Of a stretch of DNA of 64,000 bases, positions 1-64,000 are shown in pieces. A program made the translations under genes and the position numbers. The notes beneath the pieces were generated by a model that saw nothing but the letters and a program-made list of their open reading frames with translations, ran no database searches and was not told the origin of the DNA. Source of the DNA: an uncultured Candidatus Saccharibacteria bacterium (GTDB lineage Bacteria; Patescibacteriota; Minisyncoccia; Phycocordibacterales; CAIRYW01); contig CAZKPS010000001.1 of assembly GCA_964554765.1 (NCBI GenBank), positions 72,786-136,785 of the forward strand. Reading direction: 5' to 3'. How positions within the stretch are numbered: position 1 is the first letter of the stretch; the number at the start of each line of letters is the position of its first letter.

Positions 1-239
1 ACATATTCTGAATCAGTATAGAGAACAATGCCCTCGGTGAGATTTTTACTTATCACAAAATCAATAGCTTCGATGACAGCTGTGAGTTCCATCCTGTTAT
101 TAGTCGTATTAGTATTTCTCCCGCCAATCTCCCGCACTCGCGCCTCGCGCATTTCATCGTATGAGACAATAGCACCCCACCCTCCAGGACCAGGATTACC
201 CCTCGATGAACCATCAGTAAATATGATTGTTTTACTCAT
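1..239 (-). CDS. rnhA: Ribonuclease HI, N-terminal part (gene runs off the window start)
   Basis: Minus-strand translation from the ATG at 239..237 reads MSKTIIFTDGSSRGNPGPGGWGAIV...TNNRMELTAVIEAI. This is the RNase H N-terminal signature (DGS...GPGG..G, TNNRMEL). It is absent from the ORF track because it is unterminated inside the window. Confidence 0.7.
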   Translation of the reverse strand, partial: MSKTIIFTDGSSRGNPGPGGWGAIVSYDEMREARVREIGGRNTNTTNNRMELTAVIEAIDFVISKNLTEGIVLYTDSEY

Positions 240-296
240 AATAAACAGTATAAAGGAGAAAGTTAAAAGTTAAAAGAAAATAAATTTGCCACTTAG

Positions 297-635
297 ATGA
301 CGTGTGCTAGAATGCGCAGAGATATGAATGATCACAAAATCAAAGTCCCCATTGAAAATTTGCCGGTATCAGAACGAAGGTTCTATGAGCTATGGGCAAG
401 AAGGGCCAAAATACCTATGAATGAGCTTAAGGTTCATCTATTGATCGAAGGAATTAAGAAACATGGAGTTGTTCCTAATATCACATTTGAGCAAAATACG
501 GAGCTTGAACGAGTTATGGGTCTTCGACCAAAAATGGAAGATGTAAACCTTACCTTAAGAGAACTAGTTTGTGACCAGGTCCATAAATGGATTCGCACAT
601 TCAAGAAGTATTTAAAACCTCGCACACGGAAGTGA
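297..635 (+). CDS. Hypothetical protein (likely true start ATG ~324, leaderless)
   Basis: ORF of 112 aa. A TTGCCA-16-TAGAAT promoter-like element at ~286..313 favours the in-frame ATG at 324 (MNDHKIKV...). No recognisable domain. Confidence 0.4.
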   Translation: MTCARMRRDMNDHKIKVPIENLPVSERRFYELWARRAKIPMNELKVHLLIEGIKKHGVVPNITFEQNTELERVMGLRPKMEDVNLTLRELVCDQVHKWIRTFKKYLKPRTRK

Positions 636-695
636 TGTGAGTTTTTTTATGATTAATTATTAATTAGTGATACTTGAATACTTTTGATTAGCCCT

Positions 696-2405
696 CTAAT
701 CGACTATTTCCTCAATCCTTATCCTAATACTCTCCTTATTCAAAAAGAAAGACCTCTCCACCACCCCAACAAGAGACAAGGTCTTTTTACCGCTTGCTTG
801 TTCAAAGAGTTTTTCTGATGCAAAAAATGAGATCGCCTCAAGTATTCCTCCATTCGGTTTGACTAGAATTATTTTCAAATGCTCTTTTGTTTTGCCAAAC
901 ATCTGCACACTCTCAACTGGCGTATTAGCAATGAGAAATAGAGGTTTTGGATTCCCTGTTCCAAATGGTGCCACCATCTCAACCTGTCGTACAAAATCAC
1001 TATTTATTTCACTTAGTGTTACAGAAGAATCAGCCCATTTTTGAATTTCACCTACCACAGCCCCACACTTTTCATACGCTCGTTCAAGTTCTCCTTCAAG
1101 GAGATGGATTGATTCGTGAGATACTGAGAATCCTCCAGCTAAATGATGCCCTCCAAATTCATTAAACACACCCTCAGGAACTCCAGTCATAATATCTGTT
1201 ACACTCACCTCACCCACACTTCGACAAGAACCCTTGAGAGCCTCTTGCATACCATCTCGCCCCCAGAGAAACACTGGTTTGTTTTCTTTTTCCGCAAGAC
1301 TATTTGCCACGAGCCCGAGAAGTGACGGCTTCCAAGATGGATCTCCTACTACGATCACTTTGTTATTAAAATACGGAGAATACTTTGCCTCGATGTGTTT
1401 TTTTACTTCTTTGACGAGGTGTGCGGTTGTCGCCTTTCGATCTTTGTTTACCTTTTCGAGTTTGTCGACAAGCAGATTCGCCTCAAGAACATCATTAGTG
1501 GTGAGAAGTTTAAATGCATCATATGAGATACCCATTCTCGATGCAGCATTGATACGAGGAGTAATCATAAACCCCACATCATCTTCAGTGAGCTTAGATT
1601 GATCAATCTTCAATTTCTGTAAAAGCTTGATAAGTCCTATTCGTCTTGATTTGCGAAGCACCTTAAGGCCAAAGAATGCGAAGCATCTGTTCTCATTTAC
1701 AAGTGGCACCATATCCGACAATGTTGCAATACCTACCATATCGAGAAACCACTTCTCTTCTCCTTCTTTGAGTCCAAATCTGTTTTTAGCGAGCACCCCT
1801 TGTGCGAGTTTGTATGCAACACCAGCACCACAAATCATTTGGTCCGGATACTCTGGAGAGATTTTTGGATTTACAATTGCGAACGCATTAGGAATTATCT
1901 CATGCGGAAGATGGTGATCAGTAATAATAGTCTCGATACCAAATGTTTTTGCGTAATCAACACACTCTTTGTCTGCAATTCCACAATCAACAGTGATCAT
2001 GAGTCTCACTTCTTCTTTTGCGATTTTCTCCATCGCATCCTTATTGAGCCCGAACCCTTCTTCACTTCTATCGGGAATATAATTTATAAAATTATCATAT
2101 CCAATTCTTTTGAAGAGATCATGGAGCACTACTGCGCCAGGAATGCCATCTGCATCATAGTCCGAATAAATACAAATCTTTTCTTTGTTTTCAATGGCTT
2201 TAAGAATTCTCTCTGTCGCCTTATCCATATCATGAAGAAGAAAAGGATCATATACCCCACTATCATATGAAGGTGAGAGAAAAACTTGTGCCTCGTCTCG
2301 AGTTTTAATCCCACGATGAAAAAGAATGTGGGAAAGAATATCAGAATATTCTTTAAACCCATTTCTTGTATCTTGATCTATATTTTCTCTGATTTTGTAG
2401 GACAT
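696..2405 (-). CDS. recJ: Single-stranded-DNA-specific exonuclease RecJ (DHH/DHHA1)
   Basis: 569 aa carrying the DHH motifs (YSDYDADGI, TDHH) and RecJ-like overall architecture. Confidence 0.88.
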   Translation of the reverse strand: MSYKIRENIDQDTRNGFKEYSDILSHILFHRGIKTRDEAQVFLSPSYDSGVYDPFLLHDMDKATERILKAIENKEKICIYSDYDADGIPGAVVLHDLFKRIGYDNFINYIPDRSEEGFGLNKDAMEKIAKEEVRLMITVDCGIADKECVDYAKTFGIETIITDHHLPHEIIPNAFAIVNPKISPEYPDQMICGAGVAYKLAQGVLAKNRFGLKEGEEKWFLDMVGIATLSDMVPLVNENRCFAFFGLKVLRKSRRIGLIKLLQKLKIDQSKLTEDDVGFMITPRINAASRMGISYDAFKLLTTNDVLEANLLVDKLEKVNKDRKATTAHLVKEVKKHIEAKYSPYFNNKVIVVGDPSWKPSLLGLVANSLAEKENKPVFLWGRDGMQEALKGSCRSVGEVSVTDIMTGVPEGVFNEFGGHHLAGGFSVSHESIHLLEGELERAYEKCGAVVGEIQKWADSSVTLSEINSDFVRQVEMVAPFGTGNPKPLFLIANTPVESVQMFGKTKEHLKIILVKPNGGILEAISFFASEKLFEQASGKKTLSLVGVVERSFFLNKESIRIRIEEIVD

Positions 2406-2452
2406 TGTCTTTAAATTTTAACACGACAGAAAAAATCTGATACAATACAAAT

Positions 2453-2863
2453 ATGAATAATGATTGTATATTCTGCAAAATAGTTAGAGGTGAAATACCC
2501 TCATTTAAAGTCTATGAGGACGAGCATTCACTCGCCTTTTTGGACATTCACCCCAAAAGCCAAGGTCAGACACTTGTCATACCAAAAGAGCATTCGGAGA
2601 ACATTTATGAGCTAACTGATGAGACAATGGCGAGACTCTCACTTGTAGTCAAAAAGGTTGCTGTAGCAGTCAAAAATGGACTAAATAGTGACGGAATTAA
2701 TATCCTGATGAATAACGAAGAATCTGCTGGACAAATAATATTTCACTCCCACTTCCATGTTGTTCCACGATTCAACAAGGATAACTTTGAACATGGTCCT
2801 CATATTGAATATAAACCAGGCGAAGCAGAAGAAGTAGCAGAGAAAATAAAGAGTAGCTTATAA
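2453..2863 (+). CDS. HIT family (histidine triad) nucleotide hydrolase
   Basis: 136 aa with the HxHxHxx motif (FHSHFHVVPR) and the N-terminal CIFCKI motif. Confidence 0.85.
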   Translation: MNNDCIFCKIVRGEIPSFKVYEDEHSLAFLDIHPKSQGQTLVIPKEHSENIYELTDETMARLSLVVKKVAVAVKNGLNSDGINILMNNEESAGQIIFHSHFHVVPRFNKDNFEHGPHIEYKPGEAEEVAEKIKSSL

Positions 2864-2879
2864 TCAGTGTCTTTAATTT

Positions 2880-2924
2880 AAAAAAAAATACACAGTACCC
2901 GACAGGTACTGTGTATTTTTTTTA
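2880..2924. terminator. Bidirectional rho-independent terminator
   Basis: Perfect 11-bp stem (atacacagtac / gtactgtgtat) flanked by an A-run and a T-run. It lies between the convergent HIT gene and the MTase-fusion gene. Confidence 0.6.
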
Positions 2925-2928
2925 AATT

Positions 2929-4032
2929 CTACTTAGATAATTTCAGAATAATGAAGTCTTTTATTTTTCTCCCTTTAAGTTCATACTCTGGAGTAAAAAT
3001 AGTGTCCACAAGATTGAGTCCCGCATCTTTGAAAACTTTGATATACCATTCAATTGGTCTGTGTGATTCGATGATCTCATAGTTACCTTCCTTTTTGATT
3101 TTTTTATAATGATGGTTGTCTTCATATTTATGCTTTGTCTGCATTCTGAAGTCAATCTTTGATTCTGGAACATCAAATATAAGAGGATTACAAAATCCAA
3201 AATAAGCAAAACCATTATCTTTTATCTTGTCTTTAATATTCTTTACAATATTTTTTACTTCATTCTCTGGCACAATACAGAACACAAGGTTACAAATAAT
3301 AAAGTCAAAATATCCCTCGGGAATATCTTCAACCTTTTTATAAACATTCTCTCTTCCGATTCTCTGTCCAGCTCTTTCTCTCATCTCGGATGAAATATCA
3401 TACAGACGGCTGTCTGCGCCTTTTGCTTTAATTGCTGTAGAAAGAACCGCTGGTCCTCCACCATAATCGAGCACTTTCTTATTTTTCAAATTACCAAGAA
3501 GTGGTATGAGTGTATTGTCATAATATGCGAGCTTTATCTTTTCCGATTCAAGCTCTTTGAGCACCTTACCCCACTGTTTTTGGCCTGACACCATTATTCG
3601 ATTTGAGTCCCACATTATCTTCCAGAATTTATCATAAGATTCTGCGGCCACCTTATTTGAGATCAAGATCCCAATTGGAACTTTGGTCCAAATGATTATA
3701 CCAATCTTGTCATTTCTTATGATTGTCTCTGTGAGCGGTTCAAAATCTTTCTTGATGAATTTGTATTCAACTTTTGGATATTTATTTTTATTTACCCAAT
3801 TTTTCAAGGATTCATTAAAGATGAGTTTTGCTTTGATACCTCTTTTGGCTCTTTCTTTATGGTATTCAAGCCAGAATTCGTCTCCCATCATGAGAGATTC
3901 CTTTGCAGACCCAAATGTGTGGTGCTCCTTTCCCCCAGCTTCAAGTAGAATTCGAAGAAGTTCCCTGATTCCCTCAACCCCCTTGAAAGAGGTATGTTCA
4001 GAATATTTTGTTTTTCGTGCTTTAGCTTTCAT
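2929..4032 (-). CDS. Fusion of a TrmB C-terminal-like (effector) domain with a class I SAM-dependent methyltransferase
   Basis: The N-terminal ~150 aa (GIIIWTKV...AAESYDKFWKIMWD) resembles the C-terminal domains of the TrmB paralogs in this window but has no HTH. The C-terminal half carries MTase motif I (VLDYGGGPAVLS). Confidence 0.55.
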   Translation of the reverse strand: MKAKARKTKYSEHTSFKGVEGIRELLRILLEAGGKEHHTFGSAKESLMMGDEFWLEYHKERAKRGIKAKLIFNESLKNWVNKNKYPKVEYKFIKKDFEPLTETIIRNDKIGIIIWTKVPIGILISNKVAAESYDKFWKIMWDSNRIMVSGQKQWGKVLKELESEKIKLAYYDNTLIPLLGNLKNKKVLDYGGGPAVLSTAIKAKGADSRLYDISSEMRERAGQRIGRENVYKKVEDIPEGYFDFIICNLVFCIVPENEVKNIVKNIKDKIKDNGFAYFGFCNPLIFDVPESKIDFRMQTKHKYEDNHHYKKIKKEGNYEIIESHRPIEWYIKVFKDAGLNLVDTIFTPEYELKGRKIKDFIILKLSK

Positions 4033-4041
4033 ATAAGTTTG

Positions 4042-5340
4042 TTAAGAAAATAATATACTAAGCAGCAACACAAATGCAGATCCAACAAGATACACGTTTA
4101 TATCTTTTAATTTCCCACTGAATACTGACAACACAACATAAGATGCAAATCCTGCAAACATCGCCTTATCAAGACCGAAAGTCCACACGGTAACAACAAC
4201 CATTACAGCGATAGAAACAACATCAATCCAGTTATAATTCTTGAGATCCTTTTTTGTTGGAAAAAGTGTGAATCCTACAAAGAGTAGCGCTCCCGTCGTT
4301 GCGACTACCGGCACCAAGTTTATAAGAGGAACCAGGAAGAGAAAGAGTGACATAAGAATTGCAACAACAACTGCCACAAGCCCGGTTCTACCTCCTTCAC
4401 CAATACCAACAGCACTTTCTACATAAGTAATAAGATTTGACGTTCCAGTCACAGCACCGAGAACCGTTCCTCCTCCATCAACAATGAGTCCCTCTTTAAT
4501 TCCAGAAAGATTTCCGTTTTCATCTACAATAGAAGTATTTCTAGTAAGTCCAATAAACTTTGCAATACTTCCGTAAAAGTCGAGAATAAATAATACGAGA
4601 ATCACAGACCAAATCTTTGGATTGAAAATTATTCCCCAATCAAGTGCGAACATTCCATCAAACATTTCTTTTGAAAAATGAATTGGATTTATTGTCTGAC
4701 TAATTCCTATAAGTGGTGCAACAATAGACGCAACGATAATACTCAAAAGCACTGCACCTTTAATTTTAAATGTTCTAGATACAATCACAGATACAAGTCC
4801 AACGTAAAAGATAATTGCTTCGTGTGATGTCAATGCTCCAATACCAATAATTTTTATTCCATCATATGCAAGCATACCACTCACCTTGAATGCAACAAGC
4901 ATCAAGAAAACACCAACAGATGTAGCAAGCCCCGACTTTAGCTTATCTGGAATTGCTTTAACAATATTTACTCGAAGAGGAGTGAAACTTAAAAGCACTG
5001 TAAGTACTCCTGACCAAAAGACTGCACCCAAAGCTTCTTGCCATGTAAACCCTAAGACACCCACAACAACATATGCAACATAGGCATTCATTTCGAGTCC
5101 TGGAGCAACAGCAAAAGGTAATTTTGCCCAAAGCCCCATGGTCAAAGTCGCAATTACAGATCCGAGAATCGTAGCAAAGAAAATTGCACTTGTATTTAAC
5201 CCCATGGCACCAAGTATTGCTGGATTAACCACAAAAATATAAGACAACGCCAAGAATGTAGAAATCCCAGCAAATATCTCAATTTTGATTGAAGATCCTT
5301 TTTTCGTTATGACAAAGAAATCATTTATTTTTTGAATCAT
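4042..5340 (-). CDS. NCS2-family nucleobase (purine) permease, AzgA/PbuG-like
   Basis: 432 aa, polytopic membrane protein with NCS2 signature regions (AVAPGLEMNAY, GxGA). Confidence 0.8.
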   Translation of the reverse strand: MIQKINDFFVITKKGSSIKIEIFAGISTFLALSYIFVVNPAILGAMGLNTSAIFFATILGSVIATLTMGLWAKLPFAVAPGLEMNAYVAYVVVGVLGFTWQEALGAVFWSGVLTVLLSFTPLRVNIVKAIPDKLKSGLATSVGVFLMLVAFKVSGMLAYDGIKIIGIGALTSHEAIIFYVGLVSVIVSRTFKIKGAVLLSIIVASIVAPLIGISQTINPIHFSKEMFDGMFALDWGIIFNPKIWSVILVLFILDFYGSIAKFIGLTRNTSIVDENGNLSGIKEGLIVDGGGTVLGAVTGTSNLITYVESAVGIGEGGRTGLVAVVVAILMSLFLFLVPLINLVPVVATTGALLFVGFTLFPTKKDLKNYNWIDVVSIAVMVVVTVWTFGLDKAMFAGFASYVVLSVFSGKLKDINVYLVGSAFVLLLSILFS

Positions 5341-5462
5341 ATATTTTTAATTTGTAGCTAATGTGTATAGAATACCACATTTTTATTATTAGGTCAAAAC
5401 AATATTGTATAGAATTATAATAATACGTTCATATATAATGATATAATTCTGTTGATAATTAA

Positions 5463-5490
5463 TTGACAAAATAGAGTGATTTGCTACAAT
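5463..5490 (+). promoter_or_regulatory. Sigma-70-like promoter (TTGACA-16-TACAAT) for a leaderless TrmB-family gene
   Basis: The -10 element ends about 8 nt before the ATG at 5499. Confidence 0.35.
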
Positions 5491-6260
5491 TGGAGTATAT
5501 GAAGGAAAAACTCTTAAAGATAGGCCTCAACCCTACTGAAATAGACATCTACCTCACCCTCCTAGAGCATGGCAAACTTCTGCCTGCAAATATAAGTAAA
5601 TTAACAGGTATCAACCGAAGTACGGCATATGCAGCCTGCGCAGAATTGTTGAAGAAAAACATTATTACAGAAGATCTCTCCGGTAAAACCAAATACTTTG
5701 TAGCACTCCCTCCAGAAAACCTCAAAAATCAAGTAAACAAAAAACTCCGGGAAATCAAAATCGAGGAAAGCATTATTAACGAGCTTATTCCAGAACTCGA
5801 GTCACTCCCAAAGTCCGGTAATTATTCAATACCTAGGGTACAGGTAGTTAATAGTGATGATATAGAGGATTTTCTCTACAAAAACACACCAATATGGGAA
5901 AAGAGTATGCGAGATCTAAATGAGAAGACTTGGTGGGGTTTTCAAGATCATGCCTTTGTAGAAAGTGACAAATATCGAAAATGGATTCTCTGGTATTGGA
6001 ATCGATCATCTGAAGATATGGATTTAAAACTTTTTACAAATGAATCCAAGATTGAAGAAAGAATGAGAGAGAAGAATATAACGAGAAGAAAACTGAAACC
6101 GTGGACTGGAGATAATTTTAGCTCAACACAATGGATACTTGGTGAATATATAGTATCCATTATGACTCGAGGAAAGCTCCACTACCTCGTACAAATTCGA
6201 GACCGTGTACTCGCAGATAGTATGCGAAATATGACAAAAAATCTCTGGATTAAGGATTAA
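5481..6260 (+). CDS. TrmB-family transcriptional regulator (likely true start ATG 5499)
   Basis: The track ORF begins at a TTG. From the ATG it reads MKEKLLKIGLNPTEIDIYLTLLEHG...INRSTAY, a TrmB-type N-terminal wHTH followed by a C-terminal sensing-like domain. Confidence 0.75.
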   Translation: MLQLEYMKEKLLKIGLNPTEIDIYLTLLEHGKLLPANISKLTGINRSTAYAACAELLKKNIITEDLSGKTKYFVALPPENLKNQVNKKLREIKIEESIINELIPELESLPKSGNYSIPRVQVVNSDDIEDFLYKNTPIWEKSMRDLNEKTWWGFQDHAFVESDKYRKWILWYWNRSSEDMDLKLFTNESKIEERMREKNITRRKLKPWTGDNFSSTQWILGEYIVSIMTRGKLHYLVQIRDRVLADSMRNMTKNLWIKD

Positions 6261-6298
6261 AAAACAGCACCCGATGAGGTGCTGTTTTTATTTTTAAA
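6261..6298. terminator. Bidirectional terminator between the TrmB gene and pgk
   Basis: Hairpin acagcacc-cgatgag-ggtgctgt with a T-run on the plus strand and an A-run (T-run on minus) upstream. Confidence 0.6.
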
Positions 6299-7526
6299 AC
6301 AATTCCTTTATTTTTTCAAAAAAAGTTTTTTTTGGAATTTCTACAGGTACTGTCACAGAATTTTGTCTTCGATGAGACATAACGACAGATTCGATACCCA
6401 CAAGCGTTTCATCTGCAAGGAAATCAAGCATAGCTCCTCCTCCACTCGAGACAAAAGTGAATTTATCCATAATACCGAGCTTTTCGATTGCGGCTACCAC
6501 ATCACCCCCACCAACAATAGACATTTTACCTGATGCAGCTAAAATTTTTGCAAACTCTTCTGTACTTCCACCAAATCCTCCATCAGCTTTCCCGAGTGGT
6601 CCGTTCCAGAGCACAAACTCTGATTCAGATACTGCAATCTTGAGCATTTTTACTGTTTTTGTACCTACATCCAGAATCTTTTCACCAATACCCACTTCGT
6701 TTGGATGCTTCAAAAGTTTTTCTCCTTTATATGATGTATATACGTCAAGCGGAATAATGAGTTTGTTATGATTGAGTAAATCCCTGATTCCTTCTGGTTC
6801 CCTTTCTGAGACAAGTGAATCACCGACAAAAAAATCTTTTGCTTTGAAGAAATCATTTGCGATAGCCCCTCCCACAAGTACCAGATCCGCAATATCAAGA
6901 AACTTTGAGACAAGAGGTACTTTGGTCTCAAACTTCGCTCCACCCATCACCACGAGAAACGGTTTGTGAGGATAGAATACTTCAGAAAGATGAGTAATCT
7001 CTTGTTTAAATGCACTTCCAAAATATGAAGGAAGTAGTGTCGTGATGGCATCAATAGATGCGTGTTTTCGGTGAGATACAGAGAATGCCTCGTTAATATA
7101 GATATCCCCGAATGATGCAAGGTGTTTTGCAAACTCTATATCATTTGCCTTTTCTCCAGGCCATTTTCGGAGGTTTTCAAAAAGAATGACGTCTCCGTCA
7201 TTCATAGAATCAACAGCGACTCGTGTATTGTTTGAAAAAATATCAGAAACAAAAAAAAGCCGTGGGAATTCTGCTACAAGGTATTTTGCCACAGGTTCAA
7301 GTGTTCCGCCTTCTTTGTCATCAATATGTGCGAGAAGAATCACTTTTGCACCAGCATTTACAAGCTCTTTTATAGTAGGAATAACTCGTCTAATACGGAA
7401 ATCACTCTCTATCTTGTTGTTTTTTATAGAAATATTAAAATCTACTCGCAAAAGTATTTTTTTACCTTTGATAGTATTTGAATCCACATAGAACCTGTCA
7501 GCAAGCATTACCGCGGTCGGTGTCAT
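6294..7526 (-). CDS. pgk: Phosphoglycerate kinase
   Basis: 410 aa with the ILLRVDFN motif and PGK-like hinge and C-terminal domain. Confidence 0.95.
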   Translation of the reverse strand: MTPTAVMLADRFYVDSNTIKGKKILLRVDFNISIKNNKIESDFRIRRVIPTIKELVNAGAKVILLAHIDDKEGGTLEPVAKYLVAEFPRLFFVSDIFSNNTRVAVDSMNDGDVILFENLRKWPGEKANDIEFAKHLASFGDIYINEAFSVSHRKHASIDAITTLLPSYFGSAFKQEITHLSEVFYPHKPFLVVMGGAKFETKVPLVSKFLDIADLVLVGGAIANDFFKAKDFFVGDSLVSEREPEGIRDLLNHNKLIIPLDVYTSYKGEKLLKHPNEVGIGEKILDVGTKTVKMLKIAVSESEFVLWNGPLGKADGGFGGSTEEFAKILAASGKMSIVGGGDVVAAIEKLGIMDKFTFVSSGGGAMLDFLADETLVGIESVVMSHRRQNSVTVPVEIPKKTFFEKIKELF

Positions 7527-7600
7527 ATTGAAAATTAATAAGACCAGTTATTGATCTTATACAAATACTATATCACAGGAGATATAGGCAAACAATAAGT

Positions 7601-8359
7601 CTATTTGCCCGATGTGGATGCCACTATTTGCTCAAACTCTTTGGGTTTTAGACTCGCTCGTCCCATCAGAAATCCTGCAATACCTCCGGCAAGCATTATT
7701 TCTTTGGCACTTTTACCATCAACAGACCCTCCATAGACAATACGGACACCCTCAGCTATTTTAGGCCCGAACATTTCTGTTAACACCTTTTTTATAAAAA
7801 TCGCAGACTCTGCTACATCAGCTGGATTCATAGGACCTGAACTCTTCTTGCCGATAGCCCACACGGGTTCATATGCAATCACACACTTTTTGATATTGTT
7901 CTTAGTGATACCCTGAAGAGAGTCAACGAGCTGCCATTTAATTTCTTGCCAATGTTCTGCACTTTGATTTCGCTCCTTCTCACCTATACAGATAATCGGA
8001 TTTATTTTTGATGCGAGACTAACTATCACCTTTTTTGCTACAATCTCACTCGTCTCACCCATGGCACGCCTCTCAGAATGCCCAATGATGACATAAGTCA
8101 CTCCTAATGACGCCAACTGCCCTGCGCTTACCTCTCCTGTAAATGCACCCTCCTTTTCAAAAGATACATTCTGAGCCCCAAGTAGTGGTCTTTTTGAATT
8201 TTGGAGCAAATGACCAAAAACAAGTGGAGGACACACTACAATATCTGCAAGAGTTTTTTTACTTATCCTTTTAGTTTCCTCAATATTTTTTTTTGCATCC
8301 GCTATTTTAATCGGATTCATCTTCCAGTTGGCGATAATGATTTTTTTCATCCGGTTCAA
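7601..8359 (-). CDS. tpiA: Triosephosphate isomerase
   Basis: IANWKMN, GHSERR and AYEPVWAIG motifs. It lies upstream of pgk on the same strand (tpiA-pgk operon). Confidence 0.95.
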   Translation of the reverse strand: MNRMKKIIIANWKMNPIKIADAKKNIEETKRISKKTLADIVVCPPLVFGHLLQNSKRPLLGAQNVSFEKEGAFTGEVSAGQLASLGVTYVIIGHSERRAMGETSEIVAKKVIVSLASKINPIICIGEKERNQSAEHWQEIKWQLVDSLQGITKNNIKKCVIAYEPVWAIGKKSSGPMNPADVAESAIFIKKVLTEMFGPKIAEGVRIVYGGSVDGKSAKEIMLAGGIAGFLMGRASLKPKEFEQIVASTSGK

Positions 8360-8491
8360 AAAATATAAATAATTTCTAATGTTAGCGCATCATCACTGTT
8401 CATTTACACCCTGTTATAATATCGACTGCCCACACGCTACAATTTTCGAGCAGGATTTATCTTTCTATTCTACCCTAAAAATAATAATTTC

Positions 8492-8528
8492 AAAAATGCG
8501 CTGCGGCTACGCCGCAGCGCATTTATTC
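8492..8528. terminator. Strong rho-independent terminator at the end of the pilus-like operon
   Basis: GC-rich 10-bp stem gcgctgcggc / gccgcagcgc with T-runs on both sides. Confidence 0.65.
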
Positions 8529-8561
8529 TATATACATAATTCCATATTCAATATTCTAACT

Positions 8562-10442
8562 TTATTGTGTCACCTCACCCCAGCTATTTATCTGCCAATT
8601 TCCTCCACTACCACCCCCTCCACTACCACTTATTCCGGTTGTAATGAAATCAATAGATGTGAGACCACTGTTGTAAATTATATTCGAACCTCCATTTAGA
8701 ACTAGTCTTTTTGCAATAGCACTGTTCACAACACCACCACCAGAAATAGCCATTGTACCGTATGGAGCAAACACCACCATAGAACCAGATCCACCTTGTA
8801 TATCTACTGCATTACCGTTTTCTGGACCACTACAATTTCCAGTAGTTGGACACTGACTTGTCGTCATTGCTACCATATAGCTGCCACTCGTACCCGACCC
8901 TCTCATATCAGCCCCTCCGGTCACAATAATTCTTCCGTCAGCAATAATCATCCCATCGGATGCCCCACCAGATGAGGCGAGCTTAATCACAGATCCTCCA
9001 CTTAGATCAATATATCCGGTTACCCACACAGTCCCGGTCAGATTCAAAGTCGCTCCGCCACTCACAACAAGATTACCAACAATTTTCTTTGGCCCTAAAG
9101 ATGCCACTTGCCCTCCACCAAGACTGTATGTGCCATTATTTACACCACCTGCAGTTGCGACCGCTTTCCAATCAATAATGTTTTGATCTGTTATCGGATA
9201 ATCAAGAGGTGTAGGATCTGCACGACTAGTGTTACATATTTTTGTAGAATTGCTTAGGTTGTACAGATTTGTACCGCTTTGGCAATAAGCTGTGCCCGAA
9301 ACAGAAATATTACTAATCTGGTTCGCCCAAGCGTCACCAGAACCACCGGTGCCAATCTGAAGTCGTGTATACTGACCATTTCCAGAAATGGTATTCGGCA
9401 CCCCTCCTAAATAAATATCAAAATATAAATCATAACTTGATGGGATAATATTTACCCATGTATTTTGTCCATTACTTGAACTCCACTTACCGTATCGCGC
9501 ACCACCATTTGTATATATGTTACCTGCAGTCCCTGCGAGTGTAAAATATTTTGTTGTCGACACTGTTGGAGTATCAATTACAATCCAATATGTCGACCCT
9601 ACAGTAAGACTAGGTGCCTGTGTGATAGGAATATTTACATAGGTAAACGATGTGGTTACTGCACTTGCAGCAAGTGTTCCAGTACCTACAACACCACTAT
9701 TGGATGGTTTACCGCTCGCATCAGGTACAATACGAATAGTTGCATCCGATGGTGCTCCAGCTATTGTTTTTTTAATATAAAGCCTTACACTCGTGAGCTG
9801 TGCTGTTGACGTCACCTGAAAACTTTGCGCCAAATCCTGCGAAGCAGTAGTTGTACCCATATTAAGTGACAGCGGCGATGTTCCATCAGTATAACTATTC
9901 GTCTGATTTACAGTTGCAGGAGAGCTATTGCCCACAGTCACAGAGCCAGTTATTGAATTCACCGCGGAGTCAGCAGTTATGCTTCCATTTGAATATACAT
10001 CACCTGTAATAGTCGAACCCCCACCAATACTAATGCCTCCTGTGCCTATTTGTGCTCCATATGCAAATGCTATGACGGAACCTACTGGGGTTAGATATGT
10101 TGAGGCATAGCGAGTAGTATCACCACTTGTCCCAGTGGTAAGTATCTGCTGTTGTGTTCCTGCGAGAGTCACGGAGGCAGATGCTGCAACACCATTTGAA
10201 AATGGTAACGATAAAGTCGAAGGTAGAGTTCGTCCAAGTCTTAGTCTATAATACGCATCTTCATTTACACTATCTGCCGCCAGATAGCTCTGTCGAGACT
10301 TTGATGCCTGGAGTACGGACTTTACCTGATTGGAAGTTGGAATCACAACAGCAGAAATAACAGCCACAGAAATCACTAAAAAGAAAACCACGGTGGTAAT
10401 GATAGCAAAGCCTCTATTTGTTTCTATTTTTTTTGCACTCAC
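8562..10442 (-). CDS. Large pilin-like / pilus-associated protein (possible tip adhesin or minor pilin)
   Basis: 626 aa. The N-terminus (KKIETNRGFAIITTVVFFLVISV) is prepilin-like but lacks Glu at position +5. The rest is Gly/Ser/Thr-rich. It is the last gene of the pilB-pilC-pilin operon. Confidence 0.5.
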   Translation of the reverse strand: MSAKKIETNRGFAIITTVVFFLVISVAVISAVVIPTSNQVKSVLQASKSRQSYLAADSVNEDAYYRLRLGRTLPSTLSLPFSNGVAASASVTLAGTQQQILTTGTSGDTTRYASTYLTPVGSVIAFAYGAQIGTGGISIGGGSTITGDVYSNGSITADSAVNSITGSVTVGNSSPATVNQTNSYTDGTSPLSLNMGTTTASQDLAQSFQVTSTAQLTSVRLYIKKTIAGAPSDATIRIVPDASGKPSNSGVVGTGTLAASAVTTSFTYVNIPITQAPSLTVGSTYWIVIDTPTVSTTKYFTLAGTAGNIYTNGGARYGKWSSSNGQNTWVNIIPSSYDLYFDIYLGGVPNTISGNGQYTRLQIGTGGSGDAWANQISNISVSGTAYCQSGTNLYNLSNSTKICNTSRADPTPLDYPITDQNIIDWKAVATAGGVNNGTYSLGGGQVASLGPKKIVGNLVVSGGATLNLTGTVWVTGYIDLSGGSVIKLASSGGASDGMIIADGRIIVTGGADMRGSGTSGSYMVAMTTSQCPTTGNCSGPENGNAVDIQGGSGSMVVFAPYGTMAISGGGVVNSAIAKRLVLNGGSNIIYNSGLTSIDFITTGISGSGGGGSGGNWQINSWGEVTQ

Positions 10443-10451
10443 AGAAATATA

Positions 10452-10967
10452 TTAATGATAATAACCTCGAAGCACTGCTGTACCATAAAACTTTTCGCTT
10501 ACATCTGGTGTAGAAGTTGGACCTTCCATCACTATCTCATATTTGATCGCTTGTGATGTTGTGGTGGACATAATTTTAAAATGGAGAGATGTCACCTGCA
10601 TATTTGAGAGTGTGACAGGTCCAGTTGTAACACCATTATCATCAACCATGACACGGTCCCCTGCTCTATAAAACCTACTTGTTCGTGTACTTCCGCCAGA
10701 CGTTGGTATAGTTAGCGTCAACTCATCATTGTCATATGGATAGCTCGTGACAAGAGAGGCACTAGATGCAGCCCGAATTTCTCTGACGATCTTATCACTA
10801 AATGCTATTGAGGAATTTTCTACTCTTCTTGTTGCTTTAACCACACTATTTGCAGTCAAAAGCATATTAATCACTGTAGTAATAACACCCACCAGAAGAG
10901 CCATAAGTGATACATATATGATAGTCTCAATCAAAGAATAACCTTTTTTAGCTTCTACTGATTTCAT
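10452..10967 (-). CDS. Type IV pilin-like protein (prepilin-type N-terminal domain)
   Basis: KKGYSLIETIIYVSLMALL is a class III signal peptide with Gly-1 and Glu+5. Confidence 0.7.
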   Translation of the reverse strand: MKSVEAKKGYSLIETIIYVSLMALLVGVITTVINMLLTANSVVKATRRVENSSIAFSDKIVREIRAASSASLVTSYPYDNDELTLTIPTSGGSTRTSRFYRAGDRVMVDDNGVTTGPVTLSNMQVTSLHFKIMSTTTSQAIKYEIVMEGPTSTPDVSEKFYGTAVLRGYYH

Positions 10968-11464
10968 TAATTATTGAATATATTAAATAGGTAAGTTTCA
11001 CCTGATTTCGTTGTTGTTGATACACCTTCCTTCCACGATACAGTAATCAATGCTTTTCGACTGTTATTATCAGTCGTCCCTCCACTTGTTACCACATTAA
11101 AATTGTTATCACGAGACACTGCTGATAAAACAAAGTCTATTTGATATCGGTTTTCGAGCTCAATATTTGTTGTTGTGGCAGTCCAAGTACCTGACCCTAC
11201 TGTAGAATCCCAATAGAGATGATACGTAGATCCAAGAGTAAGCGAAGCGATATTTGCCGTGTAACCAGAATCTCGAAGATAGTGTAGAACCTCAACCCCC
11301 TCTTCGACTAACTGTGTCGCCTTGAGTGCTCGCACATTTGAAAGTGAATATCGTGCAACGGCACTATATACAGAGACAAGTGTAAAAAGTGTCAGTGATA
11401 TAATACTTGAGGCAATAATTACCTCAATCATACTGAATCCCCTTTTTTTATTTTTAATATTCAT
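10967..11464 (-). CDS. Type IV pilin-like protein (prepilin-type N-terminal domain)
   Basis: KRGFSMIEVIIASSII prepilin motif. Start and stop overlap the neighbouring genes. Confidence 0.7.
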   Translation of the reverse strand: MNIKNKKRGFSMIEVIIASSIISLTLFTLVSVYSAVARYSLSNVRALKATQLVEEGVEVLHYLRDSGYTANIASLTLGSTYHLYWDSTVGSGTWTATTTNIELENRYQIDFVLSAVSRDNNFNVVTSGGTTDNNSRKALITVSWKEGVSTTTKSGETYLFNIFNN

Positions 11465-11497
11465 TTTTTAGTTATAACCCGTTACCTCTGACCCTAA

Positions 11498-11956
11498 TTA
11501 TTGTATATCAATAACTCCCGTTGCGTAAATAGTGATAGTCTTTGTTTTAGTCCCATCGGCCGATGTCACCGTTATTGTACCTGTCTTACTTGCAGCACCT
11601 GTTAGTTTATTAAAGTACAAACTAGTGGCACCTCCTGTAAGTGTTATGGCACTGATATTTGACTTCCCTGAGACATCGTATGATGTCTCGATATTAGAGA
11701 CATTGTAGGTAGTTGTTTTGAATACTGTCACCTTTTTTGTTTCAAAGAATACACCATGTTCCAAAGAATTAACTGAGTTTATAGATTCTGTTTTTGCCTT
11801 ATCAATATACGAAACAATATTTGACACATCTTTATCAAGCGAGATTGAATTCGCAAGTCCTGAAAATACTGAGACAGATGCAGCTCCAAGTACTCCAAGA
11901 ATAGCGATACTCATAAGAATCTCTATTATTGTTATTCCTTTATTTTTTGATTTCAT
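11498..11956 (-). CDS. Type IV pilin (probable major pilin)
   Basis: KGITIIEILMSIAILGVLGA prepilin motif, 152 aa, directly downstream of pilC. Confidence 0.7.
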   Translation of the reverse strand: MKSKNKGITIIEILMSIAILGVLGAASVSVFSGLANSISLDKDVSNIVSYIDKAKTESINSVNSLEHGVFFETKKVTVFKTTTYNVSNIETSYDVSGKSNISAITLTGGATSLYFNKLTGAASKTGTITVTSADGTKTKTITIYATGVIDIQ

Positions 11957-11971
11957 TACTACTCAAATGGA

Positions 11972-13174
11972 CTAAATATTATTAAGCACAGTATACATCG
12001 GTGTAATCATAGATACCGCAAAAAAACCCACCGAAAGCCCTATAATCACCATCAAAAAAGGCTCGATAATCGTAGACATATTTTTTGTCTTTTGATCCAC
12101 CTCATCCTCATAATATGTAGCAACTTCTTTCAACATAGTAGAAAGATTACCTGTCTCCTCTCCCACTGATACCATTTCCACTATAAAAGCAGGGTAAAGA
12201 TTTGGGTATTTTGAAATAACATCAGACATTGGCATTCCCTTTTCTATTACCGCAACAACCCTTTCTAACACTTCTTTATAATATGAGTTTTGCATAACCT
12301 CCTTAGTTATTTCTGCAGAACGAATAACAGGCACTCCGGCTGAGAGTAGTGAAGCAAGTGTTCTGGATGTTCTTGCGGTATTCATCTCTTTAGCAATATC
12401 CTTGATAAGAGGTGCATGCAAAACAATAAAATCCATTACTCTTTTACCCTTCTTTGTCTTCAAAGAACTAGAGAGGGATATGACAAGAAAGACAATAATC
12501 GCAATAAATATAAAGTAGTGATTTTGAAGAAAGTCAGAAACATTGATCACAAACTGTGTTGATGCAGGTAATTCTGCATGAAGTTCCTTGAATGTACCAG
12601 TAAGCGATGGTACAACAAATGTAAGCATCAAAATCCCGATCACTACCATAAGCGAAAGAATAATGGCTGGATAAATCAATGCACCTTTTACCCTCTTATA
12701 CAATGTATTTGCCTTTTCCATCTGACTCCCGACAATTTTTAGAGACTCAGCCAATGAACCGGACTCCTCTCCTGCCTTTACCATCGCCACAAACAGATCG
12801 TTAAAAACATCAGGGAATTCCTGCATAGCCTCGTGTAGAGTTCTGCCTTCAGCAACAGATGTTTCAAGTCTGTTTAAAACAGTTTTGAGCTTCTTGTTTT
12901 TTGCTTGCTTTTCCATTACCTGTATTGAACGAGAAAGAGAAAGTCCGGCAGCAAGCATCGAACCCAAATTTCGTGCAAAGAAAATTTTTTCAGATGTTTT
13001 CACTTTGCCATTCAAAAATGGAATATTAATATCTCTTGATTTTTCTTCAGTGATTGTAAGTGGTGTAATATTTTCCTTTTTAAGCATCCGAAAGAGCATA
13101 TATCTATCAGACGCCTCGAACATTCGTTCGCTGGTTCCCCCTTCTGCAGTTGTAAATGTTATTTTATATTGCAT
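11972..13174 (-). CDS. pilC: Type IV pilus / T2SS platform protein PilC (GspF family)
   Basis: 400 aa with duplicated GspF domains and three TM segments (LIYPAIIL..., [12 protein letters not shown]...). Confidence 0.85.
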
Positions 13175-13255
13175 TCTTAAATACTGATTAAAGATTTAAG
13201 ATGTATGATTTAAGAATTATTCATAAATCCTAAATCATATATCTTAATTCCTTCA

Positions 13256-15007
13256 TTATTCTGATATAACTCGAAGAACCTCTTCTATCACAGTAAAACC
13301 CTTTACCGCCTTTACGATTCCGTCTTCAATCATTGTAAGCATCCCTTCTTTCTTCGCCTGTTCTTCAATATCATCAGATGTACCACCTTTCATAATAATA
13401 GTTCTGATTGTAGGTGTTACCTTGAGCACTTCATGAATACCTATTCGACTGTGGAAACCATCAGGATGATCAGATGTTATGTTCGGCTTCCAAAATGGAA
13501 CCTTATCCCATGTATCATTTTGGTCTACTATATTTTCTTTCTTCAACACTTCAAGAATTTTATTGAGATTGACTTTTTTACCAAGCACAGCCTGCTCATC
13601 TTTTGTGAGATAGAACTTTTCTTTTGGTTCAAATAGTCTTCGAACAAGTCTTTGTCCGATAATTACATTGAGTGTAGATACGAGAAGAAAAGGTTCAGCG
13701 TGCATATCAAGAAGTCGAGGGATGGCTCCAGCAGCAGAGTTTGTGTGAAGTGTAGAAAGCACAAGATGTCCTGTAAGTGCAGCATTGATAGCGAGAGACG
13801 CTGTCTCATTATCTCGAATCTCTCCCACCATAATCACATCAGGATCTTGTCGCACAAGTGACCGAAGACCTGACGAGAACGTAAATCCAATTTCAGGCTT
13901 TACTTGAGTCTGATTAACACGCTTCATTTGATATTCTACTGGATCTTCGATAGTAGAAATATTTACATCAGGGGTATTTAGAATATCGAGTACAGTGTAG
14001 AGTGTTGTCGATTTACCCGATCCTGTAGGACCTGTAGTAAGTATCATTCCAGTTGTAAGTTTTGTTGCCTCATGAAGTTGCTCGAGAGCATCCCCGTGAA
14101 ATCCGAGCGACTCAAGTGTAAACCCAGATACACCTTCACGAAGCAATCGCATAACAGTCTTTTCACCAAAATATGTAGGAAGAATCGAAACTCGAAACGC
14201 AACTTTCTCGCCATTTAGATCTATCTTAAATCGTCCATCCTGTGGAAGTCGTTTTTCATCGAGTTTCAGGTTTGAGAGCACCTTGAGACGTGCTGTTATA
14301 CCTGCTCCCGCATTCTTTGGAAGAACCATTGCGTCATGGAGGAGTCCATCGATTCGATACCTAATCACTACTTCATTCTCATATTGTTCAATATGAATAT
14401 CGGATGCATCTTGTAGGATCGCATGCTTGAGCAACGTATCAACGATTCGGACCACTGGCAAATCTTCTGCCATCTTCTTCAAATCATCAGCATTTTGCTG
14501 TCCATCCGCTTCAGTAATTGCAGTGATATTAGCCGACTCTTTTTGAATAAGATCACCGAAATCTGCCTTAAGTGACTTTTGATACTGTAGAAGTACCGTC
14601 TTTATGGATTCAGTAGTAGTAAGACGAGGTAAAATCTTGAGACCAGTCTTCTTCTTGATAAAATCAATAGCATTTAGATCGCCAATATCGAGCATTGCTA
14701 TTTCAAGACCATTCTGTCCCTTTTTATAGGCAACAATATTATGTTTACGAGCAATTGGTTCTGGTACAAGTGACAAAACATCAAAATCAATCTTGAGACC
14801 GCTACCAAGATCAACAAATGGAATACCGAGTATGTATGCACTAATTCTTCGAAGATCATCTTCTGTAATCTTGCCGTTCGAAACAAGAAACTCTCCGAGT
14901 GGTTGCTTCTTTTCTTCTGCATCTTGCTTTGCTTTTGTGAGAGTAGCCTTATCAACAAGACCAGCATCCAGAACAAAATCCTCAAGTTGTTTATCTTTAA
15001 GTATCAT
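13256..15007 (-). CDS. pilB: Type IV pilus assembly ATPase PilB (GspE family)
   Basis: 583 aa with an N-terminal MshEN/T2SSE_N domain, Walker A (GPTGSGKSTT) and His box. Confidence 0.9.
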   Translation of the reverse strand: MILKDKQLEDFVLDAGLVDKATLTKAKQDAEEKKQPLGEFLVSNGKITEDDLRRISAYILGIPFVDLGSGLKIDFDVLSLVPEPIARKHNIVAYKKGQNGLEIAMLDIGDLNAIDFIKKKTGLKILPRLTTTESIKTVLLQYQKSLKADFGDLIQKESANITAITEADGQQNADDLKKMAEDLPVVRIVDTLLKHAILQDASDIHIEQYENEVVIRYRIDGLLHDAMVLPKNAGAGITARLKVLSNLKLDEKRLPQDGRFKIDLNGEKVAFRVSILPTYFGEKTVMRLLREGVSGFTLESLGFHGDALEQLHEATKLTTGMILTTGPTGSGKSTTLYTVLDILNTPDVNISTIEDPVEYQMKRVNQTQVKPEIGFTFSSGLRSLVRQDPDVIMVGEIRDNETASLAINAALTGHLVLSTLHTNSAAGAIPRLLDMHAEPFLLVSTLNVIIGQRLVRRLFEPKEKFYLTKDEQAVLGKKVNLNKILEVLKKENIVDQNDTWDKVPFWKPNITSDHPDGFHSRIGIHEVLKVTPTIRTIIMKGGTSDDIEEQAKKEGMLTMIEDGIVKAVKGFTVIEEVLRVISE

Positions 15008-15065
15008 CGATAATATTATATCAAAGAATTGTATATAGTATATGGCATATGTACATTAAAAAAAT

Positions 15066-15104
15066 AAAATACCCTGCAACTTTGTTGCAGGGTATTTTAT
15101 TTTT
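15066..15104. terminator. Terminator between the Cys-rich protein gene and pilB
   Basis: Hairpin accctgcaac-tttg-ttgcagggt with a T-run after it and an A-run before it. Confidence 0.6.
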
Positions 15105-17226
15105 AATTTGCTTCCAGTGTTCGAATATTTAACCGACAAGATCCAACCGATGTTTCATATGTTGTCTCATCTGTAATATCACCATCATGACACTTGAGCA
15201 TATATGTCATATCCTTCTTAACGTTCGGCATCGAATAAGTAGTTATACCTTCACCATCAGAAGTAAGATCAGCAGGATCAAATGTCCGTATAACACCATC
15301 CTGACTTGAAAGCGTACAGTGCGTTGTAACATCAAAAGCATCAAACACTTCAGAATCCTTACCGATATTTATTTTGCAAGTACCGTTTCGATCAACGATT
15401 GGTGTCACATCGAGTTTTCTATTTAGTGATACATTACCCTTAAATACACAGATATTTGAATTTGCACAATCATTGCCTAGATAACACTTATTCGAGCAAA
15501 TACCTTTATTTTCACAGTATGTGAGTCCGTTCGCACACATGAGATTTGCCTGACAACCCTGATTTAGACCACCTTCTGACCCAAGACAACTCCAGTTAAA
15601 TATTTTTCCATTCTTGGTTACCGTAGACTTAGTACCAGAAGAACAAGCTGCTGTACCAGTAATATCAGATACATAGCTTGCACCACTACTTGATATAGAC
15701 CCGCACACACCACTTACTGGATTGCATACCCCATTTTTACAAGGAAAACATTGACGATCTTGATTTATGTAGTAACCAGACGGAACTGGGATATTCCCTA
15801 GATTCACACACAAATGATTATTGTTACACTGATTGACATTTATCTGGTTTCCAGGATTATCAGGACCAGGACACACATCAACACATTCTGCTGGGTCGGT
15901 CTGTACTCCAGATTGCGGACACCAGTCTACAGCATCACAAAGTCCACTAGAACAGGTAGGCGTTGTTTCAGAACAGATTAACTGCTCTATGTACGAACTG
16001 AGAATATTGGATTCACTCTGAGTAAGAACAACTGTACATGCACCACCAATAAGTGCTCTGTCAAAGACGAAGGGATTGGTAATATCATTTGCAAACCTAT
16101 AACCATTTGGACAAGTCACATCAACCAAAAATGCTATGAGACAAGAATCGTTGTACTGGCAAACCGGCCGATTGTAGTGAGGCGTACAATTTATATTTTG
16201 ATTCCCTCCATTACAATCTGCTTCTGTTTCATAATTTGTTGCGTTCTCATCAGCACAATAATCGCGATCCGGATATCTACAGAGACTATCATTTCGACTA
16301 CAAGGTCGACGATCTTCAGGTATACTATTATTACAATCAGTTTGTGTTTCTGCGTTTAACGCAGGAGTTGTTGTGTCACCACAAAATTCTACAGGATCAT
16401 ATGTACAGTGAGCAGATGGATTTCCCGCGATACAATTCCTATCTGGATTGCTTGCCTGACAATCAGCTTGTGTTTCAAAGTTATTTGCTTCTGGGTCAGG
16501 GCAATAATATACCTTGCATCTTGCATCATCACTGTCTGATGTACAGTATTCACAAGTACCACTGTTGTTTTCAATTTTTTTAGGATCTGAGGTCTCATCT
16601 GGGCATTCGTCGTCATAATTAAGTGCATTGGTGTCTGCACAACAAAATTCTTCGCACCCCTCGTATATACATGCTGCATAAGCACCATAATTACACGCTT
16701 CTGCATCATTACAATACACAATACAAACGGGCGGATCATCATTATTGAAAATCTTCCCCTCTCCGCAGTTGTTACAGAGAGGTGGATTAATCGCACCATT
16801 ATTACAAGTACTAGGCACACATTCACAGCTTTCGCTATCACGCACATATCCTTGCTGTGTACAAGGTCCATAACACTGCCCATCCCCTTCGCACATGCTC
16901 TGCCCAGAAGAACACTCGTCACAATCAGGAGGATTATTTGCACCATTACTACATTCATCATTTACACATTCACAGCTTTCAGCATCTCTTGATTGTCCAA
17001 TCTCACACTGTGTATAACAACTTCCAAGACACTCATCCTCATTTGATCCACACACACAGCTGCAACTCGAATCAAGTTGCTTGCCTCCAGAACATTCAGA
17101 GACACATTGATCATTACATTCCACTTGTCCATTTGGGCAAGTCAAATCTGCAAATGTCTTAGTGTAGCCAACGAAAACACCTAGCACTAGCAGAGAAACA
17201 AGTAATGTAATTTTAATTTTATTCAT
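15103..17226 (-). CDS. Secreted, extremely cysteine-rich repeat protein (function unknown)
   Basis: 707 aa with a signal peptide (MNKIKITLLVSLLVLGVFVGYT) and well over 100 Cys. It has internal repeats (SCECV..C.NGA.NPP.C) and about four copies of an A-x-N-x-E-T-x-A-D-C motif. It abuts the upstream TPR gene (stop/start 3 nt apart). Confidence 0.6.
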   Translation of the reverse strand: MNKIKITLLVSLLVLGVFVGYTKTFADLTCPNGQVECNDQCVSECSGGKQLDSSCSCVCGSNEDECLGSCYTQCEIGQSRDAESCECVNDECSNGANNPPDCDECSSGQSMCEGDGQCYGPCTQQGYVRDSESCECVPSTCNNGAINPPLCNNCGEGKIFNNDDPPVCIVYCNDAEACNYGAYAACIYEGCEEFCCADTNALNYDDECPDETSDPKKIENNSGTCEYCTSDSDDARCKVYYCPDPEANNFETQADCQASNPDRNCIAGNPSAHCTYDPVEFCGDTTTPALNAETQTDCNNSIPEDRRPCSRNDSLCRYPDRDYCADENATNYETEADCNGGNQNINCTPHYNRPVCQYNDSCLIAFLVDVTCPNGYRFANDITNPFVFDRALIGGACTVVLTQSESNILSSYIEQLICSETTPTCSSGLCDAVDWCPQSGVQTDPAECVDVCPGPDNPGNQINVNQCNNNHLCVNLGNIPVPSGYYINQDRQCFPCKNGVCNPVSGVCGSISSSGASYVSDITGTAACSSGTKSTVTKNGKIFNWSCLGSEGGLNQGCQANLMCANGLTYCENKGICSNKCYLGNDCANSNICVFKGNVSLNRKLDVTPIVDRNGTCKINIGKDSEVFDAFDVTTHCTLSSQDGVIRTFDPADLTSDGEGITTYSMPNVKKDMTYMLKCHDGDITDETTYETSVGSCRLNIRTLEAN

Positions 17227-17228
17227 TC

Positions 17229-18362
17229 TTATTTTGAATTAATCTTTGCGGATATTACTTTTATTTTTATATTTATATTTTGAGATGGGATGTATGTAGG
17301 TATAAGCTTGAGCAGATTTTTTTTATCATCTGTATCAATAAAAGGGTACGCCTCAATACTCTTTTTTGCGAGCACTGAATACTTATCATATTTATCTTTA
17401 TCTTTTGATAAACTAGCTATTCTTGAAAGTAGTATATATGTGTACGGGTAGAGAGGATCGACAATAACTGCCTTTTCTGCTAGTTCTTTCGCCCGCAGTG
17501 TTGATGTGGCAACACTTGAAAGACTGAAAGACCTTGCAAATTCAGTCTCCGCAAGTCCATAAAGTGCATAGACAGATGTTGGATTCGTTTCGAGTGCAAA
17601 ATTATAAAATCTCTCTGAATCAAAATAATTTTTATTTTTAAAATAGAGCTGTCCAATCAGCTCAGCAAGCTGAGCCTTATCCGATGATTCAAGTGTTGAA
17701 TCCGTATACACTTCTCTTGCATAATTTAGTGCCAAATCATATCTCTTTTGTAACTGCATCAGTTTGGTGATGCCGATTCTCGCTTTTATGTTCGTAGGAT
17801 CAATGCTAATAACCCTATTGTAATACTCATATGACTTGTTCACATTATGATTGAGCAGCGCAAGATCACCTAGGCTTATTTGTAAATCTACAGATCCTGG
17901 GTCCAAGTCGAGTGCCTTTTTATAAAAAATTTCAGCTGATTTGATCTCTCCGAGATTAAAATATGCTATTCCCTTTGTCTTATATAACTCGGGAATCTCG
18001 TTATTTATAGACTCAGCACTGTTAACAAACTTTATAGCTTTCAAAAACATCTCCTGTCGAGCTTCTGCATCTTTACTCATCTCACCTAGTCCTATATAGG
18101 TACGAGCAGCTAGTATCAAGAAATATGGATCATTAGAATTGTTAGCAAGAAAACCCTGGAGTTCCTGCTCCGCGAGCACATATTCGTGACTGTTAATCAG
18201 AATAGTCAGATGTGAATAATCACTGACATGCATCCGGTTATAGACATAGCGACCTACAAAAAACAAAACAATAAGTAATAGAGCGATTACAAAAATAACC
18301 CTCATTCTCTTCGATCCAAAATTTATTTTTGGTAGGTTTTTTTTAAAAAAATCTTTCATCAC
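17229..18362 (-). CDS. Membrane-anchored TPR-repeat protein
   Basis: 377 aa with one N-terminal TM helix followed by multiple TPR-like repeats (AxxYxxxG, YNRVISIDP...). Confidence 0.7.
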   Translation of the reverse strand: MMKDFFKKNLPKINFGSKRMRVIFVIALLLIVLFFVGRYVYNRMHVSDYSHLTILINSHEYVLAEQELQGFLANNSNDPYFLILAARTYIGLGEMSKDAEARQEMFLKAIKFVNSAESINNEIPELYKTKGIAYFNLGEIKSAEIFYKKALDLDPGSVDLQISLGDLALLNHNVNKSYEYYNRVISIDPTNIKARIGITKLMQLQKRYDLALNYAREVYTDSTLESSDKAQLAELIGQLYFKNKNYFDSERFYNFALETNPTSVYALYGLAETEFARSFSLSSVATSTLRAKELAEKAVIVDPLYPYTYILLSRIASLSKDKDKYDKYSVLAKKSIEAYPFIDTDDKKNLLKLIPTYIPSQNINIKIKVISAKINSK

Positions 18363-18417
18363 ATTGATTATATAACAAAATCAATAAAAGCAACATGCAG
18401 AAATGCACAGCACAGAT

Positions 18418-18455
18418 ATAAAAATGCATCGCACCTTTGGTGCGATGCATTTTCA
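18418..18455 (-). terminator. Rho-independent terminator (minus strand)
   Basis: Hairpin atgcatcgcacc-tttg-gtgcgatgcat preceded on the plus strand by an A-run, which gives a T-run on the minus transcript. Confidence 0.6.
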
Positions 18456-18501
18456 GTACTTAATATTTTATATTATTATATCAAGTCAACACATTCTAAT
18501 T

Positions 18502-18750
18502 CTACTTGTATACTTGATCTAAACCATCAATTTCAGTCGAGATATCTATATTCCCGGCTGTATTTAACTCATTTTGCAGTGTTTTACTAGACACCAATGG
18601 TCTAGTTTTAATGTCATTTTTCATGACAGGAACTTTTGCCGTCCTCCCGTACCAGAAATATGCACCTCCTAAAGCGATTATCAGTATAACAATAACTATT
18701 GCAAGCGCAGACCCTTTTTTTCCTGTTGACGGTGTTTCTATTGTATCCAT
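18502..18750 (-). CDS. Small membrane-anchored hypothetical protein
   Basis: 82 aa with one TM helix (ALAIVIVILIIALGGAYFWY). The terminator lies downstream. Confidence 0.4.
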   Translation of the reverse strand: MDTIETPSTGKKGSALAIVIVILIIALGGAYFWYGRTAKVPVMKNDIKTRPLVSSKTLQNELNTAGNIDISTEIDGLDQVYK

Positions 18751-18773
18751 ACGATTTAAATTAATACTAATAA

Positions 18774-19601
18774 TTATTTTGTTGTAGTGGTTGTTACTTC
18801 CGCGTCATCCTCTGATACCTTAGGAAGAGCTTTTAATACATCATTGTATTTTTCTCTCGCTGCTTTAATCGATGCAAGAGCCGTGTTTACTGCTGATTTG
18901 ACCGCTTCCTTTGATGCACTAGTTGAAGCATCAACATTAGCATTCACAGCTGAATTAACTGAAGCGACAGTCACCTTTGCTTCTTCGAGTGATCGTCTAG
19001 CCATCTCAAGAGCAGACTCTGCTGCACTCACATCAAGCCCTTTTGCCTTTCTACTCAAAATTTCATCACTCACCTTTCTATCAAAACCGGCCAATCTTCC
19101 AATTGCGCCACTTAGTTTTGCGAACGATGCTGAAAGTTTTTGCTTTACCTGAGACCTTGATTCCTCAGTTAATTTTACTTTTTTACCCTCTTTAAAAGCA
19201 TTAATCTCTTTAGTGATTTCGTCCTTCATTGTCTTTCTCTTTTCTTCGAGCTCCGCACGAAACGCTTCTCTATCTGCCTGATTTGCTACTTTCACCTCTT
19301 CAATCTTTGCTTTTATTTGCTCTGGTGTCGCACCGGCCTCTTTCATGGCCTTTACATCCACTCTCATTGCATCAACCTTATCTTTAATACCTGCTTTTAA
19401 CTGTGATCTATCACTTTTTGCCTCCGATCTAAATGATTCTCTCTTCTCCTTAATATCAGCTTTCAAAATTGCTCTGTCTTCCTTTATACCCGCTCTTGGT
19501 CGAGTTGTAGTTGCGTCATTCGCCAATACAGGGATTGTCGCAAAAAACATATAAACAAGAACAGTACCGGATAAAATTATTTGTCTTTTTGTCTTTTTCA
19601 T
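18774..19601 (-). CDS. Secreted Lys/Glu/Ala-rich coiled-coil protein (hypothetical)
   Basis: 275 aa with a signal peptide, then low-complexity KAEIK-type repeats. Confidence 0.55.
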   Translation of the reverse strand: MKKTKRQIILSGTVLVYMFFATIPVLANDATTTRPRAGIKEDRAILKADIKEKRESFRSEAKSDRSQLKAGIKDKVDAMRVDVKAMKEAGATPEQIKAKIEEVKVANQADREAFRAELEEKRKTMKDEITKEINAFKEGKKVKLTEESRSQVKQKLSASFAKLSGAIGRLAGFDRKVSDEILSRKAKGLDVSAAESALEMARRSLEEAKVTVASVNSAVNANVDASTSASKEAVKSAVNTALASIKAAREKYNDVLKALPKVSEDDAEVTTTTTK

Positions 19602-19691
19602 ACTTTTATAATATTAGAAGGTGTATTATCACACCTATAACCATTATACCATCCTTAAAAAGACTAGATGGGAATAGTTGGGGAGAACCAT

Positions 19692-19728
19692 TCAACACAA
19701 AACACTGCACCCAAGGGCGCAGTGCTTT
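19692..19728 (-). terminator. Terminator downstream of ppa (minus strand)
   Basis: On the minus strand the hairpin is gcactgcgccc-ttgg-gtgcagtg, followed by TTTTGTGTT. Confidence 0.5.
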
Positions 19729-19763
19729 TGTGTCGTGTTTTCCTAATGGCTGACAGTTTAGTA

Positions 19764-20282
19764 TTATTTCTTCTCCTTATACATCTCAATCCCTTTCTCA
19801 AATGCCTCTTTAGCCTTTTCAACATCCTCAACTCCTTCAATTTTCACTTCCTTATTCTGAATTTGTTTATATGTTTCAAAAAAGTGCTGAATTTCTTTAA
19901 TAGTATGTTTGTTCACAGTTGCGAGATTTGTCACCTCCTTCCATCGTGGATCATCACAAGGGACTGCAATAATCTTCGCATCACTTTCCCCACTATCTAT
20001 CATATTCATTACAGCTACAGGTCGTGCTCGAACGAGAATACCGGGAGCGAGTGGATATGTTGTGAGCATCACAACATCAAGAGCATCACCATCATCCCAG
20101 AGAGTCTGTGGAACAAATCCATAATCAAACGGATAGTCTTGCGCAGAATGCATCGCACGATCAAGCGCGATGAGTCCGGTTTTTTTATCTATTTCGTATT
20201 TATTTTTTGATCCTTTTGGGATTTCAATAATTACATTCATCTCATTTACTGTTCCCGGATCAATATCGTGAAGTAGATTCAT
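19764..20282 (-). CDS. ppa: Inorganic pyrophosphatase
   Basis: 172 aa, family I PPase motifs (DGDALDVVM, YPFDYGFVPQT). Confidence 0.9.
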   Translation of the reverse strand: MNLLHDIDPGTVNEMNVIIEIPKGSKNKYEIDKKTGLIALDRAMHSAQDYPFDYGFVPQTLWDDGDALDVVMLTTYPLAPGILVRARPVAVMNMIDSGESDAKIIAVPCDDPRWKEVTNLATVNKHTIKEIQHFFETYKQIQNKEVKIEGVEDVEKAKEAFEKGIEMYKEKK

Positions 20283-20364
20283 ATTAGTTAGAATTTAGAT
20301 TTAAGATTATAGATTATTGAATAGATTCAAAATCACAAATCAGTTTTATAATTACTTTTCACTA

Positions 20365-21501
20365 TTATATAGCCGCATCCTCTTCTTCGCTAGATTCATC
20401 TTTCTTTGCCGGGGCACCAATAGATTTGATATCGATTCGATAGTTTGTAAGCTTGGCAGCAAGTCGAACATTCTGTCCACCTTTTCCGATAGCAAGAGAC
20501 TGCTGATCTTCTGTTACCTCTACTGTTGCAGTGTTTGTCTCATTATCAATTACAACGCTTTGAATTTTTGCAGGTGAGAGTGCATCTTCAACAAATTTCT
20601 TTGCATCATCTGACCATTCGATAATATCGATTTTTTCTCCACCGAGTTCACTCATCACAGTTGATACTCGAACACCTCGCTGACCAACCATAGAACCGAT
20701 AGGATCGATATGTGCATCAGAAGAATACACAGCAATCTTTGATCGTGAGCCTGCCTCTCGTGCAATAGCTCGTACTTCGAGAGTACCTGCGAGAATTTCT
20801 GGCACTTCTGTTTCAAAAAGTTTTTCAAGGAATTGAGGATGTGCTCGTGAAAGTCTGATGAATACTCCTCGTGGAGTCTCTTCTACCTTTGTAAGATATG
20901 CTCGAATCTTTTCACCCTGTCGGTATCTCTCCCCTGGGATTTGTTCTTCGTAAGGAAGAATTCCAGAAGCCTTACCCATATCAAAGTAAACATTTCCACG
21001 CTCTATTCGCTGAACCATACCTGTAACGATAGTTCCTTCCTTTTGACCAAATTCTCCAAGTACAGTCACTTTTTCAGCTTCTCGGATTTTCTGGATGATT
21101 ACCTGTTTTGCAGTCTGAGCAGCGATTCGTCCGAAGTCACTTTTTGACTCGAGTGGAAATACCATCTCATCATCGATTTTTGCATCTCTCTTAATCTTCT
21201 TCGCATCCTCAACCATGATGTGGTGCTCAGGATTGAATCGTGTTCTTTCGTCATCATCCGCCGGAGTTTCATCCTCGAGAAGTACCTGAGTATTATCAAC
21301 AACCATCTTGATTTGGAAGAAATCTGTTTTACCAGAATCCATATCGAATGTTGCACGAATAATCTGCCCTCGCTTTCCGTATTCTTTTTTGTATGCAGTT
21401 GCAAGTGCTGATTCAATGGCTTCGATTATTTTTTCTTTTGGAATACCACGCTCTTCTTCGAGTTGTGTGAGTACAGAATGTATTACTTTTAGGTCAAACA
21501 T
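20365..21501 (-). CDS. nusA: Transcription termination/antitermination factor NusA
   Basis: 378 aa with an N-terminal domain, S1 domain and two KH domains (GSMVGQRGVRV; IGKGGQNVRLA). Confidence 0.9.
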   Translation of the reverse strand: MFDLKVIHSVLTQLEEERGIPKEKIIEAIESALATAYKKEYGKRGQIIRATFDMDSGKTDFFQIKMVVDNTQVLLEDETPADDDERTRFNPEHHIMVEDAKKIKRDAKIDDEMVFPLESKSDFGRIAAQTAKQVIIQKIREAEKVTVLGEFGQKEGTIVTGMVQRIERGNVYFDMGKASGILPYEEQIPGERYRQGEKIRAYLTKVEETPRGVFIRLSRAHPQFLEKLFETEVPEILAGTLEVRAIAREAGSRSKIAVYSSDAHIDPIGSMVGQRGVRVSTVMSELGGEKIDIIEWSDDAKKFVEDALSPAKIQSVVIDNETNTATVEVTEDQQSLAIGKGGQNVRLAAKLTNYRIDIKSIGAPAKKDESSEEEDAAI

Positions 21502-21635
21502 ATGTGTTTTTCGTTACTTTATTAAAGACAAAAGTCCGCCGGATGGCGAACCTCTGAAGTGCTACTATTATATCACAGGTGGTCACAAAGTCAAAAGTGA
21601 AAGGTCAAAGGTCAAAAGTACAAGTTAGAATTCAA

Positions 21636-21690
21636 AATCTTGAAGCCCGAGCCCACTTTGTGGGCTCGGGCTTCACTTTTAACTTTTTAA
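21636..21690. terminator. Bidirectional GC-rich terminator between tig and nusA
   Basis: 13-bp stem gaagcccgagccc / gggctcgggcttc with T-runs on both strands. Confidence 0.65.
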
Positions 21691-21713
21691 TTTAAATTCT
21701 GACTTTTGACTTC

Positions 21714-22745
21714 CTACTTCTGACTTTGAGACTCTAAAAACTTAAACACCTCTTCCTTGATAAGCACCTCTTCTACGAAAGCCACGATTCTCTCCTTTGG
21801 AGTTCCTGGATACTGAGCTTCCATTGCATCTGATTCTCTTTCAATATCCTCTTTCTTTGCATCAATCTTTTCTGTTTTTGCAATATCGAGAAGTATAAGC
21901 TCATTCTGTACTCGTTCTTTTGCTTTATCTTTCCATTCTGCTCGGATTTCCTCATCAGTCTTTTTTGCATCTTTCTTGTACTGTTCGAGAGTCACACCCA
22001 TCCGTGAGAGATGATGTGTGAATTCATTTGTCATACGATCAAGCTCGCTTTCAATAAGAATATTTGGCACTTCAACTTTAGAGTCCTTTCTGATAGCATC
22101 AAGAGTTTCGATTCGAGCTTTTTCTTTTGCCTTGTATTCCTTTTCTTTCTTGAGATTATCCATTACTTTCACCTTGAAATCAGCCATATCTTTGAAGTCC
22201 CCGAGAGTTTTTACAAAAGCATCATCAATCACTACATCACCATGATCGTGGTTATCATGATCGTGTCCGTGCTCAGAGTGGAATTTGTGAGCCTTGAGTT
22301 CCTCAAGCACTTTGTTGTATTCATCTTCTGTTACCTCATCAATCTTCTCTGTTTTTGTTTTTGATGCAATCTTCTTGTAGTCAGCAAGTTTAATCTCTGG
22401 AAGTACCGCAGTTGTGACAGTCACTTCAAATGGAGATCCTTTTGCAATCTTTGTGATGACAACTTTTGGATTCCCGATAGCCTTGATTTCTTTTTCTTTC
22501 AAAACCATTGGATATACTTCGTTAATCGCGAGTTCACCTGCTTCTTCAAGCACTGTGATCTCCCCTACCTTCTCAACAAGTGTCTTTTCTGGGATATGTC
22601 CCTTTCGGAAACCATCCATAGTAATACTATCGTTAATAGTCTGAATAGCTTTTGACCATTTCTTCTCGATAGTCTCGACAGCGATTTCAAGATGGATTTC
22701 CACCTCTGATCCTTCCTTCTTTTCAACTTTTTTAACTGTATACAT
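21714..22745 (-). CDS. tig: Trigger factor, short form (appears to lack the FKBP/PPIase domain)
   Basis: 343 aa. It has the ribosome-binding signature GFRKGHIP in the N-domain and a C-terminal chaperone-arm-like region. There is no FKBP-type segment. A His-rich insertion reads HKFHSEHGHDHDNHDHGD. Confidence 0.8.
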   Translation of the reverse strand: MYTVKKVEKKEGSEVEIHLEIAVETIEKKWSKAIQTINDSITMDGFRKGHIPEKTLVEKVGEITVLEEAGELAINEVYPMVLKEKEIKAIGNPKVVITKIAKGSPFEVTVTTAVLPEIKLADYKKIASKTKTEKIDEVTEDEYNKVLEELKAHKFHSEHGHDHDNHDHGDVVIDDAFVKTLGDFKDMADFKVKVMDNLKKEKEYKAKEKARIETLDAIRKDSKVEVPNILIESELDRMTNEFTHHLSRMGVTLEQYKKDAKKTDEEIRAEWKDKAKERVQNELILLDIAKTEKIDAKKEDIERESDAMEAQYPGTPKERIVAFVEEVLIKEEVFKFLESQSQK

Positions 22746-22904
22746 ATATATATTATTTATTACTTACCTATCTATTATCTATAACCCCAATTTAGATGCC
22801 TATAATACACAGAAATTGGAGAAATACAAAGCGAAATTGTATTTAGTATATTGTATATGGTATGTAGTATAAAATACGTAAATTTTAAATCCCCTCACCA
22901 CTCA

Positions 22905-23627
22905 CTACTTATGACTCATCACTAATGCAGTCGCCACCATTGCCGCAGTCTCCGCCCGAAGAACTGTGTCTCCCAATTTAAATGTTTCAACACTTAAATT
23001 CTTAAATGATTGCATTTCCCTCTCGCCCCATCCCCCCTCAGGTCCAATAAGTATTTTTATTTCTTTTTCTCCATTTAATATTTCAGATTTGTTTCGAGCT
23101 TCGACATTCGAATTTCGGATTTCTTTTCCTTCCATATCAAAAACAATCACATCTGGATTTTCTCTTAATACATCTTCAAGATTCATTGTCTCACCAATAG
23201 TCGGCACATCTCCTCGTCCACATTGCTCACTCGCTTCTTTCATTATTTTTAGAGCTCGCTCAATATTCAAATTCTTACTCTGGGTTCTCTCAGATATTAC
23301 AGGCACAAAATGCGTCACCCCAATCTCCGTACACTTCTCGAGCACCATCTCAAAATTATCTTTCTTAATAAGTGACATATAGAGTGTCACCTTTTTTGAT
23401 ACTGTTATGTTTTGAATGGTTTCAACAAATCCAAATTCTGCTTCTTTCTTAGAAATAATTCTCGCCTCATATATATAATCTAGTCCATCCCCATTAAAAA
23501 ATATCACTCGGTCCCCCTTGGCAAGTCGAAACACGTCTCGGAGCTGGTGTAGTGCCGCCTCATCCCGAAGTGTCATAGTATCCTGCCCCGCCAAATGTTC
23601 TGTTGTATAGAATCTGTGTAATCGCAT
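22905..23627 (-). CDS. rsmE: 16S rRNA (uracil1498-N3)-methyltransferase RsmE
   Basis: 240 aa, RsmE/SPOUT-knot motifs (GPEGGW, LRAETAA). Confidence 0.85.
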   Translation of the reverse strand: MRLHRFYTTEHLAGQDTMTLRDEAALHQLRDVFRLAKGDRVIFFNGDGLDYIYEARIISKKEAEFGFVETIQNITVSKKVTLYMSLIKKDNFEMVLEKCTEIGVTHFVPVISERTQSKNLNIERALKIMKEASEQCGRGDVPTIGETMNLEDVLRENPDVIVFDMEGKEIRNSNVEARNKSEILNGEKEIKILIGPEGGWGEREMQSFKNLSVETFKLGDTVLRAETAAMVATALVMSHK

Positions 23628-23861
23628 TTACCCTAGAAAATTTTATCTATTAAAAAGTTGAATACATTTCCAGTATAGCTGATAACACCACCAACATAAA
23701 GAGACAGAATATTTTCTATATACCTTGTTTGTATTCAACTTTTTTGTTATGCAGTATAAATAACTTTAATCTCGTTCCATATCCTACTTAAATCATTATC
23801 TGCTACACTCATAAAGAATAATCTTTACTGCATAACGATAGATAAAACTTTAGAGGGTGAA

Positions 23862-24593
23862 TTATTTTCTAGAATTTTGCCACAGGTATGCAAATATCTT
23901 TCGGAATGCATCAGAAATAATTTTGTTCTTAAGAATCATTCCCATCGGCTCCTTTTTATCAAAAGCCACAATTGCAAGCTTATCGTCAAAAATATTAATC
24001 TCAATCCCCAGATCCTTGAACACATCGGAGAATCTCATATCACGAAGAAGCTCTTTAGCTCGAGTTTTATCTCTCTTGCCATATTTATCCATCGGAAGCA
24101 AACTCTTGACCGATACCCCAGCTTTCACTCGATACGGAAAATAATCTTCATCAAAAAAATCATTCATAGTCTCATATGCTTTTTGATAGTCAGTGATAGC
24201 GAGGATATGCTTCTCATTATTCTCTCTCCAAGTCTCACCGTAGAGTTTCTTTACCGCCTCTTTCCCTTCAAAATACCGAATACCCGAATGTAGTACTGGA
24301 TACTTTTTCTTTTTGAACACCCCTCTAAGTTTTTCCGATTCTTCCTCGAGAGATTTTATCTTTCTTTTAGACCACACCTCAAACTCCTCCTCCGAAATAG
24401 ATTGAAAAAGTGTCGTATCATTTTTCTTGATCTGACTTACAAGCCCCTTCTCTTCGAGAAGAGTGAGCGTGTGATAAAGTGCTGTTCGATTGAGACTCGT
24501 GTCCTTGGCGATCTGGGATACGGGAGATGGTCCGAAACTTGCGAGAGCTTCAAACACCGCTCTCTCCTTTTCACTCATGAGTTCGTTATTCAT
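23862..24593 (-). CDS. TrmB-family transcriptional regulator
   Basis: N-terminal wHTH (VFEALASFGPSPVSQIAKDTSLNRTALYHTLTLLEEKGLV), C-terminal domain. Confidence 0.7.
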   Translation of the reverse strand: MNNELMSEKERAVFEALASFGPSPVSQIAKDTSLNRTALYHTLTLLEEKGLVSQIKKNDTTLFQSISEEEFEVWSKRKIKSLEEESEKLRGVFKKKKYPVLHSGIRYFEGKEAVKKLYGETWRENNEKHILAITDYQKAYETMNDFFDEDYFPYRVKAGVSVKSLLPMDKYGKRDKTRAKELLRDMRFSDVFKDLGIEINIFDDKLAIVAFDKKEPMGMILKNKIISDAFRKIFAYLWQNSRK

Positions 24594-24692
24594 ATATTAA
24601 GAGTATCGAAATCACTTTATGTTGTCAAATTGTTTAGACATATTTACCATTACCCTATTATGTTGCACACTTACCCACAGACACAACCGTCC

Positions 24693-25049
24693 TTACAACA
24701 AATCATGAAAACACTTATACGAAAAACTGGACCTTTTATGTTCATCGAACTTGATGGTTGGGGATTCTCCTCTATACCTACAGGTCCAAATGGGGTTAAA
24801 AGAATAAGATCGCGCGACTACACCGTGAGCAAAAAGCATAACTTTGTTTCTTTTTACAAAACGAAGGCAATGAGAATTCGGGATGCTAAAGATAAAATCT
24901 ATAAGCTCCCCAAATACGCCCTTGTTATAGTCCCTGCCGGGATTGAGCATAGTTGGATTGCCAGCTGTCACGGAGATGGGCTTCTCGGTTCTGTCGATAC
25001 TCGCCATGAGAAAGAAGTTCTTGCATGTCATACATCAGTATGTGTTTGA
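24693..25049 (+). CDS. Hypothetical protein (118 aa)
   Basis: This is the in-frame ATG within track ORF 24402..25049. The upstream part of that ORF overlaps the TrmB gene on the other strand and is discounted. No domain recognised. Confidence 0.4.
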   Translation, partial: LQQIMKTLIRKTGPFMFIELDGWGFSSIPTGPNGVKRIRSRDYTVSKKHNFVSFYKTKAMRIRDAKDKIYKLPKYALVIVPAGIEHSWIASCHGDGLLGSVDTRHEKEVLACHTSVCV

Positions 25050-25125
25050 TCATCAAGCCTCGGCAGACAAGATGAAATACTCTTGTCTGCTTTTTTTATT
25101 TTTATTTTTCACCTACAATACCCTC

Positions 25126-25959
25126 ATGAAAGAAACGATCAAAACCTTCCAAAAAACTGTCTGGCAATATCACAAGAAAAACAGACGCGATTTCCCATGG
25201 CGAGAGACACGCGATCCATACCATATATTAGTATCAGAAATAATGCTCCAGCAGACACAAACTATTCGCGTAGTATCCAAGTACAAAGAATTCCTCGCTC
25301 GCTTCCCTACTATAGATAAATTAGCAAAAGCAGAGCTCCGTGAAGTACTTCATATCTGGCAAGGACTCGGATACAATAGACGAGCAAAGTTTCTCTATGA
25401 ATGTGCAAAAGAAATTTGTGCACACTACAGAGGACAATTTCCAAAAGATTTAGACACTCTTAAAAGACTTCCCGGTATCGGACAGTCGACCGCTGGCGCT
25501 GTCCTTAATTTCGCATTCGATATTCCTACACCATTTATTGAGACAAACATTCGAACAGTTTTCATTCATCACTTTTATCACAACAAAGTACAAAACGTTT
25601 CTGACAAAGAAATATTAGAACTGATTAACACGACATTAGATCGTGATAAACCTCGAGAGTGGTTCTACTCGCTCTATGATTACGGATCGTTTCTCAAATC
25701 TACCCTCGATACAGACCCTGCGAAACGAAGTAAAATTTATAAAAAACAATCCTCATTCAAAGGATCATTCCGTGAGAAACGTTCATTCGTACTGAGGCTT
25801 CTTTTGAATAACAAGTTACGAGAAACGGAGGTAATGAAACATCTTCTCGATAAAAAACTTGTGGAGAAAAAGGATTCAAAAGAAGAAACCACAAAAATTC
25901 TCACCTCTCTCCTCAAGGACAGACTCATTCTAAAAGACAAAGGGTATTATTTTGTTTAA
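25126..25959 (+). CDS. HhH-GPD DNA glycosylase, MutY/Nth-like, apparently without an Fe-S cluster
   Basis: From MKETIKTF... it carries the DPYHILVSEIMLQQTQ signature and HhH-GPD (LPGIGQSTAGAVLNFAFD). No C-terminal Cys cluster. The track ORF starts earlier at 24943. Confidence 0.7.
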   Translation: MKETIKTFQKTVWQYHKKNRRDFPWRETRDPYHILVSEIMLQQTQTIRVVSKYKEFLARFPTIDKLAKAELREVLHIWQGLGYNRRAKFLYECAKEICAHYRGQFPKDLDTLKRLPGIGQSTAGAVLNFAFDIPTPFIETNIRTVFIHHFYHNKVQNVSDKEILELINTTLDRDKPREWFYSLYDYGSFLKSTLDTDPAKRSKIYKKQSSFKGSFREKRSFVLRLLLNNKLRETEVMKHLLDKKLVEKKDSKEETTKILTSLLKDRLILKDKGYYFV

Positions 25960-26660
25960 TCCGTGGTAGCATCTTTTAGAATTATTCTCACTGATGAATC
26001 AATTAGTACCTCCGTCGTATCAATAATCAATAACCCCTGATAGTTACCAGAAAGAATCAATTGTAAATCTGTACAAGCAAGCAATATTGCCTCCGCACCC
26101 CTTTGTTTTAATGCATTACAGATGTTGAACAATCGCTCTCTTTGAGTCCTATTTTTAATACCATTCAATATCTCAACTATTATCGCATTGATTACTCTCT
26201 GTTCACCTACAGTCGGCCGGACTAACTTCACATCACTCCTTTCAAAAGCATTTTGATAGATATTTGTATTAATAGTTGTCTCTGTTGCCAATATACCGAC
26301 AGTATTCATTTTCTTCTCTATCACACACCTCACAGTCTCTTCCAAAATACTCAAAAAAGGAATTCGTGTTTTCGCACGGATTTGTTCGATATATGTATGC
26401 AATGTATTACACGGAAGTATACCGAAATCAGCACCAGACTTTTCCAGAACTTTAGTTCCATCAATCAGGTATGGCAACATCTTTGAAACATTTTTGCCTT
26501 TTATAATTACATCTTCTTCAATTGAGGATGGGAATGGCAAATTATAAATGACAATAGGTGGATACTTTCCCTTTTCTTTTTTAATTTGTTTTACAACTGA
26601 CAGATATATTTTTGCTGTCGTGTCTGGCCCTACACCTCCTAATATTCCTATAGTTTTCAT
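25956..26660 (-). CDS. Aspartate/glutamate racemase family protein (Asp racemase-like)
   Basis: MKTIGILGGVGP N-terminal motif and a second conserved Cys region (LACTDL). Confidence 0.8.
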   Translation of the reverse strand: MKTIGILGGVGPDTTAKIYLSVVKQIKKEKGKYPPIVIYNLPFPSSIEEDVIIKGKNVSKMLPYLIDGTKVLEKSGADFGILPCNTLHTYIEQIRAKTRIPFLSILEETVRCVIEKKMNTVGILATETTINTNIYQNAFERSDVKLVRPTVGEQRVINAIIVEILNGIKNRTQRERLFNICNALKQRGAEAILLACTDLQLILSGNYQGLLIIDTTEVLIDSSVRIILKDATTD

Positions 26661-26741
26661 ATTGTTTAGTTTGATTAAATTAAGAGAGACACCCTGGTAC
26701 CATACAGTACCAGAGTAGTCTCTGAATAAACTGACACATCT

Positions 26742-27170
26742 CTATGATCGATACTCTCTATACCTGATTGCCTTCTGATGACCTTTGCACTTTAGGTCAA
26801 AGGTTTTATTGTGACCAAAAGGAGATGTATACACCTCAACATTTGGCAGCAATTCGTGCGCAGATGAAACAATCTGTTTCGAAAGTTCAAGAGCAACATC
26901 GGGTGGGGCATAGCTGTGGGATATGTGCCCAAAAGCAGCAATGACCAATCGCATTGCACCGAGCTCAAAGAAAAATTTTTGTACATCCTTGAGTAATCGT
27001 TTTTTCTGTTTTTCTCCATCACCTTCCTCTACGTGAAAGAGGACAACCAAACATTCCTCGACCAGGAGTGATGAATTTTCAGGTGATATGATTTCGGGTG
27101 CTTGAATATATTCCGAAGAACTAACCCAAGAAAAACCAAAGCTTAAAGCGTCAAAAAACTGTGCCTTCAT
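26742..27170 (-). CDS. Stand-alone archaeal-type ThrRS editing-domain / DTD2-like D-aminoacyl-tRNA deacylase homolog
   Basis: Starting from MKAQFF (142 aa), the C-terminus reads SPFGHNKTFDLKCKGHQKAI and the middle reads LVVLFHVEEGD...AAFGHISHS. This resembles the archaeal ThrRS N-terminal editing domain (...APFGYYKAFKISCKGHP...). The 5' extension in the track ORF is discounted. Confidence 0.55.
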   Translation of the reverse strand: MKAQFFDALSFGFSWVSSSEYIQAPEIISPENSSLLVEECLVVLFHVEEGDGEKQKKRLLKDVQKFFFELGAMRLVIAAFGHISHSYAPPDVALELSKQIVSSAHELLPNVEVYTSPFGHNKTFDLKCKGHQKAIRYREYRS

Positions 27171-27479
27171 AGTGATAAGTGTGTTTAAAAGAACATATTC
27201 TGTAGAGGTACAGAAATAAAAAACCCTCCGGATCGCTCCGAAGGGTTTTGTGCCTTTAACAAAGATATCATTCGCAATAAAGCAAAAAACCGTTCGGAGC
27301 GATAAAACCAACGGCTTGCCACCACTTTGTGTTCTGAATATTGAATTTGCTTATTTTTTGAATCATTTGATTTTGTGTTTTGATTTCCTTATATCCCTCA
27401 TTAGTATTCACCCTTCAAATCAAAACTTATTTATGATATTATCACCATACTAGTATAGTAATACATAAAAGTCAAATCT

Positions 27480-27782
27480 ATGAAAATAAATACAAATAAA
27501 AAGATTGGTGCGTGGCTAGATTCATATGCAGAAAATCATATGAGTCCAAAAGACCTCCTTACCAAAGTAACCGCAGAGTTCAATGAGAAGAATCTACCCT
27601 ATTTCTTCGCAAGCATCTTTACCGAGGATGAAATCAAGACATTCGCCAATCGTCTCCTTATAATCAAAAAACTCAAAGATGGAACATCACAACATGAAAT
27701 TGCATCAAAATTAAAAGTCGGGGTTACCACGGTCACCCGGGGCGCCCATGAGATTTCAAAAGGTAAATTTGATTTTATATAG
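27480..27782 (+). CDS. TrpR-like YerC/YecD family protein
   Basis: 100 aa. HEIASKLKVGVTTVTRGAHE matches the YerC/YecD HTH. Confidence 0.65.
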   Translation: MKINTNKKIGAWLDSYAENHMSPKDLLTKVTAEFNEKNLPYFFASIFTEDEIKTFANRLLIIKKLKDGTSQHEIASKLKVGVTTVTRGAHEISKGKFDFI

Positions 27783-27970
27783 CAAAATAGTTTCTAGAAT
27801 ATGTTCCAAAGACAAGTTCTACCTTGGTAATAAAAGGTTGTCGGTTTCTCTCAAAACCTCTAAAACAAAAAGAAAAACCGAGGGCAGAAAGTTTTTGAAG
27901 GAAATTTAAATAATTTATTTTTAAATAAAAAGACGGCAAGATTGCTCTTGCCGCCGTTGATAAACATTGC

Positions 27971-28732
27971 CTATTTCTTCTCCTCCTTCAGGATCCTGCT
28001 CCGTGAATTAGTGCGGTTACCTGCTGCGTCGTATGCCCACTCCTGCATAAGCAGACCGTTTTGCCCGTGATACAGGGTACAGACAGGCCGATTAAGTTCG
28101 TCGTAAATATTTGTCTGCAACGACGGGTCTTCAGTCCCAAGCTTCTTGTATTGAGCAAGATAGACACAGGCCCGAATATCTGAAATCACATGGAAGTATT
28201 GATCCGCCCAATGACGAAGAACATCGAGCCGAGCCTGTTCTGTATCCTCCACACCTTTAGGTAGATGAATAACTTCGGAAAGTGAGGGATGCACCGTTGT
28301 GGAAGACTGAGTCTGCAAGATTTCTCCCACAGTATTGTCATCTTTTTTGAATGCATCATTTATGACACCGTCCACATTGCTGTCATCCAAGATCCGAATC
28401 TCAGACCTCTTGCCAACCGGATAGTAATAAACACGGAAACGGTTTTGTTTCGTCTCGGCATCTTGCCACAGCCAGCAGGTGTAGTGCATACCATTCTGCT
28501 CGAAGACAGTTTCGAATCCGCCAACTGCTGGTGGGCGGTCACAGACCTTCTGAAGAATAACCTTGGAGCTAGGCAGCGCAGCGAGCTCGACTACAGCTTC
28601 AAAGGTGGGATGATTTTTGGCCACCACACGGAAAGTCTCAAGAGACACAGTGGGTTTGAGTTCCTCTGCGAAAGCAGAGAATTGAATGAAGAAAAGCCCG
28701 AGAAGGGCGAGGATGTTAAGGAGCGTTTTCAC
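27971..28732 (-). CDS. Secreted hypothetical protein on a G+C-rich island
   Basis: 253 aa with a signal peptide (MKTLLNILALLGLFFIQFSAFA). G+C content and codon usage are visibly higher than the flanks. The C-terminal WAYDAAGNRT resembles a single YD-repeat. Confidence 0.6.
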   Translation of the reverse strand: MKTLLNILALLGLFFIQFSAFAEELKPTVSLETFRVVAKNHPTFEAVVELAALPSSKVILQKVCDRPPAVGGFETVFEQNGMHYTCWLWQDAETKQNRFRVYYYPVGKRSEIRILDDSNVDGVINDAFKKDDNTVGEILQTQSSTTVHPSLSEVIHLPKGVEDTEQARLDVLRHWADQYFHVISDIRACVYLAQYKKLGTEDPSLQTNIYDELNRPVCTLYHGQNGLLMQEWAYDAAGNRTNSRSRILKEEKK

Positions 28733-28823
28733 GATTTGATATTCAGAGTTGAGGTGTTGTGGCGTGATTGCCGATTAGAATATAAACATAGATTTGTATT
28801 TTTGTCTATGTCTATGTTATCAC

Positions 28824-29087
28824 CTAAATCAACCCAGGATACTTTTGGATATCCTCTTTCTTTATTCTTAATGCATAGCACTCATCTACAATATCTCTTA
28901 CATAGAAAATCAAAGTGACGTATTCACCCTCATCTACATAATCTTGTGCATGTATAAGCCACTCCATTTGGGTCACAGCTTTTACAAAATCCTCTGGAGT
29001 TTGAAGTTCAGAGTCAGTATGTATATCTTGAGTCGGGAGCGAATCACGCTTAATCATAAATCTAAATTGTCTGTCGACTTGTTCCAT
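28824..29087 (-). CDS. Small hypothetical protein
   Basis: 87 aa acidic ORF upstream (same strand) of the secreted protein gene. No domain recognised. Confidence 0.35.
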   Translation of the reverse strand: MEQVDRQFRFMIKRDSLPTQDIHTDSELQTPEDFVKAVTQMEWLIHAQDYVDEGEYVTLIFYVRDIVDECYALRIKKEDIQKYPGLI

Positions 29088-29133
29088 TTTATTTTTTTAA
29101 CTAATTAACACAAGAATTACATTTACCAAAAAA

Positions 29134-29931
29134 TTATTTTTCCTCAGTTTTACCGTCCAACCTTTTCGCCTCTTTCCACGCTAGTTCAAAAAGTTTTTTG
29201 AGAGCATCAGCAATCTCTTCACTTTCTATAATAATACCAAGCTCCTCTCTCCAGGATGCAATCATCACTTTGTTATCATAAATTTCTATATCAGGAGAAA
29301 TGTCAAAAAGTTCTTTTGGTACAAGAGCGAGCTCTCGAGCCTCAAACGGATTCATCTTTTTTCGCTCAAGTGCCAACTCTGTTGCAGGAACAATACCCCG
29401 AACAAACAAACCCTTCGCCGCCCGTCTCCTGTAATAGTCAGGAAAATATCCTTTGAGAGTTTTGTGCATATCATCATAGGAAGCCATTGCCACAAAAGGT
29501 CCAGATGCAGTCAAGGTATCTTCATATACTTTTTTCATTCCCTCAATACCTTCATAAAATTTTACTTGTGGCCGAGTACCGACTTTATACATGGACTTAA
29601 GCTCGGGCAATAGTAATTGTGCATACCTATAGTCCTCTTCTTTTCGCTCAATATTGTGACGCAGAAATTTTAATATCTGTTCAGGATCCTCACATCGATA
29701 CTCTTGTTTTGGTTCTTTCCCAGAAATACTCACAAGACCCTTTTGTGCCAGGCTTGCCAAAATATCGTAGGCACCCGTTCTATTAATACCAGCCCTTTTT
29801 GCAATCTCACTTACTTTACCTTTTCCTATCCCTAAGAATGAAATGTAGAGCTCAGACTCTTTTTTGTTGAGACCCAGCTTTTGTAAAGCGTTTTGAAAAG
29901 TTCCACTCTGACCTTCTTCGTATTTTGTCAT
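29134..29931 (-). CDS. TrmB-family transcriptional regulator (close paralog of 62920..63708)
   Basis: wHTH (SEIAKRAGINRTGAYDILASLAQKGLVSISGKEPKQEYR). The C-terminal IYDNKVMIASWREELGIIIESEEIADALKKLFELAW is shared with the paralog. Confidence 0.75.
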   Translation of the reverse strand: MTKYEEGQSGTFQNALQKLGLNKKESELYISFLGIGKGKVSEIAKRAGINRTGAYDILASLAQKGLVSISGKEPKQEYRCEDPEQILKFLRHNIERKEEDYRYAQLLLPELKSMYKVGTRPQVKFYEGIEGMKKVYEDTLTASGPFVAMASYDDMHKTLKGYFPDYYRRRAAKGLFVRGIVPATELALERKKMNPFEARELALVPKELFDISPDIEIYDNKVMIASWREELGIIIESEEIADALKKLFELAWKEAKRLDGKTEEK

Positions 29932-30105
29932 AAATGCATGCTACCAAAAATCATATTTTGTGTCAAAAAAATATACACAATTTGTTTATATAATACAAAA
30001 TATTATTATTTTATAATACTATAATAGTTTTACTATTTATGACGATTATTTACACTTATTGACTTGTATTGTTAAATCTACCTAGATCAAAGCACAATCC
30101 GTCCT

Positions 30106-30720
30106 TTGACGCCAAATCAAAGTCAACAACCTATGAACATCCCCTCCATAATCTTTTGGATTCTTCCCTTTGTAATCGTCAAGATTGCAATCAAGAAACC
30201 AAAATGGGCCCAGAGAATGGTTGCCTTCGAGGTAATCACTGCACTGCTCGCAATGCTACTCTACGAGATCAGCGATACTCCGGAACGAATTCCTGATCCA
30301 TTTCATCTCCCAATGAGATGGATTTCGGAATGGGTGATACATCCCACATTACTCACAATCCCCTTAGTACTGCTACTTGGATTCATTCGAGTGATACTAA
30401 AGATTATTTTAAAATCAATCAATTGGACTCAGGGTGACAAAATACCCATCTGGGTGAGATGGACTGCTTCTGTGGTATTTACACTCTGGGTTATTGATTT
30501 AATTGTATCGATTGCTCATTGTGGAATATCCGAGGGAATGAAATCTTACACAGATTCGCTACTCTGGATTCCAGGTCGATATCCTTGGACCTATTGGTTT
30601 GTGCTTCCTTCTGAGGCAATAATCTTACTTCGGATGAAGAACGAGCAAGGTATGTGGCTTCGGCCACAGAGGTATGTTGAGTTCCTTATTCGGATTGTTG
30701 AGTGGCCTATCAAAAAGTAG
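30106..30720 (+). CDS. Polytopic membrane protein, hypothetical (likely start ATG 30133)
   Basis: The track ORF starts at a TTG. From MNIPSIIFWILPFVIV there are 5-6 predicted TM helices. Confidence 0.5.
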   Translation: MTPNQSQQPMNIPSIIFWILPFVIVKIAIKKPKWAQRMVAFEVITALLAMLLYEISDTPERIPDPFHLPMRWISEWVIHPTLLTIPLVLLLGFIRVILKIILKSINWTQGDKIPIWVRWTASVVFTLWVIDLIVSIAHCGISEGMKSYTDSLLWIPGRYPWTYWFVLPSEAIILLRMKNEQGMWLRPQRYVEFLIRIVEWPIKK

Positions 30721-30731
30721 TCACCGTACTT

Positions 30732-30767
30732 GTCGCCAGACTTTTGTCTGGCGACTTTTTATATTTT
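30732..30767 (+). terminator. Rho-independent terminator
   Basis: Perfect 10-bp stem gtcgccagac-tttt-gtctggcgac followed by TTTTTATATTTT. Confidence 0.7.
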
Positions 30768-31338
30768 AATTTCCATCTTTTGGCTTTAATCTTTGCCTTT
30801 TGCTTTTTGACTTTTGATTTATTCTCACATACTCCCTCTCAGTCACAATGTCTTTCGGATTTGTTCGATCGAGAAATACAATTCCATTTAGATGATCGTA
30901 TTCATGCTGGAAAATTCTTGCAGGAAAGTCTTCCAGAGTAAGCCTGAGCTTCTCCCCTTCTCGAGTTGTAAATTCAACATCGATGCTTTTATGCCTCGGC
31001 ACAAGTCCTCGAATACCGGGTATTGAGAGGCACCCCTCGTAGCTTTTGATTATTCTCTTTGATGCAGAAACAATTTTTGGATTAATAACAGCAATAGGTC
31101 CGAGCTTTGGAATATTTTTTCTTTTCTTTGTTGTTCGGGACCAGAGAATAAATACTCGAAGACCCTCATTCACCTGAGGTGCAGCGATGCCTACCCCACT
31201 ACTTAGATCACAGGTCTTGATTAGATCATCAATAAAATTTTGAAACTCCTTCGTTTTCAACGCCTTGCCCGAAACAACCTTCGCACGAGTCCGAAGTATC
31301 TTGTCCCCTAGTTCTACTATCTTTAGTTTTTTACTCAT
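30766..31338 (-). CDS. def: Peptide deformylase
   Basis: GVGIAAPQV, EGCLS and QHEYDHLNG motifs. Confidence 0.9.
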   Translation of the reverse strand: MSKKLKIVELGDKILRTRAKVVSGKALKTKEFQNFIDDLIKTCDLSSGVGIAAPQVNEGLRVFILWSRTTKKRKNIPKLGPIAVINPKIVSASKRIIKSYEGCLSIPGIRGLVPRHKSIDVEFTTREGEKLRLTLEDFPARIFQHEYDHLNGIVFLDRTNPKDIVTEREYVRINQKSKSKRQRLKPKDGN

Positions 31339-31443
31339 AACACCAATCTACTCCCCATTTGTATTATTTTCAATCACACTACTGTACCCTGAACCTCCTG
31401 AATGGGAAGTTCGAGTACCCCTGCGAAATACAAATAAATTGAC

Positions 31444-32241
31444 TTATTCGTATTTCGTTCCTGTCCAACTCAATTCAAAAATCATCTTCATAAGTCCGTG
31501 AATTGTTGGATCTTCGATAATGACTCCTGTTAACTTTTCTTTACCGAGGTTTATGATCGAAACATTTTTTTCACCATAGATTGTAATCTCGGCCTTGTAG
31601 GGGAATTTCTCTGCCGGGATGAATCGTGCATTAGGCATCAATTCTTCTTTGAAATCACCGTACGATCTCTCAACAAAGGTCTTGTCTATGTTTGTATCTG
31701 GGAAAATAACTCTTGAACTAATTCCTTTCTGTTTCTTTGTCTTAATATAATTTCTAAAAAAGTCTCTCGGCACCTGTTCCTCCACCTCTTGAACATTCGC
31801 CCACGCGAGCATTTCATATGGCTTCGATACATTAATATGTGTTGCATAAATATCAAGCACACCCTCAATACCTTCATAATACGTAATCTTTGGTTTATCG
31901 GCCGCTCCCAATAACCCCTCGAGATCAGGAAGAATCCTCTGGACATTCTCAATCTCATCTTGGATGATAGACATTTTGGATTTGGCATACCGCACGAGCT
32001 TGGTTGGACTCTCGAGTTGATAGAATTGTTTATTCTTCTTTTCTATCTCATTCACTACCCCCTTTACTGACATTTGGGTGAGCAACATATAGACCGTACT
32101 TCGATTAAGTCCAGTGTATTCTGCAATCTTTGACGGATATGCTCCTCCGAGCTCAAGGAGTGCTACATATATTAAAGACTCTTTGTCAGAGAGACCTGAC
32201 TTTTGGAGCTTTTTGAGGAGATTTTCGTGTTTTATGCTCAT
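31444..32241 (-). CDS. TrmB-family transcriptional regulator
   Basis: wHTH (IYVALLELGGAYPSKIAEYTGLNRSTVYMLL) plus a C-terminal domain. Confidence 0.75.
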   Translation of the reverse strand: MSIKHENLLKKLQKSGLSDKESLIYVALLELGGAYPSKIAEYTGLNRSTVYMLLTQMSVKGVVNEIEKKNKQFYQLESPTKLVRYAKSKMSIIQDEIENVQRILPDLEGLLGAADKPKITYYEGIEGVLDIYATHINVSKPYEMLAWANVQEVEEQVPRDFFRNYIKTKKQKGISSRVIFPDTNIDKTFVERSYGDFKEELMPNARFIPAEKFPYKAEITIYGEKNVSIINLGKEKLTGVIIEDPTIHGLMKMIFELSWTGTKYE

Positions 32242-32363
32242 ATTTATATAATATTACACCACGATATTTTGTCAATTTTTACTAACAAAATATCACTACA
32301 ATCCAAAAACCTATATTTATTAATGTACTAGCTTGTTTAATTGATATTCTCTACTCACAATAA

Positions 32364-33962
32364 TTGACAATGTGTGATAATTCTTGCGGAAAGTATATTG
32401 AAATCAACAAACACACAATTATGAACAAAAGATTTGTACTTATTAACCCAGAAGCGATGGTTCTAGAAAACACGGGTGACGACCAAACCCAATATCGAGT
32501 ATGGCCGCATAATGGTCTGCTCTATGTAGGAACAGCTGCCGAAAAAGCCGGCTACTCTGTTGCCCTATGGGACGAACTTGTTCAAGGCAAGGTCTCGCTC
32601 GAAAACATCGTCGAACCTGGTGACATTGTCGGGTTTAGTCTTGTTATTACTGGTATTGAACGCGGAGTGTTGCTTGCCAAGGAAGCCAAGAAACTAGGAG
32701 CCAGGTATTGTATAGCCGGCAACGACTCTGCAATATTTAGATCTTCAAAAATTCTGGCTTTGGCTGGCAAGCCGATAGATGCCGTGTTCACGGGTGACAG
32801 TTTGAGAGCAATCACGTCATTTTTCAGTCAGATAGATTCAGTACCGATGAGTGATTTAAAAATCAGTGGAGTAGAAACGAATCCCAACCATACCAGCCGT
32901 TCAAATGTTCTGGAATCCCTCAAGTTAGAAGCCGATTCAAGAAGGGGTGGACAAAGAGATGATGGTGACGTATTCATCGTGCCTAATCTGAATCTTTTTG
33001 ATCAGGCCTATTGGAATACCGTGTGGAGGAACTACAACGAGAACTTTGGACACAAACACCCAAAAGGTAAACCTGTCCGAAACACTCTTGCACTCTTTTC
33101 ACACGGTTGCACCCGTCCAAGAGGTACGGAAGTGTGCAGCTACTGTACAATCGCGGAGGTCGCTAACATTCGTTTTCCAAGTGATGCACATGTCACAGAA
33201 TTGGCAGAGACATATGCTCGTTTTGGCATTAATACTGTCTTTAACGCTGCAGACTCTTCATTTGAGATGATTCCCGTCATCAACACACTGAAGAAGCATA
33301 ATATAAAGTGGGACGCGCTCACGATCTACGCTCGGTCCAGAGGTATCGCAATGGAGGGTAACCAGAAACTAATGGAAAAATGGTTGTCAGTGACAAGGGA
33401 TAGATTACTTCTTAATGTGGGCATGGATTCTGGGGATGATGATATTTTGAAGAAAGGAATTACTAAATCATCAGCAGGTAAAAACGATTCGAGGGTGGAG
33501 GAGAATAAGGAGGCAACAAGGAGGATAAAACAATTCGGTGCGCACTTACACTGTTCACTTATCTTTGGTAGTCCAGGGGAGACCTTGGCTTCGTGCCGTA
33601 GGTCGATGGAGTATCTTGAGTGGATGATTGATGTGTTGGGAGACCAACTCGATCAAGCTGAAGCAGATAGATACTGGCTTAACTTCGGATCTCCTGCAAG
33701 TCGAGTGTTCTTTGATTATGATTATGCAGTCTTGCTTGCCTCATATGCGGGTAAGACAATTAATCGCGATGAATGGCACAGACATTTTGTGTTACATGCT
33801 GATGAACTTGTGGTTCCACCAGAAGTTCAAAAGTCTTGGTATAGATTTTTCACCCGAATCGATATAGAAACGGCTGACGAATTCAATGCCATGGTAGCAC
33901 ATAGAATGCTCAGGCATACAGGGAGCATACGCAGTCGCGCGTTTATGCCCCTTGCGACGTAG
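32364..33962 (+). CDS. B12-binding-domain-like / radical SAM superfamily protein with a non-canonical CX8CX2C motif (start probably ATG 32421)
   Basis: Rossmann-like N-domain, then CTRPRGTEVCSYC, then radical-SAM-type motifs LNVGMDSGDDDIL (GxESG-like) and IFGSPGET. G+C-rich relative to the flanks. Confidence 0.55.
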   Translation: MTMCDNSCGKYIEINKHTIMNKRFVLINPEAMVLENTGDDQTQYRVWPHNGLLYVGTAAEKAGYSVALWDELVQGKVSLENIVEPGDIVGFSLVITGIERGVLLAKEAKKLGARYCIAGNDSAIFRSSKILALAGKPIDAVFTGDSLRAITSFFSQIDSVPMSDLKISGVETNPNHTSRSNVLESLKLEADSRRGGQRDDGDVFIVPNLNLFDQAYWNTVWRNYNENFGHKHPKGKPVRNTLALFSHGCTRPRGTEVCSYCTIAEVANIRFPSDAHVTELAETYARFGINTVFNAADSSFEMIPVINTLKKHNIKWDALTIYARSRGIAMEGNQKLMEKWLSVTRDRLLLNVGMDSGDDDILKKGITKSSAGKNDSRVEENKEATRRIKQFGAHLHCSLIFGSPGETLASCRRSMEYLEWMIDVLGDQLDQAEADRYWLNFGSPASRVFFDYDYAVLLASYAGKTINRDEWHRHFVLHADELVVPPEVQKSWYRFFTRIDIETADEFNAMVAHRMLRHTGSIRSRAFMPLAT

Positions 33963-33977
33963 ATCTTCAATAATCAA

Positions 33978-34014
33978 CAGCTGGTTTCGCTTTGCGAAAC
34001 CAGCTTTTTAATTG
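33978..34014 (+). terminator. Rho-independent terminator
   Basis: Hairpin cagctggtttcgc-ttt-gcgaaaccagct followed by TTTTTT. Confidence 0.7.
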
Positions 34015-34134
34015 GAAAACAAAGCCAAATCGTGATATTGTATCGGTACCCCAACAGTTATCGACCCCAGAGCTAAATTTGATTACAAATTTGCTACGGG
34101 GCAAGAAAAACTTATCAACTAATTTTTCAAACTT

Positions 34135-34710
34135 ATGTCTTATCTTATACCGACCGTCATTGAGAAAACCAACCTCGGTGAGCGAGCTTACGATATCTAC
34201 TCACGACTCCTCAAAGAAAATATTATTTTCCTTGGGGGACCTATCGATGATGCTGTGGCCAACACTATTATTGCTCAGCTTCTCTTTCTTCAATCAGAAG
34301 ACCCAAAAAAAGATATCACTCTCTATGTGAATTCACCTGGGGGACACGTGACTGCAGGTCTCGCAATTATTGATACAATGAACAATATCAAAAATGATGT
34401 CTCAACTGTCTGTGTAGGACTCGCGGCATCTATGGGTGCGGTAATACTTGCATCAGGGGCAAAAGGCAAGAGATACGCACTCCCAAACAGTGAAATAATG
34501 ATCCACCAACCACACGGAGGAGCAGAAGGACAGGCATCAGATATTGAAATCAGTGCAAAGCGGATCATTAAGAATAGAGATATACTGAACAAAATCCTTG
34601 CAAAGACTACAGGACAACCACTATCAAAGATCGAAAAAGATGTAGACCGAGATTTCTTCCTGGGGTCAGATGAGGCTAAGAAATATGGAATTATAGACAA
34701 AGTCTTATAA
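34135..34710 (+). CDS. clpP: ATP-dependent Clp protease proteolytic subunit
   Basis: 191 aa with catalytic Ser (GLAASMGA), His (IHQPHGG) and Asp context. Confidence 0.95.
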
Positions 34711-34766
34711 AATCCTAGATTTTATAAGAAAGTAAACAAGAACCAAGTATTCAAGTAAACAAACAA

Positions 34767-34803
34767 ATGCAGCGCGCCCTACGGGCGCGCTGCATTTGTT
34801 TAG
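34767..34803 (+). terminator. Rho-independent terminator after clpP
   Basis: Hairpin atgcagcgcgccc-tacg-ggcgcgctgcat followed by TTGTTT. Confidence 0.7.
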
Positions 34804-34893
34804 TTCACCCCTCATTCTTCATCCCTCACAACTTTCATTCAACGAAAGCACCCCGCCAGACTTGCGTCAGGGCGGGGGGGGTACTGGTTGATG

Positions 34894-35106
34894 TTATTTC
34901 CGCATTTTTTGGCCGACCTTACCAATGGCGTAGTCGAGAATAAAGGCGAATGATGCAGTGAAACCAATCTGCCAGCGTGCGAGCACCGGAAGACTCCAGT
35001 TGTTATGGGAATAGATACCCATAATGATTGCGATCGCCAAGAGGACAACCGCCAGTTCAATGTACAAACAGACTTGTTTAGGGTCTGTGCGACGAATATT
35101 TCTCAT
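34894..35106 (-). CDS. Small membrane protein (hypothetical)
   Basis: 70 aa with two predicted TM helices. A G-rich imperfect hairpin lies downstream. Confidence 0.35.
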   Translation of the reverse strand: MRNIRRTDPKQVCLYIELAVVLLAIAIIMGIYSHNNWSLPVLARWQIGFTASFAFILDYAIGKVGQKMRK

Positions 35107-35335
35107 AGCAAATTTATAATAACATATTTTATGAAGTAGGTCAACTAAACCTTGACATTTACAAAAACTCCCATTAGAGGTATATTGTATACATTAACAT
35201 TTAATAAAAATGTTCGTTTCCGATACTGGATTCACTTATATTTTTCCCGGAGATTCTGACAATATGCAACTTCAAAAATTCGTAATTAAATTCTTAAGAG
35301 AATAAACAGTTTCGAAAGCGGACTAAATCGCTTTT

Positions 35336-36865
35336 ATGTCATTAAAATTAGTATTTCTACTCCTGGCAGTCGCAGGGGTGGCAGGAATAGCACTCGGATA
35401 TGTGCTCCGAATGCTTATTGCGTTAAGCAAAAAAGGCACAGCAGAACATTATATAAAGGAGGTTACACTCAAGGCTACTGAAGAGGCAAAGAAGATTACA
35501 CTCAAAGCCGAAGAAGAAGCTGCAGAGGTACTCAAAGGTGTTCGAGAAGAATTGAAAGAAAAAGAAGACAAGATCAAGAAAACAGAAGATCGACTTATTT
35601 CAAAGGAAGATCTTCTCGACAAACGACAAACAGATATCGACAAAGAGGTCGAGGCAATGAAACAAAGAATCCAAGAACTCCGAGAGAAAAAGGAGAGGAT
35701 TGATGCGATGGAGGCACAAAAACTTGAAGAGCTCCAAAAAGTAGCTCGACTCACAGAAGAAGAAGCAAGACAAAGACTTATTGCAACAGTAGAGCAGAAT
35801 GCAGAAGAGGATTTGATTGTTCGGATGAAGAAACTTGAGACAAGTGCAAACGAGACTTTGGAGCGAAAAGCAAAGGAGATTCTCACCATGTCTATCCAAA
35901 GACTTGCTAACTCTGTAAGTCCAGATATATTCATCACGTCTGTGCCAATTCAATCAGATGAACTCAAAGGAAAAATAATCGGTAAAGAAGGACGAAACAT
36001 CAAAGCATTCGAACGAGAAACAGGAGTAGAAGTCATCATTGATGATACTCCAGGTGCTATCACCATCTCATGTTTTGATCCTGTGCGACGTGCTGTAGCA
36101 AAACTCGCACTTGAGAGTCTCCTCCTTGATGGACGTATTCAACCTGCAAAAATCGAAAAGGAAGTCGAAAAAGCAAAAGCAGACATCAACAAAATAATTA
36201 AGGAGAAAGGTGAGCAAGCAGCACTCGAATGTGGAGTGTTCAATCTTGATCCACGAATCCTCGCAATCCTTGGACGACTTTATTTCCGAACAAGCTATGG
36301 ACAAAATGTTCTCCAACACTCTATCGAGATGACGCACATCGCAGGGATGATTGCACAGGAACTCGGTGCAGATGTGGCTGTTGCAAAAGCAGGCGCACTC
36401 ACTCACGATATTGGTAAAGCATTGGATCATGAAGTACAAGGTACTCACGTTGAAATCGGACGAAGAATTCTTCAGAAGTTTGGTGCGAATGAAGCAATCG
36501 TTAAAGCAATGGAAGCCCACCATGAAGAATATCCATACGAAACTCTCGAATCACGAATCGTTCAAGCCGCTGACTCAATTTCAGGCTCACGACCTGGAGC
36601 ACGACGAGACAGTGTCGAAAACTATATCAAGCGACTTGCAGATCTCGAAGCAATTGCAAATGGATTTAGTGGAGTAGACAAGTGTTATGCTCTCCAGGCT
36701 GGACGAGAAATCCGAGTATTTGTAAGACCAAACGAGATAAATGACCTTGAGGCAACAAATATGGCTCGAGACATCGCAGTCAAAATAGAAAGTGAGCTCA
36801 AATATCCAGGAGAAATTAAGGTAACAGTTATAAGAGAGAATAAAATAGTGGAAATAGCGAGGTAA
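35336..36865 (+). CDS. rny: Ribonuclease Y
   Basis: 509 aa with an N-terminal TM helix, coiled-coil, KH domain (GKIIGKEGRNIK) and HD domain (LTHDIGK). Confidence 0.9.
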   Translation: MSLKLVFLLLAVAGVAGIALGYVLRMLIALSKKGTAEHYIKEVTLKATEEAKKITLKAEEEAAEVLKGVREELKEKEDKIKKTEDRLISKEDLLDKRQTDIDKEVEAMKQRIQELREKKERIDAMEAQKLEELQKVARLTEEEARQRLIATVEQNAEEDLIVRMKKLETSANETLERKAKEILTMSIQRLANSVSPDIFITSVPIQSDELKGKIIGKEGRNIKAFERETGVEVIIDDTPGAITISCFDPVRRAVAKLALESLLLDGRIQPAKIEKEVEKAKADINKIIKEKGEQAALECGVFNLDPRILAILGRLYFRTSYGQNVLQHSIEMTHIAGMIAQELGADVAVAKAGALTHDIGKALDHEVQGTHVEIGRRILQKFGANEAIVKAMEAHHEEYPYETLESRIVQAADSISGSRPGARRDSVENYIKRLADLEAIANGFSGVDKCYALQAGREIRVFVRPNEINDLEATNMARDIAVKIESELKYPGEIKVTVIRENKIVEIAR

Positions 36866-36895
36866 ATCAAAGATTTTAAATCAAAAATCAAAAAT

Positions 36896-36930
36896 AAAAC
36901 CGCAACCCTTGGGTGCGGTTTTATTTTATT
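36896..36930 (+). terminator. Terminator after rny
   Basis: Hairpin ccgcaaccc-tt-gggtgcgg with a one-base bulge, followed by TTTTATTTTATTT. Confidence 0.6.
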
Positions 36931-37063
36931 TAATTCAAGCACTTTATTTTTGATCTTTGATTCTTAATTTTTGATTCAAGAACTCCAAACATCCAACGGG
37001 AAATAATAATTTTACGAAGCTTAAGTCTAAAACTAAACTATATAAACATTGATTTGTAAATAT

Positions 37064-37091
37064 ATTGCTATCAAAAACTATTGGTATATAA
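37064..37091 (+). promoter_or_regulatory. Sigma-70-like promoter (TTGCTA-16-TATAAT) upstream of hup
   Basis: Hexamer spacing judged by eye. The -10 element lies about 55 nt upstream of the hup ATG. Confidence 0.35.
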
Positions 37092-37146
37092 TGATTATCG
37101 AAAGAGATAGGTCGTGATTACTTAATAAAATAATTTTTTAGATAAA

Positions 37147-37419
37147 ATGAACAAGCAAGGAATCGTAGATGCAGTTCACGCACTGCTTCAAGGAACAAAG
37201 GTTCAGGCTGAATCTGTAGTAGATACAGTTATTGAATCAATCGTAAAATCTTTGAAGAAAGGTAACGAAGTTTCAATTGCAGGACTAGGAATCTTTTCTG
37301 TGAAGACTCGAGCAGCTCGAATGGCGAGAAACCCTCGAACAGGAGAGACTGTAAAAGTTGCAGCAACAAAAGTTCCAAAGTTCAGAGCAGCAAAAGCTTT
37401 GAAAGATGCAGTTAAGTAA
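37147..37419 (+). CDS. hup: DNA-binding protein HU
   Basis: 90 aa with the GLGIFSVKTRAARMARNPRTGE arm motif. Confidence 0.9.
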   Translation: MNKQGIVDAVHALLQGTKVQAESVVDTVIESIVKSLKKGNEVSIAGLGIFSVKTRAARMARNPRTGETVKVAATKVPKFRAAKALKDAVK

Positions 37420-37440
37420 TTAACTACTCACACTTATACA

Positions 37441-37476
37441 AAAAGCCTCCCTTTCGGGAGGCTTTTTGTTTTTTGA
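37441..37476 (+). terminator. Terminator after hup
   Basis: Hairpin aagcctccc-tttc-gggaggctt followed by TTTGTTTTTTG. Confidence 0.7.
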
Positions 37477-37507
37477 ATATTGTAATTCTTAAAATTCCTT
37501 ATTTAAG

Positions 37508-37680
37508 AAAATTAATCTCTCGCTTCCTTTATCGCTTGTATGAGTGCATCACGATCATAACCGCCAACAACAGGATATTCTTCAAGCACTTTGGGCTCTT
37601 CGTTTAATATATCAGCGATTTCGCTTGATTGATTAATTCCTTCTTCGTTTGAGTCTAGAAAATTATTTTCTCCGTTCATA
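37508..37680 (-). CDS. Possible small acidic protein (56 aa), unverified
   Basis: Minus-strand ORF MNGENNFLDSNEEGINQSSEIADILNEEPKVLEEYPVVGGYDRDALIQAIKEAREIN. It is below the 60-aa threshold of the track and has no known domain. Confidence 0.2.
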
Positions 37681-37903
37681 TGATGTTGGGTTGAGAGATT
37701 ACAAAACTCTCAAGATTGAATTTAATTGTTTAACGTAAACTCATTACGATGCAATACGGAGAATGATAGATAAACAGATGATTGATGACAGAATTTCTGA
37801 TGGGATAAGTGAATCGGTCACAAATAATTTATTCACCTTCGTTCATAAATTTTTGCGACCCCGGCTCGCTTGTTTCCAAAGCTTTGGAAACACAGCTCCG
37901 CCC

Positions 37904-37952
37904 TTCGATTCCCTTACGTGAGTCGAACTATCGACTCACTGTCCCGCACATT
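37904..37952 (+). repeat. Inverted (mirror) copy of the 3' end of tRNA-Gly(UCC), interrupted by a 25-nt hairpin insertion
   Basis: ttcgattccctta + [cgtgagtcgaactatcgactcactg] + tcccgcacatt is the reverse complement of the tRNA T-loop, T-stem 3' and acceptor 3' (plus 4 nt of trailer), apart from the insertion. The insertion sits exactly at the T-stem/acceptor junction. Confidence 0.65.
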
Positions 37953-37973
37953 ATCGTCGCAGGCTCCTCAATG

Positions 37974-38044
37974 TGCGGGATAAGGGAATCGAACCCTTGT
38001 CTACTGCTTGGAAGGCAGTCATTCTACCACTAAACCAATCCCGC
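37974..38044 (-). tRNA. tRNA-Gly (anticodon UCC), CCA not encoded
   Basis: Cloverleaf with acceptor gcgggat/atcccgc, anticodon arm actgc-CTTCCAA-gcagt and T-arm aaggg-ttcgatt-ccctt. Coordinates are anchored to track ORF 37809..38033. Confidence 0.75.
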
Positions 38045-38256
38045 GTTATATACTGACCACTATAGCAGATTTTACAGCTCAATTCAACTTGATAATAATT
38101 CACCTTTCAGATTCTCTGAAAGAATGAATTTGAGCTATAATAGTATTCAACATAGTCCGCAACAAAAGCGAGTCACCCATAAATTTATTGAACTATCATC
38201 ATGGACAAAATATCCATAACATCATTATCAACAGTCACTAATCTTTTCTAGTAGAG

Positions 38257-39504
38257 ATGACGTCACCATTGATAAAATCTCTTGCACATCTAATCGTTGC
38301 GATTATGACATTCCTCGGATGGAATGTTTCGGAATACGAGTATTTACTTCCTTCGCCAATACAGTTAGCAATAGATTCAACTATAGATGAGGAACACCTC
38401 GACAAGACTTCAACATCGACTCCAACACAAAAAAATTCAGATGATGAATTTTATAAATTCATACCTGTCGAAAAACCAAAAGGAATTGAGCCGAAAAAAG
38501 TCTCAATCAAAAAACAGCAGGACAAACTGACCCCAGAAAAGACACCAGAGCAAACTAAGACGCGACCTACTTACTACCCTGCTCCTACAACAAAAGTCAC
38601 CCAAATAAAAAATGAAATTAAAAATATTATAAACGAAATAGTTCCGCCCGAAACACCTGCACAAGCGACAGCAAAAAGAGAGATTCTCAGCACTGAAGAA
38701 AAAATAAAGAAGGCGGTAGTAAATATTTTCTGTAGTCGAACAGTAGGAAATAAAATTCAGAAGATTACAGGTAGCGGAGTCATCATCGACGAGAAGGGAG
38801 TTATCATCACAAATGCTCATGTAGCAGAATACTTTCTGCTAGCAGAAAGTAACAACAATACCGATTGTTCCATCAGGACTGGATCACCCGCTATCACTTC
38901 TTATAAGGCGAAACTCGTCTACCTACCGACAGCATGGGTGAACGCAAACAAAAATAATCTGTCTCTTGCTACACTTACAGGAACAGGGCAAGATGATTAT
39001 GCTATTCTAGTCATCACGGGACGAGCTCGGACTGACGCTCCGAATATTCCTCTAGAGTTTCTTGAAACTACAGATGATTATCCGAGTCAAAACCAAAGTG
39101 TATTTGTTGCAGGATATCCTGCGGGATTTAGTGAAGTCAGACTCCTCGACAGTGCTCTCTACGAACTTACAAAACCGACAACCATCACACGACTCTCAAG
39201 CTTTAATGGGTCTTCTGCAGATGTGGTAAACACGGGACCAACATCGGTTGCTGAACACGGCTCATCAGGTGGTGGAGTCATTGATACCAACGGAAATCTA
39301 ATTGCACTTATCGCCGCAACAACTATCGATAGCAAGACTGGCTTGAAAAATATTCAGGCGATCACACTCCCCTACATCAAACAAAGTATAAGAAGTTATT
39401 CAGGCAAAAGTCTTGACTCACTCATATCAAATGCAAAAAGCGAAGCAGATAATTTTGAAAAAACATCTCTACCAATTCTGGTAAATACGTTGTTGGGAAA
39501 CTAA
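38257..39504 (+). CDS. Membrane-anchored trypsin-like (S1/HtrA-type without PDZ) serine protease
   Basis: 415 aa with an N-terminal TM helix, a Pro/Thr/Lys-rich linker, and catalytic His (ITNAHV), Asp (DDYAIL) and Ser (GSSGGGV) regions. Confidence 0.65.
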   Translation: MTSPLIKSLAHLIVAIMTFLGWNVSEYEYLLPSPIQLAIDSTIDEEHLDKTSTSTPTQKNSDDEFYKFIPVEKPKGIEPKKVSIKKQQDKLTPEKTPEQTKTRPTYYPAPTTKVTQIKNEIKNIINEIVPPETPAQATAKREILSTEEKIKKAVVNIFCSRTVGNKIQKITGSGVIIDEKGVIITNAHVAEYFLLAESNNNTDCSIRTGSPAITSYKAKLVYLPTAWVNANKNNLSLATLTGTGQDDYAILVITGRARTDAPNIPLEFLETTDDYPSQNQSVFVAGYPAGFSEVRLLDSALYELTKPTTITRLSSFNGSSADVVNTGPTSVAEHGSSGGGVIDTNGNLIALIAATTIDSKTGLKNIQAITLPYIKQSIRSYSGKSLDSLISNAKSEADNFEKTSLPILVNTLLGN

Positions 39505-39735
39505 GGAACAGCTTAGGAGAAAATGCAGCTTAGAAGCTTGTGAGCTTTTAATTCAGAATACCGAACCTTTAGGTTTGGTATTTTGTTTTGTATCCCCCCT
39601 CCTTTAAGATAAGGGGGGGGGCTGGGGTGAATATGATTTCACTTGGATACTTGTCACTTGAAACCCTGCCTGCCGGCAGGCAGGTTGATTACTTCCAAAT
39701 TCAATAAACCAAATCTAATTCTTTTCTGTTTTGGT

Positions 39736-40041
39736 TTACTGAATTTGGCGTTTCACAATTTTTATCGCCACATCAAAGTCATCATCTGGTGCCATCTTGT
39801 TTCGTTTCTCATAACTACATTTCACACACTTATGCGTGAGAATATAAGTGTTATTCAGAGATTCTATTTTGATTAACTTCATTAACCCACCACAGTTTGC
39901 TCCCCTATCTCCAGGAAATACATCAACATGTTTTGAATACAGACACTTCGGACAATGGTTTGTGAAACCGTTCCCAATAACTTCTACACCACAATGCTCG
40001 CAAATAAAATTTTCTTTTTTCTTTTGAAATTTTTGAGACAT
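39736..40041 (-). CDS. RNHCP-domain zinc-ribbon protein
   Basis: 101 aa with CEHCG...GFTNHCPKCLYSKHVD...CVKC. Confidence 0.65.
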   Translation of the reverse strand: MSQKFQKKKENFICEHCGVEVIGNGFTNHCPKCLYSKHVDVFPGDRGANCGGLMKLIKIESLNNTYILTHKCVKCSYEKRNKMAPDDDFDVAIKIVKRQIQ

Positions 40042-40044
40042 ATA

Positions 40045-40809
40045 TTATTTTATCCAATTCGTTACAATTGACCTAAATTCTTCTTGTTTTTTTTCATCAC
40101 CACTTAAACTATGTTCTGCTTCTGGCATGCAAATATATCCCACTCTATCTTTATTGGTTGCAGCATTAATAAAACTTTGAACAGTCTCATGTGGAATAAT
40201 CTTATCTTTACCCGATTCAACAACAAGAAGTTTCCCTTCATATTTATGCAAAGCTCGGAGTGACTTTGTCTCATCTGAATTATGTAATTTCCTCCTCCAT
40301 TCCATAATTTCGGGATCTTCTGAGCCTCTCACTCCAGATATCTCGAAATCATCATCTCTGTAATCAGCAGGTGCTCGAAGTAAAAGTTTTTTGATTCTTC
40401 TTTCCTCCGTTAAAATTGTCCCGAGATATGCTCCGAAACTAGATCCAACAACATTGATATTTTCTGGATTCACCTCACTTCTTGTCGAAAGAAAATCATA
40501 GGCCGCTCTCACATCACTTAAGAATTCCTTTTTTGAAAATCTATTAGGATCTCCCCCTTCGATTCCATGATCCCTCAAATTAAAAGTAAGAGATGCCACC
40601 TTTTGTTTTGCAAGATCTTTTGCAATGTCAAATGATCCATCTTGTTTACTTCCCCAGCCATGAACAAATAAAACTCCAGGAATTTTATCCTCAACATTGT
40701 GTGGCAAAAATATTTGTCCGTGAAGTTCTACCTCTCCATTTTTGATGACAACAGATTCTTCATTTATTTCAGTCATCATTTCATTTCTGTTTGAATATTG
40801 ATCTTTCAT
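40045..40809 (-). CDS. Alpha/beta hydrolase (dienelactone hydrolase / S9-like)
   Basis: 254 aa with the GxSxG nucleophile elbow (VVGSSFGAY) and an HGWGS oxyanion region. Confidence 0.7.
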   Translation of the reverse strand: MKDQYSNRNEMMTEINEESVVIKNGEVELHGQIFLPHNVEDKIPGVLFVHGWGSKQDGSFDIAKDLAKQKVASLTFNLRDHGIEGGDPNRFSKKEFLSDVRAAYDFLSTRSEVNPENINVVGSSFGAYLGTILTEERRIKKLLLRAPADYRDDDFEISGVRGSEDPEIMEWRRKLHNSDETKSLRALHKYEGKLLVVESGKDKIIPHETVQSFINAATNKDRVGYICMPEAEHSLSGDEKKQEEFRSIVTNWIK

Positions 40810-42284
40810 TTATTTTTGTCAGCTTGTATGATCGTCTTTGCGAATCTATCCACCAAAAAAGCAGCTCGTTCTTCTATCTCGTGAGAAGATTTAGCGATGC
40901 TATATGGAAAAATAAATTTGAAAAGTCTCGGCACATTTTTTTCAATTGGTTTATTTATTTGTGGCACAGTATCAACAATCAAAAAATCATTTTTATCTTT
41001 CAAATCTTTAAGTGTTATTCCAGGACCTTTATACATAAGCGAGTCGATCTCTTTCATATAATTATAAATACCAGCAACAATTGGTAGCCGTAACGCAGTA
41101 ATTTCTTTTGGAGAAAAACTGACATGGGAAAAACCAGAGTGTTGTTTTAGATTTCTATTCACCTCCACAAAATCAAATTCAACATCAATGTCCAAGTGGC
41201 TCGCAAGATGGAAGAATTCAAGTGGTGGTATTTTCTTATGAATCATTGAAAGGGAGTGGAGAAGTAGTGATCCAGTAAATCGAGGATTACATTCAATAGC
41301 AAATATTTCTTTTTTGTTCTTATCATACAAAAAATCGACTCCAAATACCCCTTTATACCCCAATTTCTCTAGATGACCTCCTACGAGCTCAATTACTCTT
41401 TTTGCATCTTCCTCAGTATCCGGTGACCAATTAGTAAACTCTAAATCATTACCAAAAAAAATTCCATTTTTAGGAACACCCTGGAGAGATTCTGGGACAT
41501 CAACAAATTGCAGTTGCAGTGGTCCAGACAGCACCCCTTTTTTTGTGATACATCCAAGCATTGATGTAGAATAACCCTCAATAAACTCTGTAACAACCAA
41601 TTCTTCAAAATCCCCGCTTTTGTTTAGACCCGAAATACAACTACTAAAATCACTCTCATCGTGTATAAAAAATGTACCTTCATTACCCCCAGTTTCCTTG
41701 TCCCCTCTTTGAATAACAAACGATCCATTAAACTCAGAAAATAGCTCACTAAAACTTTTACCAAAAAAAATCTCCTTTTTGTAAATAGTAGACTTGGCGG
41801 TTTTGATTCCCAAATCCTTTAATAAATTTCTAAAATTACTTTTATACTTAACATCGTTGCAAAGATAGGGACTGTTACCAATAAAAGGGATATTTAAATG
41901 ATTGAGATCGTCAACCAATCCTTCGGTCATTGTATAAAACATAAGATGCGTCCCTTTGGGCTGGGAAGTATAAAATCTCTGAAAAGCTTCAGATTTGACT
42001 AAAAAGCCGGTTCCATGGACTCGACTCGCAAGTCCTGGATTTTTGTCTTCGAGAGTATAAATATCGAAATACTTTTCCAAAAGATCTACATCGCTTGATC
42101 TTTTTACCGAATAAATAGAATAATTATCGAGAAAAAGTGAAGGAATAATTCGTGTATAAGGAGCAACCCCAACAGAAAGGATTCTTGTCTCATTCATTTT
42201 TTTAATTACTTCTTCAATATTTGAGATTAAAGATTTCCATTCCAAAAAGTTAATTTTTTTATTCATTGCAATAAAATTATACAT
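40806..42284 (-). CDS. ATP-grasp domain protein with an N-terminal extension
   Basis: 492 aa. The C-terminal ATP-grasp motifs are GVFGVDFLYD and ECNPRFTGS. It overlaps the downstream hydrolase gene by 4 nt. Confidence 0.65.
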   Translation of the reverse strand: MYNFIAMNKKINFLEWKSLISNIEEVIKKMNETRILSVGVAPYTRIIPSLFLDNYSIYSVKRSSDVDLLEKYFDIYTLEDKNPGLASRVHGTGFLVKSEAFQRFYTSQPKGTHLMFYTMTEGLVDDLNHLNIPFIGNSPYLCNDVKYKSNFRNLLKDLGIKTAKSTIYKKEIFFGKSFSELFSEFNGSFVIQRGDKETGGNEGTFFIHDESDFSSCISGLNKSGDFEELVVTEFIEGYSTSMLGCITKKGVLSGPLQLQFVDVPESLQGVPKNGIFFGNDLEFTNWSPDTEEDAKRVIELVGGHLEKLGYKGVFGVDFLYDKNKKEIFAIECNPRFTGSLLLHSLSMIHKKIPPLEFFHLASHLDIDVEFDFVEVNRNLKQHSGFSHVSFSPKEITALRLPIVAGIYNYMKEIDSLMYKGPGITLKDLKDKNDFLIVDTVPQINKPIEKNVPRLFKFIFPYSIAKSSHEIEERAAFLVDRFAKTIIQADKNK

Positions 42285-42332
42285 TAAAAAAGCGAGGGTG
42301 TCCTTTCGGTCACCCTCGCTTCGTATTCATCA

Positions 42333-43499
42333 CTATTCGATTCCTTTCATACCAAGCGGTGCAATGTAAGCCTCCGAGTCAAAACGGAGTTTGCTGACCT
42401 TGTGTTTACCCGACTCTATCTTAGAGGCGAAGGAGACGGGTTGACCCGGCTCCAGAATAGGGAATTCATCTCCCTTGCAGAGTTGACGACCTTGCGGATC
42501 AACAATCTGCTTGAAATGAACGAAGTGGAGATTACCATCGTTGCCGATCACGTTGCCGTAACCACAAAGAAGGTTATACCATGCCACCTGGCCCACCATT
42601 GCGCACCCGTTAGCAACCGCTTCTGGTGTCGCCTCGAGATGATTTGAGATTGGGAACCATCCCGCCACTTCACAGTCACTCAATCGTGCCGAGCGATTAT
42701 TGGTGACAGCGTATTCCACAAGCTGAGCAAACATGCCGGGGAAGATCTTGGCATAATCTGCACCCGGATAAGCATCGTCCGAACGAGTCGGGATGATCGT
42801 ACTGCAAACACCGGAGTACCAATGGGATGTGACACCCATCTGCTTCGCCAGAGCTTCACGAGTACGAACCACTTGACCTTGGTAGATACTCTGCACGCCG
42901 GCATAAAAGTAACCATTGCGAGTAATGAGACTCACTTGTACTTGATGGAACTCTCCAGAAGGCTTCAAGAAAACCAAATCCACATTGTCTTGCCCTCGCA
43001 CCCGAGTATGGGGACGATAATCTTTCCAGGCAACAGGTACGACGAGCGAAGGTACGGGGTCAGCCGTAACATCACTCATCTTACCTTCTTTGAAATGAAA
43101 GATTTTGACCCCATTTTCAGCGAGCCGATAAATGTGGAGCACGATATCCTTGACCTGACCTGAACCCTCGCCAGTGTAGTTGAGCCTTGCTAGGCGATGA
43201 GTGACGCTGCCAGTTTCTTCCTCCGAGAACTGAGCACTTGACCGATTTGTTCCGATGCGGAGGCTACCGAAGCCCTTCGAGGAAATTTTGAGTTCCCCTT
43301 CTTCGAAAGCCCATAGCTGGGAGTTTCTTTTCAGAAGTTCAGTTGGCAACGGTTTTTTTGCGAGAGCGTAAGCCTCACAAAGAACGTCGAACAGGGGGGT
43401 GACAAGTTGATTGCCACCTGTAGCGGATGTGGTAGTAAGCATGATCTTAAGATTGGGTCGTTGTCTTGTTTTTGTTGCGGAGCAACCATTGAAAATCAA
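42333..43499 (-). CDS. Hypothetical protein on a G+C-rich island
   Basis: 388-aa ORF. G+C content is clearly above the flanks. No domain recognised. The true start may be MLTTTSATGG. Confidence 0.5.
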   Translation of the reverse strand: MIFNGCSATKTRQRPNLKIMLTTTSATGGNQLVTPLFDVLCEAYALAKKPLPTELLKRNSQLWAFEEGELKISSKGFGSLRIGTNRSSAQFSEEETGSVTHRLARLNYTGEGSGQVKDIVLHIYRLAENGVKIFHFKEGKMSDVTADPVPSLVVPVAWKDYRPHTRVRGQDNVDLVFLKPSGEFHQVQVSLITRNGYFYAGVQSIYQGQVVRTREALAKQMGVTSHWYSGVCSTIIPTRSDDAYPGADYAKIFPGMFAQLVEYAVTNNRSARLSDCEVAGWFPISNHLEATPEAVANGCAMVGQVAWYNLLCGYGNVIGNDGNLHFVHFKQIVDPQGRQLCKGDEFPILEPGQPVSFASKIESGKHKVSKLRFDSEAYIAPLGMKGIE

Positions 43500-43658
43500 G
43501 AAGATTTCCCATGGTTACTTCGCACCAAAATATCGAATTAAGTGATTTCAAAGTTCAATCCTGTTACAATTATATACTGAATTTGACAAAAAGTCAACAT
43601 AATGTCAGCAACAAAATTACCCTTATTTGAAAGGGTGTTTGTCACTCTGGCCATAAAA

Positions 43659-44702
43659 TTAGAACTTCGACTTCAGCCCCTCCACTACTAAATCCACCAC
43701 CTTATTATATGGAATCATTGTCGGAGTAATATCTGTAGTAGTAAGCGACCCATTAAATGCAGAATCCTTTGTATGAAAAAGATACCATGGTATATCATCT
43801 ATTGCCCCTTCGCCGCCTAAGATATTTTTGTCTTTAATCTTTATCTCTCCCCACCTATAGAACTGCTCGGCCATTCGTAGAAGAATAATTGAGTTCGTAA
43901 GATCAAGCCCTCTCTTTTGATAGGTGAATATTGCCACGTTACCTCGACTACTAAATTGAATTATGAGTTGAGCTCTTTTGGAACGGAATGCTTTATTGAT
44001 TTCTTCGTTATCTGACGTCACTACTGCCATATCTATCGGTTGTCCGTCACTCCCAATAAATCTTTCTTTCACTGCACCATCGAATTCCCTAAGCGCAGAT
44101 TGATATTGATCGTCTTGGTACTTTCTTGCTTTCACAATCATATCCTTCCAAAATCCCAAATCTTCACTTTTTAATTCTTCAAGAATCCCCTCTGTACCCG
44201 CTACGGTAAATGGACATATCTCTCCCCTCTCAAGGAAAAATCTGATGTGGGCCATATATGCAATTTCTGCCCAACGATATATTTTTTCAGAATCTAGTTT
44301 GAAACAAGAATGTAAAAACTTGATACCAATAGATAGTGAGTCCTTATCTTTTGCAGGTGCAAGATCTTCTTCTTTAATAATATTTAAAATTCCTTGCAGC
44401 TCTGGTTTATTTTCTATCCCGAGATATTTTGCAACGAGAGTTGCACACACTTCCCCACTCTCTCTTTCTTTGTCCGCAGTCGCATGCTCGTCAAAAGGCC
44501 CACCACCTACACCAAGAAATACAGTGTCCGGAAAATCCAAGTATGTTTTATTATTTGGCAATTTCCCTGCACCAAGAAACTCTACTTTTGCAGTGGAGAC
44601 ACCTGGAAGCTTTTCTTCCCCTTCGGGGAATTTTTTAAGCAACATCAAAGCCACCAGTTCATCTGCGTGCGGTCGGTTATGTGTGATGATTTTGGTGATC
44701 AT
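43659..44702 (-). CDS. MYG1 (UPF0160) family metal-dependent hydrolase
   Basis: The N-terminal ITHNRPHADELVALMLL matches the MYG1 signature THSGxFHADE. Confidence 0.7.
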   Translation of the reverse strand: MITKIITHNRPHADELVALMLLKKFPEGEEKLPGVSTAKVEFLGAGKLPNNKTYLDFPDTVFLGVGGGPFDEHATADKERESGEVCATLVAKYLGIENKPELQGILNIIKEEDLAPAKDKDSLSIGIKFLHSCFKLDSEKIYRWAEIAYMAHIRFFLERGEICPFTVAGTEGILEELKSEDLGFWKDMIVKARKYQDDQYQSALREFDGAVKERFIGSDGQPIDMAVVTSDNEEINKAFRSKRAQLIIQFSSRGNVAIFTYQKRGLDLTNSIILLRMAEQFYRWGEIKIKDKNILGGEGAIDDIPWYLFHTKDSAFNGSLTTTDITPTMIPYNKVVDLVVEGLKSKF

Positions 44703-44838
44703 AAGATATGCTGATCTCTTACAATGATTCTAAAATAGAATCCGTGGACCGAATCCCTACGGGCCACAGATGTATAACATACATCTGTCTCAAATTAGTT
44801 TTTAATCAATTTCTCATTTTTACATTTAATCTGCGATT

Positions 44839-44909
44839 TCGGGACGCCGGGATTTGAACCCGGACTGAATGCTCCCAAAGCATTTATGCTACCGTTACAC
44901 CACGTCCCG
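44839..44909 (-). tRNA. tRNA-Pro (anticodon UGG), CCA not encoded
   Basis: Acceptor cgggacg/cgtcccg, anticodon arm aatgc-TTTGGGA-gcatt and T-arm ccggg-ttcaaat-cccgg. Coordinates are anchored to the track ORF ending at 44727. Confidence 0.75.
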
Positions 44910-45046
44910 TTAAAAGATTAAATGTAAAAATAAAAACTTGATGAAATTGTCAAAAAACTAATTATCGCCCCAAAGCACTTACTGCCGAGTCACCACCACT
45001 CCGTTATCGGTAGATATTATCACAAAATCCAAAAATATCTAGACAC

Positions 45047-45781
45047 CTACTCACTTTTCTCCCAGAGCATCTTCCAAACCGATCTGAGACTCTCGGCAAT
45101 TGATTGATTTTTGATGATGATTCCCATCTCGTCTTTAGTTGAAAGCATCGCCACTTTATCGTCGAAGATCATAATTTCATTATTTATCCTGTGGTTTTCT
45201 GGTATCAGACGCACCTCTCTCAAAACTTCCTCCCCTTCTCTCTTATCCTGTTCCCCCACTTCACCACCTGGAGCGAATCCTCGAACCCTAATCCCCTTCT
45301 TAACCCTCTGCCTTACATAATTATCTACATACTCCCCACCAAAATACTCCTTCACCTCTTTGGAATTTGTAAAAGTCAAAATCTCTCCCTTTGATAATAA
45401 ACTTTCTTCATAGATTTGCTTAAGACCCTCCCTTGTACTGACAGTTGTGATTCTTGGCCTTTTCTCATTATTTTTATTTTTGACCAAGTCAACTAGACTC
45501 TCCTCGAGTATCCCGAGCCCCTCTTTATGTTTCTTTATCAGAATCTGAGGATTGAGCGCCCCAAAGTACATAACACCCTTCATCTTAAACCCTGACACAA
45601 TACCTCTACTCGAAAGGCGCTTCAGGACCTCAAAATTAGTAATCCGATTTAGCTTTGATTCTCTAGCAATCTGACTATTTGTTGCCGAACCGAGCCCAAG
45701 GAGTGCTAAATAAACCGCCGCCTCGTTCTCCGAGAATCCTAATCCACCAAGTTCTTTCCTGATATCAATCTGCATATTCAA
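45047..45781 (-). CDS. TrmB-family transcriptional regulator
   Basis: wHTH (AAVYLALLGLGSATNSQIARESKLNRITNFEVL). The C-terminal MGIIIKNQSIAESLRSVWKMLWE is shared with the family. Confidence 0.7.
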   Translation of the reverse strand: MNMQIDIRKELGGLGFSENEAAVYLALLGLGSATNSQIARESKLNRITNFEVLKRLSSRGIVSGFKMKGVMYFGALNPQILIKKHKEGLGILEESLVDLVKNKNNEKRPRITTVSTREGLKQIYEESLLSKGEILTFTNSKEVKEYFGGEYVDNYVRQRVKKGIRVRGFAPGGEVGEQDKREGEEVLREVRLIPENHRINNEIMIFDDKVAMLSTKDEMGIIIKNQSIAESLRSVWKMLWEKSE

Positions 45782-45935
45782 ATTCTTGTTTTTGACTTAT
45801 AATCTTTGACTATCCTTTAGTTGTAATATTTTTCTACAGTAAATTAATTATATATTATATTGTATATTAGTCAATTTTAAGTATTTTCGTAATATAAATT
45901 TACAATTATGTTTTCACGTGTAACACTGAAGCTCT

Positions 45936-46271
45936 ATGAATGCGTTCTTTTACATTAGCCTGTACATGCTTTCGATTTACTCCATCTTTCGAAACTTTGT
46001 GTCCGCCAGACATAAATTTAAGGTGCAGATAGCTGGGGTGCGATTAATTGATTTTACCAAGACAGAACAGATGCATGTCGATCAAATTGGCTACTGTCAG
46101 CGATTCAGCACTGGATCCGACCCCTCCCGAGACAGATATGAGGTATGGCAGGAGCTTCTACCTTACTTCAGGAAAGCGATGCTCAACTTCATACTCAATA
46201 CAACCATTGATATGGTGGTTTACACGCTTGTATTTAAAATACTAATTTCGGTCATTGAATATGTCTCGTGA
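45936..46271 (+). CDS. Hypothetical protein
   Basis: 111 aa ORF followed by a plus-strand terminator. No domain recognised. Confidence 0.35.
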   Translation: MNAFFYISLYMLSIYSIFRNFVSARHKFKVQIAGVRLIDFTKTEQMHVDQIGYCQRFSTGSDPSRDRYEVWQELLPYFRKAMLNFILNTTIDMVVYTLVFKILISVIEYVS

Positions 46272-46280
46272 GTCACCCTT

Positions 46281-46311
46281 CACCCACATGTCCAGCATGT
46301 GGGTTTTTTAA
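46281..46311 (+). terminator. Rho-independent terminator
   Basis: Hairpin cccacatg-tccag-catgtggg followed by TTTTTTAATT. Confidence 0.6.
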
Positions 46312-46727
46312 TTCCCAGATTCCAGGATTTGATTCTCCAAAACTCTTACTTCAGCTTTTTTATTGACTTGGTCAATATAGATGGTTATCACATCAAACTG
46401 CCAGCTTTTCACATGAAACACTGATATATAGACCTGGATAACGCGAGCTAGTTTCTTTAACTTAGTGCTATGTAGATTATCTTCCGGTCTAATGTTTTCA
46501 CCCGAGCGACTTCCTACGGAACTTGAAACGGGCATGTGTGAACCGTATTTGATTTCACATGAAACACTTTTGACCTCTATAAAGTGAGTTTTATCACCTT
46601 TTTCACAAACAATGTCTATTTCCCCATATGGTTTCCAATAATTCCTATGTAATATCTCGTACCCTTTGCCTATCAGGTATTTTTCTACCAAATCCTCCCC
46701 TAGTCTACCAATTTTGTTACCTATCAA
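46308..46727 (-). CDS. yraN: YraN-family (UPF0102) endonuclease
   Basis: GEDLVEKYLIGKGYEILHRNYW...GEIDIV...FIEVKS. Confidence 0.75.
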   Translation of the reverse strand: MIGNKIGRLGEDLVEKYLIGKGYEILHRNYWKPYGEIDIVCEKGDKTHFIEVKSVSCEIKYGSHMPVSSSVGSRSGENIRPEDNLHSTKLKKLARVIQVYISVFHVKSWQFDVITIYIDQVNKKAEVRVLENQILESGN

Positions 46728-47175
46728 GTGTTTTACTTATAATTTCTCTTATAAGAGACATCTTAGACTTGTCGTTTACTACCGCACGTATATAACTCTC
46801 ACTATCGTTAATCTTTGTTAGAAATTCTATGGGCACCCACTTAAACTCAGTATGTTCGTCACTCAGCTTCACCCTGTTACCCAAACTAGTTTCATATGAA
46901 ACATAAGTAAGACGGATAACCCTGATCTCAGGCTTTATAATGTCCTGTGCAGCAACAATTGCTAGTATTTTAGGATTTAAACCAGTCTCCTCTTTGATTT
47001 CTCTCTTTAGGTTATCCTCAAGAGTGGATTTAGGATCTATCCTCCCTCCTGGAATATCCCACAAATTTTCAACATTTGGATATTTAACGGGGTTTCGCTT
47101 AATGACTAGGATATTGCCCTCTCTGTTGAAAATAAGTGCCTTTACCCCTACCTGAAGTGGATTTGATTGTTTCAT
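46717..47175 (-). CDS. NUDIX hydrolase
   Basis: Nudix box variant GGRIDPKSTLEDNLKREIKEETGL, in which REIKEETGL fits REUxEExGU. It overlaps yraN by 11 nt. Confidence 0.75.
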   Translation of the reverse strand: MKQSNPLQVGVKALIFNREGNILVIKRNPVKYPNVENLWDIPGGRIDPKSTLEDNLKREIKEETGLNPKILAIVAAQDIIKPEIRVIRLTYVSYETSLGNRVKLSDEHTEFKWVPIEFLTKINDSESYIRAVVNDKSKMSLIREIISKTLDR

Positions 47176-47685
47176 GTGAAATATTATACCTCCAAACTAG
47201 CTAGCATGTAATGTTGATAAGTCTAAGATCTATCCTTTGTGCCTGAGCATAGCTCCTGTTCCACATGAAATGTGCAAGAGAATAAACCACAGTACCCACA
47301 TGGCACGGAGCCGTATATTCCAGGGTTTTCATGTGTAACGAAATTTAGAGTGTTTCTTATGAAACGTTTTGTGGGTAAAACCCATAAAGTACACTAAATT
47401 CTGATTATATCCATACAAAATAAGGGTATTCTAGAAAAGTCCGATAAAATAGTTGTCTTTTATAGATTTGTCTTATACACATATCCACCGAGTTATCCAC
47501 AGTTTGTTGATAAATATGGGTGATTTCTGGGGAGAAAGAGAGGAAAAGGACAGGACGGATTAGGTCCTGTAGGTCTCAACAACTAGGGGAGAAAATCGGT
47601 CACAAGTTGTCCGTTTGCCGTCGCGAACAGACACTCGCAACTCCGGCTCGTCCGTTTTGTGTGCTCACAAAACATGACTGCGTCC

Positions 47686-47790
47686 TTCGATTCTCCCACG
47701 CAAAGTGCGTTTGGCATTTTGCTTACTCGCACAAAAATAGCAAAAACCTGGGTCAAATTGACCTAGGTTTTTGCTATTTTTGTGCGAGTA
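47686..47790 (+). repeat. Mirror copy of the tRNA-Gly(GCC) 3' end, with a 26-nt insertion, plus a ~31-bp palindrome that includes the tRNA acceptor 3' strand
   Basis: ttcgattctccc + [acgcaaagtgcgtttggcattttgct] + tactcgcac, followed by the palindrome tactcgcacaaaaatagcaaaaacctgggtc / gacctaggtttttgctatttttgtgcgagta. The right arm of the palindrome is the tRNA 3' end. Confidence 0.65.
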
Positions 47791-47853
47791 GGGAGAATCG
47801 AACTCCCGTCTCATCCTTGGCAAGGACGTGTTCTACCACTAAACCATACCCGC
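47783..47853 (-). tRNA. tRNA-Gly (anticodon GCC), CCA not encoded
   Basis: Acceptor gcgggta/tactcgc (one G-U pair), anticodon arm cgtcc-TTGCCAA-ggatg and T-arm gggag-ttcgatt-ctccc. Coordinates are anchored to track ORF 47520..47867. Confidence 0.75.
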
Positions 47854-48195
47854 TTTATTTGAAGTAGTATATAGGAAAATGTGAAAAAGGGAAGGGGGAA
47901 GTGGAAGAAAACGCTGGGTAGGAATCTCGAACCTTACAGGTTCAGTACACCTTTTGGTGATTTTGTTTCCTTAATCAATCACAAAATCAACTCAAAAGGT
48001 TCTCGAATCCAGCAGCGGAAGGAACTCGGTCGTTACACGACCAGTATCCTGATTGGAAATTTTATTTCGCAAGCTTATAAAATTTGCTCAATCGGGCTTC
48101 GAGTCCTGCACCGGCAGGAACTCTCGGCTTACAGCCGCAGTACAGGTTTCCCATTTTCTCGGATGAGTACATCCTCAAAAATATGGGAGAACCTT

Positions 48196-48288
48196 TTCGA
48201 GTCCTGCACGCAAGCGCCCCGCGCTTGCTCGGGTGCACAAAATAGAAAAACCGCCCCATAAAAGGCGGTTTTCTATTTTGTGCACCCG
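48196..48288 (+). repeat. Mirror copy of the tRNA-Arg 3' end, with a 19-nt hairpin insertion, plus a ~24-bp palindrome that includes the tRNA acceptor 3' strand
   Basis: ttcgagtcctgcac + [gcaagcgccccgcgcttgc] + tcgggtgca, followed by the palindrome gggtgcacaaaatagaaaaaccgcc / ggcggttttctattttgtgcaccc. The right arm of the palindrome is the tRNA 3' end. Confidence 0.65.
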
Positions 48289-48352
48289 GCAGGACTCGAA
48301 CCTACAAAAACGGTTCCGAAGACCGTTGTGATATCCATTTCACCACGGGTGC
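48281..48352 (-). tRNA. tRNA-Arg (anticodon UCG), CCA not encoded
   Basis: Acceptor gcacccg/cgggtgc, D-arm gtga-aatggata-tcac, anticodon arm acggt-CTTCGGA-accgt and T-arm gtagg-ttcgagt-cctgc. Coordinates are anchored to track ORF 47881..48261. Confidence 0.75.
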
Positions 48353-48410
48353 GTAGTAAGTACTATACATCAAATTATGAAAAAGTAAAAATATAATGTA
48401 GAATTAAGGT

Positions 48411-49895
48411 ATGAAGAACGATACTCTCAATATCCCAAAGGAAGTTTCACATGTAACAGAAACACTTGAAAACGCTGGTTTTGAAGCATATTTAGTAGGC
48501 GGCTGCGTACGAGATATGTTGCTTGGTCGCAAGCCAAAGGATTGGGATGTGACCACAAATGCTACACCAGAACAGATTGTTTCATTGTTTCCAAACACTT
48601 TTTATGAAAATGACTATGGAACAGTAGGGATAGTTAATGATGAGGAGGGGATAGACCCGACACTTAAAGTAGTAGAGATAACTCCATACCGAATTGAAGG
48701 AAAGTACTCAAACAACAGACATCCAGACGAGGTGAAGTGGAGTAACAATATCCTCGACGATCTCGATAGAAGAGACTTCACGGTCAATGCCATAGCAGTG
48801 CGAAGCAAAGCGGGCAAGAACGCGATTGTAGACCCTCACAATGGGCAACAGGACCTAAAGGACAAACTAATCCGAACAGTAGGGAACCCTCATGAAAGAT
48901 TCCAGGAAGACGGACTACGGATACTTCGATCAGTTCGAATCGCGACTGATCTTGATTTTGATATTGATCCTGCTACCGAAAAGGCAATTATAGAGGAAGG
49001 GGGTCTTTTGAAGAATATATCTGTTGAGCGTGTCCGAGACGAGTTCTCAAAGATTTTGATGTCCGATAGACCTTCGTTTGGGATTGAGCTCTGTGAAAAA
49101 ACACGGATTCTTCAATACTTTTTGCCAGAACTCCGTGATGGAATAGGGTGCGGACAGAATCAGGCGCACGCATTTGATGTATTTACCCACCTTATGAAGA
49201 CTCTTGAGCACGCTGCAAAGAAAAAATACACATTTGAGGTACGTCTTGCAGCCTTGTTTCACGATATAGGAAAGCCAGCAACAAAGAAACCTTCGACTAA
49301 ACGTGATGAACCTACTTTCTATGGACACGATGTTGTAGGAGCACGAATAACTGAGAAAATACTCAATAGACTCAAATTTCCCAAGAAAACCATTGATATG
49401 GTTGTGAAACTCGTGCGTTGGCATATGTTTTTCTCTGATACAGAAACTATTACGCTCTCTGCAGTACGAAGAATGATACGAAATGTAGGGGAAGAGAATA
49501 TCTGGTATCTTATGGATGTACGCGCTTGTGATCGTATAGGGACAGGTAGACCAAAGGAAAGTCCATATAGACTACGTGTGTACCACTCAATGGTGGAGGA
49601 GGCAATGAGAAACCCAATCTCTGTTGCCACACTGAAGATTAATGGAGCGCGGCTTATGGAAATCACCAAGATGCCTCCTGGACCGAAAATAGGGCAGATA
49701 CTACTTATTCTTCTTGAGGAAGCGCTCGATAATGCAGATATAAATACAGTTGAATATCTAGAAAAAAGAGCATTGGAACTTGCAGAACTAGATGAAAAAG
49801 AGTTAAAAATATTAGGTGAAAAGGCGAAAGCTCGTAAGGAAGAAGTGGAGGAAAAAGAAATAGGAAAAATTCGGAATAAACACCATGTAAAATAG
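48411..49895 (+). CDS. cca: CCA-adding tRNA nucleotidyltransferase with a C-terminal HD domain
   Basis: GGCVRDMLLGRKPKDWDVTT polymerase-beta-type head and HD motif LFHDIGKP. It lies directly downstream of three CCA-less tRNA genes. Confidence 0.85.
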   Translation: MKNDTLNIPKEVSHVTETLENAGFEAYLVGGCVRDMLLGRKPKDWDVTTNATPEQIVSLFPNTFYENDYGTVGIVNDEEGIDPTLKVVEITPYRIEGKYSNNRHPDEVKWSNNILDDLDRRDFTVNAIAVRSKAGKNAIVDPHNGQQDLKDKLIRTVGNPHERFQEDGLRILRSVRIATDLDFDIDPATEKAIIEEGGLLKNISVERVRDEFSKILMSDRPSFGIELCEKTRILQYFLPELRDGIGCGQNQAHAFDVFTHLMKTLEHAAKKKYTFEVRLAALFHDIGKPATKKPSTKRDEPTFYGHDVVGARITEKILNRLKFPKKTIDMVVKLVRWHMFFSDTETITLSAVRRMIRNVGEENIWYLMDVRACDRIGTGRPKESPYRLRVYHSMVEEAMRNPISVATLKINGARLMEITKMPPGPKIGQILLILLEEALDNADINTVEYLEKRALELAELDEKELKILGEKAKARKEEVEEKEIGKIRNKHHVK

Positions 49896-50024
49896 AGAGG
49901 CTTGCCCCGTAGTAAATTTGTAATCAAATTTTGCTTTGGGGTAGAAGAGAGGGAAATTGGGCAGATACAGAGTAAGTATCATGTGAAATAGTAGTTGATA
50001 GCCAATAGTCATTAGTTTATAAAA

Positions 50025-50056
50025 AAGCGATACCCTTTGGGCACCGCTTTTTTTGC
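50025..50056 (+). terminator. Imperfect terminator hairpin after cca
   Basis: agcgataccc-ttt-gggcaccgct with two mismatches, followed by TTTTTTT. Confidence 0.4.
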
Positions 50057-50669
50057 TCTGTGTTTATTCTATATAATATATTCAAAATTCAGTATTCCAC
50101 TCAAGAAAAGGAAAAGACCGCTTCCGCGGCAGGGATCCTACATTTCTCGCGCCAAACATGAAAATTTCTGGCACCTATAGTTCTCTTACCTCAAAAACGG
50201 CCTTTGTTTATCGATTTTCCTCTAATATATGTTTTAGAGTTGTTGTTTCTGGTTTCACGAGAAACACACTTTCGATATAAAGGAGTTTATAAATCAATGG
50301 TTTTTTGGCTAATACAAGTGATTGTGAGATATCAAGTTTAAAGAATTTCCTTTTTATAATACTACGCGAACGTAGTTGAAAGAGATATATTTTGAGAAAT
50401 CAATTTCTACTTATATCAATCCAATTCTTTACTTTTAACCTAAACCTTTAGATTTACATTGCTCAAAGAACTTTCTCGCATTTCTAGAGGTGCTTTAAGT
50501 ATTCATAAGACGACTTGTACCAATCTTCGTCTTGTTTAAACCAAAAACATACTCTTCGTTTATGAATTACAATGTTGACTTCAAAAGTCCGAGACAGTAA
50601 TTTCATCAAACATATTTTTGCGACTGAGATAATTATATTTTTTTATTAAAGACATGTAAAGGACATACC

Positions 50670-50711
50670 TGTGGATAACAATGTCTTTTATAAAAGACAT
50701 TGTTATCCACA
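50670..50711. repeat. Near-perfect 20-bp palindrome containing two inverted DnaA-box consensus 9-mers (TGTGGATAA / TTATCCACA)
   Basis: tgtggataacaatgtctttt at / aaaagacattgttatccaca. It sits inside a ~900-bp AT-rich stretch (49900..50807) with no ORFs. Confidence 0.6.
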
Positions 50712-50807
50712 AAAAATTTTAGGTGATAATAGTTAATTAACCAAATGAAAATGCATTGCAATCAATGGTTGCAATGCATTTTCTGAATTCATTCAATATA
50801 CAATATT

Positions 50808-51647
50808 CTATATTCCAACTTCTAGCATTACTGGGCAATGATCAGATCCCATCACTTCATTTAAAATTTCAGCTTTCTTAATTTTTTTCTCAAGTCTTTT
50901 TGATGCAAAGAAATAATCTATTCTCCATCCGACATTTCTCGCTCTCGCTCCGCCCCAAGCTGTCCACCAAGTATAATTACCTCCTTCTTTATTAAATAAT
51001 CTGAATGTATCTACAAAGCCGGCATCTAGAATATTATCCACCCCTTCTCGTTCTTCCGCAGTAAATCCGTGTTCACCTTCGTTTTCTTTTGGACGAGCGA
51101 GGTCTTGTACTGTGTGAGCAACGTTCAGATCACCGCAGAAAATAACAGGTTTTTTGACCTCAAGTTCTTTACAGTATTCAAGAAACGCCGGATCCCATTT
51201 TTTGTAGCGAAGCTCGAGGCGACTCAAATTATCTTTGGAATTAGGAGTATAAACATTTACTATATAGAATTCATCGAATTCTGCTGTAATCACGCGCCCC
51301 TCAGTATTAGGATTACCATATGAATCAGTGTCGAATTTGTATTTATGAGCGATTTCTTTTGGAAGTCCAAGGATTATTGAAATAGGCTTGATTTTAGTAA
51401 ATATTGCCACACCACTGTAGCCTTTTTTCTCTGCTGAATTCCAATATTCTTCATATTCTGAAAGATCTATCTCTGCCTGACCTTGCTGTGCTTTAGTCTC
51501 TTGAAGGCATATGATATCTGGTTTGTATTTAGCAACAGATGGAAGAAAAAGTCCTTTATTGTGGACTGCGCGAATACCGTTTACATTCCATGAGATGATT
51601 AGCATACGAATAGTATATAGTATGTGGTATATGGTATACAAACACAA
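50808..51647 (-). CDS. xth: Exodeoxyribonuclease III (likely start MLIISWNVNG at ~51605)
   Basis: WNVNGIRA, QETK and the C-terminal SDHCPV motif. Confidence 0.85.
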   Translation of the reverse strand: MCLYTIYHILYTIRMLIISWNVNGIRAVHNKGLFLPSVAKYKPDIICLQETKAQQGQAEIDLSEYEEYWNSAEKKGYSGVAIFTKIKPISIILGLPKEIAHKYKFDTDSYGNPNTEGRVITAEFDEFYIVNVYTPNSKDNLSRLELRYKKWDPAFLEYCKELEVKKPVIFCGDLNVAHTVQDLARPKENEGEHGFTAEEREGVDNILDAGFVDTFRLFNKEGGNYTWWTAWGGARARNVGWRIDYFFASKRLEKKIKKAEILNEVMGSDHCPVMLEVGI

Positions 51648-51734
51648 AGACTTTTGATGTATTTCCTAATAGATTTTTATAAAATCTTTTCCACAGCTTG
51701 TCAAAATTAGAATTAGGAGTAGTATACTGAACCA

Positions 51735-52101
51735 GTGAGCACCTTTTAAACTTGAGGGCTCTAAGGAAACATTAATTCACCTACCTCCTATGCCACCCAA
51801 CGGATCCACATCGCGCTGCCCTAAAGACCATCTTTACGCCGGCCATCCTGCAATTTCCGCACTGCTCAACCTGCCGAGCCCCGACCGATTTGGTCACAGG
51901 ACTATCAGGGTCGGTCCGACGGACTCGGAGACCATTCTGGCTAACAAAGATGGTGTTGCCAAATACTTCATGGATACCCACACTCTCGACTTCTCGTTCA
52001 AAAGTGGGGTCCCTTTGAGTACCGTGACATTAACCCCTCGCTGAGAGATTCATCAGCACGTTTATATCACACCCCAAGACGAAAGTCGGCCGGGTGTTTT
52101 T
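51735..52101 (+). ncRNA. Candidate structured ncRNA, or a degraded gene remnant: a ~330-nt G+C-rich noncoding segment
   Basis: G+C content is sharply above the flanks, and stops break every frame (only two short unconvincing ORFs). It ends in a GAAA-tetraloop hairpin plus caccc...gggtg followed by TTTTT, and a second terminator follows. It did not match the RNase P, tmRNA, SRP or 6S motifs I could check by eye. Confidence 0.25.
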
Positions 52102-52113
52102 AATTTGGAGTGA

Positions 52114-52150
52114 AAATAGCACCGCGCCTAAAGGCGCGGTGCATTTTTGA
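52114..52150. terminator. Bidirectional terminator (also serves the xer gene)
   Basis: Hairpin gcaccgcgcc-taaa-ggcgcggtgc with T-runs on both strands. Confidence 0.65.
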
Positions 52151-52177
52151 TTTCTATACTACATACAATATACAAAA

Positions 52178-52220
52178 TACTACATACTACATACTACATA
52201 CTACTTACTACTTCTTACTA
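52178..52220. repeat. Heptamer microsatellite, (ATACTAC)x4 followed by degenerate copies, immediately 3' of the xer stop
   Basis: Tandem atactac atactac atactac atactac ttactac ttcttac. Coordinates may be off by 1 nt. Confidence 0.55.
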
Positions 52221-53125
52221 TGAAATTTTTTATGCACTTCTCGAAGATGTGAGTCAGTGACGTGGGTATAGATTTGAGTAGTTGAGATATTTGCGTGTCC
52301 CAAAAGCATCTGTACAGAACGTAAGTCAGCACCATTGCGGAGCAAATCAGTCGCAAAACAGTGTCGTATCACGTGGGGAGTTACTTTTTTGGATACCCCT
52401 GCTTTGATTGCATAATATCTGATTAGTCTTTGAATTGAGCGGGGAGTCAGGGCTCCGTCTTCTTTTTTTGCTCTTTCATTGCCCACTTTTACAAAGAGAG
52501 CACCGTCGAGGTCTTTACGGAGATTCAAATATGTTTTCACCATTGATTTTGCTTCATCGGAAAGGAAAACAACACGCACCTTACCACCTTTACCTCTGAT
52601 AGAGAGCTCATCCTGACGAAGATCAATATCCCGATCAAGTGAACAAAGCTCGGACACTCGAAGTCCAGTAGAGAAGAGGAGTTCCAAAATAGCCTTACCA
52701 CGAGCCTTTTTTTCTTGATTCTCCTCATTATTTGGCGCATCAAAGATTCTCCGGAGTTCATCTGCAGAGATGAGGTCGAGTGATCTCTCGCCGGTTTTCG
52801 CAAGCTCTATATAGTCTGCCGGTAGGGTAGTAATCCCTCGTTTTGCTATGTATTTGAGAAATGCGCGGAGAGCAATGAGATAATAGTTTTGAGTTCTTTT
52901 CTTGAGAGTTTCATTGAATTTACGATTGTTGCCTGTTACCTGTCGGTTAAGCCAGAGACGATATTCACGCATTATTTCTGGAGTAATATCTTTTGGATCG
53001 GTCTTTTTAAAGAATTCGAGAAACCGAGTAAGGTAATGATCATAATTCTCAACAGTCTTGAGGCTGCGACCTTTTTCGATTTCGATGTGTTCAAGGAATT
53101 GTCTTTTGAGGGTGAGTAGATCCAT
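52208..53125 (-). CDS. Tyrosine recombinase, XerC/XerD family
   Basis: 305 aa with an N-terminal SAM-like domain and the catalytic motifs RHCFAT and LGHANISTTQIYTHV. Confidence 0.85.
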   Translation of the reverse strand: MDLLTLKRQFLEHIEIEKGRSLKTVENYDHYLTRFLEFFKKTDPKDITPEIMREYRLWLNRQVTGNNRKFNETLKKRTQNYYLIALRAFLKYIAKRGITTLPADYIELAKTGERSLDLISADELRRIFDAPNNEENQEKKARGKAILELLFSTGLRVSELCSLDRDIDLRQDELSIRGKGGKVRVVFLSDEAKSMVKTYLNLRKDLDGALFVKVGNERAKKEDGALTPRSIQRLIRYYAIKAGVSKKVTPHVIRHCFATDLLRNGADLRSVQMLLGHANISTTQIYTHVTDSHLREVHKKFHSKK

Positions 53126-53222
53126 ATGATAAGTATATCAAAAAATATTTTGCGACATAATATTTTTTTGATAATAAAGCATAAGGGGTATATAATTTGA
53201 ACATTAAAATAACTAGAAAAAT

Positions 53223-55481
53223 ATGCCAGATAAAATTCCACCACCAGATGAAATAAATGCAGGATCACCAGAATCTCAACCTGGGGTAGATGTTGAGACC
53301 ATTCTAGAGGAAAAAATTGCCCCTATTAGAAGTGCAATTGCTAACGGAAGACCTATTGATGTTGAAGATTACAGAGCATTTTTTGCTGCTATACCTGACA
53401 AAGGCACCGTAAGCGATGATGATTATGAAATTGCAAGGGAATACGCAGAAAATCTCTTGAAGCTTTTTCGTAGTGAGAATGTCGAGATTAAGATATCGGA
53501 TACTCAAACTAAGAAATTTAATGAGCTTGAAAAGGAGCGTAAGGAACGAGAGGAAAAGCAGAAGGAAGATCTTGAAAATTTTCTAGAGCTTAAGAGAGAA
53601 ATAACTGGTTATATTCATAACAACCAATTTATTCCTTTTGCTCTCGCAGTAAAAGCAGAATCATTACTAGAAGATATTCCAGAGGAGGAAAGGGATGAAT
53701 TCGATATATTGATGAATCAAGACAAGGTAAGAATCATTCAAAAAAGTAATAGTCGACAAATCACTTGGAATGACTTCTTGATTAGAAATTCGCCAGAGAT
53801 GATTGAGATGAAAGAACTCATAACAAAACTTCAAGAGATAGTTAATGATAAAAATCCAAATCCAATTCCCGTTGAATATCTGGAAAGTCTTCATGAATTT
53901 TTAAAGACAGATGATGATCGTGTTGTATCTCTGCTTTTGCGCAACCAGATCCTTTCTGGTATGAAAAATGCAACAAAGAAAAAACCAATCTTGGTCACCT
54001 TAGCTGATGGAAATACAGTAGAAGTAAAATCTGATGTATTTGACTCGGCTGATAAATTACCAAAGCCAGAAACTCCTGCCCCAGCAAAAATCGAGCCCAC
54101 TCCAGCTGCTACACCTGAACCAACCCCTGCTACTGCAAAAGTCACAGCCTCTTCAACAGCATCTGTTGCAGAAGCACCAGTCAAACCAGAAGCTACACCA
54201 GCAGTAGAGCCTCCTCTCAAGATAGACCCAGAAACATATAAAAGACAGCTTGCACTAGAACTTGAGTCAATTGAGATGCATACAATTGAGCACATCCTCG
54301 AGGAAATAGTAGTAGAGTTCAGTAAACTAAGTAAAAAAGATAAAGAAGTATTTAAAGAGCTTCTAGAAAAAATATCTCCTTCTTCTCACGATAATCACGG
54401 AGACCACCACGAAGAAGAGCACGATACTCATCATAACGAACATGATAGTGGACATACGCACAGTACAGAACACGAGAAATCTCCTGCAGAACTCGCAGAG
54501 ATAGTAAGTGGATTCCTAAAAAAACTTGAGTCCAGTGATGAGCTTGAGATGAGTGATGCAACACGTCAATCACTCAAAGGTATGTTCTACAATCTCAGAG
54601 TAGAGGTAAGAAAAGCAGAAATAAAAGCATTAGATGAAGAAAAACTATTCAAAGATGACAAAGAGAAACTGAAAATATTTGAAGCAATTTCAAAATCAAA
54701 AAGGGAAAGTGAAGCGGCATATAATGATGAAATAAATATAATAGAGTCAAGACTTGATGAAGTGGAAGGTGACGAAAACATTCAGGATAGCTACCGCATT
54801 ATTTTACTTAGAGAGAAATTCATAAAAATCTTCGAGTACAACAAGAAGATGCGTGACTTCCTATCTAGAGAAATTGAGGAGCTGCGAAAAGCTCTCGAGG
54901 AGAAGAAAGCTGAACTCGAAGAAAAAATCAGAATCCGAGATGCGGCAGAAGAAGAGATGAGAGAAGCTGTCCGAAGCGGTGATAAGGAAAGAATCAAATC
55001 TACTACAGAAGTCTACAAAAAAGCACAGAAAGATGTTGATGAATTGGAAATAATTGTTCATGGATTGCAACTCAAAGTAAATGGTAAAGTCGCAGTACTT
55101 GAATCAGTAACACACAAGATTGAGGAAATAGAAGGAAAAAAGGCGGATATAGAAAAAAGTGACGACTTAGCAGAGGTTAGAGAAATAATTGAGGAAGTAG
55201 AAAAACTTTCAAAAGAAATCGACCACGAGTTAAAACCAGGTTTGCACGGAGATCATGGACACGAGCACGGACATCACCATGATGAGCCAAAGAAATCTCT
55301 ATTTAAATCGACAGTGACGTGGAGTCTCGTAGGTGGAGGGTTATTAATAGGGTTGTTCAATATTTTTGCAACAAATCTCTACAATACACTTCGAGGAGTA
55401 AAGGCAAGCGGAGGAGGAGGTGGTGGTCATGGTGGAGGACATGGAGGTGGCCACGGGCACGGTGGAGGCGGACACCATTAA
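53223..55481 (+). CDS. His-rich coiled-coil protein with a C-terminal TM anchor and a Gly/His tail (function unknown)
   Basis: 752 aa with long Glu/Lys coiled-coil segments, a Pro/Ala/Thr linker and three His clusters (HDNHGDHHEEEHDTHHNEHDSGHTH; HGDHGHEHGHHHDE; GGGHGGGHGGGHGHGGGGHH). There is a single TM helix near the C-terminus. Confidence 0.6.
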   Translation: MPDKIPPPDEINAGSPESQPGVDVETILEEKIAPIRSAIANGRPIDVEDYRAFFAAIPDKGTVSDDDYEIAREYAENLLKLFRSENVEIKISDTQTKKFNELEKERKEREEKQKEDLENFLELKREITGYIHNNQFIPFALAVKAESLLEDIPEEERDEFDILMNQDKVRIIQKSNSRQITWNDFLIRNSPEMIEMKELITKLQEIVNDKNPNPIPVEYLESLHEFLKTDDDRVVSLLLRNQILSGMKNATKKKPILVTLADGNTVEVKSDVFDSADKLPKPETPAPAKIEPTPAATPEPTPATAKVTASSTASVAEAPVKPEATPAVEPPLKIDPETYKRQLALELESIEMHTIEHILEEIVVEFSKLSKKDKEVFKELLEKISPSSHDNHGDHHEEEHDTHHNEHDSGHTHSTEHEKSPAELAEIVSGFLKKLESSDELEMSDATRQSLKGMFYNLRVEVRKAEIKALDEEKLFKDDKEKLKIFEAISKSKRESEAAYNDEINIIESRLDEVEGDENIQDSYRIILLREKFIKIFEYNKKMRDFLSREIEELRKALEEKKAELEEKIRIRDAAEEEMREAVRSGDKERIKSTTEVYKKAQKDVDELEIIVHGLQLKVNGKVAVLESVTHKIEEIEGKKADIEKSDDLAEVREIIEEVEKLSKEIDHELKPGLHGDHGHEHGHHHDEPKKSLFKSTVTWSLVGGGLLIGLFNIFATNLYNTLRGVKASGGGGGGHGGGHGGGHGHGGGGHH

Positions 55482-55517
55482 AATACAGTTTGTAGTCCGT
55501 ATCTAGTAGCAGAATCC

Positions 55518-55549
55518 AAGGCACGGCAGCTAAGCTGCCGTGCCTTTTG
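55518..55549 (+). terminator. Rho-independent terminator
   Basis: Hairpin ggcacggcagc-taa-gctgccgtgcc followed by TTTTGCTGT. Confidence 0.65.
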
Positions 55550-55587
55550 CTGTATTCTATATACAATATTCAATATTCGAACACGAC

Positions 55588-55616
55588 TTGCTTTTGATGG
55601 GCTTTCGTGGTAAGAT
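55588..55616 (+). promoter_or_regulatory. Sigma-70-like promoter (TTGCTT-17-TAAGAT) for rpsO
   Basis: The -10 element ends 6 nt before the rpsO ATG, so the mRNA is leaderless or nearly so. Confidence 0.35.
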
Positions 55617-55622
55617 TCCAGC

Positions 55623-55895
55623 ATGATAACAAAGACAAAGAAAACCAAAGTGATCAAGGATCTACAGATTCATGATAAAGATACTGGCTCTCCAGAAGTG
55701 CAGATTGGTATCCTTTCTAAGCGAATCGATGAACTTGCAGAACACCTAAAGACTCATAAGAAGGATAATCACTCTCGAAAGGGACTTCTCCAGCTTGTAG
55801 CAGATCGACAATCTCACATGAAATATCTCATGAAGAAAGACGCGAAGCGATACGCCTCAGTAGTAAAAAAACTAGAACTCAAAAAGAAGGCGTAA
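55623..55895 (+). CDS. rpsO: 30S ribosomal protein S15
   Basis: 90 aa with S15 signature regions ([14 protein letters not shown]). Confidence 0.95.
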
Positions 55896-55913
55896 AAGCC
55901 TTCTTTTTGTTTT
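55885..55913 (+). terminator. Terminator/attenuator overlapping the rpsO stop
   Basis: Hairpin agaaggc-gtaaaa-gccttct followed by TTTTGTTTT. Confidence 0.55.
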
Positions 55914-55997
55914 AATACCTTTTGAGGTATAATTTTTATAGTAGGTCTTATTTTAATAATCGGTAGAAAGCAATGTTTTTCTAACCTAACCAGCCAA

Positions 55998-56618
55998 TTG
56001 GCTTTTTATATGTCAGTAATTAAACACAAAGAACAGAGAGTAGGAGTCTTTATAGATACTCAAAACCTTTATCACACAGCCAAAAACCTTTATCACGCAA
56101 GGGTTAATTTTGGCGCAGTACTCAAAGACGCGGTCGCAGGACGAAATCTCATCCGTGCTATTGCGTATGTAATCACTACAGAAGCAGGGGATGAACGAGC
56201 GTTTTTCGAAGCTCTCACAAAAATGGGTATCGAATCAAAAACCAAAGATCTTCAGATATTCGCAGGGGGAAGTAAAAAAGCAGACTGGGATGTAGGACTC
56301 GCAGTAGACGCGATCAAAATCGCGCCGAAGCTTGATGCAATCATTATTGTTTCAGGAGACGGAGACTTTATCCCACTTGTAGAATATCTACGTACAAATA
56401 TGGGGTGCCAAGTAGAGGCAGCATCATTCGGCAAATCTACATCAAGTAAACTCAAGGAAGCAGTAGATGATTTTATTGATCTTGATGAGGATCCAAGTAA
56501 ATACCTTCTAGGACAAACTCCACAAAAGAACAGTAGACGGCCGAAGGGAAGAGATAGTGTGCGAAACAACAACAGTGATCTGGCAGAGATGCTAAGAGAG
56601 GCGGGGGAAGAGTTATAA
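55998..56618 (+). CDS. NYN-domain (LabA-like) protein, probable ribonuclease
   Basis: VGVFIDTQNLYH ... KADWDVGLAVDAIKIA ... IIIVSGDGDFIPLVEYLR. Confidence 0.75.
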   Translation: MAFYMSVIKHKEQRVGVFIDTQNLYHTAKNLYHARVNFGAVLKDAVAGRNLIRAIAYVITTEAGDERAFFEALTKMGIESKTKDLQIFAGGSKKADWDVGLAVDAIKIAPKLDAIIIVSGDGDFIPLVEYLRTNMGCQVEAASFGKSTSSKLKEAVDDFIDLDEDPSKYLLGQTPQKNSRRPKGRDSVRNNNSDLAEMLREAGEEL

Positions 56619-56657
56619 AATACAGCTTTCAGGTTTTAGCTGCTAGCTATTGGCTTA

Positions 56658-56690
56658 AAATACAGATCAGCACCGTGGCTACGCCATGGT
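56658..56690 (+). terminator. Terminator hairpin
   Basis: agcaccgtggc-tacg-ccatggtgct (one G-U pair) followed by TTTAATT. Confidence 0.5.
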
Positions 56691-56740
56691 GCTTTTAATT
56701 GACACCATAACAGATATCTGTAGTATTTATCGCGGATCGG

Positions 56741-57442
56741 TTGTCGGACCACCAGAAGCTTAAAATGGTGCGTCGGACCGAAAGTCCTTCGACACGAGGA
56801 ACCCGAAAGGTTTCAGTCTTCTTTCACATCACACAATACTTGAGCCGACACTCAAAAAATCAGACTATGAAACTCAACTATTCGCCAGCCCTTTTTTGGG
56901 AACTCTACAGAGCAGGATTGTGCACAAATCTCATCTTGCAGATCAAGAAAACTCTTGGTATTGCATTTGACTTGAGTCACCTGAAGACAGCAGAAGGTAC
57001 TTTATGCTTCCAGCGAGCAGCTATTTGGACCGGACTAGGCATCAGTGTCACATTCATTGTCTTCGCTATGACAGTGGGAGTACAGAACGGTGCATGGGCT
57101 TCACTATTCATTTCTCTGTTCATTTTGGGTTTCTGCTCCTTGATTGACCCCGACGACAGACTCAAGGATATGAGAAAGGTCGAGGCTCTCGCCAAGAAAT
57201 TCTTCGACACTTTCTGTGATGGCAGAATCGATACTGAAGCAGCCAGTAACCCAGTCGAATTCATAAAGAGCGGACTTTCTCTCAAAGCAGGAAAGATAGT
57301 GGATGCAACTCCTGATAAAACCCACGCGCTCCAAACAGAATTCTCTCGCTTGGTGAACGTGGCCATGGAACTTGGTCTTGGTGATGCAGATCAGATTTAC
57401 AGAGATGCATATACTCCTGCCAAAGATGCCATGAGACCTTAA
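56741..57442 (+). CDS. Hypothetical membrane protein (likely start MKLNYSPALF at ~56867)
   Basis: Two predicted TM helices. The 5' part of the track ORF is G+C-rich and may be a leader rather than coding. Confidence 0.4.
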   Translation: MSDHQKLKMVRRTESPSTRGTRKVSVFFHITQYLSRHSKNQTMKLNYSPALFWELYRAGLCTNLILQIKKTLGIAFDLSHLKTAEGTLCFQRAAIWTGLGISVTFIVFAMTVGVQNGAWASLFISLFILGFCSLIDPDDRLKDMRKVEALAKKFFDTFCDGRIDTEAASNPVEFIKSGLSLKAGKIVDATPDKTHALQTEFSRLVNVAMELGLGDADQIYRDAYTPAKDAMRP

Positions 57443-57464
57443 TAATCTCGTGATAAAGATAGTG

Positions 57465-57500
57465 TGCGTGTCGATCTTCCGATCGACACGCTTTTTTTTG
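57465..57500 (+). terminator. Strong rho-independent terminator
   Basis: Hairpin gcgtgtcgatc-ttcc-gatcgacacgc followed by TTTTTTTT. Confidence 0.7.
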
Positions 57501-57704
57501 TCAAAACCCTATTTTTGTGATTTAATGGTGATATATTAATAAATGGTAGTTTTCACATATAGACCTAAAGCAATTTGAGCTAAAACATAACATGTTCGCT
57601 CAAGTCGAAAAAGCTTTATGCCTAACTTGTGAAAATTACTCGTTGTTTCTGTTGGGTTTAGGAATCCCCTAGAAGCTAACAGCGGACAGCTAACAGCTAA
57701 ATTT

Positions 57705-59804
57705 ATGAAATCAAAAGAATATACATTGGATGTCGCAGGGTTCCCTTTGACAGCCACATTCACAGACCTTGCCGATCAAGCACAGGGTTCTGTAATACTC
57801 TCATATAGAGACACAACATTACTCGCAACAGCTTGTATGGGTAAAAAAGACAAAGACAGCGACTTCTTCCCACTCACAGTAGATCTCGAAGAGAGATTCT
57901 ATGCCGCAGGCAAGATCCTCGGATCACAATTCGTCCGACGAGAAGGTCGTCCATCAGATGATGCCATCCTCGCAGGACGAGTAGTCGATCGAACTATCCG
58001 ACCACTCTTCAACCAGCTCATTCGTCGTGATATTCAGGTAGTAGTAACAACACTCGCACTTGGTGATGCAGAAGTAGACACACTCGGTGTGATAGCAGCA
58101 TCTCTTGCACTTGCAACTTCTAATATTCCATTTAATGGTCCGGTATCAGGAGTACACGTGGGATACATCGGAGGACAGATGGTTGTCAATCCTTCGTTTG
58201 AAGATGTGAAGAACAATCCATTCTATTTTGATGTGACAGTCTGTGGTAAAGACGGGAACATCACAATGATCGAAACTGCAGCAAAAGAAATTTCAAATGA
58301 TGTAGCAGGTCACGCGCTCGACAAAGCAGTAGAAACAATCGAAAAAATACAAGAATGGCAGAAGAAGATTGTCTCAGAGATCGGCAAACCAAAAACAAAT
58401 ATCGAGGTCAAAACAGGTCCAGCAGGTCTTGCAGAACTCTTTGAGGAGAAGGTGGCTGCAAAATTCTATGATGCAGTATTTGCAGGCCCAGGCAAAGAAT
58501 CAATGTACAAACTTACAGATGAATGGATCGCAGCATACACAGAGAAATTTCCAGAAGAGAAAACTTTTTTTGCTCATGAATACATCGAAGAAAAAATAAA
58601 CGACCTCATTCACAAGGAGGCAATCGAAAAAGGCAAGCGACCAGATGGGCGAGGAATAGATGAAGTCAGACCACTTTTTGCAAAAGCAGGAGGAGTATCA
58701 AAAGTGCTTCACGGATCTGGAATCTTCTACCGAGGAGGAACTCACGTATTCTCTGCAGTAACACTTGGTGCTCCTGGTGATGCTCAAACTATCGAGACCA
58801 TCAAAACAAGTGGTGAGAAGAGATTTATGCACCACTACAACTTCCCACCATATTCAGTAGGTGAGCCAGGACGAATGGGTGGACTCAACCGACGAATGAT
58901 AGGACATGGATACCTCGCAGAGAAATCACTTGCTCAAGTTATCCCATCTAAAGATGTATTCCCATATACAATCCGACTCGTATCAGAATCGACAGCATCA
59001 AATGGTAGTACATCTATGGGATCAGTATGTGCATCATCACTTGCGCTAATGGACGCAGGAGTTCCGATTAGTGCACCTGTAGCAGGTATCGCTTCAGGAC
59101 TAATGATGGAGACACCAGAGAAGTACGCACTCATCACAGATATTCAAGGACCAGAAGACCATCACGGAGATATGGATTTCAAAGTAGCAGGTACTCGAAA
59201 GGGAATCACAGGAATCCAGATGGATATCAAAGTTGACGGTATCCCAGTAAAGATTCTCAAAGAAGCGTTGGTCAAAGCAGAAAAAGCGAGACTTCAAATC
59301 CTTGATGTTATTGAGGCAGAGATCGCGGCACCACGTGGAGATATTTCACCTCGAGCTCCAAAGATCCTCACAACAAAAATCAATCCAAACCAAATCGGAC
59401 TCGTGATTGGTACAGGAGGCAAGACAATCAAAGAGATTATGGAAAAGACTGGTGCACAAATCGATATTGATGATGATGGAACAGTATTCTTCACAGGTAC
59501 AAACGGAAGTGCAGACGAGGCGAAGAGAATAGTCGAAGATATGACCCGAGAAATCAAGATGGGGGAGAGATTTGATGCAGAGATTACTAAGGTTGTGGAG
59601 TTCGGAGCATTTGCAAGGCTTGCAGGTCAAACAGAAGGACTCATCCACGTATCAGAAATAGCACCGTTTAGAGTTGATCGTGTAATAGACTATCTCAAAG
59701 AAGGAATGACAGTGCCTGTCGTGGTGAAAGGAGTAGATGAAAGAGGAAAGATTAGTCTCTCAATCAAGCAAGTTGCTCCGGAGATGTTTGCAAAAAAGGC
59801 ATAA
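57705..59804 (+). CDS. pnp: Polynucleotide phosphorylase
   Basis: 699 aa with two RNase PH domains, a KH domain (GKTIKEI) and an S1 domain. Confidence 0.95.
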   Translation: MKSKEYTLDVAGFPLTATFTDLADQAQGSVILSYRDTTLLATACMGKKDKDSDFFPLTVDLEERFYAAGKILGSQFVRREGRPSDDAILAGRVVDRTIRPLFNQLIRRDIQVVVTTLALGDAEVDTLGVIAASLALATSNIPFNGPVSGVHVGYIGGQMVVNPSFEDVKNNPFYFDVTVCGKDGNITMIETAAKEISNDVAGHALDKAVETIEKIQEWQKKIVSEIGKPKTNIEVKTGPAGLAELFEEKVAAKFYDAVFAGPGKESMYKLTDEWIAAYTEKFPEEKTFFAHEYIEEKINDLIHKEAIEKGKRPDGRGIDEVRPLFAKAGGVSKVLHGSGIFYRGGTHVFSAVTLGAPGDAQTIETIKTSGEKRFMHHYNFPPYSVGEPGRMGGLNRRMIGHGYLAEKSLAQVIPSKDVFPYTIRLVSESTASNGSTSMGSVCASSLALMDAGVPISAPVAGIASGLMMETPEKYALITDIQGPEDHHGDMDFKVAGTRKGITGIQMDIKVDGIPVKILKEALVKAEKARLQILDVIEAEIAAPRGDISPRAPKILTTKINPNQIGLVIGTGGKTIKEIMEKTGAQIDIDDDGTVFFTGTNGSADEAKRIVEDMTREIKMGERFDAEITKVVEFGAFARLAGQTEGLIHVSEIAPFRVDRVIDYLKEGMTVPVVVKGVDERGKISLSIKQVAPEMFAKKA

Positions 59805-59830
59805 ATCAAAAAGTAGAAATCAAAAATAAT

Positions 59831-59866
59831 AAATCCGCGGCACCTAAAGGTGCCGCGGATTTTTAA
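59831..59866 (+). terminator. Terminator after pnp
   Basis: 12-bp stem atccgcggcacc / ggtgccgcggat followed by TTTTAAT. Confidence 0.7.
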
Positions 59867-59867
59867 T

Positions 59868-59905
59868 ATAAAAATTAGTCTGCAAGATTTTCATCTTGCA
59901 GACTT
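59868..59905 (-). terminator. Convergent minus-strand terminator
   Basis: Hairpin gtctgcaaga-ttttca-tcttgcagac, followed on the minus strand by TAATTTTT. Confidence 0.55.
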
Positions 59906-59944
59906 GGGTTCAACAAGTATCCTGAAGTGTAAGACAACAAGAAT

Positions 59945-60592
59945 CTAAAAGGTTTCTCTTGTTTCGCTTGTATCTATGTAACCAATCACTGTTTGTGGTA
60001 TTACATTTTCATTAACACCAGAGAACCATTCTTCAGATCTAACGATTCTTGGATTGTGGAGATCCTCAAAGTCGACAACAAGAACACTTCGGCAGAGATG
60101 TGGGTAAATACGAATTTGATTCCACCCATAACCGATTTTAAACCCTCCGTGGGGCACACGATTATAGTATCTTTCACACCACCCTCTTTTCTCTTTCTCA
60201 ACAAGTTCCCATACTTGTGGACGCATAAGTGAGAGGAACACTATCCTAACATACCTCCTCATCATAAATATGTCGGATACACATTGGTGCTCAATTGACC
60301 TTGGTTTTTGAATTAAGTCACTATTTTTCTCAAAATATCCTTGTATCAGGTAATTTGAGACACTGTGTCTTGGCAGAAGTTTCCGTGCTCTCATCACAAA
60401 CTCTTCTTCTCCCATCTCCAAATACGGTGATTTTTGATCATGCCTAAACAGTTCAATTTGTGAGGGATGGTGTATAGGTAGAAGATTCAAACGAATACCC
60501 CTCCTCTTCAAGAAAGGTTCTCCGATATGTTGAAAGAGAAAACGATTTGAAAAAAACAGATTCATCATAATTATATTTGGTTCGACCAGCAA
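59945..60592 (-). CDS. Hypothetical protein
   Basis: 215-aa ORF. The true start may be internal (MNLFFSNRF). No recognisable domain. Confidence 0.45.
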   Translation of the reverse strand: MLVEPNIIMMNLFFSNRFLFQHIGEPFLKRRGIRLNLLPIHHPSQIELFRHDQKSPYLEMGEEEFVMRARKLLPRHSVSNYLIQGYFEKNSDLIQKPRSIEHQCVSDIFMMRRYVRIVFLSLMRPQVWELVEKEKRGWCERYYNRVPHGGFKIGYGWNQIRIYPHLCRSVLVVDFEDLHNPRIVRSEEWFSGVNENVIPQTVIGYIDTSETRETF

Positions 60593-60719
60593 AACTTCAT
60601 GTTATACCGGCTTCACCTCCTCCTAACATCATTATTCAATAATTTCGTCAAAAATCAATATTAAAAAATTGATTTTTTAGTATTTATAGTATAAACTGAC
60701 GAAAATAATTCGTCGTCAT

Positions 60720-61505
60720 ATGGAAAATGTATTAAAACAATTGGGTTTAAATGAAAAGGAGATTTTAGTCTATAAATCACTCTTGGAAAGAGGTGCTTCG
60801 ACATCATCTTCACTTGCAAATGTTATTGACTTGCCACGACAGACTATCTACTCAATCCTTCAAAAACTATGTGATGAAGGAGTAATTGAGAAAGGCCCGT
60901 GGAAAGGGGCACACAAATTCATTGCCGACCCAACCAATCTTTCATCAATAGTGAGATTTAGGCAGAAAAAACTTACCCAAATAGGAAATACAATTGAGGA
61001 ATTGATGCCAGAACTTCTCACAATAACAAAACTCAGAGCAAACCGAAAACCTTCGGTTCAGTATTATGATGGGGTATTTGGGTTGAAGCGTCTTTTTGAT
61101 GAGATCATTGAACAATACAAAAGAAAAGAAGATACTATGTTTCGAGGATTCGGAATTAATTATTTTGAAAATACAGACATACAAGAAATTTTAAATGATT
61201 TTGTTAGAGAGAGATATAAATATGGTATAAAAACTCACTTACTTATTGGTAAAGGGGGGAATGATTTTGGCATTACGATAGATGGATCAACAACTTTAGG
61301 AAGAGAAGTCCGTAGTATAAATATGGAAGCACAAAATGCTGGCATCTACCTAGTAGGAGATCGTATTTATTTATTTTCTTACGAGGATGATGTGGGAATT
61401 ATGATTGAACAGAAACTTATTGCACAATTATTAAAAAATATTTTCGATTTGGAGTGGGATAAGGCAAAAGAGCTTGATAAAGAAATAAGAAGATTAGAGA
61501 AGTAA
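60720..61505 (+). CDS. TrmB-family transcriptional regulator
   Basis: wHTH (ILVYKSLLERGASTSSSLANVIDLPRQTIYSILQKL). The C-terminal ...WDKAKELDKEIRRLEK is identical to 62920..63708. Confidence 0.7.
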   Translation: MENVLKQLGLNEKEILVYKSLLERGASTSSSLANVIDLPRQTIYSILQKLCDEGVIEKGPWKGAHKFIADPTNLSSIVRFRQKKLTQIGNTIEELMPELLTITKLRANRKPSVQYYDGVFGLKRLFDEIIEQYKRKEDTMFRGFGINYFENTDIQEILNDFVRERYKYGIKTHLLIGKGGNDFGITIDGSTTLGREVRSINMEAQNAGIYLVGDRIYLFSYEDDVGIMIEQKLIAQLLKNIFDLEWDKAKELDKEIRRLEK

Positions 61506-61530
61506 TAAACAGTAAGTAATAAGTAATCAA
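61456..61530 (+). repeat. ~75-nt direct repeat, copy 1 (3' end of the TrmB paralog plus 20 nt downstream)
   Basis: gggataaggcaaaagagcttgataaagaaataagaagattagagaagtaataaacagtaagtaataa, with 1 mismatch versus the copy at 63661. Confidence 0.75.
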
Positions 61531-61532
61531 GT

Positions 61533-61568
61533 GAATGCATCGTGCCCTTCGGGCGCGATGCATTTTGC
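61533..61568 (+). terminator. Terminator after the TrmB paralog
   Basis: Hairpin atgcatcgtgccc-ttcg-ggcgcgatgcat (one G-U pair) followed by TTTGC. Confidence 0.6.
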
Positions 61569-61613
61569 TATAAAAATACCCCTAGAACTTTCGTTCTGAG
61601 GGTTAAAGACACA

Positions 61614-61916
61614 CTAATCAAAAACAAAAAGTGGATGGGAAGTCGTCCAAACAAAAACCCAGATGCGCGGAGATGCCAAGGCACTAAGGTCTGAAGATAG
61701 ATTCTGAATGTTAATCAAACCTTCAGAATCCTTCAAGTGGCATCTGCAAGCAATCTCAAACTCCCCAATCTTCTGCTTTGTCCCAATAGCAAAGTAGAAA
61801 CATTCTACTCTATATCGAGAAGCTCCAAGTTGTTTGGTATGAAGAAATATTCTCTGCCATTGCCTCATCCATTTTTTGCGAACAAAACTCATCAAAAGAT
61901 AAACTAAAAATTTCAT
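61614..61916 (-). CDS. Small hypothetical protein, paralog A of a tandem pair
   Basis: 100 aa (MKFLVYLLMSF...FAIGTKQKIGEFEI). It is weakly similar to 62016..62333 (MNLIIFLIRF...SFVGHQTEHKELIE). Its coding status is uncertain. Confidence 0.3.
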   Translation of the reverse strand: MKFLVYLLMSFVRKKWMRQWQRIFLHTKQLGASRYRVECFYFAIGTKQKIGEFEIACRCHLKDSEGLINIQNLSSDLSALASPRIWVFVWTTSHPLFVFD

Positions 61917-61941
61917 AATATTTGACTAAGTTTGAATGAAC

Positions 61942-62022
61942 ATTAACCTACAAACCAACGACACTCGTCGCGGGTTTGAAAAGTTCCACTTGTTAAGCAC
62001 AAGTGGGAAAGCTTTTTACCAT
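61942..62022 (-). repeat. 81-nt conserved double-hairpin module, copy 1, ending exactly at the stop of the upstream ORF
   Basis: It is ~90% identical to 62397..62477. On the minus strand it reads taa aaagctttcc CCACTTG-tgcttaa-CAAGTGG aacttttcaaa cc CGAC-gagt-GTCG ttggtttgtagg: two small hairpins, each followed by a U-rich tract. Confidence 0.7.
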
Positions 62023-62333
62023 CCACCGCCACAAATTCTAGTAGTTCTCGGAGGAGGGTTATAAAAAGGTGATCCTATTTTGACAAAGGCATACCCCGTA
62101 CACTTAATTTTACTGAGAATATTTTTTTGCTCTTCTATTGTATAAGCAAGCCACAAAGCATGCCTCAGTTCGATGAGTTCCTTGTGTTCTGTTTGATGAC
62201 CCACGAATGAAATTGTCACATTAGTTGACCAGCATGAGACAGGGAAGTTACTCAGATACACCTCTTCTATCTTATATTTCATACCCCTGAACCAACCGGT
62301 GCAGAAGCGAATTAGGAAAATAATCAAATTCAT
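62016..62333 (-). CDS. Small hypothetical protein, paralog B of a tandem pair
   Basis: 105 aa. The stop codon and final Trp are supplied by the TTACCAT end of the 81-nt module. Its coding status is uncertain. Confidence 0.3.
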   Translation of the reverse strand: MNLIIFLIRFCTGWFRGMKYKIEEVYLSNFPVSCWSTNVTISFVGHQTEHKELIELRHALWLAYTIEEQKNILSKIKCTGYAFVKIGSPFYNPPPRTTRICGGGW

Positions 62334-62396
62334 AACAACTAAGGTCTCTCACCTCTTGCCCGAATGGTTATGCCGGGATCGCATTTATTAAAGAAC

Positions 62397-62477
62397 ATTA
62401 ACCTACAAACCAACGACACTCGTCGCGGGTTTGAAAAGTTCCACTTGTTAAGCACAAGCGGAAAAGCCAGTTACCAT
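62397..62477 (-). repeat. 81-nt conserved double-hairpin module, copy 2
   Basis: Same module as copy 1. It ends at the stop of the small membrane ORF 62471..62731, which also terminates ...W*. Confidence 0.7.
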
Positions 62478-62731
62478 TTCAACCAAAGAAAAATGACCCT
62501 AATGACCATTGCACATGTTGCCGACAAGATGAATAGAAGTGTCAATAAATAAATTACAGGGTTCCAAAGGAAGATATTAATTTCGGGAGGGAGAAAAATT
62601 GGCAACACATAAGCAAAAATCAGTTCAAAATACCGACTCTGTTCGATCCTCTCGATGATTTTATTGTTTAGGTAGACCATAACAATAAAAATAATGACAG
62701 TGGTAGTGACTATGGCATTCATAAGTATCAT
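62471..62731 (-). CDS. Small two-TM membrane protein (hypothetical)
   Basis: 86 aa, very hydrophobic. It is the first gene of the minus-strand small-ORF array. Confidence 0.35.
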   Translation of the reverse strand: MILMNAIVTTTVIIFIVMVYLNNKIIERIEQSRYFELIFAYVLPIFLPPEINIFLWNPVIYLLTLLFILSATCAMVIRVIFLWLKW

Positions 62732-62919
62732 TTTTATATATTTTGTTGTTTCAGGAACAGTCCGCTCTTACTGTTCACAGTAAAACATATAAATGATGTA
62801 TGTAAATATATGTCAACATAAATAAAATAATAGTTGTTGATAAACATAGCTTTTTTTGGAATATTTAGATTTTGTCGATGCGGATTGACACAAATAGATC
62901 TGCTTTGTATACTTAAAAT

Positions 62920-63708
62920 ATGGAAAACAAAGGGAATTTCGTTGGTGCCCTCATCAATATGGGTCTCCCAGAAAAGGAGGCTGCAGTTTATGTATCTCTC
63001 CTCGGGCTGGGACTTGCAACAGTAACCGAAATTGCCAATAAATCAGGAATCAATCGAACAACTGTCTACGATATCCTTTCTTCACTATCCCAGAAAGGAC
63101 TTGTGAGCATTTCGGGTAAAGAACCAAAGCAAGAATACAGATCTGAAAATCCTGATAAGCTACTAACATATCTCAAAAACGAACTTGAGCGAAAGGCTCA
63201 AAGTGTGAGGTATGCAGAGCTCATGCTTCCGGAACTTAAATCAATACACAAAATAGGTGAAAGACCTCGAATCAAATTTTATGAAGGTGAGGAAGGTTTG
63301 CGAGAAGTATACGAAGACACTCTCACATCAGAAGAAACTATTTTGGCATATGCCGCAGTGGATGATGTGAACAAAGGGATTGCAAATTATTTCCCCAAAT
63401 ACTATAAAAGACGCGCTGCAAAAAACATTCCTATCCGTGCTATATTTCCCGATACTCCCGTGGCAAGAGAACGATCGGACCTTGATAAAGAGGAGAGGCG
63501 GGAAAGTCTTTTGGTGCCATTTGAAAAATACAGCTTTACTCCCGAAATAAATATCTATGACAACAAAGTTATGATCGCATCGTGGAGAGAAAAGCTTGGA
63601 ATAATTATTGAAAGCGCCGAGATTGCAGATGCCATGAAAAAAATATTTGAACTCTCATGGGATAAGGCAAAAGAGCTTGATAAAGAAATAAGAAGATTAG
63701 AGAAGTAA
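62920..63708 (+). CDS. TrmB-family transcriptional regulator (close paralog of 29134..29931)
   Basis: wHTH (AAVYVSLLGLGLATVTEIANKSGINRTTVYDILSSLSQKGLVSISGKEPKQEYR). The C-terminus is identical to 60720..61505. Confidence 0.75.
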   Translation: MENKGNFVGALINMGLPEKEAAVYVSLLGLGLATVTEIANKSGINRTTVYDILSSLSQKGLVSISGKEPKQEYRSENPDKLLTYLKNELERKAQSVRYAELMLPELKSIHKIGERPRIKFYEGEEGLREVYEDTLTSEETILAYAAVDDVNKGIANYFPKYYKRRAAKNIPIRAIFPDTPVARERSDLDKEERRESLLVPFEKYSFTPEINIYDNKVMIASWREKLGIIIESAEIADAMKKIFELSWDKAKELDKEIRRLEK

Positions 63709-63736
63709 TAAATAGTAAGTAATAAAAGTGATACGA
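63661..63736 (+). repeat. ~75-nt direct repeat, copy 2
   Basis: See 61456..61530. Confidence 0.75.
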
Positions 63737-63786
63737 TTCTAAATTTGTATTTATACAACATACTATATACAATATACTACATACTA

Positions 63787-64000
63787 TGACTAATGAATTC
63801 CAAGAAGGTGATGAACTAAAACGACAATATATGGAAAAGGCTCTTCACGCTAATGAAGAGGCGACCAGTGGTGCAAAATTTACCGATCTTATTAACAAAA
63901 ACTCTACTGTCTATAAAGACCAAAATCCTCCACAACAACGAGATCGAGCCCCACTTCCCGAAAAACCGACAGTGGATGCTGATGGATACCCTATAATTCA
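63787..64000 (+). CDS. Hypothetical protein, N-terminal part (runs off the window end)
   Basis: Open frame from the ATG reading MTNEFQEGDELKRQYMEKALHANEEATSG... with no stop before the window edge. Confidence 0.3.

Follow-up and report, generated by a model that had tools for sequence, protein, structure and literature searches.

The tRNA-Gly(UCC) locus

The analysed window is a 64,000-nt stretch of a contig from an uncultured Candidatus Saccharibacteria bacterium, and its gene content (RNase Y, HU, NusA, trigger factor, type IV pilus genes and PNPase) is that of a Patescibacteria-like segment. It also holds eight TrmB-family regulators, a CCA-adding enzyme gene and a Xer-like recombinase gene (52208-53125); no obvious driver gene for the element described below was recognised among the window genes. 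Four tRNA genes pass the Rfam RF00005 gathering threshold, with 74.2, 68.8, 64.4 and 63.4 bits, and all four, tRNA-Gly(UCC) included, lack an encoded CCA.

The tRNA-Gly(UCC) gene is located on the minus strand at positions 37974-38044 (ARAGORN call; 74 bits in Rfam), as are all the features that follow it. Its last 18 nt, from C56 to A73 (37974-37991), constitute the first copy of a direct repeat, DR1. Downstream come a 21-nt linker (37953-37973), which forms the loop of a long fold-back and carries no terminator in this copy, and an anti-acceptor arm, AATGTGCGGGA (37942-37952), which is the exact reverse complement of tRNA nucleotides 67-73 and of 4 trailer nucleotides. The mirror copy is then interrupted by a perfect 25-nt hairpin, P2 (CAGTGAGTCGATAGTTCGACTCACG; 37917-37941), and resumes as an anti-T arm, TAAGGGAATCGAA (37904-37916), exactly complementary to tRNA nucleotides 54-66. 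The type-1 core that follows (37817-37903) is a three-way junction supported by covariation, scoring 96 bits (E = 3e-31) with the covariance model R1, and is ordered GGGCGGAGC-P3-GCGAGCC-GG-GGUCGC-P4-UGUGAC. It is directly followed by DR2, CGATTCaCTTATCCCatCA (37798-37816), a degenerate direct copy of tRNA nucleotides 56-73 which, judging from the topoisomerase I (topA) loci treated below, would be the displaced native 3' end of the tRNA gene.

A preliminary description of this locus had reported a 24-nt exact reverse complement of the tRNA 3' end, 4 nt of trailer included, split by a hairpin. This holds: beyond the 21-nt linker, the two arms provide 11 + 13 = 24 nt of exact complement to tRNA positions 54-77, and the 25-nt hairpin between them is perfect. 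The split itself, which had been placed precisely at the T-stem/acceptor junction, falls instead between nucleotides 66 and 67, i.e. one nucleotide within the acceptor strand. When the downstream 120 nt were shuffled, the longest summed complement was 18 nt, and 24 nt was reached in none of 2000 shuffles. The proposed fold-back of the transcript into a duplex of about 24 bp with a three-way junction is thermodynamically real, the MFE fold of the tRNA and its downstream sequence pairing the tRNA 3' half with the mirror copy and leaving the hairpin as a third arm (z = -8.3). A promoter-like site was found upstream of the tRNA only and no terminator was found between the tRNA and the core, which must therefore be co-transcribed.

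The other tRNA loci of the window

As had been stated, the same design is present at two more tRNA genes of the window, tRNA-Gly(GCC) and tRNA-Arg(UCG), both on the minus strand and both called by ARAGORN and Rfam. The tRNA-Gly(GCC) gene (47783-47853) is the target of a second type-1 element (47586-47782; R1 score of 84 bits, E = 4e-27), which begins with a palindromic linker (47741-47782) containing a weak hairpin of terminator-like appearance and continues with an arm complementary to acceptor and trailer (47724-47740), P2 at 47698-47723, an anti-T arm at 47686-47697, the core at 47599-47685 and, at 47586-47598, a DR2 that has decayed. The two Gly loci share the sequence that comes after the mirror copy: GAAGGRCGSAG with a hairpin, then CGAGCCGGRGTYGC with a second hairpin, and lastly TTGTGAC. 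A degenerate direct copy starting from C56 comes next.

The tRNA-Arg(UCG) gene (48281-48352) is followed by a different, type-2 array (47912-48280), made of a terminator palindrome (about 48238-48280), an 8-nt anti-acceptor arm (48230-48237), P2 (48209-48229) and a 13-nt anti-T arm (48196-48208), with additional anti-T arms at 48098-48110 and 48001-48014 and partial direct copies of the T-loop and T-stem at 48111-48123, 48015-48027 and 47912-47928. Its unit, repeated three times in tandem, opens with a long hairpin, continues with RUACUG and a short stem whose loop is UGUAA, and closes with a partial copy of T-loop and T-stem. The same core type recurs in relatives (loci L152, L195, L159 and L164), and in L164 it stands behind a P2 hairpin whose sequence is identical to that of type-1 elements. 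The preliminary description had overlooked this different core in three tandem units, as well as the conserved core and the direct copy after it at the Gly loci.

The mirror copies of tRNA-Gly(GCC) and tRNA-Arg(UCG) each have 17 + 12 nt of exact complement, also reached in 0 of 2000 shuffles. The mirror copies are not an artefact of a mis-called tRNA boundary, as the tRNA genes were re-read with ARAGORN and RF00005. A complement search downstream of the fourth gene, tRNA-Pro(UGG), found no mirror copy.

Intrinsic terminators vary among these loci: one is recognisable at tRNA-Arg(UCG), weakly at tRNA-Gly(GCC) and not at tRNA-Gly(UCC). Across the family, too, the feature is not universal. Among tRNA-linked copies in general, a terminator-like hairpin ahead of the core was seen in roughly half, according to an estimate by eye. 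This linker hairpin argues neither for nor against a role at the DNA level.

Distribution of the element

The signature pattern GAGCCGGRGTYGC-N25-45-TGTGACCRA was searched across a genome collection and provided at least 119 loci, nearly all from Patescibacteria (Paceibacterota, Saccharibacteria and others) or Elusimicrobia, with a few labelled Bdellovibrionales, Armatimonadia, Phycisphaeraceae and Cytophagales; three of the pattern loci (L001, L012 and L017) are unrelated matches. The full architecture seen in the window recurs in most of these loci, and the element is present in more than 100 uncultivated bacterial genomes. Its length is of about 180 nt (about 150-220). The R1 model (108 positions) detected 130 copies in 100 listed loci (688 kb), with up to six copies per 8 kb, and exactly two in the window.

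As regards known families, the core had no match when the whole window was compared with Rfam 15 at the gathering threshold. A permissive search (E <= 10) of three window and locus regions and two model copies gave scattered noise only, and the ribozyme, intron, tmRNA, RtT and IS605/HEARO families of Rfam 15 did not match the core. A phage or plasmid-borne origin was rejected, as the pattern had no match among 2.9 million viral contigs. A literature search found no description of the element, the nearest paper dealing with group I introns in the anticodon loops of Patescibacteria tRNAs (PMC13011429). The element thus seems not to have been described previously, in agreement with the initial remark that it was not a recognised one.

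Fold and covariation of the core

The conserved core is a three-way junction of about 108 nt with about 24 invariant positions. In helix P1b, the anti-T arm pairs with the first nucleotides of the downstream repeat DR2; P3 is closed by an invariant GGC/GCC; and the base of P4, GGUCGCG/UGUGACC, is invariant and contains two fixed G.U pairs, C56 of the repeat making its last base pair. In 79 sequences, 90.8% of the cells are paired vs. 70.9% in shuffles, and the covariation score is 0.50 vs. 0.15, and at most 0.13 when the partners are slid. Changes on both sides were found in 21 of the 32 pairs, among them seven of the eight pairs of P1b. P2 also covaries through compensatory changes, at a constant distance of about 10-11 bp, one helical turn, from the core. 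The covariance analysis that had been suggested across homologous loci returned strong covariation in the core.

The three hairpins P2, P3 and P4 are unlike each other in sequence and in their loops (CUGC, AGCA and GACG). Among the variable pairs, G.U is not commoner than A.C (51 vs. 44), and an excess of G.U over A.C was consequently discarded as evidence for RNA, since it is absent once the two invariant pairs are excluded. The fold is strand-specific, and these two invariant G.T/G.U pairs lie beside the junction; the strand call depends on them and suits RNA as well as single-stranded DNA. A kissing interaction of the loop of P2 (CUNC) with that of P3 (AGNA) was rejected, its covariation not exceeding that of permutations, and hammerhead, K-turn and H/ACA-pocket readings of the junction were set aside, as their motifs do not fit by inspection and Rfam was negative.

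Targets, direct repeats and neighbouring genes

A tRNA gene on the same strand lies within 450 nt upstream of 81 out of 126 pattern instances, and at least 17 amino-acid specificities are represented. Copies are also preceded by tmRNA genes (L016, L037, L060 and L071), while the 3' end of the topoisomerase I gene hosts nine copies, which sit in the 3' UTR ahead of the native terminator; the topA site, GGTA|CGAAAACC, looks like a T-arm. In all cases the downstream repeat begins with C-R-A, at C56 of the T-loop in the case of tRNAs, and the R of the signature covaries with the T-loop (TTCGA or TTCAA). At tRNAs, the repeat reaches the discriminator and often 5-19 nt further; at topA, it extends over about 60-90 nt to the stop codon. 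The two repeat copies lie 130-373 nt apart, which leaves no room for cargo. A direct repeat running from the T-loop to the 3' end, together with the replacement end that the element appears to bear on the topA evidence, is what characterises integrase islands; no integrase gene lies inside the element. The 150 ORFs on the flanks belong to housekeeping genes; integrases, transposases and reverse transcriptases are not enriched among them and no TnpB was seen. SmpB is the commonest neighbour (6 of the 150 ORFs).

The two ends of the element, C56... and ...TGTGAC, are not inverted repeats. On this ground a MITE was rejected, the repeat being moreover variable (18-80 nt) and not a short target-site duplication of fixed size. 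An IS200/IS605-type element or a REPIN does not fit either, given the dissimilarity of P2, P3 and P4 and the long target repeat. A TnpB/IscB omega-RNA was dismissed in turn, since the ORF that precedes the non-tRNA copies, ending in ..SLMMEGTKTIPERC, is that of topoisomerase I and TnpB is not among the neighbours. As for a primer-binding site for mature tRNA, the complement spans the genomic trailer (CATT; CAAAAATAG...) and not CCA.

Insertion into target genes

The element behaves as an insertion. Tandem copies are common (L009, L029, L033, L097, L116 and L059), with arrays of up to 3-6 units, and related genomes offer both empty and filled sites. A metagenome scan with the adjacent CCA-adding enzyme as query provided 80 syntenic loci of related genomes, in which the orthologous tRNA-Arg(tcg)-tRNA-Gly(gcc) spacer is either 43-85 nt long (empty; eight loci) or 185-402 nt long (filled; six loci). 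In the related genomes, the type-1 core is carried by only 10 of 52 tRNA-Arg(tcg), 2 of 42 tRNA-Gly(gcc) and 1 of 25 tRNA-Pro(tgg) genes. Among tRNA-Lys orthologues, L087 has an extra mini-element of about 85 nt with a third repeat, which L042 and L118 lack.

Cores that are 90-94% identical, variable stems included, were found behind Gly, Cys and Gln tRNAs, behind Arg and Lys tRNAs, and behind tmRNA and topA. The arms of these near-identical cores fit the target at each site, even where one G/A difference tracks a C/T difference of the tRNA. As a whole, the direct repeats, the tandems, the empty and filled sites, the tmRNA and topA targets and the gene end that the element apparently carries support an event at the DNA level. 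Of the three readings offered in the preliminary description, that of a DNA-level event at tRNA 3' ends is therefore the one upheld. Being absent from most orthologous tRNAs of relatives, the element cannot be a required processing signal.

The topA copies and the gene end apparently carried by the element

At topA, the coding sequence of the repeats suggests which of the two gene ends came with the element. The two copies differ at codon positions 1/2/3 in 35/25/95 cases, and the downstream copy mostly still encodes KTIPERCSNK.C..H. Such a third-position bias implies that the copies diverged as working genes in different lineages, and a local target-site duplication was rejected, the differences lying mainly in third positions and codon choice. 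Across hosts, the upstream in-frame copies are more similar to each other (0.74) than the downstream copies (0.62). A conserved arginine is encoded by AGA or AGG in the upstream copy and by CGN in the downstream one, while host topA genes use AGR for 0 of 8 arginines in L041, 0 of 9 in L047, 2 of 7 in L062 and 1 of 8 in L113, and CGN otherwise.

These observations suggest that the element brings in a replacement for the gene end, the native one being displaced and surviving as the downstream copy, an interpretation drawn from the topA loci, i.e. from few codons and largely from a single one, and extrapolated to tRNAs. The downstream repeats at tRNAs decay by mismatches and indels, which fits their reading as displaced native ends.

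The mirror arm follows the upstream copy

The sequence of the mirror arm is fitted to that of the upstream copy and its flanks, and not to that of the downstream copy. At topA, it also complements the two bases to the left of the repeat and covaries with them (TA/TA in L106; CA/TG in L047, L090 and L113); at tRNAs, its complementarity takes in T54-T55 and the trailer. Of 26 loci with a decayed downstream repeat, 12 have an arm that is exact over 10 nt or more. In the window, the two Gly loci have a perfect arm despite the decay of the downstream repeat in each and, in part, of the tRNA-Gly(GCC) core. Within the downstream repeat, the first 8 nt or so, which close P1b when the element folds alone, are preferentially kept.

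Two origins of these copies were considered and rejected. The downstream repeat is not templated from the mirror arm, as the repeat of L024 holds 10 trailer nucleotides that the arm does not complement. The arm does not derive from tRNA 5' strands through a tandem tRNA duplication either: at tRNA-Arg, the 5' strand of the T-stem reads GTAGG vs. GCAGG in the arm, which is the exact complement of the T-stem 3' strand, and the arm also spans the T-loop and the trailer. A gapped-alignment test of arm vs. repeat decay was uninformative, because shuffled controls scored equally high.

Proposed mechanism and alternatives

In our view, there is about an even chance that the mirror copy is an arm of an integrative element that is miniature (about 150-220 nt) and protein-less, and whose folded single strand would mimic its target. 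The data above show the structure, how it is conserved and that it has the character of an insertion; the mechanism is proposed on top of them. In the integrated state, read on the tRNA strand, such an element would consist of a replacement 3' end starting from C56, the linker (often an intrinsic-terminator-like hairpin), the reverse complement split by P2, and the core ending in ...UGUGAC. The replacement copy would now serve as the functional tRNA end, and the displaced native end, directly after the core, would then decay. Since the element would supply the rest of the gene, even an essential single-copy tRNA could survive the insertion. Whenever the strand is single-stranded, either as DNA during replication or uptake or as a transcript, the mirror arm would pair with the target-identical segment, and carried copy, linker and mirror arm would form one long hairpin having the target sequence. 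This target-mimic duplex would stack on the invariant P4a helix (GGUCGCG/UGUGACC), which abuts the exchange point N55|C56, and a trans-acting enzyme that the element does not encode, presumably a recombinase or nuclease of the host or of a helper, would exchange strands with a tRNA, a tmRNA or a T-loop-like C-R-A site.

A folded single-strand attachment site, used in the manner of the integron attC or the CTX phage attP, is the mechanism that we prefer by analogy. The left arm of the target (..GGTT) is unlike the invariant left arm of the element (..GTGAC), which counts against it insofar as a simple recombinase binding both would be expected to need similar arms. Likewise, at least two unrelated core types share the common architecture, which a single dedicated enzyme does not easily explain. 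A broader formulation, which we hold to be doubtful, would make the element the member of a new, self-guided and gene-less class of mobile elements, in which a folded RNA or single-stranded DNA, bearing a target mimic and its complement, would programme a host enzyme or its own catalytic core for insertion into T-loops, the arms being rewritten for each target.

The same selfish element might also move through RNA: co-transcribed from the tRNA promoter, a unit-length RNA would be cut out at two equivalent N|C-R-A sites, by a ribozyme activity of the junction or by RNase P/RNase Z acting on the tRNA-like helix, and copied back into T-loop DNA. Homology or guidance would come from its 3' repeat and its mirror arm, in the way of target-primed reverse transcription. 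The promoter and terminator arrangement at tRNA-Gly(UCC), the position of the topA copies in a 3' UTR before the native terminator, the invariant unpaired nucleotides and G.U pairs typical of functional RNAs, and the retention of about 8 nt at the repeat start, as if closing an RNA fold or priming the copying, speak for this route. We nevertheless consider it unlikely, as no ribozyme or intron model of Rfam 15 matches, no reverse transcriptase is linked among the 150 neighbouring ORFs, a terminator-like hairpin separates tRNA and core in many copies, and the mirror arm complements the genomic trailer instead of CCA and thus is no primer-binding site for a mature tRNA. Moreover, the group I intron study (PMC13011429) reports that Patescibacteria have no group II introns.

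A further alternative, along the lines of the first ideas listed in the preliminary description, is a cis-acting RNA of the host, i.e. a fold-back sequestering the tRNA 3' half, or a terminator or processing site, controlling the maturation, amount or quality of CCA-less pre-tRNAs. It would account for the MFE pairing of the tRNA 3' half with the mirror copy, for the perfect complementarity kept by the arm, for the frequently terminator-like linkers, and for the absence of an encoded CCA from the window tRNAs next to a CCA-adding enzyme gene. We hold it to be quite improbable: the element is missing from most orthologous tRNAs of relatives and from the tRNA-Pro of the window, it also occurs at the 3' end of a protein-coding gene (topA) and in tandem arrays of up to 3-6 units, and neither the direct repeat nor the topA codon evidence has a role in a processing model. 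Very improbable, in our opinion, is a functionless by-product, in which template switching at terminator palindromes would correct and extend quasi-palindromes, the direct copies being decaying local duplications. The complementarity is indeed usually one long palindrome centred on the linker hairpin, running through the trailer and 2 nt past the repeat into the flank, and the mirror copy of tRNA-Gly(GCC) is perfect despite the onset of decay in the core; but the strongly covarying 108-nt core, which many phyla share and of which about 24 positions are invariant, the constant position of P2 one helical turn from it, and the third-codon-position bias of the topA copies would all be left unexplained. 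Within the preferred model of a miniature integrative element, it is plausible that quasi-palindrome template switching helps to keep or re-match the arms.

Implications

Should the preferred interpretation hold, the smallest integrative elements yet seen would be those of the candidate phyla radiation and Elusimicrobia, hosted by tRNA, tmRNA and even topA genes, and about 180 nt without any gene would repair the gene that their insertion splits. They would reveal the minimal needs of site-specific insertion and hint at a trans-acting enzyme or a catalytic RNA. Target-matched split arms beside an invariant helix would offer a natural template for programmable targeting and, if the self-guided reading proves true, a minimal system of programmable insertion occurring in nature and, possibly, a ribozyme of a new class. 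In practical terms, the elements create pseudo-tRNA fragments, long palindromes and spurious ORFs (for example 37809-38033 and 47881-48261 in the window), by which the annotation and assembly of these genomes are misled, and RNA family libraries could take up the 108-position model.

Comparison with known systems

Elements mobilised by tyrosine integrases insert at the T-loop sublocation of tRNA and tmRNA genes, and also at the 3' ends of protein genes. The present element resembles them in its direct repeat from T-loop to 3' end, in the functional end apparently supplied by the element and displacing the native one, in its use of tmRNA and protein-gene ends, and in its tandem insertions. It differs from them by its size (150-220 nt instead of kilobases), by having neither integrase nor other gene, and by the covarying three-way junction on its junction side; the inverted copy of the attachment segment has no counterpart in a classical attP.

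Target-pairing RNAs, such as H/ACA guides, three-quarter external guide sequences, the 5' ribozyme of R2 and the EBS-IBS pairings of group II introns, share with the element a bipartite complement split by a hairpin, spanning the insertion or cleavage point and co-transcribed with a host RNA gene. The element differs from this group in that every target nucleotide is paired, an ACA or RCCA element is missing and a core of the intron or ribozyme kind is not detectable; its complement extends over the trailer of the precursor, and it comes with a direct repeat.

In Escherichia coli, the tyrT/rtT locus has tandem units behind a tRNA gene, each with a direct copy of the tRNA 3'-terminal 19 nt or so, and is similar in this respect; the RtT family, however, has no Rfam match on the element, and, to our knowledge, tyrT/rtT has no mirror copy and is confined to one locus in enterobacteria. 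Small structured non-autonomous repeats (REPINs, palindromes derived from IS200/IS605, Rickettsia palindromic elements, Correia and ERIC) are likewise short, non-coding, multi-copy and structured, found near terminators and gene ends and mobilised in trans. Their ends are fixed, and they have neither arms copied from the target nor a long repeat of the target gene; their end hairpins are alike, whereas P2 and P4 differ here, and they are not tied to T-loops.

The integron attC and the CTX phage attP(+), the latter used by XerCD, are folded single-strand attachment sites. The element departs from both in its target, a tRNA T-loop and not attI or dif, in its fold, a three-way junction with a split arm and not a single bulged hairpin, and in having no R/L box consensus, a use of IntI or Xer being putative at most. 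It agrees with them in that one strand folds, with covarying stems and few fixed positions, in that the folded duplex imitates a double-stranded target, and in that arrays result.

Variants of the element family

On the minus strand, 3' of tRNA-Arg(UCG), three tandem units of a second core were found at 47912-48280. In each unit a long hairpin precedes RUACUG, after which come a short stem, looped by UGUAA, and a partial copy of the T-loop and T-stem. This type-2 core, which is not matched at 47912-48280 by R1, the covariance model of the type-1 core, is a separate type with no relation to the latter. It was also found in the relatives L152, L195, L159 and L164.

The junction, for its part, occurs in two alternative forms in the family alignment A3 (columns 8-12 vs. 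126-130). In the first, an AAUCG arm (the anti-T strand of helix P1b) forms canonical pairs with C56-G57-A58-U59, at the start of the direct repeat. In the second, seen in about 15 copies, the arm has the sequence AUGAG or ACGAG. The latter arms would yield C=G, G.A, A.G and U.U, i.e. a tandem sheared-pair motif.

As for locus L059, tandem arrays with a period of ca. 130 nt are located 3' of tRNA-Arg genes (3031-3480 and 6270-6600), the unit being a terminator-like hairpin followed by a core. Their closing helix draws on a hairpin's U-tract and on the A-tract ahead of the next hairpin, without use of tRNA sequence, and the element family is therefore not strictly T-loop-bound. A third core, a mini-core of ca. 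85 nt (GGAATCGAAGGGCGCGAG...GAGGAAG) accompanied by a repeat copy of its own from A58, is present at the tRNA-Lys locus of L087; among three orthologous tRNA-Lys loci, it is inserted in this one only, and not in L042 or L118.

The search pattern was also matched by 53-nt tandem repeats (GAGCCGGAGTTGCGTAGCAACGACGGTCGGAGCGACCGGTGTGACCGAGCGCA) at L001 and L017, from an Actinomycetota MAG. These look like the P4 portion alone, a resemblance that may reflect either family kinship or chance.

Probable transcript end and neighbouring genes

A terminator with a 14-bp perfect palindrome, flanked on both sides by A and T tracts, lies 3' of the HU gene (37438-37469) and probably also ends the convergent transcript of tRNA-Gly(UCC) and its element. 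Mechanical ORF calling yields reading frames of 50-126 aa that overlap with the tRNAs and elements at 37809-38033 (+), 37951-38103 (-), 47881-48261 (+) and 47520-47867 (+); these frames are almost certainly spurious, and run the risk of being wrongly annotated as genes.

Three proteins are encoded no more than 8 kb away from the tRNA-Arg/Gly cluster: an endonuclease/exonuclease/phosphatase-family protein (50808-51647), a Xer-like tyrosine recombinase (52208-53125) and a NYN-domain nuclease (55998-56618). In other genomes, elements occur with none of the three linked to them. The recombinase is a candidate enzyme for the elements.

Concerning the other coding features, four large ORFs of 532-752 aa (8562-10442, 15103-17226, 32364-33962 and 53223-55481) had no Pfam match at E ≤ 1e-5. 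Seven to eight paralogous proteins of ca. 240-265 aa with an N-terminal TrmB-type helix-turn-helix are encoded within the 64 kb (5481-6260, 23862-24593, 29134-29931, 31444-32241, 45047-45781, 60720-61505 and 62920-63708), an unusual density for this regulator family.

Follow-up and report, generated by a model that had tools for sequence, protein, structure and literature searches.

Genomic islands and prophages with tyrosine integrases insert at the 3′ ends of tRNA genes and duplicate the 3′ segment of the tRNA as a direct repeat, so that the proximal copy keeps the tRNA intact while the distal copy is free to decay; their distribution is patchy, and tandem accretion occurs. Phage CTX at dif and integron cassettes at attC use folded single-strand, strand-specific sites, in which an inverted pair of core copies forms a hairpin stem that mimics the duplex target, and leave the target copies in the order plus/minus/plus; promoterless cassettes are arrayed behind one promoter-proximal site and are shuffled. 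MITEs with RNA-level hairpins (Correia/NEMIS, RPE, and ERIC) are short, non-coding, multicopy elements that carry terminal inverted repeats and are co-transcribed with neighboring genes. Structured RNAs located immediately 3′ of a tRNA on the same strand include theta (HDV-like) ribozymes (PMC10879173) and tRNA-snoRNA genes. Bidirectional intrinsic terminators consist of an A-tract, a GC stem, and a T-tract. Finally, retroviral/LTR primer-binding sites are complementary to a tRNA 3′ end, and H/ACA pockets are bipartite guides.

We analyzed a 64,000-nt stretch (the window) of an uncultured Patescibacteria (CPR) genome. The window contains four tRNA genes, all on the minus strand. An earlier note had proposed that tRNA-Gly(GCC), tRNA-Arg(UCG), and tRNA-Gly(UCC) are each followed by a reverse complement of their own T-arm and acceptor 3′ strand (hereafter, the mirror), split by a hairpin, and by a palindrome that uses the tRNA 3′ end as one arm. 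This observation was confirmed, as was the note’s statement that the spacers of Gly(GCC) and Arg are related to each other (11/12 positions). The fourth gene, tRNA-Pro(UGG), for which the note had found no degenerate version of the design, has none; its best 12-mer match has five mismatches. However, the note had described only half of the unit. It missed a second copy of the Arg T-mirror, a conserved structured module (“cargo”) that follows each mirror, a direct duplicate of tRNA nt 56–74 (T2; the tRNA’s own segment is T1) that closes each unit, and the presence of three tandem units in the Arg trailer. Two cargo classes occur in the window: type A follows both Gly tRNAs, and three type B units follow Arg. 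The features are collected in the table; loci of related genomes are designated by L numbers, and R1 and R2 are the covariance models of type A and type B.

Features of the tRNA-linked units and of related sites in the window (positions are those of the window)
Position	Strand	Feature	Support
48280..48352	-	tRNA-Arg(UCG); nt 56–74 (CGAGTCCTGCCGGGTGCAC) at 48280-48298 form T1	ARAGORN; Rfam tRNA, 63.4 bits; sequence
48239..48279	.	Arg spacer palindrome: A-tract, GC stem, T-tract	Inverted-repeat analysis; terminator scan, called on both strands
48230..48238	-	Mirror of the Arg acceptor 3′ strand (nt 66–74); extends the palindrome into the tRNA	Inverted repeat 48230-48249 against 48269-48288, 20/20, ending in the tRNA
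48210..48228	-	Junction GC hairpin (gcaagcgc-ccc-gcgcttgc) splitting the Arg mirror	Sequence; homologous hairpin in L002
48196..48209	-	Mirror of Arg T-loop and T-stem 3′ strand; left arm of type B unit 1	48196-48207 complementary to 48289-48300, 12/12
48114..48208	-	Type B cargo unit 1; degenerate direct copy of the tRNA end at 48107-48126; absent from L002	R2, 74.2 bits; alignments
48018..48110	-	Type B cargo unit 2; own T-mirror (second copy) at 48098-48111, degenerate direct copy at 48009-48028; orthologous to the single unit of L002	R2, 83.7 bits; direct and inverted repeats; comparison with L002
47919..48014	-	Type B cargo unit 3; oldest and most decayed, arms no longer match tRNA-Arg	R2, 74.7 bits; inverted repeat
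47782..47853	-	tRNA-Gly(GCC); nt 56–74 at 47782-47800 (T1)	ARAGORN; Rfam
47733..47781	.	Gly(GCC) spacer palindrome, terminator-like	Inverted repeat; terminator scan (minus strand); orthologous palindromes in L002, L004, and L055 differ in sequence but stay palindromic
47724..47732	-	Mirror of the Gly(GCC) acceptor 3′ strand (tactcgcac)	41-nt inverted repeat 47716-47756 against 47758-47798, 90% complementary, tRNA 3′ end as right arm; co-varies with the tRNA in L055
47698..47723	-	26-nt insertion between the two halves of the mirror; contains a 5-bp hairpin	Sequence
47686..47697	-	Mirror of Gly(GCC) T-loop and T-stem 3′ strand (ttcgattctccc); 5′ strand of closing stem P0	Complementary to 47791-47802, 12/12
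47588..47698	-	Type A structured module (cargo)	R1, 87.7 bits, E 7e-22; covariation
47580..47598	-	T2: decayed direct copy of tRNA-Gly(GCC) nt 56–74; 3′ strand of P0	Alignment
47550..47570	-	Terminator-like hairpin just after T2; probably the tRNA’s original terminator	Terminator scan
37798..38044	-	Third instance: tRNA-Gly(UCC) 37973-38044, spacer 37950-37972, acceptor mirror 37942-37949, inserted hairpin 37917-37940, T mirror 37904-37916, type A module 37806-37916, T2 37798-37816	R1, 98.2 bits; alignment; mirror continuous in L417 and L418
44839..44909	-	tRNA-Pro(UGG): empty site, no mirror and no cargo	Orthologous tRNA-Pro genes carry cassettes in 6 of 54 other species
52208..53125		Generic XerC/D-like gene, 4 kb away	ORF survey

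To estimate how often the design occurs, we examined loci of 80 related Patescibacteria genomes chosen only by cca synteny. The 12-nt T-arm mirror (at most one mismatch, within 150 nt) was found downstream of 38 of 245 tRNAs, while it was found upstream of 0 of 245 and, with a shuffled probe, in 0 of 245, which is far beyond chance. Of the covariance model hits, 52 of 55 for type A and 34 of 37 for type B lie within 600 nt downstream of a same-strand tRNA. In metagenomes, 55 of 71 type A hits lie behind tRNAs of at least 26 anticodon types. The order T1, mirror, T2 was seen in every unit. The direct repeat starts at C56 in 27 of 45 units and ends at nt 73/74 in most. A frame consisting of mirror and duplicate without cargo was sought and never found, the smallest cargo being 57 nt. 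The layout X, reverse complement of X, cargo, X also occurs at two non-tRNA sites, where the arms match only their own flanks.

Both cargo classes are supported as structures by covariation. Type A has 27 pairs, 16 of them compensatory; 91% of cells are paired compared to 65% in shuffles (0 of 500 shuffles reach this level) and 35 to 46% when the partners are slid. Type A also carries conserved tandem G-A pairs that look like a protein-binding motif. Type B has 16 pairs, 13 of them compensatory. Wobble pairs favor the tRNA strand in both (84 GU to 27 AC in type A; 12 to 4 in type B). In contrast, the frame hairpins are near-perfect Watson-Crick palindromes with almost no wobble pairs and no strand bias (32 GU on the sense strand and 45 on the antisense, with equal free energy). 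Neither class matches Rfam 15: searches with E up to 1 of the window’s tRNA region and of 20 related loci returned only tRNAs, plus sub-threshold microRNA-like hits on the hairpins, and no ribozyme, riboswitch, or sRNA model matched, including the HDV-like, hammerhead, twister, pistol, hatchet, and group I models.

The mirrors follow their own tRNAs. In L055, the Gly(GCC) T-stem is CCCCC and the acceptor is TGCCCGC, and the mirror reads GGGGG and GCGGGCA; the Arg mirrors of the window and of L002 each follow their own tRNA. In the strain-level relatives L417 and L418, the Gly(UCC) mirror is a perfect continuous 21-mer, and the window’s hairpin is literally an insertion into it. Lack of conservation in relatives, which had been named beforehand as grounds for rejection, was thus not observed. 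The mirror stays matched to the real tRNA in 31 of 35 informative units while T2 decays, and every allele at a given tRNA has a matched mirror.

At the same time, the units are patchy and turn over. Only 11 to 24% of species carry a mirror at each orthologous tRNA. The Arg site is empty in L004 (a 35-nt gap) compared to 426 nt in the window, and Gly(GCC) carries type A in the window, type B in L002, and B then A in L004. L057 and L060, whose flanks are 94 to 98% identical, carry different cassettes behind tRNA-Arg. The window, L417, and L418 have the identical tRNA but differ in spacer, cargo hairpins, the hairpin insertion, and truncation of T2. L072 holds two 99% identical copies of a 138-nt unit, mirror included, at two loci; whole-unit tandem duplicates occur in L300 and L298, and modules are shuffled within the long L390 array. 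The cargo behind tRNA-Arg in L066 is 95% identical to that behind tRNA-Gly in L056, while the arms are tRNA-specific.

Compared to tRNA-integrating islands and prophages, the units share the direct repeat of the tRNA 3′ segment, with the proximal copy completing the tRNA, and presence/absence polymorphism at orthologous sites. However, they are only about 140 to 250 nt long, contain no integrase or any ORF, carry an inverted copy of the att segment inside the element, and have a structured RNA as cargo. No large elements with the same repeats were found: no long-range repeats enclose genes, and no distal copies of tRNA nt 56–73 occur 0.6 to 12 kb downstream, other than other tRNAs. As with CTX and attC sites, the copies are ordered plus/minus/plus, the inverted pair would form a hairpin stem that mimics the duplex target, the structure is strand-specific, and promoterless cassettes are arrayed behind one promoter-proximal site and shuffled, but the arms are tRNA sequences (..GAATCG / CGATTC..) with no GTTRRRY/RYYYAAC core, no dif-like sequence, and no IntI, and the cassette content is essentially the hairpin’s own conserved “loop.” Like MITEs, the units are short and non-coding, carry terminal inverted repeats, occur in multiple copies, and would be co-transcribed with neighboring genes. 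Unlike in MITEs, the arms are copies of the specific target tRNA rather than a family-wide terminal inverted repeat; the duplication is 18 to 19 nt of the tRNA itself, insertion occurs only at tRNA 3′ ends in a single orientation, and the interior shows multi-helix covariation and conserved unpaired bases. As with theta ribozymes and tRNA-snoRNA genes, a structured RNA lies immediately 3′ of a tRNA on the same strand, but the fold is a three-way junction closed by tRNA-derived arms. Like bidirectional terminators, the Gly(GCC) and Arg spacers consist of an A-tract, a GC stem, and a T-tract, but the stem continues 8 to 9 bp into the tRNA acceptor strand and is then followed by the T-arm mirror; the Gly(UCC) spacer is not a terminator at all. 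As for primer-binding sites and H/ACA pockets, about 18 to 21 nt are complementary to the tRNA 3′ end, and this bipartite complementarity is interrupted by a hairpin. Yet no complement of CCA precedes the acceptor mirror (TTT or AAT is found instead of TGG), no Cbf5 or H/ACA boxes are present, the target has no unpaired pocket nucleotides, and no reverse transcriptase was found among 30 window ORFs and 8 L390 ORFs. Literature searches, including a reading of the TIGR-Tas paper, found no description of these units.

Our preferred explanation, which we hold tentatively, is that the mirrors belong to recombinationally mobile non-coding cassettes lodged at the 3′ ends of tRNA genes. On the tRNA strand, each reads: spacer (often a terminator hairpin that insulates the tRNA), reverse complement of tRNA nt 56–65 (often extended to nt 74 and sometimes split by a hairpin), structured RNA module (type A, type B, or others), and direct duplicate of nt 56–74. 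In this view, the mirror and the duplicate are the terminal inverted repeat of the cassette and pair as P0; because the right arm is a copy of the tRNA end, the left arm is necessarily complementary to the tRNA as well, which produces the apparent palindrome described in the note. The layout with its sharp boundaries, the family-wide association with tRNA 3′ ends, always in the same orientation, the covariation of the modules, and the presence/absence, replacement, tandem accretion, and intragenomic copying of units are established by the analysis. In contrast, it is inferred that the units spread by recombination within the conserved nt 56–74 segment, which would duplicate it, with an order of copies like that left by elements integrating through a folded hairpin; homology-facilitated recombination after DNA uptake is an alternative route. 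It is likewise inferred that, after integration, quasipalindrome template-switch correction keeps the mirror matched to the selected tRNA while the distal duplicate decays, and that the cargo is an RNA or a single-stranded DNA structure; any activity of the XerC/D-like product on such sites would also be inference. Several results do not fit easily. No recombinase, transposase, or reverse transcriptase is linked to the units: neighboring genes are housekeeping genes, no recombinase lies next to the L390 array, and the XerC/D-like gene is the only candidate seen. No excised or circular form has been observed, and the model does not explain how the arms are retargeted to at least 26 different tRNAs. 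The L072 duplicate and the 95% identical cargos could arise by gene conversion rather than transposition, the conserved unpaired nucleotides and strand-specific wobbles of the cargo point to an RNA function that a purely selfish DNA element would not need, and the persistent match of the mirror could instead mean that mirror:tRNA pairing is itself selected.

The interpretation in the earlier note was only partly supported. The conserved design of T-arm mirror, junction hairpin, acceptor mirror, spacer, and tRNA is real, recurs in relatives, and co-varies with the tRNA, but the mirror is not a tRNA-plus-trailer device by itself. A fold-back device, in which read-through transcripts would pair the mirror with the T-arm and acceptor 3′ strand and create a long duplex or three-way junction that controls or marks tRNA 3′ maturation, for example through RNase III or RNase E cleavage, is not supported, and we consider it unlikely. 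The preserved and co-varying complementarity agrees with it, the fold-back is the predicted minimum-free-energy structure (z-scores of −9 to −11), and at Gly(UCC), where the spacer is not a terminator, the mirror must be co-transcribed. However, this predicted fold would destroy the cloverleaf and is thus a hazard rather than a help; the unit’s patchiness and its replacement between near-identical strains show that it is dispensable for tRNA maturation; terminator-like hairpins precede the mirror at Gly(GCC) and Arg; the frame hairpins lack strand bias; and neither the cargo nor the direct repeat is explained. The link to cca, which the note had pointed to as lying immediately downstream, is not supported either, since cca adjacency is plain synteny that holds in all 80 relatives regardless of the mirror. 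A further unlikely possibility is that the mirror is an antisense guide, bipartite and interrupted as in H/ACA pockets, fused to a protein-binding scaffold and directing an unknown RNP to the tRNA or its gene, with the distal copy masking the guide. A 12- to 21-nt 5′ antisense segment followed by an 80- to 110-nt conserved multi-helix scaffold, the tandem G-A pairs, the tRNA-specific arms around interchangeable scaffolds, and the matched mirror of every allele are consistent with this idea, but no associated protein gene was found, the arms of free-standing copies match only their own flanks, the guide would be sequestered in P0 or in the fold-back, and no bacterial system is known to work this way.

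Neutral palindrome growth next to an ordinary structured sRNA gene co-transcribed with tRNAs, with mirror and duplicate arising and being homogenized by template switching at terminator hairpins and at the sRNA’s terminal stem and having no function of their own, is also improbable, though slightly less so. The Watson-Crick frame hairpins without strand bias, the tracking of the nearby selected tRNA arm, the usual palindromic style of terminators in this genome, and the existence of tRNA-linked ncRNAs elsewhere speak for it; sharp and universal boundaries across at least 26 tRNA types, the absence of mirrors without cargo, and the replacement or copying of whole units as blocks speak against it. 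Least likely is a tRNA-end mimic, in which the acceptor mirror together with the duplicate acceptor strand and discriminator would form a tRNA-like helix, allowing RNase P, RNase Z, and the CCA-adding enzyme to trim the cargo out of the co-transcript. The end of the repeat at nt 73/74 and the location in tRNA transcription units agree with it, and tRNA-snoRNA genes and mascRNA provide precedents. However, the acceptor part of T2 is poorly kept (0.40 mismatches per site compared to 0.11 in nt 56–65) and no better kept when an acceptor mirror is present (0.50 against 0.34), many frames lack the acceptor mirror altogether, and T2 is truncated in L417 and L418 although the cargo is intact.

A bolder reading, which remains possible but doubtful, is that the units represent a new class of mobile non-coding element in Patescibacteria: hairpin-bounded RNA-gene cassettes that home to the T-loop-to-3′-end segment of tRNA genes. 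The mirror would be the targeting determinant, either by folding with the duplicate into a single-stranded mimic of the tRNA gene (integron/CTX-like) or by acting as an antisense guide, and the result would be tRNA-anchored, promoter-sharing arrays of at least two new structured RNA classes. If mobile, the cassettes would be the smallest known tRNA-targeting elements and a natural example of cassette arrays made of RNA genes rather than protein genes. If the mirror is functional at the RNA level, it would be a new way of coupling tRNA genes to antisense or guide-like RNAs. The analysis adds at least two well-supported structured RNA classes absent from Rfam and a recurrent genome architecture to a huge, little-studied bacterial radiation.

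Other origins were considered as well. A phage origin found no support: 95 viral contigs matched a type A pattern, but none matched the covariance model, so these hits are chance, while for hits of the type B pattern in viral contigs the 15 specified bases give an expectation at chance level. A relation to REP/RAYT rested on a GTAGC after some palindromes, but this motif is just the mirror of GCAC with an extra A, and its orientation is wrong. An exact-protein look-up for the NUDIX neighbor found nothing, and that for cca gave only a 2.4-kb contig that breaks at the tRNA-Arg locus. These repeats break assemblies at tRNA loci and could mislead tRNA and att-site annotation in CPR genomes; contig L416 ends about 100 nt upstream of cca, at the tRNA-Arg locus.

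On the minus strand, where the four tRNA genes of the window lie, tRNA-Gly(GCC) is followed by a 49-nt palindrome; by GTGCGAGTA, the reverse complement of acceptor nt 66-74; by a 26-nt insertion; and by GGGAGAATCGAA, the reverse complement of nt 54-65. In the same way, tRNA-Arg(UCG) is followed by a 41-nt palindrome, GTGCACCCG, a GC hairpin, and GCAGGACTCGAA. The same design was found at tRNA-Gly(UCC) but not at tRNA-Pro. The two spacers of tRNA-Gly(GCC) and tRNA-Arg are related. All coordinates and repeats listed in the earlier note proved correct, and its observation of mirrored tRNA ends behind these genes is confirmed and can be generalized. All three cassette-bearing tRNAs end in ..GCA followed by an encoded C74 and then by an A-rich spacer.

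To determine what lies beyond the mirrors, we aligned the three trailers. The sequence after the T-arm mirror is conserved between the two Gly loci and reads GAATCGAAGGRCGSAG, a covarying hairpin, CGAGCCGGRGTYGC, a second hairpin, and then TTGTGAC; it ends in a degenerate direct copy of the tRNA's own 3′ end (CGATTC..). The Arg trailer holds a second exact copy of its T-mirror and three tandem repeats of a different module. The real unit, missed in the earlier note, is therefore the tRNA (copy T1), spacer, mirror, structured module (hereafter cargo, of type A behind the Gly tRNAs and type B behind tRNA-Arg), and direct copy T2; the duplicated segment includes C74. The arms of the third type B unit (GGATTCGAGAA / CGAGATTCCTACCCAGCG) match neither tRNA-Arg nor each other well, and this unit may be a relic from another tRNA or an old, decayed one.

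Coordinates of features in the window and in related loci (handles beginning with L denote individual loci or contigs other than the window)
Feature	Location	Strand
tRNA-Gly(GCC)	window 47853 to 47782	-
Palindrome following tRNA-Gly(GCC)	window 47781-47733	
tRNA-Arg(UCG)	window 48352 to 48280	-
3′ ends of the three cassette-bearing tRNAs	window 37973, 47782, 48280	-
Second exact copy of the Arg T-mirror	window 48098-48111	
Type B unit, first	window 48114-48208	
Type B unit, second	window 48018-48110	
Type B unit, third	window 47919-48014	
XerC/D-like tyrosine recombinase	window 52208-53125	-
Protein with threonyl-tRNA synthetase editing domain (PF08915)	window 26742-27311	-
Paralogous TrmB-family regulators	window 29134-29931, 31444-32241, 45047-45781	-
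HU gene terminator palindrome	window 37438-37469	
Array of five type A units behind tRNA-Gly(UCC)	L390:4528-5124	-
tRNA-Lys(UUU) fragment with type A module	L387:652-910	
Free-standing type A module after an rplL-like ORF	L307:1483-1569	
Free-standing type A module after a ClpP-like ORF	L062:468-584	

To assess conservation, we searched for relatives with the neighboring CCA-adding enzyme and obtained 80 species-level loci, all from Patescibacteria (Paceibacteria; Candidatus Taylorbacteria and allies) and all with the same Arg / Gly / Pro / Gly / cca synteny. In these loci, 57 of 248 tRNAs have a reverse complement of their own T-arm (at most 2 mismatches in 12) within 150 nt downstream. With a stricter test, the mirror was found downstream of 38 of 245 tRNAs, compared to 0 of 245 upstream and 0 of 245 with a shuffled probe. 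Each orthologous tRNA carries the mirror in only 11-24% of species. The cca adjacency pointed out in the earlier note is therefore ordinary synteny, and the mirror is an accessory feature.

The cargo is structured. For type A (17 sequences), RNAalifold predicted 27 pairs, 16 of them with compensatory changes. The helices are a closing stem P0, in which the mirror pairs with T2; a 3-bp helix plus hairpin with a conserved GGA/GA internal loop; and a long hairpin with an invariant G-U pair. On 55 model hits, 91% of cells are paired, compared to 65% in shuffles (0 of 500 shuffles reach the observed value) and 35-46% when the 3′ partners are slid, although the alignment is fitted to the model, which inflates the figure somewhat. 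For type B (18 sequences), 16 pairs were predicted, 13 of them compensatory, with a conserved RUACUG joiner and a UGUAA loop. Wobble pairs favor the tRNA strand, with 84 GU to 27 AC in type A and 12 to 4 in type B; the modules therefore fold as RNA, or as single-stranded DNA, of the tRNA's polarity. Neither class nor anything else in these trailers matches Rfam 15. Other cargo types also exist, for example, the one shared by loci L066 and L056.

The association with tRNAs was estimated by model searches. The type A model found 55 hits in 1.3 Mb, of which 52 lie 14-272 nt downstream of a same-strand tRNA. The type B model found 37 hits, 34 of them downstream of a same-strand tRNA and exactly three in the window. 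A pattern scan of metagenomes followed by the model gave 77 more type A hits; of the 71 with enough upstream sequence, 55 follow tRNAs of at least 26 anticodon types. A few copies stand free at the 3′ ends of protein genes, as in L307 and L062, and have the same X / rc(X) / cargo / X layout built from the local sequence; in L062 the unit is followed by a terminator. Viral contigs gave only chance pattern matches.

The direct repeat starts at C56 of the T-loop in 27 of 45 units and ends at nt 73/74 in most, while longer repeats are whole-unit tandem duplications (loci L300 and L298). When T1 and T2 differ, the mirror agrees with the real tRNA in 31 of 35 cases. T2 decays at 0.11 mismatches per site in nt 56-65 but at 0.40 in nt 66-74, and its acceptor part is no better kept when an acceptor mirror is present. 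The acceptor mirror therefore belongs with the palindrome that reaches into T1, not with a tRNA-like helix at the end of the cargo. In contrast to the cargo, the frame hairpins (spacer, acceptor mirror, and junction hairpin) are almost pure Watson-Crick and show no strand bias.

Comparison of related loci revealed turnover. In L004, the Arg site is empty, with 35 nt to the next tRNA compared to 426 nt in the window. L002 has one type B unit, orthologous to the window's second unit, while the window's first unit is an extra block flanked by a 14-nt repeat of the mirror. At Gly(GCC), all four close relatives share palindrome, mirror, and hairpin, but the cargo then differs: A in the window, B in L002, and B followed by A in L004. 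Loci L057 and L060, whose flanks are 94-98% identical, carry different frames and cargos behind the same tRNA-Arg. Strain-level relatives found through the identical HU protein (L417 and L418) have the identical tRNA-Gly(UCC); their mirror is a perfect continuous 21-mer, and the window's 25-nt hairpin is an insertion into it. Their spacers and cargo hairpins differ, and T2 is truncated.

Whole units and their parts are also copied and rearranged. L072 carries two 99% identical 138-nt copies of spacer, mirror, cargo B, and T2, one behind tRNA-Arg and the other 2 kb away behind a decayed tRNA-like remnant; the mirror therefore travels with the unit. In the five-unit type A array of L390, arms and cargos are shuffled: cargo 1 and cargo 4 differ at 2 of 64 nt but have different left arms, and the arm of unit 2 equals that of unit 4, which implies module shuffling at the ..AATCGAA|cargo junction. 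Cargo cores are 95% identical behind tRNA-Arg in L066 and tRNA-Gly(UCC) in L056, while the arms match the local tRNA; identity starts right after ..TCGAA and stops right before CGA... In L387, a 5′ fragment of tRNA-Lys(UUU) ends exactly at G53 and is followed by a hairpin, a type A module, and an inverted T-arm copy, after which comes the intact tRNA-Lys with its own cassette. This looks like a rearranged or aborted insertion at the T-loop. The repeats probably also fragment assemblies, since an independent assembly carrying the identical cca protein (L416, Logan contig ERR4682891_443763) breaks about 100 nt upstream of cca, at the tRNA-Arg cassette locus.

No unit has an ORF, no integrase-sized island using the same repeats was found, and the neighboring genes are housekeeping genes. 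The only recombinase seen is an XerC/D-like protein (Phage_integrase plus SAM-like N-terminal domain) encoded about 4 kb from the tRNA cluster, which is probably the housekeeping Xer.

If the whole trailer is transcribed, the predicted minimum-free-energy fold pairs the mirror with the tRNA's T-arm and acceptor 3′ strand and abolishes the cloverleaf (-131.6, -107.5, and -133.2 kcal/mol, with z-scores of about -9 to -11). At Arg and Gly(GCC), the spacer is called as an intrinsic terminator, on both strands for Arg, which would normally keep the mirror out of the tRNA transcript; at Gly(UCC), the spacer is not a terminator. The mirror therefore looks like a liability for the tRNA rather than a maturation aid, which fits its accessory, polymorphic distribution. 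The HU gene terminator is a perfect A-tract / GC / T-tract palindrome, and long symmetric, probably bidirectional, terminators seem to be the usual style in this genome.

Our preferred, though tentative, reading is that these are recombinationally mobile, non-coding cassettes that target the conserved nt 56-74 segment of tRNA genes. In this view, the mirror and the duplicate are the cassette's terminal inverted repeat and form the closing stem of a structured RNA or ssDNA module, and the palindrome using the tRNA end follows automatically because one arm is a copy of that end. The plus/minus/plus order of the target copies is the order left by elements that integrate through a folded hairpin site (phage CTX at dif, integron attC), and the arrays behind a single promoter-proximal site resemble integron cassette arrays. 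While the layout of the units, their association with tRNAs, the covariation of the cargo, and the turnover come directly from the sequence comparisons, mobility is inferred from them, and the integration route is inferred by analogy alone. Maintenance of the mirror against T1 can be explained by quasipalindrome template-switch correction, an established bacterial mutational process, but equally by selection.

Among the alternatives, we consider neutral palindrome growth around an ordinary tRNA-linked sRNA unlikely, an antisense-guide RNP slightly less likely still, and an RNA fold-back device, which the mirror's apparent cost to the tRNA does not favor, less likely again. A tRNA-end mimic for processing is the least likely, given the poor conservation of the acceptor part of T2. 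The interpretation in the earlier note is only partly supported: the design is real, conserved, and co-varying, but the emphasis was wrong, and a tRNA-maturation or cca device is not supported.

The units share the duplicated tRNA 3′ segment with tRNA-integrating islands but lack an integrase and are ten to a hundred times smaller. They share hairpin-site logic with attC and CTX but lack the core motifs. They share size and inverted repeats with MITEs, but their arms are target-specific and their interior is a conserved multi-helix fold. They share position with theta ribozymes (PMC10879173) but not the fold. We found no description of them in the searchable literature. We tentatively regard them as site-specific insertion cassettes distinguished by the new RNA classes that they carry, with a substantial chance of being something more unusual.

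Elsewhere in the window, a free-standing protein carries the archaea-type threonyl-tRNA synthetase editing domain, which is unusual for a bacterium, and three paralogous TrmB-family regulators occur within 17 kb.

Follow-up and report, generated by a model that had tools for sequence, protein, structure and literature searches.

DnaA boxes on either side of a CCA-adding enzyme gene mark a candidate chromosomal origin region in a Paceibacteria genome

The 912-bp gap at 49896-50807 of the window (the whole 64-kb stretch of DNA that was analyzed) is best explained as the right-hand part of a chromosomal replication-origin and partition region of a Paceibacteria (Ca. Taylorbacteria-like) genome, with a DnaA site and a candidate RNA gene, a reading to which we assign a probability of roughly 55%. 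In the proposed arrangement, two DnaA-binding sites would flank a tRNA-Gly / tRNA-Arg / CCA-enzyme block. The left site, a cluster of five to six boxes at 47212-47513, appears the likelier place for DnaA oligomerization and replication start, and the right site would consist of one conserved high-affinity box at 50670-50678. A predicted promoter beside the right box would drive an ORF-free structured RNA, running on the minus strand from 50625 to 50107 and occupying most of the gap, with DnaA, probably as two molecules oriented head-to-head, binding just upstream of the -35 element. Such binding may couple initiator occupancy to RNA transcription, and may also add a flanking DnaA-loading site to the origin. 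We infer that DnaA binds, and that the origin fires, at this locus. The preliminary description had proposed that the gap resembles a replication origin; the locus indeed looks like a chromosomal origin region with respect to skew, gene orientation and parS, but the gap itself does not hold the main box cluster.

The gap is bounded by the stop codons of the CCA-adding enzyme gene (48411-49895, plus strand), which separates the two DnaA-box sites, and of an Exo III-like nuclease gene (xth; 50808-51647, minus strand), a convergent synteny retained in 64 of 80 relatives. These relatives are related Paceibacteria loci of 21 kb each, which, given their conserved gene order, are only partly independent. 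Both genes have a terminator hairpin in the gap, that of the CCA gene at 50021-50053 on the plus strand (AAAAAAGCGATACCC / GGGCACCGCTTTTTT), and that of the Exo III-like gene at 50747-50783 on the minus strand, followed by ATTTTCATTT on that strand. Between the two DnaA-box sites are also tRNA-Gly(gcc) at 47782-47853 and tRNA-Arg(tcg) at 48280-48352, both on the minus strand, the latter divergent from the CCA gene. A mobile-element or prophage origin was rejected, since the core synteny is conserved, with UPF0102 / tRNAs / CCA / xth / xer-like / NYN / PNPase maintained in 55-64 of the 80 loci.

The gap had been portrayed as an AT-rich gene desert. Indeed, no other stretch of the window that is free of ORFs of 80 or more amino acids is as long; the AT-richness of the gap is however ordinary for intergenic DNA of this genome (GC of 31.9%, compared with 21-42% in intergenic and 40% in coding DNA) and was therefore discarded as a signal, and about 520 of its 912 bp form a conserved, ORF-free promoter-to-terminator transcription unit under purifying selection.

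In the window, cumulative GC skew reaches its minimum at 47-53 kb, and gene orientation diverges in the same interval. The origin reading thereby withstands, on local data, the check proposed initially, a skew minimum elsewhere beside dnaA. The strand-corrected side effect on GC skew in the window amounts to +0.065, with the best breakpoint at 46-49 kb. Congruently, 4-fold degenerate sites of 731 genes from 41 loci (the window and 40 relatives) yielded a strand-controlled side coefficient of +0.067 (95% CI 0.045-0.087), and, with the CCA gene start as zero, the best pooled breakpoint lies between -2.5 and +0.5 kb. Bulk skew is higher to the right than to the left in 32 of 36 loci. Less favorably to an origin, plus-strand genes alone exhibit a weak GC3-skew shift (+0.022, positive in 21 of 34 loci). 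Negative skew persists 10 kb past the left end of the window, where an S12-S7-EF-G operon is co-oriented with leftward replication, and the left replichore-like skew is unbroken for at least 58 kb. All these skew data are local, covering the 64-kb window, 10 kb to its left and 21 kb per relative. A terminus (dif), as prompted by the neighboring Xer-like recombinase, was rejected, since both the direction in which skew switches and the divergence of gene orientation are those expected of an origin.

That the window contains neither dnaA nor dnaN, as already pointed out in the preliminary description, was confirmed by Pfam scans of about 50 ORFs and a motif scan; neither gene is present in a further 10 kb leftward, nor, by motif scan, within 10 kb in any of the 80 relatives. 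A second, dnaA-linked box cluster may exist elsewhere in the genome. Among the features that characterize oriC, the locus thus displays a box cluster (47212-47513) and, on local data, a skew and orientation switch, and it lacks adjacency to dnaA/dnaN, which is frequent and not obligatory.

Sites resembling parS cluster at the same place. Seven parS-like 16-mers with at most three mismatches are present in the window, compared with 0.39 expected, and all seven are located within 45910-50266: GTTTTCACGTGTAACA at 45910-45925 (three mismatches to TGTTTCACGTGAAACA), CTTTTCACATGAAACA at 46405-46420, GATTTCACATGAAACA at 46551-46566, AGTTTCATATGAAACA at 46888-46903, TGTTTCATGTGAAATA at 47168-47183 (two mismatches, overlapping the start of a NUDIX gene), one at 48443-48458 within the CCA-adding enzyme gene, and one at 50251-50266 within the candidate RNA gene. 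In the relatives, the interval from -2 kb to +1 kb relative to the CCA gene is where sites with at most two mismatches accumulate, among them perfect TGTTTCACGTGAAACA and one-mismatch copies, and none was detected in about 650 kb further right. As for the parS/ParB clusters near known oriC (consensus TGTTNCACGTGAAACA), multiple copies of a 16-bp palindrome are hence gathered near the putative origin, within about 4.4 kb around the DnaA-box sites. Unlike known parS, the sites of the window are degenerate (2-3 mismatches) and neither parA nor parB is found in the window, ParA/ParB motifs being absent from the related loci as well; we infer ParB binding.

The densest DnaA-box cluster of the window lies outside the gap, at 47212-47513, with the core array TTATACACAtATCCACCgagTTATCCACAgttTGTTGATAA. 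Five boxes with at most one mismatch, at 47212(-), 47370(-), 47473(+), 47493(+, exact) and 47505(-), are packed into 302 bp, and none of 300 Markov simulations reached five per 350 bp; a two-mismatch box is located at 47481(+). The array tGTCTTTTATACACAtATCCACAgagTTATCCACAGTT of this cluster is conserved in about 40 relatives. Across the 80 related loci, 84 exact boxes occur in the 219 kb within 1.5 kb of the CCA gene (0.383/kb), compared with 19 in 917 kb elsewhere (0.021/kb), an 18-fold enrichment, with none inside the CCA gene itself. An exact box is present upstream of the gene in 39 of 65 loci and downstream in 38 of 71, and both DnaA-box sites reside in conserved contexts across the relatives. 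The earlier caveat that the consensus of this lineage could differ can be set aside, as canonical TTATCCACA is the box conserved here. In the window, exact boxes number three where 0.76 are expected, a count reached by 4 of 100 shuffles and with two of the three belonging to one palindrome; the count alone is only marginal, and significance comes from the conservation in relatives.

This palindrome, made of two inverted DnaA-box 9-mers, and the further exact TTATCCACA at 47493-47501 had both been reported in the preliminary description, and both were borne out. The palindrome is perfect over 42 bp (50670-50711), with two 21-bp arms and no spacer (TGTGGATAACAATGTCTTTTA / TAAAAGACATTGTTATCCACA). 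It comprises a conserved left box (TGTGGATAA at 50670-50678, reading TTATCCACA on the minus strand), an inverted pair of the 9-bp repeat M2 at its center (TGTCTTTTA / TAAAAGACA, 50682-50699), and a genome-specific right box (TTATCCACA at 50703-50711); relative to the RNA start predicted near 50625, it spans positions of approximately -45 to -86. As a hairpin, it attains -28 kcal/mol (z about -7 to -8). The left box is kept at this position in about 29 relatives, with or without a long palindrome, and the right box is exclusive to this genome (0 of 80 relatives). An identical independent contig stops at the palindrome center, which leaves the assembly of the window as the sole source for the right arm.

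The closest relatives possess 42-bp palindromes at the same position, in which the TAAAGGACA repeat is kept at the center and the arms differ. Two of them, L002 and L003, harbor a one-mismatch box outside their palindrome, and in L004 and L005 the box is accompanied by a single M2 copy and no palindrome. In this genome, the sequence flanking the conserved M2 dyad has probably turned into a perfect 42-bp palindrome, thereby creating the second, inverted DnaA box. The A site of plasmid R6K, a single-stranded DnaA-box hairpin that assembles a primosome, is similar in that its DnaA box belongs to the stem of a stable hairpin formed by a long palindrome; the present palindrome is however not known to become single-stranded or extruded, and its second box is not conserved.

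With its two exact high-affinity boxes at the local skew and orientation switch, the gap itself could be the core oriC, with DnaA binding the palindrome and melting adjacent AT-rich DNA within 49.9-50.8 kb. The right box is moreover followed by a 12-bp spacer, four NTN trios (GTG ATA ATA GTT) and AT-rich DNA, and an unstable 30-mer is found at 50065-50094 (99.8th percentile). We nevertheless regard this as quite improbable. The trio-bearing box is the one missing from all relatives, the AT content is ordinary, and a conserved transcription unit fills most of the gap. A scan of the gap for degenerate boxes, as had been suggested, returned only the two of the palindrome at up to one mismatch, the real, denser cluster being at 47.2-47.5 kb, and the pooled skew data favor a breakpoint to the left of the CCA gene, on the side of that cluster, which argues against the gap as origin core. 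Finally, the whole cassette of box, M2 and promoter is inverted as a unit in L056 and a subgroup of relatives, which is hard to square with a box and an unwinding element that keep a fixed arrangement with respect to the left cluster.

Nor did the search for an AT-rich unwinding element in these 900 bp, proposed at the outset, reveal a convincing element or DnaA-trio array. The duplex-stability scan detected nothing of note beside the boxes, with the least stable 30-100-mers of the window lying elsewhere; the least stable 30-mers near the sites, at 47394 (97.8th percentile) and 50065, are not adjacent to a box. A DnaA-trio array of the basal unwinding system is defined by three or more NAN trios no further than 16 bp from a box (PMC8287927). 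Such patterns accompany 13 of 39 conserved upstream boxes and 14 of 29 downstream boxes, as compared to 91 of 400 random positions (33-48% versus 23%), which is not clearly above background. In the window, a 2-bp spacer separates the exact box at 47493 from three trios, and a 12-bp spacer lies between the genome-specific box at 50703 and its four.

Our preferred reading of an origin and partition region has counterparts among bipartite origins (Helicobacter pylori oriC1-dnaA-oriC2; Bacillus subtilis incAB-dnaA-incC), where two box sites are likewise placed a few kb apart with genes between them, at a GC-skew and orientation switch, and with boxes fitting canonical TTATCCACA. Those origins are split by dnaA, whereas the sites at 47.2-47.5 and 50.67-50.71 kb are split by tRNA-Gly, tRNA-Arg and the CCA gene; furthermore, no unwinding element or DnaA-trio array is assigned here, and one of the sites comprises just one conserved box, fused to a promoter. 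The latter is reminiscent of E. coli oriC with its DnaA-box-controlled mioC and gidA promoters, where a high-affinity box is also situated just upstream of a promoter at the origin edge, and where the origin is equally unlinked from dnaA. DnaA acts as a transcription factor at promoter-proximal boxes, for example at P. aeruginosa gidAB-parAB (PMC13438810). In contrast to mioC and gidA, the transcript here would not be an mRNA but a structured RNA devoid of ORFs. Since the cassette is inverted in some relatives, the RNA does not keep a constant direction with respect to the main box cluster, and it is therefore unlikely that its transcription activates the origin.

E. coli datA and DARS1/2 and the B. 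subtilis DnaA-box clusters also feature near-consensus boxes in intergenic DNA away from dnaA, and it is conceivable, yet unlikely in our view, that the present locus is of this kind, titrating or reactivating DnaA and placing tRNA or RNA promoters under DnaA control, with the true oriC beside dnaA elsewhere. Congruent with such a role, dnaA and dnaN are missing from the window and from every related locus, the conserved right box is tightly linked to a promoter as in DnaA-regulated genes, and neither an unwinding element nor a DnaA-trio array is demonstrated. Those clusters do not, however, coincide with a skew switch or a parS cluster, whereas this locus, on local data, does. Both the window and the pooled relatives show the strand-corrected skew switch and the orientation divergence at the locus, the left replichore-like skew is uninterrupted over its at least 58 kb, and exact boxes are otherwise rare in the 917 kb of flanking DNA.

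Patescibacteria (CPR), the ultra-small bacteria to which this genome belongs, constitute a large share of bacterial diversity and are almost entirely uncultured, and our literature search found no description of their origins. The signature outlined here, none of it linked to dnaA, would combine M2 repeats and a parS cluster with TTATCCACA arrays on both sides of tRNA-cca. If conserved, it would anchor the orientation and validation of metagenome-assembled genomes, help to interpret read-depth estimates of growth rate, and support in vitro reconstitution of initiation with recombinant DnaA.

At the right-hand site, the conserved order in relatives is box / M2 / -35 / -10 / CAGA, and the right box is always accompanied by a sigma-70-type promoter about 10 bp away and several M2 copies. 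In the window, two direct M2 copies at 50646-50665 on the plus strand (TTAAAGACA at 50646-50654 and TAAAGGACA at 50657-50665) overlap the -35 element and the spacer. Among relatives, the first 1 kb downstream of the CCA gene shows a 10-25-fold enrichment of M2 and the upstream side a 5-10-fold one, and, as read from the sequence, five of its nine positions are shared with the DnaA box.

Conceivably, though with less than even odds, M2 (TGTCCTTTA / TAAAGGACA) rather than the DnaA box is the functional unit, with a dimeric lineage-specific protein or low-affinity DnaA binding the dyad and the tandem copies over the -35 element, and with the site either acting as the operator of the RNA gene or assisting the origin as an accessory site. 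Besides the enrichment on both sides of the CCA gene and the resemblance to the DnaA box, this possibility draws on the M2-M2 dyad forming the conserved palindrome center while the outer arms vary (L002, L003, L066, L027, L054), and on the tandem copies beside the box at 11-bp spacing. On the other hand, it comes without a candidate binding protein, the conservation may partly be that of the promoter given the partial overlap with the -35 hexamer, and the covariation of the arms could stem from template-switch homogenization instead of selection.

The same palindrome might merely terminate transcription in both directions, or insulate the RNA promoter from the Exo III-like gene, its DnaA boxes being incidental. 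This genome has many terminators that are long perfect palindromes, the palindromes of L002 and L003 match the definition of an intrinsic terminator (42 bp with a GC-rich core and flanking A and T tracts, directly after the xth stop and without a DnaA box), and a lenient scan listed the palindrome of the window (50713..50668) as terminator-like on the minus strand, in agreement with its hairpin energy. In the window hairpin, however, just 6 of the 20 pairs are GC and an uninterrupted U tract is missing, and a canonical terminator at 50747-50783 already serves xth. In addition, the left box is retained in about 29 relatives regardless of a long palindrome, as exemplified by L004 and L005, and the M2 dyad at the palindrome center turns up repeatedly at both DnaA sites in places that are not terminators. 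We consequently deem a pure terminator very unlikely, although the hairpin could help to stop read-through from the Exo III-like gene. The fallback readings of the preliminary description, a regulatory DnaA site, an operator or a terminator, are hence each supported in part.

Returning to the origin region as we interpret it, the remainder of the gap is dominated by the unannotated candidate gene for a structured, multi-helix noncoding RNA of about 520 nt (50107-50625, minus strand), with a predicted start near 50625 and a terminator at 50130-50107. Its putative sigma-70-type promoter (50632-50660, minus strand) matches 11 of 12 consensus positions, with the -35 TTTACA at 50660..50655, a 17-nt spacer and the -10 TATAAT at 50637..50632; on sequence grounds, the promoter is predicted to be active and the RNA to be produced. 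The RNA would contain the conserved motif GTTCTTTGA and a 13-bp long-range helix AAGGCCGTTTTTG / CGGAAGCGGTCTT. Terminators have the orientation that suits this transcript, and in the consensus fold the stems covary, 12 of 43 pairs displaying compensatory changes. Identity in the RNA region is 0.79 (L002) and 0.74 (L003), compared with 0.52 and 0.41 at 4-fold sites, indicative of purifying selection; across subgroups, the sequence is only patchily conserved. Within a streamlined genome of 0.5-1 Mb, this 'gene desert' experiences selection as strong as that on a protein-coding gene. Small proteins were rejected as the content of the gap, with no ORF conserved in any frame among 30 relatives and indels between close relatives that are not multiples of three.

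Known RNA families were also considered. At gathering score, Rfam 15 identified only tRNAs in the window and 10 relatives, and at E<=10 on the gap of the window, L007 and L018 it yielded nothing consistent, merely chance hairpin matches to miRNA and sRNA models on short stretches. The RNase P RNAs of CPR are diverged and can score very low (PMC8172020), and a match of the candidate RNA below about 12 bits may exist. RNase P RNA was nonetheless rejected, as the universal CR-I motif GAGGAAAGUCC is absent by eye and P1 and P4 cannot form. A tmRNA was similarly rejected, since ARAGORN was negative on the window and 22 loci, no GGGG...CCA acceptor pairing was seen by eye, and candidate tag frames are inconsistent between relatives.

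In size (350-520 nt), covarying helices, invariant blocks, and a promoter and terminator of its own, the candidate is comparable to large RNAs such as RNase P RNA, tmRNA, OLE, ROOL and raiA, differing in the above lack of any Rfam, tmRNA or CR-I signature. A speculative and rather unlikely extension is that it represents a new class of large (about 350-520 nt) structured Paceibacteria RNA, physically and functionally tied to the replication origin, with M2 as the site of an origin factor. Such an RNA might, for example, regulate initiation through titration of DnaA or ParB, through R-loop or primer formation, or by reporting DnaA activity to the cell cycle. If true, this would be a rare new class of large RNA, with a possible direct link from initiator activity to an RNA effector. 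As a separate observation, the RNA carries motifs that resemble E. coli M1 RNA in their order, namely CAGUCGC, GGGUAGGC, ACAACCC..GCUUA and GGUCAGUUUC.

The gap between the CCA-adding enzyme gene (48411-49895, plus strand) and the Exo III-like nuclease gene xth (50808-51647, minus strand) extends over 912 bp (49896-50807), from stop codon to stop codon, and no other stretch of the window free of ORFs of 80 aa or more is as long. It holds a perfect 42-bp palindrome (TGTGGATAACAATGTCTTTTA / TAAAAGACATTGTTATCCACA) at 50670-50711, both being located as in the preliminary description. The portrayal as an AT-rich gene desert needs revision: a GC content of 31.9% is ordinary for intergenic DNA in this genome (21-42%), and the gap contains a predicted promoter, a terminator and a conserved candidate RNA unit without conserved ORF. 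Exact TTATCCACA occurs three times in the 64 kb, at both palindrome ends and at 47493-47501, with 0.76 expected by chance, a count that alone is only marginal. The densest cluster of boxes with at most one mismatch is the upstream site, where five fall in 47212-47513; in 300 Markov simulations, five per 350 bp was never attained. Inside the gap, the same threshold recovers only the two boxes of the palindrome.

For comparison, we exploited 80 related loci retrieved with the CCA enzyme from metagenome-assembled genomes of Patescibacteria, labelled mostly Paceibacterota, Parcubacteria or Ca. Taylorbacteria, with CCA-enzyme amino-acid identities from 93% down to about 51%. The gene order UPF0102(-), tRNAs(-), CCA(+), xth(-), xer-like(-), NYN(+), PNPase(+) is maintained in 55-64 of these, arguing that the locus is core chromosome, and a mobile element was rejected on the same grounds. 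A 752-aa ORF without Pfam domain (53223-55481, plus strand), which separates the conserved xer-like gene from NYN, has a homologue in a single one of the 80 loci. Within 1.5 kb of the CCA gene, exact TTATCCACA is present in 84 copies (0.383/kb) across the 80 loci, versus 19 copies (0.021/kb) in their other 917 kb, and none inside the CCA gene. The DnaA site is hence real and conserved, in the neighbourhood originally guessed, and boxes are found on both flanks of the CCA gene: upstream in a conserved array, tGTCTTTTATACACAtATCCACAgagTTATCCACAGTT, which mostly has tRNA-Gly(gcc) on one side and tRNA-Pro on the other, and downstream in a second conserved context, AAAAGACATGTAAAGGACA-N2-4-TGTGGATAA-N3-TGTCCTTTATAAAAGACA, just ahead of the xth 3' end.

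Regarding the palindromic box pair, only the left box (50670-50678) is conserved, the second being specific to this genome. The palindrome centre is an inverted pair of a 9-bp repeat, M2 (TAAAGGACA / TAAAAGACA). In relatives, this repeat is enriched on both sides of the CCA gene, 10-25-fold downstream and 5-10-fold upstream. In L002 and L003, the nearest relatives, the box carries one mismatch (TGTTGATAA) and precedes a 42-bp palindrome that differs from that of the window and has the M2 dyad at its centre; the arms differ again in loci L066, L027 and L054, and L004 and L005 possess the box and one M2 copy without palindrome. Judging from these differing arms, it is the dyad and the hairpin potential that recur. 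The L002/L003 palindrome resembles an ordinary bidirectional terminator following xth. The xth gene of the window is served by a separate terminator (50747-50783), and the palindrome there (-28 kcal/mol) is AT-rich, with GC pairs at 6 of 20 positions and without a clean U tract. This genome has many long, perfectly palindromic terminators; the intergenic ones are typically perfect or near-perfect, with 15-22-nt arms (15060-15104, 2878-2926, 34761-34801, 59826-59867 and others), and have A and T tracts on both sides, and are therefore bidirectional.

Immediately left of the palindrome, a near-consensus minus-strand promoter (TTTACA, 17 nt, TATAAT; 50660..50632) is present, with two tandem M2 copies overlying the -35 element, and the unit it may drive closes with a hairpin and T run oriented for the minus strand (50130..50107). 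The order DnaA box, M2 copies, -35, -10 and CAGA is conserved in relatives. Moreover, in L056:8718-9162, a locus of 86% CCA-enzyme identity, and likewise in a subgroup (loci L027-L065), the complete cassette, from DnaA box and M2 through promoter to RNA, has flipped its orientation with respect to the CCA gene; thus, the box belongs with the promoter and the cassette moves as one unit. No ORF is conserved in the gap between the window and its relatives. Invariant blocks shared by the relatives follow in the order CCGAGG, GTTCTTT, GGGTAG, CAACCC..GCTT, GGTCAGT, a UGUG-loop hairpin, CTAACC and the terminator. The stems of the candidate RNA covary among relatives, and the consensus fold of the window's clade, including a 13-bp long-range helix, has compensatory changes in 12 of its 43 pairs. 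Identity of the region is 0.79 to L002 and 0.74 to L003, whereas 4-fold sites in the neighbouring CCA gene reach 0.52 and 0.41, and the supposed desert is thus under about the same constraint as a coding gene. Rfam, tRNA and tmRNA searches gave no match for the candidate RNA. A diverged RNase P RNA was weighed as well, given the poor scores of CPR RNase P RNAs (PMC8172020), and rejected since the universal CR-I motif is absent.

Cumulative GC skew drops over the first 47 kb or so and climbs past about 53 kb, with genes mostly on the minus strand to the left and on the plus strand to the right. Because skew follows gene strand, third-position skew in the window was regressed on strand and side, yielding a side effect of +0.065, with the break best placed at 46-49 kb. 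Pooling 41 loci and 731 genes at 4-fold degenerate sites yields a side coefficient of +0.067 (bootstrap 95% CI 0.045-0.087), which remains +0.048 when the closest relatives are left out together with the right-hand pair of conserved minus-strand genes. When the breakpoint was scanned with locus fixed effects, the best fit fell at -2.5 to +0.5 kb from the CCA gene start, which is the upstream box array and not the gap. The left-arm skew persists in 10 kb more recovered left of the window, where the S12-S7-EF-G operon is co-oriented with leftward replication. A terminus was ruled out, as both the sign of the switch and the divergence in gene orientation are origin-type. The proposal of an origin gains from the local skew switch and the box conservation, with breakpoint and main box cluster falling left of the CCA gene rather than in the gap.

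Palindromes first noticed as TTTCAYGTGAAA fit the ParB-binding consensus TGTTNCACGTGAAACA. All seven window sites with at most three mismatches lie within 45910-50266 (4.4 kb), with 0.39 expected in 64 kb. In relatives, sites with at most two mismatches, perfect copies included, are concentrated around the CCA gene (-2 kb to +1 kb) and absent from about 650 kb further right. Bacterial parS sites as a rule cluster close to oriC. The window encodes no parA or parB. One parS-like site is located within the CCA gene (48443) and another within the candidate RNA gene (50251), the latter also found in L002. A short motif, (T/G)AGCCAT(A/T)TT, borders the upstream DnaA-box array on both sides in relatives (e.g. 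L011:~30-190) and directly adjoins parS-like sites beyond the RNA terminator (e.g. RNA 3' flank of L016).

Our best reading is that 45.9-50.8 kb would constitute the origin and partition region of the chromosome, with the main DnaA-box cluster left of the tRNA-cca block, and the gap as a probable flanking module, where M2 repeats and one conserved DnaA box, joined by a second box in this genome, sit at the putative promoter of a conserved unannotated structured RNA. We infer DnaA binding, promoter activity, the existence of the RNA and origin firing at the locus from these patterns. The main rival is a DnaA regulatory locus that is no origin, the true oriC residing beside dnaA elsewhere: the 64-kb window encodes, as already recognized, no dnaA or dnaN, no unwinding element was found next to either box site, and DnaA-trio patterns (defined as in PMC8287927) at the conserved boxes are not clearly above background. 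In the literature searched, Patescibacteria origins are not described. The least stable 30-mer within the gap (50065-50094; 99.8th percentile of the window) is flanked by the convergent terminators of the candidate RNA and the CCA gene, and the closest DnaA box is some 580 bp away.

The CCA gene adjoins two tRNA genes. The 3' acceptor ends of tRNA-Gly(gcc) and tRNA-Arg(tcg) each build a long palindrome with their own 3' trailer (47716-47798 with 41-nt arms at 90%, and 48230-48288 with 20-nt arms at 100%, respectively), and an ordinary terminator hairpin is enclosed in each; the trailer could keep the tRNA 3' end covered ahead of processing and CCA addition. The tRNAs are separated by 426 bp (47854-48279) versus 2-90 nt in most relatives, and this spacer is built of tRNA-like fragments in opposite orientation, such as TTCGAGTCCTGCAC at 48098 and 48196; another, TTCGATTCTCCC, is at 47686-47697. 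ARAGORN and Rfam called neither tRNA nor intron in the spacer. Contig breaks are frequent at the locus: the identical independent contig L001 stops in the palindrome centre, and eight MAG contigs (L002, L004, L006, L010, L020, L040, L044 and L071) begin in the tRNA region, within 500 bp ahead of the CCA gene. Elsewhere in the window, a free-standing protein with an archaeal-type threonyl-tRNA synthetase editing domain (PF08915) is encoded at 26742-27311 (minus strand), and at least seven TrmB-family helix-turn-helix regulator paralogues (5481-6260, 23862-24593, 29134-29931, 31444-32241, 45047-45781, 60720-61505 and 62920-63708) occupy 64 kb of a very small genome, with one more just left of the window (L083).
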